This document shows, piece after piece, positions 1-64,000 of a stretch of 64,000 bases of DNA (the stretch's first letter is position 1; every line of letters begins with the position of its first letter). Location: NCBI RefSeq assembly GCF_026571515.1, contig NW_026861730.1, forward strand, positions 186,001 through 250,000, written 5' to 3'. Position numbers and translations under genes: made by a program. This DNA comes from Ruditapes philippinarum (lineage: Eukaryota). A model generated the notes under the pieces. That model did not search any database, was not told where the DNA came from, and saw only the letters and a program-made list of their open reading frames with translations.

Positions 1-1060
1 GATACTGGTGCTTCACCTGCAAAGAAATCAAAGAAAGCTACAACACCTAGACGAGGTCAAAAGAAAGCTGAAGACGTGGAACGTCAAAATGAAAATAAGA
101 ATGACAATAGATCAGATTCTCATTCAGCTGACATTGAGGATGTTAAAAGTGCTCAAATTAAAAAAACACCTACAAGAGGGCGGCGGAAAAAGGAAGATCC
201 CTTTATTGAAATCACTTCAACAGTGGAACCGAAAACACCACCAAGAAATGAAAGAAAGAATGATGAAAATATGGATGAATCAAGAAGAGATAGTTTTGGA
301 AGATCAGAAATTCCAGAAGTGTTTGAAGATATTGAAAATGTAGAAAATACACCTACCAGGAGACAAACATTATCACGTTCTTGTAAAAAAAGTGTTTCAA
401 ATGATGATGTTATTAAAACTCCTACACGGAGACAAAGTTTAGGTCGTGAAGGAAATGAGAATGAAAACAATAGTAGAACTCCAACTCGAAGGAGAAGTAT
501 TGGTCGTGAAACTAAAATTGATGAAGAAATTAAGGAAGATAAGGTTACAGCTCGTAGACAAAGTTTAGGACGTGATTTTAAGTTAAGTGAAGAGACTTTA
601 AGCAATAAAATGACTACTCGTCGTCAAAGTTTGGGTAGAGAAACGGAGACTTTTGATGAAATTAATGTAAAGACTCCAACTCGTAGACAGAGTTTAGGTC
701 GTAGTGATAACTTAAAAAAAGAAGAAAAATTACCTGAAGAAGACAATAAAAGTGATTTAAAATCAGAAAATATAGAGCCATTGACTCCTTCAAGGAGAGG
801 ACGACCAAAAAAGAAAACAGAAGAATCAAAAAATGAAACTGAAAATCAGGATGTAGTGAAAACACCTTCTAGAAGAGGGAAAGGGAAAAAAGCGCTGCAA
901 GATGTAGCCAAAGAAATTAAAGACACTAAACAAGAGGACTCTGGTAATGAAAAATTTGTAGAGAGTAAAAAAGGGAACCAGGATGAGGAAGGTTCCCCGG
1001 CATCTCATACAAGAAGTCACGATGTCAGTAAGAAGAAGGGAGATCATTCTACTTTGCCAG
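1..1060 (+). CDS. AHCTF1: ELYS/AHCTF1 large disordered C-terminal exon (5' end outside window)
   Basis: Frame 1 is open from base 1 to the donor CAG|GTATTT at 1061 (phase 1). K/E/R/S/T-rich, with AT-hook-like RRGRPKK and many TPxRR motifs. Joins in phase to downstream exons carrying ELYS C-terminal motifs. Confidence 0.8.
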
Positions 1061-1947
1061 GTATTTACTAGGTTTCTATCCCTTATTTCCAAAGTTTGTA
1101 CTAAATGAATTGTGACTTTGAATGTACCTTACAGTTTGAAATGTAAAATTTTAAGAATGCCAATTATGATCTTGATCATAGTAATGACCCTTAGAATCAA
1201 ATATATTTGCTGTTTAATTTTATTTATATTTCTGAAATCTTTATTCAAATAGTTTAAATCCAAATTTTTAGTTGTTTTTTTTTTTTAACATTTATATATA
1301 ATGTATCAAAGCATTTTTTTTCCTGACATTAATGTAAGCTGCATAAATAGATAATCACAAAGTAAGAAAGACTTGATCCTGATTGTATTCTTGGTGAAAG
1401 AAAAGCTTGCTTATATTTTAATCTTAATCAGAAACAATGCAAAGGTAATTGAAATTTGTAAATTATAAGGTAAACTCTATTGGACCAAGAATATGGTTTA
1501 TGTCTACTGCTCAGTTCAATGTTGAAAGCATCATATAAGCATTTATGATTTGCTGGTTGAATTTTCCCGCATGGTGAATTTCTCCATGACAAATAATCTC
1601 AGACATTGACTCAAATTGTCTTTGGTCTCTCAACTCTTTCTTATTAAGAAATCATATGGAATTAGTAGTTGGTTACATTCAGAGAAATTGGTAATTACTG
1701 GTAAGTTTTAATACAGCTATAAGGTGAATGTTTATAATTGTTAGTTTGTTGCATAAAAAAAAAAAATTTCTTGAAAGTTTTACTGTAATTATCTAATATG
1801 TGAAGTTGAAATTTTGTATTTCGACCACAAGGACCAGGATAACAATACACGGTTTATATATGTGTATATTTGTTTTTAAAAAAATCCTGATTATTGCTAG
1901 CTGAGAGGCGTTACCATTGTTCACAGATGATCGTTGTTTCATTGCAG

Positions 1948-2010
1948 ATGTATTTGATATACAGAACAACAGTTTTCAGTTCTCTGATCCAATGCAAGTG
2001 GATTCAGCAG
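1948..2010 (+). CDS. AHCTF1: ELYS/AHCTF1 63-bp symmetric internal exon (DVFDIQNNSFQFSDPMQVDSA)
   Basis: ttgcag acceptor ending 1947 and CAG|GTATGT donor at 2011. Phase 1-1 matches both neighbouring exons; no stop. Confidence 0.65.
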
Positions 2011-2388
2011 GTATGTTATGTTAATATATTCTTGTTTTGTATTGGACTCGTACAGTATATTTTGAGAATATCGAACTTCTTCAAGGCTTATGTAAATACT
2101 GCCTGTGTTCTCAGTTGGCTTAGTCAATAAAATTTGGTCAGTTTAGCTTAGATTTGAATTATGGCATGTGTTAAGATGATTTTAATGAAAGATATGATTA
2201 AATTGTTACCTGTCAGAAGTGATCAATTTTACCTGTGGTCTGTGACAAATTCAATAAAATAAAAACAAAACAAAAAAAATAAAATAAAAATACAGAAATG
2301 ATAAAATCAGCTATAAATGAAATATGAAACTTTGTACATTATTTCTACCTTAGTGCTAATGATAATGAATTAATATTACATTTGACAG

Positions 2389-2593
2389 ATTCAGCTGTAG
2401 CAAAGTCATTTACCCCTGTGAAATCATTCATCTTCTCTCCACCCATCACACATACACGATCAGTGATACAGAAGGAGGACATTGAGGCCAGTCAAACTGA
2501 GGCCGGGATACTGCTACCACCAGGACGACCATCATCTATAAAACAAGTCAGTGACGACCTAGAATCTAAACCAGAGAAAAAGTCAAAAAGAAA
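2389..2593 (+). CDS. AHCTF1: ELYS/AHCTF1 penultimate exon
   Basis: gacag acceptor and GTAAG donor, phase 1 to 2. Encodes SFIFSPPITHTRS, resembling the vertebrate ELYS C-terminal FVISPP motif (recalled). Confidence 0.8.
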
Positions 2594-2854
2594 GTAAGAT
2601 TTCTAACAGACATTGATGAATTCATTGTTTCCTGTAATATATATTTTTTCAGATACTTTGATGCCTTTGCGAAAAGCTGAGCATTTTGTCCTGTAATAGA
2701 TCTTATTGAGTGACTAATATATATGAGATTAAACAGGTTGTGTTAAATATTTTCATTGATTATCTTGATAACAGGCTTATGATGTTCTTCCTTTCTAATT
2801 TGATAAATATATACATGTAACAAGAACTTATTCATGACAAGTTCAAATACTGAG

Positions 2855-3035
2855 GTGGCGTGGCCAAGTGATTCTAAGGATTGTTGACTGCGTGGGTTCA
2901 AATTCTGTCAATGGCAAGATGTTGTTTCATTGAGCAAGAAACTTTACAGTCATTGCTTAGTACTGGTTTGTTCAAGGAATAGTTTAAAGAGTGTTTCAAT
3001 AAGCATAGTCAAACTAAAATAAATTTGTATAAACT
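2855..3035 (+). mobile_element. tRNA-derived SINE (CORE-like central domain) in ELYS intron
   Basis: A-box-like gtggccaagtg, B-box-like gggttcaaattc, CORE-like tgttgtttcattgagcaagaaacttta. 10-bp TSD aaatactgag at 2845-2854 and 3036-3045. Confidence 0.8.
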
Positions 3036-3283
3036 AAATACTGAGCAAATTCTTTGTATTAAAAGGAACTGTTAAGATAGCTCAGTGATGGTCTAATGGT
3101 TTGTCAATGCTGCCAACTTGTACCCGATAAACACTAGGATAGTTGCATGCAGTTGGGGAGACAATTATTGATGATAGTTGTGTTATTTGTCTTTCCAAAT
3201 TTCGGAACTTTAAGTGTTTTTTTTTTCTTATTTCATCATGATTAGAAAAACACTGAGTATTTTTTTTTTCCCCAATTTTTCAG

Positions 3284-3530
3284 AACTAAAAGGTTATACA
3301 AGGAGCGGGAAGAAATTTTATTAATCAGTCCTATCACAGGGGAGCAGGGCGGAGACTCTGGTGAGGAGGGGCGGGGCATCATGACACGTTCTACGCGAGC
3401 AGCATCAAAAAAAGTTCAGACAAAGAAAGATGGAACAAAGTTGCTCTTACAATCACTTCCTGGTGTAGGTCGTAAAACAAGAACCAGTCATAGACTGGGT
3501 CCTCTTGGACAGAAAAAGTCTGAAAAATGA
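3284..3530 (+). CDS. AHCTF1: ELYS/AHCTF1 terminal exon
   Basis: Polypyrimidine tract + cag acceptor, phase 2. Translates TKRLYKEREEILLISPITG...GRKTRTSHRLGPLGQKKSEK* (TGA 3528-3530). EEILLISP resembles vertebrate ELYS IEIRLISP followed by a basic tail. Not in the supplied ORF track. Confidence 0.8.
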
Positions 3531-5240
3531 ATAAATATACCAGGTGTACAAGTGTAAAAATTTATTGAATTTTCAGTGAAATTATTAAAAATAAATGGTT
3601 TATAAATTATATTTTTCAAATATTCTTTAAAAAATAGACTGAATATGGTACGACATTAGATAATTATATTTAAGTATATCTGACTCGCTGCATACCAATT
3701 TACAGAACAGTTCCGTATGATTTATTGCCAAAAATGTGTTCAAAGAATACTAGGTAGTTATAATTGATATGAATGATATAGATAGGAAAGGAAGTATAAC
3801 TGTGAGCAAATTATGTGTTTAAAGTCTTTAAAAAGGATTTCCAAGTTAAATTGTTTTGTCTTATATATACAAGCTGTATGCCTCCAGATGAATAAACAAA
3901 ATATATAAAAAATCTTGAAAAAATATAAAAAACAATGTGTGAATATCCAAGAAAATGAAATGATCCATATTTTATGCATGGTAAGATGGTAATTAACTTA
4001 ATCACTATATTACTAGCCAAGTACAAATGGTACAATGATTAAATCTGCATATTTGGGATATGTTAATTATTATGGGTAATTTGTATAAATAAAAAGTGCC
4101 TTTATCACTTAATATGTATACTTTGACACTTCTTATATAAATTCAGACAATTTTTGATTTTTCATAAAGGCCCATTATTCTCCAGAAATGCTTTTACTTT
4201 CATTTCTCAAAAGCTTTCAATTTTTTGTGTCCTGTTATAGTTTCCAAAAAGATATTCATTAACCAAATTCCAATTATCACATTCATCTTCTGCTTCTGTT
4301 GCATTTCAACAATTAATGAAAATATAGTGATAAAGTATTTGAATGGAAGTCAAAATACTGATTTGTTTACATTGCACTACTTTAATAACAAATAATTTCA
4401 CATTCAACGTTACTTTCTTCAGATGTTAAGCATATAAAATTCTCTCAAAAATTATTCAAAACGTTAAAAAATAAATGTTTTCCTTTTCTTAAGAATGAAA
4501 CATTACCCGGTAGTTTATTTCTGAGGCATAATGTGCATAAGTTACAGGAATCAGGAGGCATGTGGTTTGTATTGTACTACATGTATGAATATATAAACCT
4601 TGAATTGAGCTTATTTACATAATATTTCGGGTATAATATATGGAAAAAAAACTGTTCATGAACTCTTCTATCTTATTGAGAGTCGGAATATAGTTATTTA
4701 GGGAAAAGGATAAACAGTAAAAAAAATCAATACCCTTACATGATACAGTCATAGAGCATGCATGAATTTGTCCTTTTTTTGATATGATTGTTCCATTACA
4801 AAATCTCTTATTATAAGTAGGTTTAATTTTTTAAGCAAATGGATATACTACTGTAAAAATTGTCCCCTGTTTTACACAAGCTATGAATTGTTCTAATGTA
4901 ATTGATAACAGAAATTGTATATAACCAGTTTGTTAAATTATCAAATACAATTTCATATCAGAAAACTGAATGACAGGCCGTATATAGCTGTACACTGCCA
5001 TGTCATAAATTATATAGTGACGGTCTAAGGGCTTGGTTTGTATTTCCTGCTTAATGACATATGAGCAGAGCCACAAAGTTTTTGCAACAAGCCATGGAAT
5101 ATTGCATTACATTCTTTCTATTATACATTATTATATACTTGACTTTTTTTTCACTAGGGTGCTCATGTCAAGTATTTTTTGTAAAGAAAAAATATGTATT
5201 GTTCTAGAAATATTGTTAATTATCATGATTCACTTTTGGA

Positions 5241-5246
5241 AATAAA
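5241..5246 (+). terminator. candidate distal polyadenylation signal of ELYS
   Basis: AATAAA followed by a T/GT-rich tract, just before repeat-derived DNA starts. Other AATAAA lie nearer the stop (e.g. 3530), so usage is uncertain. Confidence 0.3.
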
Positions 5247-5357
5247 TTTTGTGTATATTGCTTAAACTTTTTTGTTCCTTCAAGCCTTAGGATTATTCAT
5301 TTACACTTTTCACTTCCTTCAAGGGTTATTAATTAATTTTTTTTCAAGTGTTATTCC

Positions 5358-6345
5358 TTTTAAGCTCGACTATGGGAAGTATTTGGAGAGCTGTCCTACT
5401 TGCCCTGGCATCGCGTCCAGATTTCAGATTAAAGTTTTGGTGCAGTAAAATATTTTTTACTATATCCTTTTTCATTTTTGAAGGTATCAACTTCAAAAAT
5501 ATGTTCCTTATCATCAACCACATCTTCTATCCAGTACTTTCTAACCAGTATTTTCAGATTTAACTCCCCTTGAATTTATAAATTTCCTTAAAAAATATTA
5601 TTTTTTACTGTTACTTCTTAAGCGATCAACTTCATACTTAAAATATATGTTCTTTATCATCAATCACATCTTATGTGACAAGGTTCATAACTAGTACCAA
5701 TATTGCAAGAGATATCTCCCCATTAACTTAGATTTATTTACTTGAAATATGTTATTTTTTACTATATTTTCTTTACTTTTAAAGGTATTTACCTCAAACT
5801 TCAAATACATATTTCTTATCATCAACCAGATTTTATGTGACAAGGGTCATAACTCTTGAAGCAATATTTTCAGATTGATCTCCCTTTGAACTTAGAATTT
5901 TATTTAAGAAATATAACTTCTTTACATTTTAAGGTATATTCTTCAAACTTCTAATACATATTTCTTATCCAGGCATAAAAATATTTTCAGAGTCACTCGT
6001 CCTGCAGAATGAGTAGTTTCTTATTCCAATGTGCAGGGCAACGTTTTTCTACTCGTCCTGCATCAAATTCTCTTAAATTCTACTCGTAATTACCAGCCAG
6101 GTACGTGTACCAGCAGACAAGTGGAATTTTCGATCTCTGACTGTTATCATTACACACATGTTGTGTGACAAGGTCCATAACTAGTGTGACTATTTCAAGA
6201 ATTATTGCCCCTTGAATATAAGGTAACAACTATAACTTTTTGTCATAAAAAGAAATATATTTTTATCATAATTGATGTTTCTTTCATAGTTTTGTCTTCC
6301 TTACTGCGCCCAGTATTAGTCAAGCTGAGTTTGACAGCTTTGTTC
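5358..6345 (+). mobile_element. non-autonomous Helentron-like element (HINE) with internal tandem repeats
   Basis: Subterminal IR gctcgacta...tagtcaagc, degenerate 3' hairpin ending gacagctttgtt, T-rich flanks, several diverged ~170-bp internal units (tatcatcaa..acatctt..tgtgacaagg..cataact). Confidence 0.65.
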
Positions 6346-6372
6346 TTTCCACAAGGAATATTCTTTTATACT

Positions 6373-7525
6373 TTTTAGCTTGACTGTACAATAAGAAAAA
6401 ATAGAGCTATCCTAGTTACCTGGGCGTCGGCATAACCACTTGTGTTAAAGTTTGCGTACCACCTCAAATATTTTCAAAGTCCATTTACATATAGCTTTGA
6501 AACTTTGCACACTTTCACCATCAGGCCCCCAACCTAAAGGCAGGAGGAAATAACTCTATGAAGAATTTTGACAGAATTATGCCCCTTTTGAGCTCATCAG
6601 AACCAAAGGTTCAGGGTGAGCTATTAGTATCAAAGGGCGATGCTCCAGCATCCGTAGTCAACATTCAGTTTCTCTAAAACTGCTGGGCAGAATTACTTCA
6701 AATTTGGTTTGTAGCATCCTTGTGATAGTCACACGTACATGATTTGCTCATATCATTTTAATTGGCCCCTTTTAGGGATCAACAGAGCTAAATTAAGAAA
6801 AAGCATTAAACAACTTCTACTACTGAACTAATTGATGGATGATCACGTAGCATTCTAAAAGAATCCAGTATGAAACGGAAATTAGAAAGCGTGAGTTAAC
6901 TTGCTTTACTTGCCAGATGTACTGTAACAATGAACTTTGGCCATGTAAGTTGAAGTGGAGCTGGATTTTCCTTCAGCAAGTTCATTTGAAAAACAATTGT
7001 TTCTGGTGAGTGATTCAGGGCGACCATGGCCCTCTTGTTTGACTTGGAATTTACTTGATGTTTGTGTACCACCTCAAATATTTTCATTGTCCACTGACAT
7101 ATGGCTTTGAAACTTTTCACACTTGTTTACCCTCATGCCTCCAACCTGCACACAGGAGGAGGTAACTATCAAGCATTTTGACAGAGTCATGCCGCTTTTT
7201 TACTTAAAGTTTGCATACCACCTCAAAACTTGCCGATTTCATTGGCATCCCGATTTGGAATTTTGCACACATGTTCACCATCATATCCCTAAGGAGGTCA
7301 CTGTATCAAGCATTTTGACAGTATTATGCCCCTTTTTTGACTAAGAATTTACATTCAAATTTGCGTACCACCTCAGATAATCCATTGACATGTTTCCAGA
7401 TTTTAAAGACATTGCAGAATTGTTCAACCTGTGTTTAGGAGGTCATTGTATCAAGATTATTTTTTTAACAATATTATGTGCCATTACGAATAGTCAAGCA
7501 CGCTGTCCTACTGACAGCTCTTGTT
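6373..7525 (+). mobile_element. HINE (same family as 9315-9938) carrying a nested second element
   Basis: tttttagcttgact start, ggcgtcggc motif, ~140-bp internal repeats (taccacctcaaatattttc..ccattgacatatggctttgaaact), end gaatagtcaagcacgctgtcctactgacagctcttgtt with gctgtc/gacagc hairpin. Confidence 0.75.
6586..7040 (+). mobile_element. nested HINE of a second family
   Basis: Starts in a T-run with the gagctcatcagaaccaaaggttcagggtgagct hairpin and ends ggtgag..cagggcgaccatggccctcttgttt. Splits the host repeat unit gcccctttt|gacttggaattt. Confidence 0.7.
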
Positions 7526-7654
7526 AAACTTACTAGCAGATTATGTTAAATTGAGATACATTTTTAAAAGAGTGCCCATTTCAGTATGAAAATATATTCA
7601 AAGACCGGGCAAGCAATATATAAAGATTAGAGGGAAGATCATTGTACTTGAATC

Positions 7655-7735
7655 GGGCGTGCAGGTTTGATTCCCGGACGGTGTAGGCGACTTTAATTGT
7701 GATTGATCATGAATTCATTTCTACGGTCATTCGCA
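7655..7735 (+). mobile_element. SINE fragment
   Basis: B-box-like ggtttgattccc followed by gattgatcatgaattcatttctacggtcatt, a body motif recalled from mollusc SINEs. Confidence 0.4.
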
Positions 7736-7737
7736 TT

Positions 7738-8665
7738 GATTCATAGTACATGATTTACATTGATACATAAAGTACATTATTTACCAGAATTCATAGTACA
7801 CGATTCATTTAGATTCGTAGTACATGATTTACCTAGATACGAAGAGTACCTGATTTTCCTAAATTAATAATGAGATATTAGAGTATATAATTTGCATAGA
7901 TACAAAGAGTAAATGGTTCACATAGAAATATTGTAAATGATTTACATAGATACAAATAGCACATTATTCACCTAGAAACGGAGTAAATGATTTACATAGA
8001 TACAGAGAGCACATGGTCCACCTAGAAATATTGTAAATGATTTACATAGATACAAATAGCACATTATTCACCTAGAAACATTGTAAATGATTTACATAGA
8101 TACAGAGAGCAAATCGTCCATCTAGAAATAAAACCGCCTCCGTGGTCGAGGGGTTAGAGTCGATGACTTCTAATCCAGTTACCTCTCTGGCGTGGGTTCG
8201 ATCCCTGGGAGATGCTTTGGTAGTTTAGCACGGAGAAAGGTAGTCTAGTACTGGTGTAACTCTCCAGGAACGATGGTAAGGAAACTACCCGCCTATATGA
8301 CCGAAATACTGTTGAGAAAAGGCGTAAAATGAAACAAACAAACCTAAAATATTGTAAATGATTAACATAGATACAAATAGTACCTTATTAACCTAGAAAC
8401 GGAGTCAATGATTTACATAGATACAGAGACCTAGAAATATTGTTAATGATTTACATAGATACAAATAGCACAATTTTAACCTAGAAACATTGTAAATGAT
8501 TTACATAGATACAGAGAGCACATGGTTAACCTAGAAATATTGTTAATGATTTACATAGATACAAATAGCACATTATTAACCTAGAAACGGAGTAAATGAT
8601 TAACATAGATACAGAGAGCAAATGGTTAACCTAGAAATATTGTAAATGACTTACATAGATACGGA
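7738..8665. repeat. minisatellite with ~25/50/100-bp hierarchical periodicity
   Basis: Units such as gtaaatgatttacatagatacaaata / gcacattattcacctagaaacgga. Exact 50-bp spacing with 100-bp alternation from 7931 on. Confidence 0.9.
8133..8343 (+). mobile_element. tRNA-derived SINE inserted in the minisatellite
   Basis: A box gtggtcgagggg, B box gggttcgatccc, 3' end tatgaccgaaatactgttgagaaaaggcgtaaaa followed by an (AAAC)n tail. Confidence 0.85.
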
Positions 8666-9314
8666 GAGTGCAAAATATCAATTGTTACTGTCTGTGAAAT
8701 TTCAGTCATTCAGTTAAACACTATTTTTTGTTGTTTTTATTTTATGATCAACTTTACAATGTCATTCAGTGAGAGAGTGAATTAATCAACAACATACCAT
8801 ACTCAGAGGGATATGTGTTTGTGTTGTTATTAATACTTGCCTCACCTGATTAAAGATGTCTTATCAATTATAAACAATGTCATTTATTTACCATAATAAA
8901 ATTATACGGGTTCCATTGTCATGTATATGTCAGTTATGACGTCATCACCATATAAGTACAATATATAATGCGCTTATGTTTTTAAAGTTTGCCGTAAAGA
9001 CAAGGCAATCCCAAATAAATTATCTGTAAAGGAAAAAACATTTCACAATTATTTACTGCTCTGTTCCTTTGTTAGTAAGTAGGGTCGTATTTAAAGTGAC
9101 ACTAAGTGAACTTGTAGTGCTTTACTGGAAAAGAGCAAAACAACAACATATTTTTTGAACAACGTTATTATCGCTAAATAGTAAATCACATTTGTATCCT
9201 GCAGCAGCCATTTAGAAATTCACGAGACTAAAAATGAATGGAAAAGCAATGAATGAATGAATGAATGAATGATATATCACAAAAACACCAACATTTTAAC
9301 ATGCATAATGATCA

Positions 9315-9938
9315 TTTTTAGCGCGACTATTCGATAAGAATAAGTAGAGCTATTGCAGTCACCCGAGCGTCGGCGTCGGCGTAACCACTTATGTTAAAGT
9401 TTTTGTAATACCTAAGTCCATTGACATATGGCTTTGAAACTTTGCACACTTGTTCACCGTCATGACCCTAACCTGTAGACAGGAGGAGGTAACTGTATCA
9501 AGTATTTTGACAGAAATACGCCCTTTTTCAACTTAGAATTTACGTTTAAATTTTTGTAATACCTCCAATATATTTAAAGTCCATTGACATATGGCTTTGA
9601 AATTTTGCACACTTGTTAACCGTCATGCCCCAAACTCTTAACAGGAGGAAGTAACTGTATCAAGCATTTCGACAGAATTATGCTCCTTTTTCGACATAGA
9701 ATTTACGTTTAAGTGCGTACCACCTCAAATATTTTCATATTTCATTGACATTTTGCTTTGAAACTAGTTGAAATTTTATACACTTCTTTGGGAGCATAAT
9801 GGGACTCTCTTCAAGGCTTATAACATGGATTTGTAAAAAAAAAATTAGCTCTCTTGTGAAAATTGTAAATTATCAAGTCTCATTTACTATATAGCACTTA
9901 GAATAGTCGTGCGTTCTGTCCTACCGACAGCTCTTGTT
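9315..9938 (+). mobile_element. HINE
   Basis: tttttagcgcgactattc ... gaatagtcgtgc IR, (GGCGTC)n, ~165-bp tandem units, 3' hairpin ctgtcctaccgacag then ctcttgtt. Confidence 0.8.
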
Positions 9939-9965
9939 TAATCTAGTAACATCCATACCTCATAC

Positions 9966-9978
9966 ATTATTATTATTA

Positions 9979-10015
<37 letters not shown>
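9966..10015. repeat. (ATT)n microsatellite
   Basis: Directly visible. Confidence 0.9.
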
Positions 10016-10016
<1 letters not shown>

Positions 10017-10110
10017 TAAAAAGCTGAATCTTACAAACACACTAAACTGAGTAAAACTTAGTATTTATTATTATAAAGTCGCCATCTGATCTGAGTTGTC
10101 ATTGTTGAGT

Positions 10111-10169
10111 ACAATACGAAAGTCATTTACAGTCTGTTTTTTACAGACTGTAAATGACTTTCGTATTGT
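10111..10169. repeat. perfect hairpin, 27-bp arms with 5-nt T loop
   Basis: acaatacgaaagtcatttacagtctgt-ttttt-acagactgtaaatgactttcgtattgt. Confidence 0.95.
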
Positions 10170-13100
10170 TACACATCTGTAACACCTTTATTGGACAATT
10201 AGGTAAATCGGCTTTAATTGACGACTTGCACCGACTCAACGACTCCAGCATATTCACTGTAGATATTTTTATGTTATAAAGTAAGTCTTAATGAAGAATC
10301 AATCTTGTTTATAGAGGACCATACAGTACAATGTGTCACACAACGCCTCATTACCGTGACGGTAATCGGATATGTTATGTCGGGGTTCGAAACCATTAAT
10401 CTTCGTTAGACTTGTTTTGTCATCTTAGTAGAAAACAAAAACAAGACATTAGTCCTGTCAACATATGTACAAACGTTTGGTATAACGTGGTTCATATAGT
10501 TCAAAGCATTTTTAAAACGTAAAGTGGTCTGGTTTAAGAAGTGTTATATAATAAATATATACATTAAATAGTTCTGTATATTAACTTTGGCATTTCATGT
10601 GAAGTATATAAAATGAATATGCTGGAGTCGTTGAGTCTTTGTAGATCGTCAATTAAAGCCAATTGACCTAGTTGTCCAATATAGGTTCAACAGATGTGTA
10701 AAAAGACTGTAAAAGGCTTTCGTATTGTACTCAACAATGGTAACATAACTCGCAAGTCACATTACCGATCAGACGGCGGCTTTATAATAATTAAAACAAA
10801 TAAGTTAAGAAATGTTATCATTATGCATGTTAAACTGTTGGTGTACACATTGAGATGATAGTTGTTTGCATTTACAGCTGAATATAACCTAGTCTTCAAC
10901 ATTTTCAATTTTGCCAATTTTTGCCGTTTTTTATTTATTTAGATTCTTATTCGACCAAAGGCTTGACTTCCTGTAAAATGTTTCAGGGAAGAACCGAATA
11001 TAACATGAATTTATTTGGTCATTTTAAAATTACAAACTGAAATATGGGAATCTCATCTGCCATTCTATAATAAACTGTAAATAAAATGTAAAGGATAGTT
11101 ATTGCCATTCTAAAAATGAACTGTAACGAAGTTAAAGATAAAACGTTCATAAGTAGTTGAATTTATATTTTCCGTTATCCTTTTATTCCTGTTTGCAATA
11201 TTTATTATGTGCTTCTGTTAATAATCCTTCCAATATTACATATGATTACAAAATTTATGAAGTCAAACGTAAAAACAAGTAATAAATTATTGTAAAATAA
11301 AAAGTGTCCCAGCTTCGAAGGGACATTATCAATATGCTTATTATTTAATTTCTATGTTTAGAAAATGATGTTGTTTCTTTGTTTTATCTACAAGAAATTA
11401 TAATGTTATTGTCATGCAAGCATTGTTAACATTTATATATGTATCGAAAACTTAGAAATTACATATACAAGTTAACCACTTTTACTTCGACTGGATATCT
11501 TTTTTAAATATAGGTTAAAGTTTATAAGTAGGTATTTACAAAATGAAATTAATTTTGTAAATACCTACTAATAAATTCTAAGTAAACATGTTACGATTCA
11601 TTTGAAATACTGCAATCCTATTGGACAAAAATAATTTCAAACACTAAATTAATTAAGATACTTCTTGTTTGTGACATTTTAGTATTATATATTTATTTAT
11701 TTGGGCGTTTGTCTATTCATTTATAAGCTCGTGAATTTCTAAATGGCTTCTTTTGCAGGATACAATTAATGTGATTTACTGTGTTGCGATAATAAAATTG
11801 TTCAAAAGTTATGTTGTTGTTTTGTTCTTTTCCAGTAAAGCACTACAAATTCACATAGTGTCAGTTAAATACCGACCTACTTACTAAAAATGGAACAGAG
11901 TATAGCAAAGGAAGCAGTAAATAATTGTGAAATGTTTTTCTCTATAGATGATTTATTTGGTTTTGCCTCGTCTTCTACGACAAACTGTGTAAAAATAAGC
12001 GCGTGATATTTTGTACTTATATTGTGATGACGTCATAACTGACATTATAATGAAAATCACGATCTTAATCATGGAAACGGAACTCGTATTTATATGTTAA
12101 TTGATATTGTTTATAATAAATAAGTCATCTTTAATCAGGTGAGGCAGGTATTTATAACATCACAAACACAACATCTCTATTAGTATGGTGTCGTTTATCC
12201 CCGGTGTTGTTGATTATTTAATTCGCTCTCTCTGAATGACATTGAAAAGTTGCATTATTATAAACAGTGAAATTGATTTCTAATAATGACAAGGCAATTA
12301 CGGGACTTTGCAAATTGACTTTATTTATATAGAGTCTACAATAGTTCTATAATTTGAAAATGATACAGGTCGATTATCAATATAAGTTGCAAAATAATCT
12401 GGTGATCAAATCAACCGACTTTTGAAGTAAATAATATGATTCATGTTTGAAGACGTTTTATATGACATTTTCGATTTCCCTAATTGCAGGTTCTTTATTT
12501 AGGTCGCCGATGTAGTAAACACATTACTTTTAGTTTAAAATACATAGAGATTTTAAGAAAGTAACATTAATATAACGTGAGTCGTTGTGTATTTTCAACA
12601 CTTCAGGTAATAATTTTACAACTGTAAAATACACTTTATGCGAGAGTTTAAATCATTAATAAAGTTTAAATAAATTAAGATGAATAAAAAATGTGTTAAG
12701 TATGAAAAATGACAAGATATTTTAAATTTGAACGTTAGTTACAGAGGTTTATGGCTACATAAAGTTTTTTTTTATGTCTTTGTACATATTCAGTTGTTTT
12801 ATACTTATTAAGTACGGCATTAGGCACATCATTTGACCTCTTAATTTTGTCCAATCATCAAGCTAGGTTGTAACACGTGAGGCTATCAACCAATCAGTAT
12901 TTACTAGGCCATTATTCTTTGTTCATAATGTTTTGCAAAAACTACCTCCTCCAACACCACTATTTTGTACATAATATCCATATGTAATATTTGACTAAAA
13001 TTATTTGTGCTTTGTTAAACATTGTCTAAATTTACTTTATTTACTTTGTGCTTTGTTAAACATTGTCATCAGTATTATGTGTTAATGTTATCATTACCAC

Positions 13101-14690
13101 CCAGATATGTTTTGCTTACTTATGTGCTTTATTTAGCACATTGAATAAAATGTTATGGACATTATGTTATGTACAGGCGCGGAGCTATTTGTGTTTACTA
13201 TTATGTTTGTCCATGGGCCCGGATTTGATCAATTAATCCATTCGATTTACAGCTAAAAATAAATCCGCATTCAAGAACTCCTTTCGATTTCTATATTGGT
13301 TTCCCCTTCGGTGATTCGCAGCATGTCATATTAATAAATGAGAACCGGAAAGCAGTTCTGCTGTACATGAATTCGAAAGCTATAAATAGCTATAAATGTT
13401 CTGATTTTTGACACTTAGGATATAAATTTGTTATTTCCCTTTTTTAGTAGTACATGAAATTATAATTTGTTACATTTTGAATAACATTTACACACAGCAT
13501 ATCAAGTATACTATTAGTGATTGAATTTGTCAATATAATGAAGATTTCAGTCTTAAGACTTAATAATTTTGCTTTTAATAATTATTCTTAATTTATATTT
13601 ATGAAATTAAATGTTTAATAATAACATGTTGATATATTTGTTGTTCTGAAATAATTAAACTTTAGTATATAAGGTTACATTTCATTGGCGTCAATTAGTA
13701 TTGCATACCACTTTGTTCTTTAAGGATATGACTGGTGACAAAGTCCGGGGTCCGTACTCGACAGCGAAAGCTGTATTTTGTGGCCTTACGATCGGATGGA
13801 CCCTCATTAAGCATAGGCTATAGATAGATGGCATCATTGATAACAGAAACTTTGATCTGCAGTTTGAACATGAAGTGTAATGTTTTTATGAATGGTTTTA
13901 AAGCAATTCAACAAAAAAGTATATTGATCTCCCAATAAATCAATTAACAATAGTTTTTATTTGTTTGGGTCGTCAGACCAAACAAATAATGGTAGCGAAA
14001 TTTCAGAGTCTAATGTTGTTAATTGCAAACGCCGAAAGTAGTCCACTTTTTTGAAGCGGTTACTTCCCTTTATATGTACACTAACGCCGAAAAATTCAGG
14101 GGAGATCACTGCGTAAAGATGGTCAAAGACAGGCGAATTAATGTTCAAGCAAAATAATTTCCGAATGGTCGAAGATTTCTAATATTGTTTTATTGTATTT
14201 TCTGATCGAAATTAAGTAAATACAAAGCGGACATTCAATCTCTGACACAGAAGTTCACAACAAACCTAACAACAAGTAGTTCTCAAAACAGCTTAAAACT
14301 AGCGATTTAAAAGAAAGAAATATTTTTATTTTGTTACAAGTATCCAACAAATAACAACGCATTCAAAGTTTAAAAATAGCGTTGGCTAATAGAATTGTCA
14401 ATAAATGCACTATCACAAATTACGCGGATGAATATGATTTTATCAATGAAAATACTATTTTTAGCGATGTCTATTACCGAATACTACACAAACCGAGTAG
14501 TGGAATATATAGATTCTACATGTCGAACTGTTTGGGCGAGAAGATATCGCTAAATTATTTACTTCAATTTCAAACAACAGGTTTATCCTGAACAAAATAC
14601 CTCGAAATTAATAAGGATAACGAACCCGAAATGCAATGGAAGTTCTAAATCTAGAATGACTTGATGTTATTCAGATGTTATATGTATAAC

Positions 14691-14775
14691 TCCTCCGTGG
14701 TGCAGGGGTAACGCGCTCCCTTCAGGAGTGAGAGGTCTGGAGTTCAAATCCAAGTCGAGGAAACTTTTTTTTTTT
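14691..14775 (+). other. degenerate tRNA-like Pol III unit followed by a T-run
   Basis: A-box-like gtggtgcagggg, B-box-like gagttcaaatcc, T11 downstream; acceptor stem imperfect. Confidence 0.5.
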
Positions 14776-15160
14776 AAATTCTTTTTTAAGTGTCTTTGTT
14801 AAGGAAGTAGCCATGATATGCAAGGATAAAGTGTGACTGTCGTAAAAAAATGAACATAAATGATTTTTTGATGCATCTCTAGTTATGCAGAATTCCGTAT
14901 GTATCAAACTCTTGTGCCTTGCAAAATGAATTATAATACATAAAAATAAACTTATACAGGAAAATGCATACAGATATACAATACGATTAAGATTGCAAAG
15001 ATCAGAAAATACCACAGAACTTGCATCCCTTTGATTCTTTATAAATATACATGCTTATAGTAAGCTCCAGGATTATTTACATCTGTGTTAAACAACAGTT
15101 AAAGTCGTTACAAGCCCTAATTTAGAATAATATGGTTTTCTTCAGGCCGTTCACATATAT

Positions 15161-15246
15161 TCACCGTGGCTGAAGGGTTTTTGCGCTCGCCTATAAAGCG
15201 AGAGGTCTGGAGTTCAAATCCCAGTAAAGGCAACTCATTTTTTTTT
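15161..15246 (+). other. second degenerate tRNA-like (tRNA-Val-like) unit followed by a T-run
   Basis: gtggctgaaggg, anticodon-like stem ctcgc-ctataaa-gcgag, gagaggtctggagttcaaatcc shared with the 14691 unit, T9 downstream. Confidence 0.5.
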
Positions 15247-17125
15247 CAAATTGTTTAAGTCAAATAAACATTGGATTGCATATCAGTGTTGCAATAAGTC
15301 TTATAGCCAATTTACTACAATTAAAACGCTGGAAAGCATTGGTGGCACTATACATATAATCTCACAACCTGCACCTTTCTTACATTCTGAGACCCAAACA
15401 AATTCAGCGCCTTCTGTGCTTTGATTTTATATATCACCAATGTCAAATAGCTTTTATATCTTTGACTCGCACGAACATGCTGTTAGTGAATTTCCTCATA
15501 CCTGCCTAAAATTCAGGTAACAGTCTTCTATTATATTGATGAATACTGTATCACCATGTAACGCGTGTATAACAAACAAAAAATCCTGATTTTGGTCTTT
15601 TTGAAATTCATCCCATTTTTTCATTCCAGAGTGTGTTCTACTTTCAGTATTGAAAGAAACCATTTTTTTTTAATTTGTCATAAAAAAATGCATGTAATAT
15701 TACTATATTATAATATTAGTCTATTAGTCCCTTTTGTTACTATTTGTTACAATTATAATAATAAAAAAAACAGACTGTGAAATTTTTATCATTTTATGTT
15801 ACTAACTACAGTAGTGACACAAACAGAACACAGTACAATCATGTCACATAACATTTACAAGTCTTGTAAGTCTTGTTTGTATTCAATGAATATACTTTCC
15901 TTACCAGGTAGGCATCAGTGAAAGCAATTTTTTATATTAAATATCTTTCCCCTCTTTTTAATTATGGACAGTGCATAAGATAAGTATAATTATGCAAAAA
16001 ATGGTTTTACAAAACATTCGGAAAAATCTACAATAGTACAATGTACTTAATCTAAATATAACATGACCTGTGCGTAGGAATAATTTGGTAAGGTATCTGT
16101 AATGAATGAGCGCATTTTTTGCGGGGATCTTCTCAATTGCAGCAACATTTGTACTTGTATATCATACATTCACCTTGCGCATAACTTAACCGTGCATTAT
16201 AGAAAACGTGTATTGCACGAAATAAACGGATCTCCCAGAAAACGTGCACATGAAATGAACGGACTTTATTCGATACATGTACATGAAATGAGCCGTCTTC
16301 AAAAAAAGATAACGATATGGACGGATCTCCCAGACAGTATGTGCATGCAAAGCATGTGCATGATAGAACACGTTCAAACAAAATGAATGAATTGCAAAGG
16401 CTTTTCGAAATGCTAGCCTGGATGAATGAGACTTATTCATAAAGTATCGACCAAAGTGAAAGTACTTTGTACAACTCCCAATAAATAGTGTTTGAAGAAT
16501 ATCTACTTCATGAATTACAATTAAATATTTCCTTAATACATTGTAGGTGTTTTCCCTGGAAAGTACAAGATAGATAAGTCAATACATCTCTAATACTAAT
16601 TCTGTTTTAACATTGGCATCAGGTGTTTCCTTTAATTTTAATTGTGACTGCCTGCTTAACATGATTAATTCAAAACAAAAACCAAATTACTAGTTGAAAT
16701 CAATATCTTTGGTATTTACAGAAATGTTCTAGCTCTTTTGAATATGTCGTGTAGTACTAGGTACACAATGACAGATAAACTGTAGTAACAGTATTTTGTT
16801 TTTGTCGTTTTTGTTGTTGTTTGGTTTTTATTTTTGTTTTTTTCCTATGTATTTAACCTAATGACATCAATGCTGTTCATTCGGTTACATCTAGTTTCGG
16901 ATAAATGTTCTCTCCGACTTATACTTCAGTCACATGATGTTTCATTTCCTTATTGATATTTGTATAAGTCTAGAGCATTATTTATAGGTAACACGTTATA
17001 ATTTAATGTCCACAACCACCCAGAAGGGTTTTGTATTAAGTTATTTATTCATCACTCTTTTCTTCATTCTGAAATAGACTAAACATATGAACGTACATAA
17101 AATAAAGTTGACATGATTAAAGATA

Positions 17126-18500
17126 TAGAGGATATTTGTTTAGTTCAGTGTAAGATCGGAATTTATCCTGTCACTTGTATCAATTTCGGCCCGATAACAA
17201 GGTGCCGTATATTTTTACTGATCTACGGCACTTGATCACGTGGTATGCATGAATGGGCACCTGTTTGCCGGACTTCTTTTCAAGAAAAAATATAATTATT
17301 ATTATAATGTTAGATTTTATGTTTGGTGGTTAAATTTGTTTTCGCCTCAGAGTTTCCAATAGAAACGTTCTTTACAGGCCGTTCCAGTGGTATGAAAAAA
17401 ACTGTCGTTAAATCTTCTGTGTGTAGAGTAACGAATTTTGAAAACGTTGATAAAACTTTGTTTGTTTATTTTATTTCACTTTATAATTTTTCGAGCGAAA
17501 TAAAAATTATTAAAAGTGAAATAAATGTAAAACTTAACTCGTTTGCGACATTAAAATAGCGTACTTGATTTGATTGTTTTGCACGTGCTGTTTGGCGCAA
17601 CATTGTGACAATTGTAACAATACTTTAAACGTCTGTACAGCGTTAACGACTGAATTAAAGATATTGGTGTTCGAATTCATTTTCTTAGTTAGACCATTTT
17701 CTTTCATTCTAGATAGTTTTCACAACAAAATTCGACAAAAAATTGTTTTTATTTATCACATTTTTCAAACAAAATGGCGCCCTCAATGTGAAAATACACA
17801 GGGAGATAATATCTATAAGAACGGCGAGTGCATTGTTGTAGAATAATGCACGCTTCGGGCCTTCTTAGTTTATATAGAAATATTTCCGATAGTGTGATTA
17901 AAGGTAGTTTGCCTAATAAAATTCTTTAAAAAAAAACGGTGATAGGATAAATAGAATAATATATTCGTGCCGTGGATGGAGAAAGTTTATCTGGCTCTGC
18001 TCCGGAATTTATTGGGTTCGCCTTCGGCTCACCCAATAAATTCCTCCGCCTCGCCAGATAAACTTTCTCCATCCACGGCACCAACCTATTATTCTCTATA
18101 TATTTCACCGAGTGGGCACCAAAAGGTTTATTTCACGAGTGGCGCAGCCACGAGTGAAATATGAACTTTTGGTGTTCACAAGGTGAAATATGTTTCGATC
18201 TTACACTAAACTAAACAAATTTTCTTTTTATTATATGCAAAGAAACGTTTTAAAATACATTAAACCTAATACTGAATGAAAAGCGCGCCAAATAATAATA
18301 CAACGTGACGTCATTTACGACGTCACGTCATTAAGTTGGTACCCAGTTCTGTGCACGCTTGTATTTCACTGAAACAACGTAAGGGGCTTAAATTCAAAAC
18401 AGTGAAATTATCAAAGTGGTAATTTCACTGTTTTAAACAAAGAAATACAAGTTTTATATCACTGATATATTTCTATAAACCACCGAAAAGCATGTAATAA
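17126..18500. mobile_element. hairpin-rich non-autonomous element inserted upstream of lectin copy 1
   Basis: Absent at the paralogous sites (~25775, ~58860). 25-bp IR 17134-17158/18196-18220 (1 mismatch). Long hairpins at 17967-18081 and 18102-18189. Confidence 0.8.
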
Positions 18501-19158
18501 ATGTTTATTACATGTTCGTGAAGTCAATCTACTTTCTCTGATGTTGTATACAATAAAGACTCTATGTCGCTATTTCCTATCGTCTAACATCTGTCCTTTC
18601 AATTCATATAATTCTTCCACCAGTTGACGTAATCTTCTAATATGCTTACCTAATATTTTCCACTGAGTTGATAAAAGAAACATATTAACAACAAAACTAA
18701 AGTGAATGTTACATCTTTAAGTTTGTTGTTTGTTTCTCGAGGAATCGTCCCTTCTCTAGATTTGTAAATAACAAATTAAATTGGAAGATAGCATTGCCAG
18801 GTTGGCATTTACGGTTATCGATTTATTCACCCTTGACTCGACTGGTCAAAAGTCAAGTTACATTTATTCATCAATAGTCATATAAATATTTTGTTTCCGT
18901 AATATAATTATTTTCTTGGTAACATTAGCAGATGCAATAACGAGATAAAGAACTTACTAATAATATTTTCATATATTCGGATAGAATTCCTCTCATTGTT
19001 AATGAGCTTATTATTGTATAGTAAAAACGTTTTGATAACAATTAAATATGAAACTCGCCAGAGAGAACAGATATACTGTTAATAACACAATGGTACAAAC
19101 TATCCAAAGAGTCGTGCGATGACAGTCGTGTATTAACAGACGTACAAGTTACATTAAG

Positions 19159-19222
19159 ATGGCAAATATATGTATGGATTACCTTATCTTATCATTTGTT
19201 CTTATTGGAACTTTTAACAATG
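19159..19222 (+). CDS. PAN/Apple + C-type lectin protein copy 1, exon 1 (signal peptide)
   Basis: MANICMDYLILSFVLIGTFNN(G), hydrophobic core, G|GTAAT donor phase 1. Conserved in copies 2 and 4. Confidence 0.8.
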
Positions 19223-20201
19223 GTAATAAGATTAAAAAATAATCTTACACTTTAACTGTGTATTTTTTTTCTGAATTATTAGATTTCAACTAGCTAGACG
19301 TTTGTCAATGTCATAAAATCATATTTGGTATTAAAATTCTTTGACACTACTTCAATATGATATTTCTTAACGTTTGGTTTACTTGTACATACAATGCTAA
19401 TATTACATTTTATAACAATAATATGGCACCACGAAGGCTGACAAAACTTTAACAATAAAACAATTCTTTGACCTTTTTTGACTGTACATAACTTTGATGT
19501 TGGACGTTCCTACATTTTATATTTGTCTCTTAGATTTTCTGGATTTGGCGACAAGAGCAATCTGGTGCAAAGTTGAACAAAATTTTCTATTTTATAAATA
19601 TTATGCTCCATCATTTTTATTTAAAATACGATCACCACAGTGAGTAAATACGCATTTTTATTTTATTATAGTCTTTTCAATTAATATGCTCTTCCCAAAC
19701 GCCGTACGTAGATACATGTATGAACTAGAGGCGTTTTTTTCCAAAATGTTACGAGTAAAACATGTTTCACTATCATACTTGTATATTAAATATAGGCCAA
19801 GATGTTTGCAAATAACTAATATTTGTATTCATTTACTAATGATTTATGGAAGGGAAGTACACTGCTTAACTCTAGCTTCTTAATTTCGACGAGATTATTT
19901 GAGAATGCGTCATTACATACTTTGACATTTTAAACGCTACATGTAGTGGTCCGATGGAACTACAATATATAGATATTTATTTAGACAGTACAGGGTTAAT
20001 TTTTGTAGGTTATTTACTATCAATACACATTTTACAAAAGAAAAAGATTTTGTTTCTACTGATTACTGTAAACAGCACATTAATTTTTGTAGTTTTATTA
20101 CTTACATAGTCCTTTAGGATTGATTTTTTAATAACGACATACTACTGTATCGAAGTTTATCGGTATAAAGAAAGCTGATTCTTTCCATTTTTTTTTCTCA
20201 G

Positions 20202-20459
20202 TTTGTTCTGAGCAGTGGTCATATTTCCATGATGGTTGTCAGACGCCGTACGGAAGGATTGGTTTGCTCTACAATCTATTTCTGTCACACTGCACAGCCG
20301 AATGCAACGCTAATACAAAATGCACGGTGTTCGGATATTCATCTTCGGACAAAACATGTTTTTTATTCGACGAAACCTTTTCGACAGCGAGCACTGAATG
20401 TTCACTAAAGACGGTCATGTACTATAAAGTTGGCGATTTTGTCGGAAGTCCGAAAAACG
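20202..20459 (+). CDS. copy 1 exon 2: PAN/Apple domain
   Basis: ttctcag acceptor, G|GTAC donor, 258 bp. Six-Cys pattern GC..HCTAECNANTKCTVFGY....KTCFLF..EC typical of PAN/Apple. Confidence 0.85.
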
Positions 20460-22017
20460 GTACATATACATATATATCAGTTGTATTGCACCCTGCATTT
20501 ATGATTTAACCACCCACTCACAAAAAACCTTAATGTCTTAGACATGGTATAGAACTTAATTTTGTAAGTTTCGAATATGTAACATGATAATGACAATTGA
20601 AAGGGGTCAGTGCAAGAAGGTACTTAAATCTAGTAAAGGATAAAATTGAGTTAGGACTTTGTGATTAAAAGAACGTTTTTTGGAATTGGAATAACCTTCC
20701 TTTGTCACTCACCTCTGTGATTTCGGTGAAAATGGTTCTTGAATAATCTAAACGAAAGTCCGGTGGTGGAGTTGGTACCTTTGTTACATTTACTCTATCC
20801 ATGTGTTTTTGATTTGAGGCAAAACTATATGAAAATGTAATTATATTTTAATTTTATGTCAATGTATTCATAAAACTTTACAACAATAATGGTTTTTTCT
20901 ATGTCTTGTCAAAATAATTTGCAGAAAAACTTATTTGTTTAAAAAATGTTACAAATATTATAAAGTGAATTTTGTGTTCATGGAGATAGAACTTTTGTGC
21001 ACATTTAACATATTAATTCCTTTTTCACATTATGCATTAAGACATTGAAGTCTTACAGATATTCTTAGAGATTGTTTTACTTTTCGAGTAAATAGAATGT
21101 ATTCACATTCTAAGATATTGAAACTATAAAGCTAAAGCTTATGTATTTCATAATATTTGTAACTTTGATCATTTTAATGTAGTCTAATGAAACTTTTTTT
21201 GTTACAGTTTCTTCACGCAATACATGTATTTTGAAATTTTCTGTGTTTGCAGTTAGCACATGAAATATTCTGAACTATTGAAAGCAAAACTTTTATGCGT
21301 AACCATTATACTTAAACTGGTCTGTATGTTAAAGCTTTGCTTCTTTCTATGAGGAATATATGATTAAAACTCATATTGTTTTTGTTTTGTTACCTGTAGT
21401 CAGTCAATTAATCAAAAATTGTATACAAAAAAAAATTGTATACAAAAAATAAAATAGTTAAAAATTGTGTAAAACACGCAACTATGGTTTCAAATATTTT
21501 TGTTTGATAACATAACTTATTAGTGAATTAAATATCAATTAAAACTAAAATTTCATACATTTTTTATAAAATGCCCCTTTTCTCAAAATAATGTTGAATA
21601 ATGTTATTTACCATCTTGCACCGATCAATTATTAAAAATCTAACCTACTTAACTATTATTTATTATTCGTATTGAACTAAAAGAATATATATTACAATAA
21701 CAACACGTCATTTTAGTAGGTTAGACTTTTTAATATTTGGTGTTTTATAACGAATTAAAACGTACGTTTTGTGCTACTGTTATTAATATTTTTTTAATTC
21801 ATTTAGTTTACAGAAAAAAAAACGGTGAAAATCATATAAAATATGTAAATGAGCAAAATACATGTATTATTTATTACATTAATGTTAAGTTTCATTGAAA
21901 CATCAATCACGCAGACGATGATGATTGTTGAAATAATGTTTCAATAAAAACAAGCACATTTTCATACCAAAGCACATTTTGACAAAAGTAGTGGACATTA
22001 ATCTGCTTTTATTGTAG

Positions 22018-22200
22018 TTGACTGTGGTAATTTCACTGGTTATACCTACGTGACGTCATTAAATAAATGTATACGCTACAAATCATCCAGTAGACTCTCA
22101 TGGAACGATGCGAAAGAAGATTGTGAAAAGGAAGGGAGTCATCTCATTTACGCGACCACAAAGGCGGTGCTTGATTACATCCAGGGTTTTCTAGAACAAC
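22018..22200 (+). CDS. copy 1 exon 3: C-type lectin domain, N-terminal half
   Basis: ttgtag acceptor, C|GTTGGT donor, 183 bp. DC..GY..KCIRY..LSWNDAKEDCEKEGSHL long-form CTLD signature. Confidence 0.9.
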
Positions 22201-22649
22201 GTTGGTGTTCTTTACGTTATATATATATTATACGTATACGTATATATTTGTTTTATTTTTTATTTAAACACTTGCTAACTTGAGCGATGGTTTCAGGTTT
22301 AAATGTACCACTGTTCTTTCTAATGGAAGATGTAAATCTTCTTTCCATGTTTCTCGATCGGGTCTGCTAACTTGATTGTGATTAACTAGTATTTTAAAAC
22401 ATTAAAAACATAAACATACTTCTTAAAAATATCAAATGGCAAAAAATAAAACGAGAACACAAGGCACACTGAAATAACAGTAATCATCTATTGGATAAAC
22501 ATTAATTTAATCTTTGTTTTAATCTCTGAATCTTGTTATTTGTTTCCACTTTAAAACAATAGTTTAACAGCTTTGCAAAAATATTTGTCCATGAAATTCT
22601 GGGGGTGTTTGCTGTTGTTGTTGTTGTTATTCTTATTTTTCGTTTACAG

Positions 22650-22903
22650 ACGATACCAAATACTGGATTGGTGGTAAGCAGTCGGCAGTTGGTTCAAATA
22701 CATTTGAATGGTTGTCTGGGGAAACAATAGATGAGTCAAATGGAGGAAACCTCTGGCTTGAAGGACGACCAGCGGTGGACAGTCCAACTGATAACTATTG
22801 TATTGAAACAAAAACTTCAAGTGATAGAAAGTCATTCGGAATATTTGACAGGCAATGTGATAATAGACATCGATTTTTCTGCGAAGTGGACATCTTCATT
22901 TAA
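22650..22903 (+). CDS. copy 1 exon 4: C-type lectin domain, C-terminal half and stop
   Basis: ttacag acceptor. YWIGG..FEW..W.EGRP..YC..FDRQC..FFCE*. Joined CDS 64+258+183+254=759 nt, 252 aa. Confidence 0.9.
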
Positions 22904-25090
22904 AAACGAATATGATATAAGATTATTTAAAAATAATTGCATGTTTAAAATATATTTGTACTTTTATTTCCTTTTCATTTTAGTTCTTGCACAATAATCT
23001 CATATGTATAAAAATAAGAACATTGAAATGTTTGCGTTTATGGAGAGACACATATTTTGTATTTTGTATTTAGTATGCGTCCAAACATTCAGACTGTGTT
23101 ATTAATGCATCATGGATTTTTTTCAATAAGATTCGGAGAAGTTCTACCTTACCGTTTCAGGACGACTTTTTATATCTTATTAATATCATAAACACATTTT
23201 CCACTGTCCGCTATACGCATTTACCGCACATACATATATAGAACATGCTTTGCAAATATTCCAAAATGTGATTACATTAATATGCTGTTTCTTATTTGTT
23301 TGGATTTTTTATTTTACAAGCGTTTTACCTTGAACGTTAGTTTTGCTTTAGTTCAAATCCAAATATTGTTTCTTCTGAGTTTTCCCTCTTTCGGATACGA
23401 TTTTGATGTGTTTTTACGTGATACTTCATATGTAGATCCGAAACCCGGAACCTGAATATGGAAATTTATAGTATTTTTATTTTCGTACTTATTGATTTAT
23501 TTTTTCAAATTGTATCCAAGATTTAGACAATTCAAGTATTATTTGATATATCTTAATTGAAAAAAAAATCGCTACTCCAGTTAAAGTGACTTGATAAGTA
23601 TTTATTTGATAATGAGACATAATTCAAAAGTGTTTCCTACTTTACGTTACTTTTGCTGTCCACAACAATTATTTGAAAATATTTAAACCTACATTTTAAA
23701 CAGCGTCATATAAGTAGTTCCGGATCACTAAAAAACCAGTATTTTTCCGTTTATTTATATTTACATACTTTTTTTAAACAGACATAATGTGATTTTTGTT
23801 CTTAAAATTTTTCATATTGTTTTAGATATTTAATATATGTGATTTTAGTGATTGGCTCCACATACTGTATGAACGTTGTCCTTAGTTGTTATTTTAAGAA
23901 AAGCTTCCATAGTTTCTGACATTCAAAAAAGCTATTTTGATTTGCAATAAATTTAAAGGCAATGAAGTGTTTATAACCCTGTGTTTAGTTATTGGTAATT
24001 GGATGAATATTTTAATACCGAGACAAAAAATACCAATGTTTTTTCGTTAAAGCGTGTGGCACATAAGCAAAATTATACTAAACCTTATTACTGCGGATAA
24101 ATACTTTAATAATAAAGTTTTTCTATAATGCATTGATCTAGTGTGTTAAATAATAGATGCATTTGTTGTTAAAATTCGCTCAAGATCTAAAGGAAACACA
24201 TACACATTGCTTGGCATGAGAGCTACGGAGATATTTAAAATACATTGAATTAATTTACACCATTGCTAGCAATAAATAATATTTTGTTTATTTTCGCTGT
24301 GATAAATACTTTATTAAACATATTTCCTTTAAACAATGTAAATATCAAAATTAACCATCAACAATCTTTACAAAGAAAATTTACGCTTAATCACTTGACA
24401 AATAGAATAATAACAGCACTCGCACACAAAATACTTTTTTGTTACAAGGACGTGAAAACCTTACAACAGTCGACCAATCGACTTTTGGAGACTTGCATGT
24501 CGACAAAATGTTAACTTTGTCTTTCGATCTCATGTTTTAGCATCGCGTGCTTCCTTTAATTCTTCTTTGTAACAAAATGTTATGTCTGATGAAAACATAT
24601 CTTATACCGTTGCTGTTAATTTAAGTGTAAAGATAGATACACTGAAATACACAAGCTCATTGAAGTCACATTGATCTGGACAGTCCTTAACTGGTTATGT
24701 TTGTTTTTGAAGTTACATGTAAAGACAAGCATATGGAAAGTTCTACTCATTACAATAATGTCATTCTTGAATTTTAAAGGAGTATTGCAAAATTAGTTGG
24801 TATTACTAAAATGTCAAAATTAAGACTTCAGTCAGAGATCTTTTTTCTATTGTCTTTGTTGTATCAATATCACACTTGTAATCAGACAGATTAAAGCACA
24901 TGACGTCAATTCGTTCGTCTAATGCTTGTGGTAAAGTTAGTTAACTGCGTTCAGCATCTCAGTTACATTATATTAACAGACAAAAATCACATACTTAGAA
25001 GAGATACATATGCTTTTAAACACTCTATCTACCCATATGTCACATACTGACATGGTCAACTCTGTAAAATATAAACGCTTGTTTTAATTC

Positions 25091-25388
25091 ATAGCAGTAG
25101 CCGACGTAGCCGTAGTAGAAGTAGTCGTAGTAGTAGTCGTAGAAGAAGTAGTAGTAGTAGTAGTAGAAGTAGTAGTAGTAGTAGTAGCAGCAGCAGCAGT
25201 ATAAGCAGTAGAAGTACAGTAGCACCAGTAGCAGTAGCAGCAGCAGCAACAGTAACAGCAGCAGCAGTAGCAGTAGCAGAAGCAGCAGCAGCTGTAGCAG
25301 GAGTAACAGTAGCAGTACCAGTAGCAGAAGTAGTAGTAGCAGTAATAGAAGCTGTAGCAGAATCAGGAGCTACAGCAACAGCAACAGC
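25091..25388. repeat. compound (AGT)n/(AGC)n microsatellite
   Basis: Directly visible; shorter paralogues at ~33878-34027 and ~41850-41992. Confidence 0.9.
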
Positions 25389-26450
25389 ATTTTATAATGA
25401 GTTTTTTTTCTGTCTCTGATAACTGTTTAAATTTTGACTCATTTTACAATTTTGGTCTTTAATCAAACCAAAAATGCGTACGGCATAATAAAAAAACATC
25501 AACAATGATAACACTGGTTTCAACAGTTATCAGAAATAGTGTTGCAATTTAAATATGAACCTTTTGTACTTACTTACATTTTTCTTAACACAACCTTAAT
25601 AAATTATACATAATAGTTTGACATACGGTACTTTTATATCTGTAGGTATATTAAATGTCCACAACCATCCAGAAAAATTTTGTATAAAGTTATTCATTCA
25701 CCACTATTTTATTAATTCTGAATTAAGCTAAACATATGAACGTACATAAAATAAAATTGACAGGATTAAAGATAGGTATATAACATGTTCGTGAAGTCAA
25801 TCTACTTTCTCTGATGTTGTATACAACAAAGACTCTATGCGGCTATTTCCTATCGTCTAACACCTGGCCATTAAATTTATATAATTCTTCCAGCAGTTGA
25901 CGTAATCTTCGAATATGCTTACCTAATATTTCCCACTGTTGATAAAAGTAATATGTTAACAACAAAAATAAAGTGAATGTTACATCTTTAAGATTGTTGT
26001 TTGTTTCCTTTACTCTCGAGGAATCATCCCTTCTCTAGTTTTTTTAATGTAAATGTGGAAATAACAAATTAAATTGGAAGATAGCATTGCCAGGTTGACA
26101 TTTACGGTTATTGATTTAAAACTTTTAGTATTCACCCTTGACTATACTGGTCAAAAGTCAAGTTACATTGATTCATTCATTGTCATATAAATATTTGTTT
26201 CCGTAAAAAAATGATTTTCTTGGAAACATTAGCAGATGAAATAAAGAGTTATTATATTTTCATATATTCGTATAGATTTTCTCTCATTGTTAATGGGTTT
26301 ATTATTGTAAAGTAAAAGTGTTTTGATAACAATTATATATGAAACTCGCCAGAGAGAACAGATATACTGTTAATAACACAATGGTACAAATTATCAAAAG
26401 AGTCGTGTGATGACAGTCGTGTATTTAATAGACGTACACTTTTCGTAAAC

Positions 26451-29400
26451 ATGGCCAAAGTGTGTATGGATTACCTCATCTTATCATTAGTTCTCATTGG
26501 AACTTTAAACAATGGTAATAAGATTAAGAAATAATCTTACTTTGGCTGTGTTTTTTTCTGAATTATTAGATTTCAACTAGCTTGACGTTGGTCAATGTCA
26601 TAAAATCACATTTGGTATTAAAATTATTTGACACTTCTTTCATTTAATATTTCTTAATTTTTGTTTTTCTAGTACATACAATGCTTATATTACATTTTAT
26701 AACAATTATGGCACCACGAAGGCTAACATAGCTTAAACAATACTTTGACCTTTTTTGACTGTACATAACTTTGATGTCGGACGTTCATAGCAACTATATT
26801 CTGCATTTTTATATTTGTCTTGTAGATTTTGTGGATTTGGCGACAAGAACAATCTGGTGCAAAGTTAAAAAAAATCTATTTATTAAATATTATGCTCTAT
26901 TACTATTTATTAAAATACGATCACATAAGTGAGTAAATGTGCATTTTAAACTATTGTAGACTTTTCAGTTAATATGGTCTTCACAAACGCCGTAAATATT
27001 AACTAGAGACGTTTTTCAAATGTAACGAACAAAAATCATCATTTTATATCAAAGGATGTTTGCAAATAACTTGAATCATATTTGTAATAATTTTCCAATG
27101 ATTTATGGAATGGAAGTACAATGCTTATCTCTAGCTTCTTAATTTTAACGAGATTATTTGAGAATTATTAAATTACACACTTTGACATTGTAAACGCTAC
27201 ATGTAGTGTAGTTTGATGGAACTACAATATTCAGATAGTTATATAGACAGAACAGTTTTAATTTTCGAAGGTAATTTAATAACAATTCACATTTCACGAA
27301 AGAAAATACTTTTGCTCCTACTGATTTCTGTAAACCACACATTAATTTTTGTAGTTTAATACTAACACAGTCCTTTAGGATTGATTTTTGTAATAACGGC
27401 AGACTACGGTATCGAAGCGTACCGGTATAAAGAAAGCTGTGTTTTTCCATTTATTTTACACAGTTTGTTCTGAGCAATGGTCATATTTCCATGATGGCTG
27501 TCAGACGCCGTACGGAAGAATTGGTTTGCTGTACAATCTATTTCTGTCACACTGCACAGCCGACTGCAACGCTTATACAAAAATGCACGGTGTTCGGATA
27601 TTCATCTTCGGACAAAACATGTTTTTTATTCGACGAAACCTTTTCGACAGCGACCACTGAATGTTCACTAAAGACGGTCATGTACTATAAAGTTGGCGAT
27701 TTTGTCGGAAGTCCGAAAAACGGTACAAATATATATCAGTTGTATTGCACCCTGCATTTATGATTTAATCACCACTCACAAAAACCCTTAATGTCTTACA
27801 CACGTATATAACTTAAATTTGTAAGTTTCGAACATGTAACATGATAATGACAATTGAAAGGGGTCAGTGCAAGAAGGTACCTAACTCTAGTATAGGATAA
27901 AATTGAGTTAGGACTTTGTGATTAAAAGAACGTTTTTTGGAATTGGAATAACCTTCCTTTGTCACTCACCTCTGTGTTTTTAAGGTGAAAATGGTTCTTG
28001 AATAATCTAAACGAAGGTCCTAAGTCCGGTGGTGGAGTTGGTACCTTTGTTACATTTACTCTATCCATGTGCTTTTGATTTGAGGCAAAACTATATGAAA
28101 AAAATATAATTATATTTTAATTTTATGTCAATGTATTCATGAAACTTTACAAAATAATGTTTTTTTCTATGTCTTGTCAAAATAATTTGCAGAAAAACTT
28201 ATTTGTTTAAAAAATGTTACAAATCTTATAATGTGTATTTTGTGTTCATGGAGATAGAACTTTTGTTGCACATTTACCATATTAATTCCTTTTTCACATT
28301 ATGCATTAAGACATTTAAGTCTTACATATATTTTTAGAGATTGTTTTACTTTTCGAGTTAATATAATGTTTTCATATTCTTAGATATTGAAACTATATAT
28401 AAAGCTAAAGCTTATGTATTTCATATTATTTTAACTTTGGTCATTTTAATGTAGTCTAATGAAACTATTTTTGTTACAGTTTCTTTACGCAATATTTTGA
28501 AATTTTCTGTGTTTGTAGTTAGCACATGAAATATTCTGAACTATTGAAAGTAAAACTTTTATTCGTAACCATTATACTTATACATTGTACTGGTTTGTAT
28601 GTTAAAGCTTTGCTTCTTTCTATGAGGAATATATGATTAAAACTCATATTTTTTTGTTTAGTTTCCTGTAGTCAGTCAATTAATTAAATTATTGATTGTC
28701 AAAAATTCATACATTTATCAACTAAAGCATGTGTAACGTAAACTATACAATTAATGGTTTGTTTGATAGGCCCTTAGATTTTTAAAACTTAATATTCATC
28801 TGCAACACATTTAGAGTAATATGATAACCTTTTATTTGATAGAAAAGTTGAAAAATATATAAAATGAAAGGTCAAAAACTTTATGCAATTGTTTCAAAGT
28901 TACAAAGGTCTTAACTCCATAGGATTTAGAACCGTTTTTGCATAAGCACATTTGATAAATATCGCTTTTCATTTCATGAAATAGTTGAAAATTGTGTAAA
29001 ACATGCAACTATGGTTTCAAATGTTTTTTTTATTTATAACATTACTTAGTAGTGAATTAAATATCATTTAAAACTAAAATTTAATAAATTTTTAATAAAA
29101 TCCCCTTTTTCTCAAAATAATGTTGAATAACGTTATGTACCATCTTGCACTGGCCAAATATTAAAAGATCTAACCTACTAAACTATTATTTATTATTCGT
29201 ATTGAACTAAAAGAATATATATTACAATAACAACACGTCATTTTAGTAGGTTAGACTTTTTAATATTTGGTGTTGTATAACGAATTAAAACGTACGTTTT
29301 GTGCTACTGTTATTAATATTTTTTTAATTCATTTAGTTTACAGAATAAAATTATACATTGAAAATCATATAAAATATGTAAATGAGCAAAATACATGTAT

Positions 29401-30604
29401 TATTTATAAAATTAATGTTAAGTTTCACTGTAACATCAACCAAGCTGACGAAATAATGTTTCATAAAAAACAAGCACATTTTTAAACCAAAGCACATTTT
29501 GACAAAAGTAGTGAACATATATATGCTTTAATTGTAGCTGACTGTGGTAATATCACTGGTTATACCTACGTGACGTCATTACATAAATGTATACGCTACA
29601 AATCCTCCAACAGACTCTCATGGAACGATGCGAAGGAAGATTGTGAAAAGGAAGGGAGCCATCTAATCTACGTGAAAACAAAGGCGGTGCTCGATTACAT
29701 CCAGGGCTTTCGAGAACAACGTTGGTGTTCTTTTTATTTATATATATGTATATTTCTTAATTTTATTTTTTATTTAAACACTTGCTAACTTGAGCGATTT
29801 TCAGATTAAAATGTTCCATTGTTCTTCCTAATGGAATATGTAAAACTTCTTTTCATGTTTCTCGGGTCTGCTAACTTGATTGTGATTAGCTAGTATTTTA
29901 AAACATTAAAAACATAAACATACTTAAATATATCAAATGGCAAAACAAAAGACTTACTGATGCTTGCACTATTAAGTGTTGAGAATTGAGTACCGCTCGT
30001 AGGGCCCAACTTTGTCCGGTGCTAGGGGGCGTGAGGGATGTTGCACCTACTCATTATCCCTCATGTACAGGCTCAATCAAACCGAGTCTGCAATTCTTAT
30101 GTTATTTTGTTGTGATTAAAGCTTCCGAGGGATCACTTTGTTTCAGATTTTTTTTCTGAAATAACATGTAACATCTATTGGATAAACATTCATTTGAATC
30201 TTTGTTTTATAAGACTCCGAATTTTGTAGTCATTTGTTTACAACTTTAAAACAATAGTTTAACAGCTTTGCAAAAATGATTGTCCATTGGCATCTTTTAC
30301 GTAAATGCTGGGGGTGTTTTTGCTATTGTTGTTGTTGTATTTTTCGTTTACAGACGATACCAAATATTGGATTGGCGGTAAGCAGTCGGCAGTTGGTTCA
30401 AATACATTTGAATGGTTGTCAGGGGAACCAATAGATGAGTCAAATGGAGGAAACCTCTGGTTGGAAGGACGACCAGCGGTGGACAGTCCAACTGATAATT
30501 ATTGTATAGAAACAAAAGCTTCAAGTGATAGAAAGTCATTCGGATTATTTGACAGGCAATGCGATTATAGACATCGATTTTTCTGCGAAGTGGACATCCT
30601 TTAA
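26451..30604 (+). pseudogene. PAN-CTLD lectin copy 2 (single +1 frameshift; pseudogene or assembly indel)
   Basis: Exons 26451-26514, 27464-27722 (259 bp instead of 258; extra A in run 27579-27583, stop at 27658-27660), 29538-29720, 30354-30604. ATG, splice sites and other exons intact. Confidence 0.75.
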
Positions 30605-31799
30605 TAGCAAATATGATATAAGATTATTTCAGAATAATTGCATGTTTAAAATATATTTGTACTTTCATTTCCTTTTTATTTCAGTTCTTGCACATTAGTC
30701 TCATATGTATAGAAATAAGAACAATGAAATGTTTGCGTTTTTCGAGAGATGCATATTTTGTACCTAGTGTGTCCAGACATTCAGACTGTGTAATAAATGC
30801 ATCATGGATTTTTTTCAATAAAATTCGGAGCATTTCTACCTTTCCGTTTCAAGACGACTTTTTATATCTCATTAATATCATAAACATATTTTTTCACTGT
30901 CCGCTATACGCATCTACCGAACATACAAAGAACATGCTTTCCAAATATTCCAAAATGTGATTACATTAATGTGCTGTTTCTTATTTGTTTACAAGCGTTT
31001 TACCTTGAACGTTTGTTTTGCTTTAGTTCAAATCCCAAATATTGTTTCTTCTGTGGATTCTCTCTTTTGGATACGATTTTGACATGATAATACATCATAT
31101 AGATTCAAAACCCGAATATGGAAATTTATAGTGTTTTTATTTTCGTATTTATTGATTTTTTTTTCTTTCAAATTTTATCCAAGTTTTAGACAATTTAAGT
31201 ATTATTTGATATATTTAATTTGTTCAAAGTCCATTGAAAAAATTACGCTGCTCCAGTTAAAGTGATTCGTTTATAGACTTGATAAGTATTTACTTGAAAT
31301 GTGCTTACCTTCCAATGAGACATTATTCAAGTGTTGTTTCTTACTTTACGTTACTTTTGCTGTCCTCAACAATTATTTAAAAATATTTAAACATGCAATT
31401 TAAACAACGTCATATAAGTAGTTTCGGATCACTCAAAAACCAGTTTTTCTCCGTTTATATATACATTGTATATATACATACAAACATAATGTGATTTTCT
31501 TTCGTAAACTTTATCGATTGTTTTAGATTTTTAATATATGTGATTTTGGTGATTGGCCACACATACTGTATGAACGTTGTCCATAGTTGTTATTTTTAGA
31601 AAAGCTTCCATAGTTTCTGACATTCAAAAAAAGCTACGTTGACTTGCAGTAAATTTAAAGGCAACGAAGTGTTTATAACCCTGTGTTTAGTTATTGTTAA
31701 TTTGATGAATATTTTACCAATGTTTTTTTACGTTAAAGCGTGTGGCACATGCACAAAATTATATTTAACCTTATCACCGCGGATAAATTCTTTGATACT

Positions 31800-31846
31800 G
31801 TTTTTAGCTCGACTATTCAAAGAATATGAAAGCTATTGTAGTTGCC

Positions 31847-31877
<31 letters not shown>

Positions 31878-32902
31878 TGCGTTGGTTAAAGTTTTTTGTA
31901 AAGTCAAATATCTCAATTATTGCTTGAGATATTCAATTGAAACTTACAATACTTATTTATAGTAACAAGGTACATCAGATTAACAAGTTGGATAACTCTG
32001 CCTACAATATTGACAGAAAAATGCCCCTTTTAACTTAGAGATTTTGGTTAAAGTTTTTTTGTAAAGTCAAATATCTCAATTATTGCTTGAGATATTCAAT
32101 TGAAATTTACAATACTTTGTTATAGTAACAATGTACATCAGTGTGCAAAATTGCATAACTCTGCCAACAATATTTGCAGAATTATTTGCCCCTTTGAAAC
32201 TTAGAATTTTTGGTTAAAGGTTAAAGGTCTTCAAAGATATTTACTTAAAACTTTACACATGTACTTAGGGTCATAATTGGAGGGTCAAAATTTTATGTCA
32301 CTGACCAAGTTCCATAACTCTATCTTGCATTAAGGCTGATTCATATCCCCTTTTCTACTTAGTCTCTTGGTTAATGTTTACATGCAAGTTTTATTTATCT
32401 CAATAACTATTAAAGATATTTATTTAAAACTTCACATATGCATTTAGAATCATAATTGTAGGTCACTGACCAAGATCCATAATTCTATCTTGCATTAAGG
32501 CTGATTTTTCTCCCCTTTTTCAACTTAGAAATTCATGGTAAAGTTTTGCTTGTTAGCTGTTATCTCCATAACCACTGAAGGGTTTGTGCCTTTTTTGGGA
32601 CAATTTTATGCATTCATAATAATAAATGCAGTGATTTACTTGATAAAACACCTTTGTACCTTTTCTGTCAATTTTATGTATTCATAGGTAATTAGTATTG
32701 TTATACTCAATAAAACACCCTTGTGACAACCTTCCGAATAGTCAAGCAAATACTGTATACTTAGACTCTCTCTAAGGCCTATAACATGAATTTATAAAAA
32801 AATAGTCCTATTGTGAACTTAGAAAATTTAACATTATCAAGGCTCTTTTACTATCAAGAACTTAGAATAGTCGAGCGTGCTGTCCTACCGACAGCTCTAG
32901 TT
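31800..32902 (+). mobile_element. HINE with (GGCGTC)n and internal tandem repeats
   Basis: tttttagctcgactattc ... gaatagtcgagcgtgctgtcctaccgacagctctagtt; ~165-bp units. Empty site in the paralogue at ~24118 (agtttttctataatgc). Confidence 0.85.
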
Positions 32903-35246
32903 CTATAATGCATTGATCTAGTGTGTTAAATAATAGATGCATTTGTTGTGAAAATTCGCTCCAGATCTGAAGGAAACACATACACATGGCTTGACATGAC
33001 AGCTACGGAGATATTTAAAATACATTTAATTCACACCATTACTAGCAATAAATAATATTTTGTTTATTTTCGCTGCGATAAATACTTTATCAGACATATT
33101 TTCCTTTAAACAATATAAGTATCAAAATTAACCATCAAAATATTTACAAAGAAAATGTATTTTAAATCAATTGACAAATAGAATAATAACAGCACTCGCA
33201 CACAAAATATTTTTTGTTACAATGACGTGAAAACCTTACAACAGGCGAACAGTCGACTTTTGGAGACTTGCATGTCGACAAAATGTTAAACTTGTATTTC
33301 GATCTCATTAATTTCCCTGTATTTTTTAGCATCGCGTGCTTCCTTTCATTTTCTTTGTTATGTCTGATGAAAACATATCTTATACCGTTGCTGTTAATTT
33401 GAGTGTAAAGATAGATGCACAGAAATACACTCTGATCTAGACAATCCTTTACTGGTAATGTTTGTTTTTGATGTTACAAGTAAAGACAAGCATATGGAAA
33501 GTTCTTCTCATTAAGATTATGTCATTCTTGCATCTTAAAGGAGTAATGCAAAATTAGTAGGTATAACTAAAATGTCAAAATTAAGACTTCAGTCGGAGAT
33601 CTTTTATATATTTGTTATTTTGTCTATATCACACTTGTAATTAGACAGATTAAAGCACAAAATGTCAATTCGTTTGTCTAATGCTTGTGGTTAAGTTAGT
33701 TAACTGCTTTCAGCATCTCAGTTAATAATATTTACAGACATTAGATCCTGGAATAGACAAAAATCACACATACTTCAAATATAGAAAAGATACATATGCT
33801 TTTAAACACTTTATCTACCCATATGTCACATATTGACAAGGTCAAATCTGTAAAATATAAACGCTTGTTTTAATTCATAGCAGTAGCCGACGTAGCAGTA
33901 GCAGACACAGCAGTAGCAGTCGTAGTAGTAGTCGTAGTAGAAGCAGTAGTAGCAGCAGCAGCAATAGCAGCAGCAGCAATAGCAGTAGCAGTAGTAGTAG
34001 CAGAATCAGAAGCTACAGCAACAGCATTTTATAATGTTTTTTTTTTTGTCTCTGATAATTGTTAAATTTTGACTCATTTTACAAATTGGGTCTTTAATCA
34101 AACCAAATAGCGTACGGCATAATTAAAAAAAACATCAAAAATGTTAACACTGGTTTTAATAGTTATCAGAAATAGTGTTGCAATTTAAATGTGAAGCTAT
34201 TTGTACTTGCTTAAATTTTTTTTAACACAACCTGAATAAATTATACATAATAGTTTGGCATATGGTACTTTTATATCTGTAAGCACCTAAGAGCCTTTCC
34301 TGATAAGACATTCAAATTATTACATAAACATTAATGATGTTAACTGATATAAGAGACATCATTTAAGTAGGCGAGGGTAGATTTATGACGGTATTTTCAT
34401 GGTGTTTAAATTGAATCTTGGTGTTAAACATTTCAGCAAAGTATCGCTTTAGGAAAATGTAACAAAAACATGACTGATTCATTGTCGTAATTACAAAATT
34501 TCAGCAGAGCTCTGGAGAATTATAATTAGTGACGTTTATTTGTTATTCGTTAAAGTAATCACGCTTTTACAATTGAACAATAGCTAAGCCGTAGAAGATG
34601 AACGATTAATGCAGTGAAAATACTCATTATAACGTAAACAGTGTAAGAAAATCAATAATTTTTCATTTTCTGGCAGCAATATTTCACTGATTATAAACGT
34701 GTCAGATTAAAATACTTATACATGTATTATAAAAATGAATATTTACAAATAAAGTAGATACAATATATAGTTCATGCAAGTAAAACACACAATTTGCACA
34801 ACATTCAGCTTGGTACAGCAAATATGCGACAAATAAATGTTCAATATGCAATTGCTAAAGGTTACAAAATACGACAATGTAATATACAGAAAATTATACG
34901 GCTTATATTAATATGTTCATTGTATATATTAATATGCACACATCTACAGTAACCTGTACTGCACAAGTCTACCATTACCTGTACAAGACTACCTCAACAC
35001 TACAGGCCAACATTAACATATACAAATAAATTTAATAACTTCAGATCACCATTCACAATTCCATTTTATGTAGTTCCGCTCATTGTTTTCTCATTTAGGG
35101 CAGACACATTCTCTTACTTGGGAACCATACGTCACTGGTCATGGAATGGCATGAAAGTGTCACATTGAAGGTTCCATGATTATCGCCACAATTGCATTAA
35201 AATGGACAAGTCTAAGCTAACATGTAACAACAAATAAGATAAATCT

Positions 35247-35412
35247 AAAATTAATATGCATAAATCTACACTACACTAAAATGTTCAAGTCTACTTTAAA
35301 ATGCACAAGACAACATTAAAATATACAATATAAAATTAATATGCATAAATCTACACTACACTAAAATGTTCAAGTCTACTTTAAAATGCACAAGACAACA
35401 TTAAAATATACA
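35247..35412. repeat. exact ~85-bp tandem duplication
   Basis: taaaattaatatgcataaatctacactacac...aaaatataca twice; single copy in the paralogue at ~43210-43290. Confidence 0.85.
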
Positions 35413-35711
35413 TATACAATACAACATTAACAATTAACATATACCAAACAGCATAAACATATTCAAGACACCATTAACAGATACAAAATAGCATAAACAT
35501 ATACAAGACAACATTGAAATATACATGACGTTATTAACATTGACGCCTTACACCGACTCAACGACTCCAGCATATTCACTATAGATATTTTTACAGAAAA
35601 ATGCCAGAGTTAAAATACATAATTATTCGTTGGACTAGTATATCCGATTACCGTCACGGTAATGAGGCGTCTCGTGACATATTGTACTGTATAGTCCTCT
35701 ATAAAATCTAA

Positions 35712-35940
35712 AGGTTTACTGGTACGAAACCCAGGTAATCCTCGCATGTATCAGTGCTATTCACTGGGAATGTAAAAGAATCAAGGAATCTATTCAATAA
35801 GAGCTAGGGACTGGTACCCGGATTTCCTTGTATCTCATAGCTGTCTCTACAGTCTGTTGAGGTAAGGACCCTACTGTAAATAAATGCTTGCACTTTCGTA
35901 GGTTATACTTGACCGCCCGGTCTAAAGAAAATCAATCAAT
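35712..35940 (+). mobile_element. probable 5'-truncated retroposon in the palindrome spacer (also ~43775-44003)
   Basis: Locally GC-richer segment starting tactggtacgaaacccagg and ending in an (AATC)n tail. Confidence 0.4.
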
Positions 35941-38676
35941 GTAAGTGTACATATGTACATATGTAGACTTGTATTTGTTAACGCTGTCTTGCATATGATA
36001 ATGTTGTCTAGTGTATGTTAATGTTGTAACCATGGAACTTTCAAGGTGACACTTTCATGCCATTCTATGACAAAGGCGCATTGTCCCAAGTAAAAGAGTG
36101 CGTTTGCCCTAAATGAGAACAAAAATTGGCGGAACTAAATAAAATGGAATTTTGAAGTAGATCAGAGGTTATGAAGTTCATGTTAGTGTATTTTTGTATA
36201 TGTTGATATAGACCTCTAGTGAAAATGTAGTCTTGTACAGTTTAATGTAAGCTTGGGCATATATACAATAAACATTTTTTATCTTCTGTTTATTAGATTC
36301 TCGTATTTTGTTCACTTTCAGCAATTGCACATTGAACATACATGTATATTTGTCGCATATTTGCTTTATCGGAAATGACTGTTTTTAATACTATAAGTAT
36401 TTTAATCTCACGAGTTTATAATAGTGAAAAATTGCTGCCACAAAATTACAAATTATTGAATTTGTTACATTGTTACGTAATATCTTTTATTTTCACTTTA
36501 TTTATTGTTCATCTCCTACAGCTTATATATTGTTCAATTGTAAAAGCGTGATTAGTTTAACGAATAACAAATGAACTTCACTCGTTATAATTCTCCGGAG
36601 CTCTGCTGAAATTTTGTAATTGCCGCAATAAATCTATCATGTTTTTGTAACATTTTCCTAAAGCGATACTTTGCTGAAATGTTACAGCACCAATATTCAA
36701 TTTAAACACCATGAAAATACCATTATAAATCTACACTCGCCTGCTTAAATGATGTCTCTTATTTTATGTAACAACATTAATTTTTTATGTAATAATATGG
36801 ATATTTTATAAGGAAAATCTTTTAAGTGCTTACAGATATAAAGTGCCGTATATATAACTATCATAATTATGTAATTTATTCTGACTACATGAAGATAAAA
36901 ATAAAGCTTCACATTTTAATTGAAACACTACTAATTCAAGTTTCGGCATTTTAAGTAAATAAGTGTCAACTATGGGTAGATTGTAATTTTGATAATTATT
37001 GAAACTAGTGATAACATTGTTGGTGCTTTCTCTTAATTATGCCGTACGCATTTTCGGTTTGATTAAAAACCCAAGTTGTAAAGTGGGTCAAAATGAATAA
37101 GATTTTCAGACACAAAACAATTTCCAATGATAAAATGTTTCTGAGTAGTACACAGTCTTATAATATTAAGAAACGACGACGACAACTACAACTACAACAA
37201 CTACTTCTACTAAAAATAATACGGTATTGTGATCAATGAATTTACAAAAGAACGTTTATAGTTCATCTTGTTTTAGATATTTTACACATGTTAATGACAT
37301 CGTCAATATGTGACATATGGGTAGATAGACTGTTTAAAAATATGTGTATCTTTTCTTTAGTTGAAGTATGTATGAGTTTTGTCTATTCCATGATCTAATG
37401 TCTATAAACATTATAACATTCTATAAGTGAGATGCTGAACGCAGTGAACTAAATTTACCTTAAGCAAACGAACTGACATGATGTGCTTTAATCTGTCTAA
37501 TTACAAATGTTATATAGACACAACAAGGAATATCTAAAAAGATCTCTGATTGAAGTCTTGATTTTGACATTTAAGTTACTAATTTTGCAATACTCCTTAA
37601 AGATGCAAGAAAGGCATTATCATAATGTTTGTCTTCACTTGTAACACAAAAAACAACAACAACAAAAAAATAACCAGTAAAGGATTGTCCAGATCATTGT
37701 GGCTTCAATGAGCTAGTGTATTTCAGTGCATCTATCTTTAGACTCAAATTAACAGCAACGGAATAAGATATATTTTCATCAGACATAACATTTTGTGACA
37801 TGGATGAATTAATGGAAGCACGCGATGCTGGACATAAATGAGATCGAAAAACAAATTTAACATTTAGTCTACATTTAGTATACATGCAATTCTTCAAAAG
37901 TCAACTGTTGTGAGGTTTTCACGTTCTTCTTCATAATGATGACTGTAAGAGAATAAATTACAAAGCATTTTGAGTGCGAGTGCTGTTATTATTCTATTTG
38001 TCAAGTGATTTATCAAACATTTTCTTTTGTAAATATTTTTGATGGTTAATATTGATACTAATATGTTTTTAGGAAAACATCTCCGATAAAGTATTTATCA
38101 CAGAGAAAATAAACAAAATATTATTTATTGCTAGCAATGGTGTAAATTAAATATATTTCAAATATCTCCGTGGCTATCATGTCAAGCAATTTTTATGTGT
38201 TTCTTTAATGTGTTTTTTTCAGATCTGGAGTGAATTGTAACAACAAACGCATCTATTTTTGAACACACTAGATCTATAGATTACAGGAAAACAGTATCAA
38301 GATATTTATTCGCGCTGATAAGGTTTAGTATAATTTTGTGCATGTTCCCACCACTTTAACGAAAATAAACAAACACAATTCTTTCACTTTTTGGTACTTG
38401 TATGTCTCGGTATGAAAATATTCATCCAATTACCAATAACTAAATATAGGGTTATAAACACTTCAGTGCCTTTTAGTATGTGTAGCCAATCAGAATCTAA
38501 AGTTTACTTGTAACATTTTGAGTTCATATATACGAGTTTGTGAAGAGCATATTAAGTGGAAAGACTACAATAATTTAAAATGTGTATTTACTCATTAGAA
38601 TATATGAAAATATTAGTAGTAAGTTCTTTTTCTCGTAAGTGCATCTGCTTATGTTTTCGAGAAAATAATTATTTTA

Positions 38677-40027
38677 AGGCCTTGTCACACTAGACTGAGC
38701 TTTTATTGCGTTTGCACGGCGTTGTTAGATTAAATAAAGCGCCGCGAGATCGCAAGAAAAATCTGATATTGTTATGACATGTAGAGTTCAGGGCGTCTTC
38801 ACGGCGTCCTCACGGCGATCATTGCGTTGCTACGGAGATTCCATGGCGTTGTTGTGCGTTCTAGTTGGCGATTGTCTGCGTTCAGACTGCGCTTCTACTG
38901 CGTTCTTTGCACTTTCACGGCGCTAACATGGTGCTCTTGCGGCGCTCACACTGCGCTGAAATCGTGCTTCATATACCAGCGACTCTAGTCTGACTTGTCG
39001 TGTACCTGCTGCACCTGCATGCAGGCAAGCAATATTCCAGCTTGCTGCAGTTCATAATCCATGGTTTAAAGGAGAATACTTGCAAACAAGTTTTATATAT
39101 ACAGTGAAAACCCTCTATTAAGACCACCATAGAGACTGGACTTAAGTGGTCTTAATTGCCGATGGTCTTAATTGTGGATATTAGTATCAAGGTATATATA
39201 TTTCAAGACCACTCTTTTTAAATTATTATGTATAAACATGTTTTAACAATTATATTATAACTCCCAAATATTTCTATAAACTGATGTTATAATATTTATC
39301 CTAATTAGTACATAAGTCTGAAGATATTTAACATAAAATATTAAATTTTCATACGTCTTGTTTCATGTATTAATTCACCTATTTAATAAGAAATTAATTC
39401 TTCAAAAAAGAAATGTACATACAGTAACATATAATCATTCGGAAGTTTATTTCTCACTTTTATACACTTTTTCAATCATTACAGTTTTAGCAAGTACATG
39501 CTTTAGAGAATTCAAGCAGATAGTAAATCTGATTAGGTATTGACAAGAGTTTCAGCTGTCTCAATAGTATTGTAAGATAAATAAAACAATGGATTAGGCC
39601 TGAAACTGATGATAAAGTGTTAACATTCAGATAAAGAACAGAAAATTCCGTTCTTTTCAAAATTTATCTTAATAGAGGGGTGGTCTTAATTCCAGGGTGG
39701 TCTTAAAGGGATTCTACTGTACTGTATTCTGCAATTTCAAATTAACGCAGCAGATTCGCATTGAGAGCGCAATGGTCGCCGTGACAGTGCCGTGAAGTCG
39801 CAGAAAGAGCATTTTAGAAAAATAAAGATCCGTAAAAGCGCCGTACACATGCAGTATGAGCGCGGTAGAGACGCCGTACAATCTCCGTAAAAGCGCTTTT
39901 GCTAACCACGGCGTTCATTCGGCCATCCTTCTTCGCTTTCACGGCGCTCCTGTTGCGTAACTGAGTTGCTACGGCGTCCTTACTGTGATCCCATAGCGCT
40001 CTTATCAGAACGCCGAGTGACGGCGTT
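38677..40027. mobile_element. Harbinger-like non-autonomous element, right end deleted
   Basis: TTA|aggccttgtcacactag left end. Collinear with 46836-48135, then breaks into lectin exon 3. Confidence 0.8.
39102..39719. mobile_element. Tc1/mariner-pogo-like MITE nested in the Harbinger-like element
   Basis: TA|cagtgaaaaccctctattaagaccacc ... ggtggtcttaaagggattctactg|TA. Confidence 0.8.
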
Positions 40028-40873
40028 CATCTCATTTACGCAACCACAAAGGCGGTGCTTGATTACATCTAGGGCTTTCTAGANNNNNNNNNNNNNNNNN
40101 NNNNNNNNNNNNNNNNNNNNNNNNNNNNNNNNNNNNNNNNNNNNNNNNNNNNNNNNNNNNNNNNNNNNNNNNNNNNNNNNNNNNNNNNNNNNNNNNNNNN
40201 NNNNNNNNNNNNNNNNNNNNNNNNNNNNNNNNNNNNNNNNNNNNNNNNNGTTAAAATGTTCCATTGTTCTACCTAATGGAAGATGTAAAACTTTTTCCAT
40301 GTTTCTCGGGTCTGCTAACTTGATTGTGATTAACTAGTATTTTAAAACATTATAAACATAAACATACTTCTTAAAAATACCAAATGGCAAATTCACAAAC
40401 AAGAACAAATGACACACTGAAATAACATTCATCATCTTTTGGATAAATATTCATTTGAATCTTTGTTTTATAAGACTCTGAATCTTGTAGTCATTTGTTT
40501 ACAACTTTAAAACAATAGTTTAACAGCTTTGCAAAAATGATTGTCCATTAATATCTTTTACGTAAATGCTGGGGGGTGTTTTTGTTGTTGTTGTTGTTGT
40601 TATTCTCATTTTTCGTTTACAGACGATACCAAATACTGGATTGGCGGTAAGCAGTCGGCAGATGGTTCAAATACATTTGAATGTTTGTCAGGAGAAACAA
40701 TAGATGTGTCAAATGGAGGTAACCTCTGGCTGGAAGGACGACCAGCTGTGGACAGTCCAACTGATAACTATTGTATTGAAACAAAAACTTCAGGTGATGG
40801 AAAGTCTTTCGGATTATTTGACAGGCAATGCGATTATAGACATCGATTTTTCTGCGAAGTGGACATCCTTTAA
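40027..40873 (+). pseudogene. PAN-CTLD lectin copy 3 remnant (end of exon 3 + exon 4)
   Basis: 40028-40083 reads HLIYATTKAVLDYI*GFL with CAG>TAG at 40070-40072. Exon 4 at 40623-40873 is open but has FEW>FEC. Exons 1-2 absent. Confidence 0.85.
40084..40249. other. assembly gap (166 N)
   Basis: Run of N; both flanks are collinear with the exon 3/intron 3 boundary of the paralogues. Confidence 0.99.
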
Positions 40874-41339
40874 TAGCGAATATGATATAAGATTGTTTCA
40901 GAATAATTGCATGTTTAAAATATATTTGTATTTTCATTTCCTTTTTATTCTTGTTCTTGCACATTAGTCTCATATGTATAAAAATAAGAACAATGAAATG
41001 TTTGCGTTTATGGAGAGACGCATATTTTGTGCTTTGTGTGCCCAAACATTCAGACTGTGTAATTAATGCATCATGGAATTTTTTTTTCAATAAAATTCGG
41101 AGAAGTTCTACCTTACCGTTTCAGGACGACTTTTTATATCTCATTAATCTAATAAACATATTTTTCACTGAAAAAAACATGCTTTGCAAATATTCCAAAA
41201 TGTGATTACATTAATATGCTGTTTCTTATTTGTTTGGATTTTTTAATTTACAAGCGTTTAACCTTGAACGTTTGTTTTGCTTTAGTTCAAATCCCAAATA
41301 TTGTTTCTTCTGTGTTTTCTCTCTTTCGTATACGATTTT

Positions 41340-44300
41340 AACTGTTAATTTGAGTGTAAACATAGATGAACTGAAATACACAAGCTCATTGAAGTCACAT
41401 TGATCTAGACAATCCTTTACTGGTTATGTTTGTTTTTGATGTTACAAGTAAAGACAAGCATATGGAAAGTTCTTCTCATTAAGATTATGTCATTCTAGCA
41501 TCTTAAAGGAGTAATGCAAAATTAGTAGGTATAACTAAAATGTCAAAATTAAGACTTCAGTCGGAGATCTTTTCTTTATATTTTCTTTGTTTTGTCTATA
41601 TCACACTTGTAATTAGACAGATTAAAGCAAATAATGTAAATTCGTTTGTCTAATGCTTGTGGTAAAGTTAGTTAACTGCGTTTAGCATCTCAGTTATATA
41701 ATATTTACAGACATTAGATCCTGGAATAGACAAAAATCACACATACTTCAAATATAGAAAAGATACATATGCTTTTAAACACTCTATCTACCCATATGTC
41801 ACATATTGACAAGGTCAAATCTGTAAAATATAAACACTTGTTTTAATTCATAGCAGTAGCCGACGTAGCAGTAGCAGACGCAGCAGTAGCAGTCGTAGTA
41901 GTAGTCGTAGTAGAAGCAGTAGTTGCAGCAGCAGCAATAGCAGTAGCAGTAGTAGTAGTAGCAGAATCAGAAGCTACAGCAACAGCAACAGCATTTTATA
42001 ATGTTTTTTTTTGTCTCTAATAATTGTTTAAATTTTGACTTATTTTACAAATTGGGTCTTTAATCAAACCAAAATGCGTACGGCATAATTAAAAAAACAT
42101 CAACAATGTTAACACTGGTTTTAATAGTTATCAGAAATAGTGTTGCAATTTAAATGTGAAGCTATTTGTACTTACTTAAATTTTTCTTAACACAACCTGA
42201 ATAAATTATACATAATAGTTTGACATACGTTTCTTTTATATCTGTAAGTACTTAAGAGCCTTTCCTGATAAGACATTCAAATTATTACATAAACATTAAT
42301 GATGTTAACTGATATAAGAGACATCATTTAAGTAGGCGAGGGTAGATTTATTACGGTATTTTCATGGTGTTTAAAATGAATCTTGGTGTTAAACATTTCA
42401 GCAAAGTATCGCTTTAGGAAAATGTAACAAAAACATGACTGATTCATTGTCGTAATTACAAAATTTCAGCAAAGCTCTGGAGAATTATAATTAGTGACGT
42501 TTATTTATTATTCGTTAAAGTAATCACGCTTTTACAATTGAACAATAGCTAAGCCGTAGAAGATGAACGATTAATGCCGTGAAAATACTCATTATAACGT
42601 AAACAGTGTAAGAAAATCAATAATTTATCATTTTCTGGCAGCAATATTTCACTGATTATAAACGTGTCAGATTAAAATACTTATACATGTATTATAAAAA
42701 TGAATATTTACAAACAAAGTAGATACAATATATAGTTCATGTAAGTAAAACACACAATTTGCACAACATTCAGCTTGGTACAGCAAATATGCGACAAATA
42801 AATGTTCAATATGCAATTGCTTAAGGTTACAAAATACGACAATCTAATATACAGAAAATTATACGGCTTAAATTAATATGTTCATTGTATATATTAATAT
42901 GCACACATCTACAGTAACCTGTACTGCACAAGTCAACCATTACCTGTACAAGACTACCTCAACACTAGAGGCCAACATTAACATATACAAATAAATTTAA
43001 TAACTTCAGATCACCATTCACAATTCCATTTTATGTAGTTCCGCTCATTGTTTTCTCATTTAGGGCAGACACATTCTCTTACTTTGGAACCATACATCAC
43101 TGGGCATGGAATGACATGAAAGTGTCACATTGAAGGTTCCATGATTATCGCCACAATTGCATTAAAATGGACAAGTCTAAGCTAACATGTAACAACAAAT
43201 AAGATAAATCTAAATTTAATATGTATAAATCTACACTACACTAAAATGTTCAAGTCTACTTTAAAATGCACAAGACAACATTAAAATATACAAAACAACA
43301 TTAACAGTTAACATATACCAGGCAGCATAAACATATACAAGACACCATTAACAGATACAAAATAACATAAACATATACAAGACAACATTGAAATATACAT
43401 GACGTTATTAACATTGACGCCTGACACTTACTCAACGACTCCAGCATATTCACTATAGATATTTTTACAGAAAAATGCCAGAGTTAAAATACATAATTAT
43501 CCGTTGTACTAGTATATTACATTACTTTTAACACCACTTAATGTTTAAAAAAATGTTTTGAACTACATTTATATGAACTATGCTATAGGAAACGTTTGTA
43601 CATAATTATGTAGTAAGAAAAAATGAATGACAGGACTAGAGTCTTGTTTTTTCTCTTTCTACAACTCTAACGGAGATTAATGGCTTCAAACCCCGACATA
43701 ACATATCCGATTACCGTCACGGTAATGAGGCGTCTCGTGACACATTGTACTGTATAGTCCTTTATAAAAACTAGAGGTTTACTGGTACGAAACCCAGGTA
43801 GTCCTTGCATGTATCAGTGCTATTCACTGGGAATGTAAAAGAATCAAGGAATCTATTCAATAAGAGCTAGGGACTGGTACCCGGATTTCCTTGTATCTCA
43901 TAGCTGTCTCTACAGTCTGCTGAGGTAAGGACCCTACTGTAAATAAATGCTTGCACTTTCGTAGGTTATACTTGACCGCCCGGTCTAAAGAAAATCAATC
44001 AATGTAAGTGTACATATGTACATATGTAGACTTGTATTTGTTAACGTTGTCTTGCATATGATAATGTTGTCTAGTGTATGTTAATGTTGTAACCATGGAA
44101 CTTTCAAGGTGACACTTTCATGCCATTCTATGACAAAGGGCGCATTGTCCCCAAGTAAAAGAGTGCGTTTGCCCTAAATGAGAAAAAAATTGGCGGAACT
44201 AAATAAAATGGAATTTTGAAGTAGATCAGAGGTTATGAAGTTCATGTTAGTGTATTTTTGTATATGTTAATATAGACCTCTAGTGAAAATGTAGTCTTGT

Positions 44301-47300
44301 ACAGTTTAATGTAAGCTTGGGCATATATACAATAAACATTTTTGATCTTCTGTTTATTAGATTTTCGTATTTTGTTCACTTTCAGAAATTGCACATTGAA
44401 CATACATGTATATTTGTCGCACATTTGCTTTATCGGAAATGACTGTTTTTAATACTATAAGTATTTTAATCTCATGAGTTTATAATAGTGAAAAATTGCT
44501 GCCACAAAATTACAAATTATTGATTTGTTACATTGTTACGTAATATCTTTATTTTCACTTTATTTATTGTTCATCTCCTACAGCTTATATATTGTTCAAT
44601 TGTAAAAGCGTGATTAGTTTAACGAATAACAAATGAACTTCACTCGTTATAATTCTCCAGAGCTCTGCTGAAATTTGTAATTGCCGCAATAAATCTATCA
44701 TGTTTTTTGTAACATTTTCCTAAAGCTGAAATGTTACAACACCAATATTCAATTTAAACACCATGAAAATACCATTATAAATCTTCTCTCGCCTACTTAA
44801 ATGATGTCTCTTATTTTATGTAACAACATTATTTTTTTATGTAATAATATGGATATTTTATAAGGAAAATCTGTTAAGTGCTTACAGATATAAAGTGCCG
44901 TATATCTAACTATCATATGTAATTTATTCTGACTGCATTAAGATACAAAAAGCTTCACATTTTAATTGCAACACTACTAATTCAAGTTTCGGCATTTTAA
45001 GTAAATAAGTGTCAACTATGGGTAGATTGTATTTTTTGATAATTATTAAAACTAGTGATAACATTGTTGGTGCTTTTTCTTAATTATACCGTACGCATTT
45101 TCGGTTTGATTAAAAACCCAAGTTGTAAAATGGGTCAAAATGATTATCAGACACAAAACATTTTCCAATAATAAAATGTTTCTGAGTATTACATAGTCTT
45201 ATAGTATTAAGAAACGACGACGACGACGACGACGACGACGACTACAACTACAACTACTACTAAAAATAATACTGTATTGTGATCAATGAATTTAGAAAAG
45301 AACGTTTATAGTTCATCTTGTTTTAGATATTTTACACATGTTAATGACATCGTCAATATGTGACATATGGGTAGATAGAGTGTTTAAAAACATGTGTATC
45401 TTTTCTTTAGTTGAAGTATGTATGAGTTTTGTCTATTCCATGATCTAATGTCTATAAACATTATAACATTATATAACTGAGATGCTGAACGCAGTGAACT
45501 AACTTTACCTTAAGCAAACGAACTGACATGATGTGCTTTAATCTGTCTAATTACAAATGTGATATAGACACAACAAGGAATATTTAAAAAGATCTCTGAT
45601 TGAAGTCTTGATTTTGACATTTAAGTAACTAATTTTGCAATACTCTTTAAAGATGCAAGAAAAGAATGGCATTATCTTAACGAGTTAACCTGTCCATGTG
45701 TTATCTTTACTTGAAACATCAACCCCCCCCCCCCCCCGAAAAAAAAACAACCCAAAAAACCCCAAAACACACAAAACAACAACAAAAACCATAACCAGTA
45801 AAGGATTGTCCAGATCGTTGCGGCTTCAATGAGCTAGTGTATTTCAGTGCATCTATCTTTACACTCAAATTAACAGCAACGGTATAAGATATGTTTTCAT
45901 CAGACATAACATTTTGTGACATGGAAGAATTAATGGAAGCACGCGATGCTAAAAAATTCCTGGGACATTAATGAGACCGAAAAACAAATTTAACATTTAG
46001 TCTACATTTAGTCTACATGCAATTCTTCAAAAGACAACTGTTGTGAGATTTTCACGTCCTTCTTCATAATGATGACTGTAAGAAAATAAATAACAAAGCA
46101 TTCTGTGTGCGAGTACTGTTATTATTCTATTTGTCAAGTGATTTATCAAACATTTTCTTTTGTAAAGACTTTTGATGGTTAATTTTGATACTAATATGTT
46201 AAGGAAAATATCTCCGATAAAGTATTTATCACAGTGAAAATAAACAAAATATTATTTATTGCTAGCAATGGTGTAAATTAAATATATTTCAAATATCTCC
46301 GTGGCTATCATGTCAAGCATGTTTTATGTGTTTCTTTAATAATGTGTTTCATTTATGTGTTTCTTTCAGATCTGGAGCGAATTGTAACAACAAATGCATC
46401 TATTATTGAACACACTAGATCTATAATTTACAGGAAGACATGATCAAGATATTTATTCGCGGTGATAAGGTTTAGTATAATTTTGTGCATGTGCCCACCG
46501 CTTTAACGAAAATATACAAACTCAATTCTTTCATTTTTTTGGTACTTGTATGCCTCGGTATGAAAATATTCATCCAATTACCAATAACTAAACATAGGGT
46601 TATAAACACTTCAGTGCCTTTTAGTATGTGTAGACAATCAGAATCTAAAGTTTACTTGTAACATTTCGAAAACGCATCGAGTTCATATATACGCGTTTGT
46701 GAAGAGCATATTAAGTGGAAAGACTACAATAATTTAAAATGTGTATTTACTGATTAGAATATATGAAAATATTAGTAGTAAGTTCTTTTTATCGTAAGTG
46801 AATCTGCTAATGTTTTCGAGAACATAATTATTTTAAGGCCCTGTCACACTAGACTGCGCTTTTACTGCGTTTGCACGACGTTGTTAAATTTAATAAAGCG
46901 CCGCGAGATCGCAAGAAAAATCTGATATTTTATGACATGTAGAGTTCAGGGCGTCTTCACGGCTTCTTACGACGATCATGGCGTTGCAACGGAGCTTCCA
47001 TGGCGTTGTTGTGCGTTCTAATTGGCGATTGTCTGCGTTCGGCCTGCACTTCTACTGCGTTCTTTGCGCTTTCACGGCACTCACATGGTGCTCTTGTGGC
47101 GCTCACACTGCGCTGAAATCGTGCTTTATATAGCAGCGACTCTTGTCTGAATTGCGTACTGTCTGTCTGTCGCGTACCTGCTGCACCTGCATGCAGGCAA
47201 TCCCTATTCCAGCTTGCTGCCGTTCATAAGTAATGTTTTAAAGGACATTTACTTGCAAACACGTTTTATATATACAGTGAAAACCCTATATTAAGACCAC

Positions 47301-48135
47301 CAAAGGGACTGGACTTAAGTGGTCTTAATTGCCGGTGGTCTTAATTGTGGATATTATTATCAAGGTATATATATTTCATGACCACTCTTTTTGAATTATT
47401 ATGTATAAACATGTTTAACATAAAATATTAAATTTTCATACGTCTTGTTTCATGTATTAAGTCACCTATTTAATACGAAATTAATTCTTCAAAAAATAAA
47501 TGTACATACAGTAACATATAATCTTTCGGAAGTTTATTTCTCACTTTTATACAATTTTTCAATCATAACAGTTTCAGCAAGTACATGCTTAAGAGAAATC
47601 AAGCAGATGAATATATCTGATTAGGTATTTACTGGAATATCAGCTGTCTCAATAGTGGGGTAATATAAATATAACAATGGATTGGGCCTGAAACTGATGA
47701 TCTTTAAAGTGTTAACATTCAGATAAAGAACAGAAAATTCCGTTTTTTTTCAAAATTTATCTTAATAGAGTGGTGGTCTTAATTCAAGGATGGTCTTAAA
47801 TAGGGATTCTACTGTACTGTATTCTACAATTTCAAATTAACGCAGCAGATTCGCATTGAGAGCGCAATGGTCGCCGTGACAGTGCCGTGAAGTCGCAGAA
47901 AGAGCATTTTATAAAAATAAATTTCCGTAAAAAGCGCCGTGCACACGCAGTATGAGCGCGGTAGAAACGCCGTACAATCTCCGTAAAAGCGCTTTTGCTA
48001 ACCACGGCGTCAATTCGGCGACCCTTCTTCGCTTTCACGGCGCTCCTGTTGCGTTGTAGGAGATGCTTCTGAGTTGCAACGGCGTCCTTACTGTGATCCC
48101 ACAGCGCTCTTATCAGAACGCCGAGTGACGGCGTT
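41340..48135 (+). repeat. near-identical direct duplicate of ~33390-40027, including tail-to-tail palindrome 2 (arms ~41340-43415 and ~44005-46617)
   Basis: Continuous high similarity by eye, including the microsatellite, palindrome spacer and the transposon at the same TTA site. Confidence 0.9.
47275..47814. mobile_element. pogo-like MITE (paralogue of 39102-39719)
   Basis: TA|cagtg...actg|TA with taagaccacc/ggtggtctta repeats. Confidence 0.8.
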
Positions 48136-48353
48136 TGTATTGAGCATGCTCAAAATGCGCTCCGTTGGTCGGCGTTCTATGCGATGCCACTGCGATGCTG
48201 CGGCGATGTTGCGGCGATGTTTGCGATCTTACTACGCTCACCTCGGCGTTCTTAATTTTCTTTGGACGCCGTAAAAACGCCGTCCTAGTGTGACAGGGGT
48301 TTTAAAGCGCTTTTGCTAACCACGGCGTCCATTCGGCGATCCTTCTTCGCTTT

Positions 48354-50476
48354 CAGGGGGCCGTTTTATCAACGTGTCGTAGTCTACGACAATTTTTTGT
48401 CGGTGTCGTACGTCTGCGACAATGTCGTACGACCGTTTTATGAAACGTGTCGCAGACGTTGTGTTTCTGCGACGTCGCAGCCTTTGTCGTAGACAATAAT
48501 TCACGCGAGACACAGTCTAGCCAGTGCGCGCTTTGACGTCACATATGAAATCAAAGTACTAAAAGTACTGATGGAATTTAAATGATTATTATCAAACGGG
48601 TAAATTTACATGATTATTATAAAACGGATAAATACCTTTAGTGTCAGTCAAAGAACAAATTTAGTGAGAAAATACAGCATATATTTTCTCGATTCACCCC
48701 TTAAAATACTAAATCACGCTACGGTTCCACCATTAATGCCGGGTCTGTACTGAATGCTAAAGGCACATTATGTCTCAGTCTAAGCAAGTTTCTGAACACG
48801 GGTTTTATAACGTTTAGATAACTATTTTAAAGCATGCAGCCGCTTATGACTTGAAGCGGTGAATGTAAAATTATTAACCAAAAATGTCAACAAAGTAGTA
48901 TTTGACTTTTATACAAAATTCTAAATAACTATCACAACTAGATTGCCAAAAATTAACAGACGCAAAAGATGGAAACGACCGATCAGCCACTTTTGGAAAT
49001 TAAAACAGAAAACTAAAAAATAAAAAGCATTTTTAAGAAACGCCAAAAAGTATGTTCATAGTACTTTAATAGTAAATAGCACCGGACTTTTCAAGTATAT
49101 CGTGTGGCGATCAATCGGAATGTCACGGCTATTATCTATAATAACATCGGAGTTTATACGGATTGAAAGTAGTTACACCACGTAAGGAATACGCACATTT
49201 GTTTCAAACTTTGCTGTTACTCAACTGATTTTAACGAGATAAGGTTCAGAGCACCGTGACTATACAAGCTATCCACAGTATATAAAAACTAAAAAAATAA
49301 TAACCTGAAAGCATTCGAGTATAGCCATTTTTCATAGTATTTTCCGAGAAAAACGGTACAGACTCGAATATAAGAACAAGCGAATAACTAGTCCCTTGTC
49401 TTTCTCATTGTTTGACACAAAAAATATAATATACATGTATAGTAAAGATGTTGTGTTACCTATGACGGTCGAGTATGAAATAGCGCGTAAGTTATGAATA
49501 AGCAAAAAAATTATCAACAGGCTACTTAAAGATATATATACGTATATCTCATGTAGTTGTAGTATACAAAATAACTCCCCACCCCGGGATTGCAAATTAC
49601 GTAGTTACAGTTCGGATTCTAGATTTTTTTTAAGAATTAAAATGCATAATTAATACACCATGCAAATTGTGCAGACTGAATTATTATATGTACACTGTAT
49701 ATTGCAGTTTACCATAAAATTTGATAATTTCAACATTAGTGCTTTTCATCCACGGTAACTTTTAGTTAATGTCGCCTTGTCTTGTTGATCTTTTTTATAT
49801 TCTATTGACTGTTGTTTTTTTTCTTTTTAAAATTGTTTTTCCGGAGTCATGACCACGGTAACTTTCCTGTGTCCTTTATTTTATACCATATGGGGTTTCT
49901 TCAAAGAAATATCTAAATTTATGTAAAATCTAGTTAAAATATTATGATTTCTCCAAAATTAATGTGAAATAAAAAAGATGTGAGTTTATTTATTTTTTAT
50001 TCTTTTTTCCGAAGACATCTTTGGAACTCATTATTAATAGAATCGAGTATGACCGTAAGGTCATATTTGCTCCAAACGAACGATATTTTAGACATTTTTA
50101 TAGGGTATAAGATTTGTATATTCTGTCTCTTTCTTATACTTAGAGCGCATGTATGAAGTCCCTTTATAAGCGATTGAAATTAAAAGAAAACAAAAAACAA
50201 TTGAAAAATGTTGTTTGTTTTTTTTATTCTGAAAAAGTGATTTCATAAAAAGAACGTGCTGAGCATGTACATGTATACATGTAAACAGTGATCGCCAATC
50301 TTGACGTCACAGAAACGTCGTACGACAGCCCTAACCCTGTCGTAGAGCTGCGACATTTTCTACGACGTCGTAGGCTACGACAAACGTTAATAAAACGGTC
50401 TTAACGTTCTGCGACATGTCTGCGACAAAAAACTAGCCTACGACGTGTCGTAGAGCGTTGATAAAACGCCCCCCTG
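48354..50476. mobile_element. 2.1-kb non-autonomous TIR element
   Basis: 21-bp TIR cagggggccgttttatcaacg / cgttgataaaacgcccccctg (1 mismatch). Subterminal arrays of gtcgtag/ctacgac/gtcgcag; AT-rich non-coding interior. Confidence 0.85.
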
Positions 50477-50681
50477 GTGCGTTGTAGGAGATGTTACTTA
50501 GTTGCTACGGCGTCCTTACTGTGATCCCATAGCGCTCTCAAAATGCGCGCCGTCGGTCGGCGTTCTATGCGATCCTGCGGCGATGTTGCGGCGATGTTTG
50601 CGATCTCACTGCGCTCACCTCGGCGTTTTGAACTTTCTTTGGACGCCGTAAAAACGCCGTCCTAGTGTGACAGGGGTTTTA

Positions 50682-53600
50682 CGGAGAAAAACATTTATAT
50701 GACAATTAGCGAATAAATATAACTTGACTTTTGACCAGTCTAGTCAATGGTGAATAATGAAAGTTTTACATTAAGAACCGGAAGTGTCAACCTGGTAATG
50801 ATATCTTCCAATTTAATTTGCTATTTGTATAATTTTCATTAAAATCTTGAGAAAGGAAAATTCCTCGAGTGCAAAGAAAACAAACAAAAGATTTACTTCA
50901 TATTTTCTGTTTTCATATTTCTTTTATAAATTCAGTGGGAAATATTCGACAGGTACGTCAACTCCTGGATCAACTACATGAATTGAATGGACATATGTTA
51001 GATTATAGAAAATAACGGCATAGATTCTTGGCTTTATACAACATTATAGAAAGTATTTTTACTTCACGAAAATGTTATAAACATATCTTTTATCATTTCA
51101 ATTTTATTTTATTAACGTCCATCTGTTTATTTTGAATAAAAAACGTTATACAAAACCTTTCTGGGTGTTTATAGACATTTAATAAAACATGTTACTATTT
51201 ATGATGTTCTACATATTATATGTTATTTGGCTTTTTGAGTGATATATGTGGATATAATACCTGCCAAGATTTTAATATATCCACATATTTCACTCCAAAA
51301 CACTATTAACAATTTTATTACCCTTCCCCTACCGAGTAATACGATTAAAAAATTAAATCATGAAACGTCGAAATAAGATTCAATTTAGGGTAACCATTCA
51401 TTGCAAAATGATGCCATGATCTACATGAAGTATTTGCCTTATTACCTAACGAATGTAAACAAGAGAAAAGAAGCAGTCTGTGGAAGACAAATTTTTGTAA
51501 TTAATAAGAAGCTTTGAGGAGGTCATATTAGTTTTAAATACTGATGAGAATATTTATCATTACTCTATTTTTAGTAAATATTTTTTATTTGACAGTTAAA
51601 AAGTGCTTGTTTATTGGAATTTTCGCTGCGCAACATCGAACCATACGCGCATTGCCACAGCGCATATTGTTTACAACGTGGGGTACCCAAAGGGGAAATT
51701 TAATGTGAAACTGAATGTAACCGAATGAACAGCAATGGAAAAGTATATGAAAAGAAAATGAAAGAAAAACAAAAAACAACCCAAAACAAAAACAACAACA
51801 GCAACAAAAAACAACAACAAAATACGGCAATAATTAAATTTACTACGGTTTCTCTGTTACAATATGGTTTCTCTGTCATTGTCGACTTAGACGACATGTT
51901 CAAAAGAGCTAGAACATTTCTGTAAATACCAAAGATATTGATTACAACTAGTAATTTGGTTTCAGCTTTTAATTAATCAAGTTTAGCAAGCAGTCACAAT
52001 TAAAGTTAAAGGAACACCTTATGCCAATGTTAAAACATAATTAGTATTAGAGACGTATGACCTTTCTATCTTGTACTTTCCAGGGAAAACACCTATAAAG
52101 GAAATAATTAATTGTAATTCATGAACTTAATATTCTTCAAACACAATTTTTTGGATCTTGTATAAGGAACTTTCATTTTGTCGCTACGTTAGAAATAAGG
52201 CCCATTCATCCTGGCTAACGTTTCTATGAGCTTCGTGCACGTCTAGTTTGACTGTTTCCTATGAGGTAAATTCTTTGCATGCACATACTTACTGGGAGAT
52301 CCGTTCATATCGTTTACCCCTTTTTATGAAGCACGCTCATTTTATGTACATGTTTCTTATGAGGTGCGTTCATGTTCACGTTTTCTGGGAGATCCATTCA
52401 TTTCAGGTACACGTTTTCTGGGAGATCCGTTCATTTCGTTTAATACGCGTTTTCTATTAGGTCCGAGTTAGTTCTGGAAAAAGGGAATGTATGATGTGGT
52501 ATTCAAGATATTATTATAAGTAACGTTAAATTTTATAATATCTTGTCATTTTCAATACTTAACACATCTTGTATTCATCTTAATTTTATGTATCTTTAGA
52601 AACGATTTTGTGGTATGAAGTGTATTTTACAGGTATAAAATTGAAATAATTATACTGTGCTCTTTTTAGTTTACGGTACTTTACGCTTTGAATCAAGAAG
52701 AAAAACAAACAACGAATTCACGGTACAAAAATTGTCATAAGATGTAACATTTAGGTATTTTCTGCTTTATGACACAAAAAACAACAAACATATTCAATCA
52801 AAATCAGAATTAATAGTCAAGTCGTTGATCTTAGCTCAGCCATTTTCAAAACAGAAAATCATCATTAAAATCTCGATAAATGGTGTTACACACTTGCTTT
52901 ACATGTTTTAGTTAAACTTACTAATGTTATATTGCTCAAGTTTAAATATTAAAACAACCTTTACGTCGTATATCAAAAGAAACTTTTTCACCAAACAAGA
53001 AAATTTAGAAAATGATGATTGGTTCGGACGTCTGCACACATTTTAACTGACTTTTGTAGCTTTTTGCAGGAACGAGTAAAATATTGTTTTAAATTATCTT
53101 AACCTGCAAATACAATATAAAAGTTTGTTATAATGTTACATCTAATGGGAAGAAAACATATTTCAGAAGAAATTTAATATCAAATTATATTTGGTCTGAT
53201 TTCAATATTGATTATCTTATGATGTACACAATTCACCCATCAAATAAGAAACCAATTTTTCGCAAACTCAATATGCTTAAAGCAACATTAAACCAATCTA
53301 AAATCTCCTTCCTCACCTTATTTCATACAATATTCCAAAAATATAAGGTTTTTCTTGACACTTTCAGAAATGTCAGGCCTTAGCACATCATAACAACAAA
53401 TTAAGGATCTAGGTAGGTGTTGACTTTTCATCAGTGGTCCCAATAGTGGGGTCAAATAGAACAAAAACAAAGAATAGTGACTGCATTTGGTGGTCTTAAA
53501 TGTGGATAAGAGAGGTGGTCCTAATTCTGGATCATATAACCATTGACATAAAGAACAGAAAACTCCGTTCTTATAAAATTGGTCTTAATTTAATAGCGAG

Positions 53601-55301
53601 GTGGTCTTAATTCCGGGGTGGTCCTAAGTAGAGATTCTTCTGTATTTATTTCAATAGCCGGTCGATTTGATCATTTTTGAACTTATATTGATTATCGACA
53701 TATATCATTTTCAAATTATAGACTCCATATAAACTAAAGACAATTTGCAAAGTCTCTAAATTGCCATTTTTTCTTGTCTTGTCATCATTAAAAATAAAAA
53801 AAAAATCATCAATTTCCCTGTCTATAATAATATAAAATAAAATAAAACAAATATATGATAGAACATGACATAGACTTATTAATTATCTACATAAAACATG
53901 ATCCCGTCTGTATAATTACAAGGATGTCATACGTGGGCAATAAACCTTTCACTACCTCTTAGAATCTAGCTTAGACTAGTTCAGACCGGTTTTATGCGAT
54001 ATGTTTACTGAATGTCTTTAGATTCAACAGAATTATATGAAGTTTAATACGTAAAAATTAATTTCCGTTGACAGGAATATATATAAAATATAGAGAGAAA
54101 GTTTTTACCTCATTGCCTTATTTATTGAGAAAGATTCTTTTAAATGCTTTTAAATTATTAGTTTTTTGCTGATACTTTTGTTAGAGAATATTGTTATACA
54201 GCAAAAATGTCAATCATTGGAGCCTGTATTTTTGCAACCTTGCAAATATTTCAAGTTGGTTTTATTTTTATTATCAACTTTACAATGTCATTAAGAGACA
54301 GTGAATCAATCAAAACCAAAGATAAACGACACCACACTCAGAGGGTTATTGTGCTATAATGGTATTAACACTTGTCTCACCTAATCAAAAATGACTTATT
54401 AATAATAAAAAAATCAATTAACATATACGAATTCCATTGTCATTCAATAAGATCGTGATCTTCGTGTATATGTCAGTTATGACGTCATCACCATATAAGT
54501 ACAATATATCACGCGCTTATTTTTTCAAAGTTTGCCGTAAAAGACGACGCAAAATCAAATAAATCATCTGTAAAGGAAAACATCAGAATTATTTATTGCT
54601 TCCTTTGTTATACTCTGTTCCATTTTTAGTAAGTAGGTCCATAATTAAGTGACACTATGTAAATATGTAGTGCTCTACTGGATAAGAACAAAACATGAAC
54701 ATAATTGTTTAACAATGTTATTACCGCTAAATAGTAAATCACATGAATTGCATCCTGCATTAAATTAGCCATTAAGAAATTTACTAACCTATAAATGAAT
54801 AGACAAATAAATAAATAAATAAATAAATAAATAAAATACCACAAACACGAACTATCTTTAAAAATTTTATCCGACCGAAATAAAACTGGTTAACTTGCAT
54901 ATGTTATTTCTTCTAAGTTTTCGATTCATATAGAAATGTTAACAATGCTTGCATAACAATGACATAATAATTTGTTGTAGCAAAGAAAAGCAAAACAAAA
55001 CCAACACCATATTCTAATCAAAGAAATTAAATTATAAGCATATTGTTATTGTCCTTTCAATTCAATGTAGGACAACATTTATTTTACACTATTTAAAAAC
55101 TTGTTTTTACGTTTGACTTTATAAATTTTGTAATCATATGCAATGGCAGCATTATGTAAAGAATCGCATAAAAAATTTGCAAATAGGAATGAAAGGATAA
55201 TGGAAAGTATACAATCAGCAAACTACTTATAAACATTTTATCTTTAATTTCATTACAGTTCTTTCTGAAATGGCATAAACTATCCATTACATTTTATTTA
55301 C
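50682..55301 (-). repeat. duplicated upstream region of a lost minus-strand lectin copy (direct paralogue of ~58470-62245)
   Basis: 53760-55300 nearly identical to 60700-62245; 50720 aacttgacttttgaccagtct matches 58499. Confidence 0.9.
53480..53643. mobile_element. right end of a pogo-like MITE related to 39102-39719
   Basis: aaagaacagaaaactccgttc..ggtggtcttaattccggggtggtcctaagtagagattcttctg|TA; left end not found. Confidence 0.6.
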
Positions 55302-55505
55302 TCTACTAAAATAAATCCATGATGTAATGATTACACGACGCACAAGGCACACAATATGGTATCCCGATAAACGCAAGTATTTCAATGTTCTTAGTTTTTA
55401 TTCATATGGAACTAATGTGCAAGAACTAAAATAAAAAGGAAATGAAAAGAAAAATATCTTTTTAACATGCAATTATTTAGAAATAAACTTATATCATAAT
55501 AGCTT

Positions 55506-58216
55506 TTAAAGAGTGTAATTACATTGCCTGTCAAATAATCCGAAATACTTTCCATCACCTGAAGTTTTTGTTTCAATACAATAATTATCAGTTGGACTGT
55601 CCACCGCTGGTCGTCCTTATAGCCAGAGGTTTCCTCCATTTGACACATCTATTGTTTACCCTGACAACCATTCAAATTTATTTGAACCAACTACCGACTG
55701 TTTACCGGCTATACAGTATTTGGTATCGTATGTATACGAAAGAAGATGATGACGATGAAGAAGAATAAATAGAAAAAGATGAAGAAGAGACACAACAACA
55801 AAACCCCGGCATTTACGTGAAGATATCAATGGACAATCACTTTTGCAGAGCTGTAAACCATTGTTTTAAAGTTGTAAACAAATGACTATAACTTTTGACT
55901 ATTTTAGATAAAAATATTTAAATGAATGTTTTTTTCCAGTAGAAGATAAATGTCATTTCAGTGTTTCTCTTCTTCTTGTTTTTTTAAATATGCCATTTGA
56001 TATCTTTTAAGAAGTACGTTTATGTTTGTAATGTTTTTAAAATACTAGTTAATAATAATCAAGTTAGCAGACCCGATAAATGGAAAGAAATTTTAGTTAT
56101 TTATTCCATTAAGAAGAAAAATGGAACATTTAAAACTGAAACCATAGTTCAAATTAGCAAGTATTTATAAAAAAGAAAGAAAAAAAGAACACCAACATTG
56201 TTCTGGAAAGTCTTCAATGAAATCGAGCACCGCATATATGGTCGCGTTAATGAAATGACTCCCTTCCTTTCCACAATCTTCCTTCGCATCGTTCCATGAG
56301 AGTCTGTTTGAGGATTTGTAGCGTATACATTTATTTAATGACGTCACGTATGTATAACCAGTGATATTACAACAGTCCACTGCAAAAAAGCAGATATATT
56401 TTTACTACTTCTGTTAAGATGTGCTGTCGTATGAAAATGTGCTTGGTTTAAATGAAACATTGTTTCAAAAATCATCATCGTCTGTTTGATAGATGTTTCA
56501 GTAAAATTTAACATTATTTATATTTATTGTTATTCTGTATACTAGATAAAACAAAATAATTATGATAACAGCACAAAACGTACGTTTAAGATCGTTATAA
56601 AACACCAAAAAGTTAAAATATAACCTATTTTATTGATGTGTATTTATAACATCAAAATATTTTAGTTCAATACGAATTGTCATTATCATGTTCAATGTTC
56701 CAAACTTACAATTTTTGTTATATATCGTGTGTAAGATATTAAGGAGACTTTTGGGAACAATTAAATATGATGTGTTGATAATATGATAGTGTTTCTAATT
56801 TCGAGAATATGATAGTGTTTCTAATTTCGAGAAATTGGGTAGGGGATGCTGGGTGCAATATAACCGATAGGTATGTACCGTGTTTCGAACTTCCAACAAA
56901 ATCACCAACTTTATAGTACCTGTCCGTCTTTAGTGAACATTCAGTGCTCGCTGTCGAAAACATTACGTCGAACAAAAAACATGTTTTGTCCGCAGATGAA
57001 TATCTGAACACCGTGCATTTTGTATTAGCGTTGCACTCGGCTGTGCAGTGTGACAGAAATAGATTGTACAACAAACCAATTCTTCCGTACGGCGTCTGAC
57101 AGCCATCATGGAAATATGACCACTTTTCAGAACAAGCTGTGTAAAATGAATAAAAAAATAATCAACTTTCTTAACTTTCTTTATACCGATAAACTTCGAT
57201 ACCGCAGTATGCCGTTATTAAAGAAAATCAATCCTTAATGACTGCGCAAGTTTAAAACTATAAAATGTGTGGTTTACATTAATCAGTAAAACCAAAAGCA
57301 ATATCTTCTAAAAATATGATTAGCCTGTCCGTGCTCTGCCTTGTGCCCTGTCCTGTTTTTGTTTGGGATCCTCCTGGGCTCCTTGTCGCTGGTTCTTGTT
57401 GCTGGGTCGTGTGGGAGTTGCGTTCATTGAAAAAAACTCATCAAAATTAAGTAGCCAGAGTTAAGTAGTGTACTTCCCTGACATGAATCATTGGTCAATG
57501 AATACAAATATGATTCAAGGTATTTGCAAAAAGCGCTATGTTTAATATAAAATGATGATAGTCAAATATTTTTACTCGTTAAATTTTAGAAACGCCTCTT
57601 GTTCATATCTACGGCGTTTGTGAAGAGCACATTATTTGAAAAGACTACTATAATTCAAAATGTGTATTTACTCACTTTAGTGATCTTTTTTTAATAAATT
57701 ATAACAGAGCTTAATAATTACAAGAAAGAAAATGTTTGTTCAATTTTGCACCAGCGTTCTCTTGTCGCCAAATCCAGAAAAAAATATGAGACAAATAAAG
57801 AAATGTAGTTGCCAAGGACGTCCGTCAAAGTGCTAAGATTTCGAAATGATGTGCAGTCAAAACAAATGTCAAAGTATTGTTATATTGTAAAATCTACCTT
57901 TGTGGTGCCATATAATTGTTATAAACTGTAAAATAAGCATTGTATGTACGAGTAAAGCAAACTTTAAGACATATTATATTAAAGTAGTGTCAAAAGATAT
58001 AATTCTAATTGTGATTCTATGCCATCGGCCAACGTACATGAAAAGGTACATGAAATCTAATAATTCAGAACAAAATAAAATGCTCACACTGACTTAAAGC
58101 ATCAATACATAAAGATGCCAAAGTGTAGGATTATTTGTTTTCACACAATTACCATTGTTTAAAGTTCCAATGAGAACACATGATAAGATGAGGTAATCCA
58201 CACACACATTGGCTAT
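55506..58216 (-). pseudogene. PAN-CTLD lectin copy 4, pseudogene
   Basis: Exon 1 58216-58153 (ATG>ATA and second ATG>GTG); exon 2 57136-56879 (open); exon 3 56379-56197 (open); exon 4 55729-55506 (acceptor CAG>CAT, TAA stops at 55658-55656 and 55619-55617, last Cys segment deleted). Confidence 0.92.
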
Positions 58217-59759
58217 GTTAATGAAACTTTTACGTCTGTTACAGACACGACTGTCATCACATGATTCTTCGGATAATTTGTACCATTGTGTTTACAGTAT
58301 AATTGTTCTTCCTGGAGAGTTTCATATTTGTTTGTTATCAAAACACTTTAACTCTACAATAATAAGGTATTTATCAATGAGAGAAAAACTATCCGAATAA
58401 ATGAAAATATTATTAAAAAGTTCTTTTTCCCGTAAGTGCATTTTGCTAATGTTTTCGAGAAAATAATTAATTTACGGAAACAAATATTTTTATAATGTAA
58501 CTTGACTTTTGACCAGTCTTGTAAAAGTTTTAAGCCCAGAACCGGAAATGTCAACCTGGAAATAATATCTTCCAATTTAATTTGCTATTTTCACATTTTC
58601 ATTAAAAATCTAGAGAAGAAGAGTAAAGAAAATAAAGAAATATCTTAAAAATATATAACATTCACTTTATTTTTGTTGTTAACATATTACTTTTATCAAA
58701 ATATTATGTAAGCATATTCGACCAGAACGTCAACTGCTTGAAAAAATATATGAATTGAATGGACAGATTTTAGACCATAGGAAATAGCGGCATATATTCT
58801 TGGTTGTTTGCAACATCATAGAAGAAAGTATTTTTACTTCAAGAACATATTATAAACATATCATTTATCATGTCAATTTTATTTTATTTACGTTCATCTG
58901 TTTATTTCAGAATATTTAGAGATTGAGAATATTTATCATTACTCTATTTTGGTATTTCTTTTTTATTTGACAGTGCTTGTATATCGGATTTATGCTGCGG
59001 AACATCGAACCGTACCCGCATCGTCACAGCACATATTGGGGTACCAAAATAGGAAATTAAATGTGTATATCACTCGTCTGGCTCGGTTATATCATTTTTT
59101 CGGCGGATCAATATCCAATAAAAAGGGGATTAACACGATTGACGGTAATAAATAGAAATATTAATTAGGACAAGAAACATCATGTTACTGAATTATAAAT
59201 AAAGAAGAACTATTAATATCCAAAACTAAATGTAACCAAATGAACAGCATGGAAATGTACATGAAAGAAAAAGAAAACAAGAAAAAAAAAAAAAAAAACA
59301 AAAAACAAAACAAAAATACCCCAACAAACATTACTGTAACTATGGTTTCTTTGTCATTGTGTACTCAGTATTAGACGACATGTTAAAAAGAGTTTCTGTA
59401 AATACTAAATATATTGATTACAACAAATAATTTGGTTTCAGCTTTGAATTAATCAAGTTTAGCAGGCAGTCACAATTAATTTCAAAGGAAACATCTGATG
59501 CCAATATTACAATAGAATTAGTATTACAGATGTATGACATATCTATGTTCCTGGGAAAACATCTATAAAGGAAACATTTAATTGTAATTCATGAAATAGA
59601 TATTCTTCAAACACTATTTATTGGATCTTGTATAAGGAGCTTTTATTTTTTCGATATAAATAAACAGAAATACGGCCCGTTCATCCTTAAGCTAGCTAAC
59701 ATTTCTATGAGCTCGAGCATTTCATGCATGTCTAGTTCATTTTGTTTGAACGTTTTCTA

Positions 59760-60100
59760 TCAGATCCATTCTTTGCATGTACATACTTTCTGGGAGATCC
59801 TTCTAAATTGTTTACCATTTCTGAAGACGGCTTATTTCATGTTCATTTTTCAAATGAGGTCCATTCATTTCATGTACACGTTTCCTGGGAGATCCGTTTA
59901 TATAATTTACCCCTTTTTGAAGACAGCTTATTTCATGTTAATGTTTGTAATGAGATCCGTTCATTTCATGTACACGTTTCCTGGGAGATCCGTTCATATA
60001 ATTTACCCCTTTTTGAAGACGGCTTATTTCATGTTAATGTTTGTAATGAGATCCGTTCATTTCATGTACACGTTTCCTGGGAGGTCCGTTCATTTCAGAT
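59760..60100. repeat. 96-bp tandem repeat built of ~32-bp subunits
   Basis: tttcctggga at 59881, 59977 and 60073. Shorter versions at ~52265-52455 and, inverted, at ~16200-16380. Confidence 0.9.
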
Positions 60101-62639
60101 AATGCAGGTTTTCTGTTAGACCCGGTGAAGTTCTGCACAAGGGGAATATATGATGGGGTCGATATATTGTTTTAAGGAACGTTACAATTCAATATTTCTT
60201 GTCATTTGTCATACTTAACACATCTTGTATTCATTTTAATTTAATAAATTTAATAAACTTTATTAATGATTTAAACTCTGGCATTTAGTGTATTTTACAG
60301 TTGTACGTGTTGAAAATGTTAAACAACAACAACAACAAATAAATCCCCCCAATAAAAAAGAAAACACATGAGGGTTACCTCTGTCTTCATGCACAACGAC
60401 ATACTTTACATAATGTTACTTACTTAAAACTTCTATGTATTTTAAGCTAAACGTTACATTTATGTGTTTACCATATTGGTCAACTTTAATATGGTCAGCG
60501 ACCGTAAATAGAGTACCTGCAATTAAGGAAATGAAAAATGTCATATAAAACGTATTCAAACATGTATCATATTATTTTATACTTCAATAGTCGGCTGATT
60601 TGATCACAAGGTTAATTTCGAACTTATATTGATAATCGACCTATATCATTTTCAAATTATAGAAAAGTTATAAACTCTATATGAACTAAATCAATTTGCA
60701 AAGTCTCTTAATTGCCTTTTTTTCTTGTCTTGTCATCATTAAGAATCATCAATTTCCCTGCCTATAATAATATAAAATAAAATAAAACAAATATACATGT
60801 ATGATAGAACATGACATAGACTTATTAATTATCTACATAAAATATGATCCCGTCTGTATAATTACAAGGATGTCATATGGGGGCAATAAACCTTTCACTA
60901 CCTCTGAGAATCTAGCTTAGACTAGTTCAGACCGGTTTCATGCGATATGTTTACTGAATGTCTTTAGATTCAACAGAATTATGTGAAGTTTAATAAATTA
61001 ATTTCCGTTGACAGGAATATATTTAAAAATATAGAGAGAAAGTTTTTACCTCATTGCCTTATTTATTGAGAAAGATTCTTTTTAATGCTTTTAAATTATT
61101 AGTTTTTTTGCTGATACTTTTGTTAGAGAGTATTGTTACACGACAAAAAAAGTCAATCATTGGAGCCTGTATTTTTGCAACCTTGCAAATATTTCAAGTT
61201 GGTTTTATTTTTATGATCAAATTTACAATGTCATTAAGAGACAGTGAATCAATCAAAACCAAAGATAAACGACACCACACTCAGAGGGTTATTGTGCTAT
61301 AATGGTATTAACACTTGCCTCACTTAATCAAAAATGACTTATTAATTATAAAAAAAATCAATTAACATATACGAATTCCATTGTCATTAATAAGATCGTG
61401 ATCTTCGTGTATATGTCAGTTATGACGTCATCACCATTTAAGTAAATATATATCGCGCTTATTTTTTCAGAGTTTGCCGTAAAAGACGAGGCAAAATCAA
61501 ATAAATCATCTGTAAAGGAAAACATCAGAATTATTTATTGCTTCCTTTGTCATACACTGTTCCATTTTTAGTAAGTAGGTCCGTAATTAAGTGACACTAT
61601 GTGAATATGTAAAGCTCTACTGGATAAGAACAAAACATGAACATAATTGTTTAACAATGTTATTATCGCTAAATAGTAAATCACATGAATTGTATCCTGC
61701 ATTAAATTAGCCATTTAGAAATTTACTAACCTATAAATGAATAGACAAATAAATAAATAAATAAATAAATACTAAAATACCACAAACACGAACTATCTTT
61801 AAAAAATATATCCGACCGAAATAAAACTGGTTAACTTGCATATGTTATTTCTTCTAAATTTTCGATTCATATAGAAATGTTAACAATGCTTGCAAAACAA
61901 TGACATACTAATTTGTTGTAGCAAAGAAAAGCAAAACAACACCAACACCATATTCTAATCAAAGAAATTAAATTATAAGCATATTGTTATTGTCCTTTCA
62001 ATTCAATGTACGACAACATTTATTTTACACTATTTAAAAACTTGTTTTTACGTTTGACTTTATAAATTTTGTAATCATATGCAATATTGGCAGCATTATT
62101 AAAAGAATTGCATAAAAAATTTGCAAATAGGAATGAAAGGATAATGGAAAGTATAAAATCAGCAAACTACTTACAAACATGTTATCTTTAATTTCATTAC
62201 AGTTCTTTCTGAAATGGCATAAACTATCCATTACATTTTATTTACATTTAATTTTAGAATGGCCAATGAGATTCCCATATTTCAGTTTATAATTTTAAAA
62301 TGGCCAATGACAATTCATGTTATATTCAGTTCTTCCCTGTATATTTTGCAGGAAGTCAAATTTTATAGCCTTTGGCCTAACGGCAAAGTGGCAAACTTAA
62401 AAATGTGAAGAGTCTGAAGAGCTGTAAATTCAAACAACCGTTCACCAGCCCGTACACACCATCATTTTAATATGCATAATGATAACATGTTTTAACCTAG
62501 TCCCATACCTACCCAATAATAATGATAATACTAATATAATGTAACAATATTAATAGTTATAATTATTATATCTAGAGAGCCAAATCTTACAAGCATACTA
62601 AACTTATTAATTATTATAAAGCCACCATCTGATCTGTGA

Positions 62640-62866
62640 CGTTTGTTTGTTTGTTTTTGGTTTACGTCACATTGACACAGTATAGGTCATATCGCGACGT
62701 TCCAGCTTTACTGGTGTTGGAAGACCTCAGGTGCCCTTCCATGCATTATTTCAGGCACGAACGGGTACGTGAGTAGAACCACCGACGTTCCGTAAGTTCG
62801 CTTGATAGCTTCCTCACATGAAATAATCCAAAGTCCCTGTTGGGATTCGAACCCACAGCGGTAAGG
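62640..62866 (-). mobile_element. 5'-truncated tRNA-derived SINE of a common bivalve family
   Basis: Reverse strand: B box gggttcgaatccc, catgtgaggaagctatc..ttacggaacgtcggtggttctac body, (AAAC)n tail. 9-bp TSD gatctgtga at 62631-62639 and 62867-62875; absent in paralogues. Confidence 0.9.
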
Positions 62867-64000
62867 GATCTGTGATATGACTTGCGAGTTAATGTGTAAG
62901 TGTTGAGAACAATACGAAAGCCTTTTACAGTCTTTTTGTATTTTCCACCTCAATAAAACCTATATTGGATAATTACGTCAATTGCCTTAAATTGATGAAT
63001 TACACCGAATTAACGACTCTAGCATATTCACTTTAAATGTTTAATCATAAAATGCCAAAGATTATATACAGAAGTATTTAATGTTTTTATTTTTTCTAAG
63101 ATGACAAAACAACTCTAACGAAGATTTATGGCTTCAATCTCCAACGTTACATATCCGATTACCGTCACGGTAATGAGGCGTTGTGTGACACATTGTACTG
63201 TATGGTTCCCTTACAAACAAGATTGATTCTTCATTAAGTCTTACCGTATGACAGCCAAGTGACAAGATGTTTATCAAGGGTTACATATAATGCTGATAAC
63301 AATATAAATAAATGTACATGCTGCCTTCCATACTATATAAGCAATCGGTATTTGGACATTGATTTAACACAAAGGTCAATCTGAAGAAAACACAATCAAC
63401 AAAAACGAAATTTAAACGATTGAATTGTTTTTACGCTTAAATTGTTATTTATATTTTGAAGGATGAATTATTAATATACTAAATTCTATACCTTAGGTAT
63501 TTCTATGAAATATCGCAATTTTACATTCAAGGATAAATTTAAAAGTATACTTCTATTGTCTTTTATTCAGCAGATCTGTAGTTTAAGCACATTAGGCCTA
63601 GTATAATAGTATCTTTTTATATATTTATTTCTTAATGTTACAAAAAGTGTTAATCATTAGAAGCTTAAAACGTTTTCAAAACTACAAAATAAGTAACAGA
63701 ATGACGAGCAAATGAACAATTACCTATACATTGTAAACAACCTATCAAATTCAATAAAATCAATTTAAATTAATCCAATCAGAAGTCTAAAAAATAAACA
63801 TTGACCAACGAAACAAGTTGATATAACCAAAGGTTAACTTGATTAAAATAAAAAAACTTTATCACTGACAAGATTTAATCGATTTTATCAGGTGAATTAA
63901 TATACGCTAAATGAATGCGAAGATAAATTAATTTGTGTAAAATACTTCATTTAAGTATTGGGTATTATTTCGAGATAATTTTCATATATATAAAAAAAAT

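Follow-up and report, generated by a model that had tools for sequence, protein, structure and literature searches.

Inversion breakpoints that carry inverted duplications of non-repetitive DNA have been described (Ranz et al., PMC1885836). In the accounts of fold-back priming and ODIRA inverted amplification, palindromic duplication can be primed from short inverted repeats that lie close to a break (PMC7999016, PMC4689423), and from the mechanism given there we infer that the short repeat should lie at the symmetry centre, continuous with the arms. HINEs, which belong with the Helentrons, are defined by sub-terminal inverted repeats (subTIRs) of 12–15 bp and a 3' stem-loop (PMC4067079). In this work we have analysed a stretch of 64,000 nucleotides from Ruditapes philippinarum (the window), in which one short palindrome recurs beside apparent fold-backs of a duplicated lectin gene. 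We propose that the palindrome is probably a passenger of ordinary duplication and inversion, and that the two fold-backs are the ends of one later inversion of 10272–35538.

Lectin gene units and the four copies of segment S

The window has about 31% GC and a single N gap (40084–40249), and encodes a four-exon PAN plus C-type lectin gene (Pfam PAN_1 and Lectin_C) in the following copies:

19159..22903, plus strand: gene copy 1, PAN plus C-type lectin, four exons, no stop or frameshift in tblastn
26451..30604, plus strand: gene copy 2, with a frame break in the PAN exon
40019..40873, plus strand: partial gene copy, spanning the N gap and containing a stop
55512..58216, minus strand: gene copy 4, with in-frame stops in the last exon

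The last exon matched, among longer proteins, only one of 251 aa (P0001), named 'C-type mannose receptor 2-like' at NCBI and coming from Ruditapes philippinarum, at 83%, which points to a venerid clam as the probable source. This protein matches in four exons, with 62–92% identity per exon to the copies of the window, but is identical to none of them, and may represent another paralogue, an allele or a related species.

The first-pass annotation had reported an invariant 17-mer at four places, and we found exact matches at all four, with no further match in the window at up to 3 mismatches (0.14 expected). Our analysis shows that these palindromes are parts of four paralogous copies of a non-coding segment of about 380 bp, here called S, which lies at the end of the duplicated lectin gene unit:

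10350..10366, minus strand: palindrome copy A, reversed relative to B, C and D
35647..35663, plus strand: palindrome copy B
43710..43726, plus strand: palindrome copy C, either a duplicate of B or its second haplotype
63158..63174, plus strand: palindrome copy D
10272..10653, minus strand: S copy A, bounding the reversed gene block on its outer side
35539..35705, plus strand: S copy B, about 190 bp shorter than C through an internal deletion
43413..43768, plus strand: S copy C
62991..63253, plus strand: S copy D, with an internal deletion; the sequence beyond it has no duplicate in the window
10318..10375, minus strand: run of 57–58 bp identical between A and D, containing the 31-bp block invariant in four copies (10343–10373)

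Read in one direction all four 17-mers are identical, the G/C centre reflecting orientation only. The orientation described earlier (reversed at 10.3 kb and forward in the other three) was borne out, as was the location of three copies inside spacers between long inverted arms and of copy D near the end of locus homology, where the homology between A and D stops at 63253, 87 bp from the palindrome centre. Perfect palindromes with arms of at least 8 bp number 14 in the window (10 distinct), with a mean of 6 in 20 block shuffles, and about one per 10 kb is expected by chance.

Self-BLAST aligned 10272–23067 as collinear and inverted with 63253–55342, with S included in the chain and an identity of 84.6% over 6120 columns (substitutions only). 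S occupies the same position in each collinear paralogous unit, as a segmental duplication predicts. The annotation had also stated that B and C come from one duplication and are not independent, which agrees with their 95.6% identity (substitutions only); A and D are likewise not independent, given their matching positions in the two collinear inverted units. B and C sit on opposite sides of the N gap, and a 95.6%-identical duplicate (40250–48135 versus 29806–40027) begins right after it, which may be a second haplotype joined in assembly. Since the most similar contigs from run X14, another individual, are about 3% diverged from the D region (4/163, 4/142 and 13/386), B and C themselves may be two haplotypes. 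Elsewhere in the units, 53675–55301 and 60616–62245 are only 3.3% diverged in the block compared, versus 18–21% in the adjoining parts, and recent conversion or unequal crossing-over could account for this block.

We found no mention of the 17-mer or of its 15-bp core, in either orientation, in the literature covered, most subscription journals lying outside that coverage, and a topical literature search on this locus likewise returned nothing. A scan of viral sequences with a 19-mer gave 0 matches. One metagenome match to a 20-mer (locus L001) was discarded as a chance match, having no similarity past the 20 bases.

Junctions, inverted arms and the reversed block

The first-pass annotation had placed the palindrome at every fold-back point and read it as a candidate site of recurrent breakage or recombination. 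The features needed to judge this are:

8749..10268, minus strand: left arm of apparent fold-back A, paralogue of 10602–12252, 13–16% diverged
10217..10271, plus strand: left copy of a 55-bp direct repeat, abutting the left end of the reversed block
10272..35538, plus strand: reversed block of 25.3 kb, opposite to the flanking paralogous units, with two tandem gene copies, presumably inverted
35539..35593, plus strand: right copy of the 55-bp repeat, with 3/55 differences from the left copy
43413–43467: C copy of the 55-bp repeat, with 6/55 differences from the left copy
35706..35943 (also 43769–44006), plus strand: SINE-like segment V, separating S from the right arm and bearing a B-box-like motif at 35721/43784 and a short AATC-type tail
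35944..38496, minus strand: right arm of apparent fold-back B, paralogue of the 3' flank of the gene, 13–14% diverged

In copy A the arms end at 10268 and 10602, so that their midpoint is 10435 and the palindrome lies 77 bp off it; the strand switch at 10271/10272 is 86 bp from the palindrome centre. The arms of B and C align inward to about 35272/35944 and 43237/44007 (approximate limits, given the 20-bp tandem repeats there), and the palindrome is off-centre by about 47 bp in B and about 96 bp in C, with S joining other DNA 50 and 116–305 bp from it. The palindrome is thus neither a break point nor a symmetry centre, lying 50–305 bp from the junctions and 47–96 bp from the centres, and its flanks are not the arms. 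The nearest junctions, at 50, 86–87, 116 and 305 bp, reveal no fixed exchange position of the kind that site-specific recombination requires. An exchange between two palindrome copies would centre both junctions on the palindrome, which was not seen.

It could still be argued that a hairpin or cruciform at the palindrome breaks the DNA or stalls forks and primes fold-back synthesis, repeatedly creating inverted duplications. Both strand switches fall in or beside S, within 86–305 bp of the palindrome, palindromic duplication primed by short inverted repeats near a break is documented (PMC7999016, PMC4689423), and in run X7 one contig joins opposite strands once more close to S (62935 to 63234), which would represent either an allele of the A junction with a deletion or an independent event. 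This explanation is nevertheless very unlikely, and is largely refuted by position, because the palindrome sits off-centre inside a spacer of 330–770 bp. Moreover, its stem is only 7 bp, the experimental primers described in PMC7999016 were longer repeats of 42 bp and 79 bp, palindromes of this kind arise by chance at the rate given above, and the folding of 101-nt windows around it is not stronger than that of shuffled sequences (z from −0.95 to +0.36). The same comparison gave no support for a longer hairpin there. Nothing in our data shows recurrent palindrome-directed breakage. Seven of the 13 mapped duplication junctions are more than 1.6 kb from any copy, and the six within 305 bp of one reduce to about three distinct breakpoints after merging duplicates.

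The 55-bp repeat bears on the age of the junctions. The left arm of A closes with the 55 bp that open S in B and C, and comparison of the five copies of this overlap gave 3 differences between A-left and B, 6 between A-left and C, and 3 between B and C, versus 12–15 in the other 7 pairs. The probability of 3/55 is 0.0008–0.013 and that of 6/55 is 0.03–0.18, the C copy not being significant against a 16.5% background (0.18). The arms are far more diverged. The three upstream paralogues are equidistant (16.0, 16.3 and 16.4%), the A arms being 16.0% apart and 16.3–16.4% from D, so that they are not sisters, although they may have arisen simultaneously; for the 3'-flank arms the divergence is 12.8–14.2%. 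With arms at about 13–16% and a junction repeat at 3/55, the repeat appears to be the younger of the two, an order that speaks against new fold-backs. Judging from these sequence comparisons, both strand switches probably mark the limits of a single inversion that turned round an already existing unit at a later time.

We therefore set out the following history as a reconstruction, its order of events being the simplest reading without loss of DNA. A unit of about 15–25 kb would have been amplified in tandem, with a boundary about 90 bp beyond the palindrome, so that the units ended in S, giving paralogues that are now 13–20% diverged. The S of one unit would then have been locally reversed, with 55 bp duplicated at one breakpoint, as happens when breaks are staggered or templates are briefly switched. 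The reversed S would next have undergone homologous recombination with the S of the following unit, flipping the 25-kb block that separated the two, and in this way S may on one occasion have provided the homology for an inversion. The outcome would be head-to-head and tail-to-tail junctions between already diverged paralogues, with S in each spacer and the 55-bp duplication turned into direct repeats; more tandem copying, deletions and repeat insertions would have followed. Within S, A and C differ at 7/95 positions near the palindrome versus 57/232 in the remainder, as a conversion tract of an age similar to that of the 55-bp repeat would.

The same map would be given by one complex template-switch event or by a cut-and-reinsert event. 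The former is the chief alternative. If one complex replication event, with multiple template switches near a break in S, had produced the reversed block along with the re-copied 55-bp segment and the S insert, an exit at the end of the 55-bp segment and a return 55 bp behind would fit, as do the similar identities of arms and paralogues (84.6–87.0%) and the few bases of possible microhomology seen by eye at the junctions. Such an event predicts, however, 55-bp repeats as old as the arms, and the 3/55 differences, set against 12–15/55 for the other pairs, make it unlikely; even then the palindrome would not be the switch point. The passenger reading is the one that we prefer, since S holds the same position in collinear units, is low in copy (see below), carries a palindrome that is off every junction and adjoins a young 55-bp repeat. 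Against this reading stand the dating on 55 bp, with P = 0.18 for the C copy, the clustering of 6/13 junctions near the palindrome and the extra X7 joint near S.

Other short inverted sequences were noted around these junctions. The ends of the reversed block (10272–10285 and 35526–35539) form a short imperfect inverted repeat, by eye about 11/13 bases, as would result from a cut through the middle of a small palindrome. Near-perfect palindromes of 59 bp (10111–10169) and 67 bp (11515–11581) occur where paralogues differ by an indel, and are possible products of short template switches. An 18-bp palindrome at 35948–35965 and 44011–44028, beside segment V, marks the inner end of the arm.

Copy number and conservation of segment S

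What is the nature of S? As a proxy for copy number we aligned three DNA contig sets to 62780–64000 (copy D) at 80% likeness, a limit that more diverged relics would escape and a summed depth that is no copy number in itself. Summed contig depth over S was 4–45 in run X1, 117–865 in X14 and 131–991 in X7, and the single contigs listed over S had depths of about 3–8, 52–106 and 48–172 respectively. The SINE-like repeat that ends next to S at 62867 reached 2e5–5.5e6, about four orders of magnitude above it. S is consequently not a high-copy dispersed repeat, its depth being about 1e4-fold below that of its neighbour in the three DNA runs, and the values fit a low-copy sequence with at most a dozen or so haplotype copies.

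This low depth weighs against S being a relic of a dispersed element (a Helentron or HINE end, a MITE or a tRNA-SINE), for which one could cite a short hairpin near an end, reminiscent of the HINE 3' stem-loop (PMC4067079), and the B-box of copy A. The scan for subTIRs detected the pair at 9321–9332/9901–9912 in a HINE-like element of the window (9321–9912), used as a positive control, but no such pair framing S in copies A, C or D. The B-box-like GGTTCGAAACC at 10384–10394, which the first-pass annotation had called perfect, is indeed so in copy A, but only there; it has 1 mismatch in C, and D has no match within one mismatch. ARAGORN found no tRNA and Rfam gave no match in S, and no A-box was seen by eye, as a tRNA-derived SINE or Pol III gene would have. 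We regard a dispersed relic as highly improbable.

The annotation had further suggested that S brackets the gene units like terminal inverted repeats and may be the terminus of a gene-carrying fold-back element. It is true that a reversed S at 10.3 kb and a forward S at 35.6 kb bracket two gene copies, and that the 55-bp direct repeat flanks the block. The outer ends are nonetheless unequal by 36 bp (10272 versus the equivalent of 10308 at 35705) and do not form precise terminal inverted repeats. Candidate target-site duplications (TSDs) at six terminus pairs were at background (4–6 bp in 5/6, mode 5), the sole 9-bp match lying inside S itself, and the 37 ORFs of at least 90 aa include none of transposase size. 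Together with the low copy of S, these data make a fold-back transposon scarcely credible. A repeat of 55 bp is also far longer than the TSDs made by transposases.

Several true repeats do occur in the window. Two HINE-like elements (9313–9940 and 31801–32902) have a T-rich start, 12-bp sub-terminal inverted repeats (9321–9332/9901–9912), a short 3' hairpin and internal 163-bp tandem repeats; that at 9313–9940 interrupts the left arm of fold-back A. The SINE-like repeat at 62637–62867 (minus strand), which is present in D and absent from A, has a B-box at 62843–62853 and very high copy, with the depth in DNA runs given above, and is abundant in an RNA run; it may resemble Meta-type SINEs. Segment V may be a SINE as well, apparently 5'-truncated. 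A 174-bp self-inverted element at 17937–18110 is MITE-like and 80% self-complementary. The stretch 63518–64000, beyond copy D, shows patchy moderate depth, up to about 100 times that of single contigs, and some RNA reads, and would be a mid-copy repeat or reflect AT-rich matches.

An excess of conservation in S is present, but it spans the 31-bp block rather than the 17 bp. All four copies share an invariant stretch of 31 bp, which grows to 45 bp for the pair A and C and to 57–58 bp between A and D, and the 17-mer is not singled out from its flanks. Among 93 non-coding windows of 100 columns, those over the core rank 1 and 2 (92 and 91 matches; median 78), so that conservation does exceed that of the neighbouring duplicated DNA; the best exon windows have 94 matches. 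The A–D run of 57 bp is the longest in the 6120 aligned columns, exons included (simulated P 0.03–0.15), and a purely neutral passenger explains it only marginally. A 33-bp run invariant in three lineages has a simulated P of about 0.005–0.07 within S and of 0.07–0.29 across about 2660 columns. The excess is marginal once the post hoc choice of the feature is allowed for.

A core of about 100–150 bp thus appears better conserved than other non-coding DNA, through conversion, weak selection on a putative regulatory element, or both, with conversion accounting for some of it. We tentatively consider it possible that selection keeps the core as a candidate cis-regulatory element, a palindromic protein-binding site 5–9 kb upstream of the lectin gene; this would be compatible with the passenger history. 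The rank of the core windows and the 33-bp run point in this direction. Copies A, C and D do have an open frame across 100 columns, yet a coding exon was rejected, since the variable sites are spread 5/5/5 by codon position. In one mRNA run depth over S was below 1, in a stretch that excludes the lectin exons. On the other side, runs of 31 and 30 also occur in another non-coding three-copy block, the P value rises over the wider set of columns, the feature was chosen after the fact, the core also persists where S lies downstream of the gene and next to a disrupted gene copy, and conversion can imitate conservation. It is quite unlikely that the core is both a selected protein-bound element and a recombination hot spot, which would have set the boundary of the lectin unit, given the 25-kb inversion its exchange point and still be yielding opposite-strand junctions such as that of X7, shuffling an immune-gene cluster.

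Taken as a whole, the first-pass observation was partly confirmed and its interpretation partly supported, and neither of the two outcomes that the annotation had named as refuting it was obtained. The palindrome and S are real, locus-restricted and mostly ordinary, S having probably been used once as homology for an inversion.

Comparison with known systems

This locus is a clear example of how an inversion in a tandem gene array yields apparent fold-backs whose spacers share one sequence, a picture easily mistaken for a recombination site or for the ends of a transposon. One candidate regulatory element of a clam lectin cluster is also marked here, and the finding would matter more only if the core were a recurrent recombination hot spot for immune-gene clusters.

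With the HINE or DINE-1-like non-autonomous Helentrons, as described in PMC4067079, S shares a short palindrome within some tens of bases of the end of homology. It differs from them in being low in copy and in having neither subTIRs nor T-rich insertion boundaries, and the HINE-like elements elsewhere in the window carry a hairpin unlike the 17-bp palindrome. The likeness to fold-back priming and ODIRA (PMC7999016, PMC4689423) lies in the long inverted arms with a spacer, the short palindrome nearby and the amplified genes; here, by contrast, the palindrome is off both junction and centre, and the arms seem older than the junction repeat. Closest are inversions by staggered breaks (PMC1885836) and ectopic recombination between inverted paralogues, in which, as here, a short breakpoint duplication of locus-specific DNA is found and breakpoint regions are reused. 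Compared with the staggered-break inversions of that report, the 55 bp of the clam locus flank the block as direct repeats, an arrangement that calls for a template switch or one further step, and the rearrangement lies in a tandem gene array, where its breakpoints look like giant imperfect palindromes.
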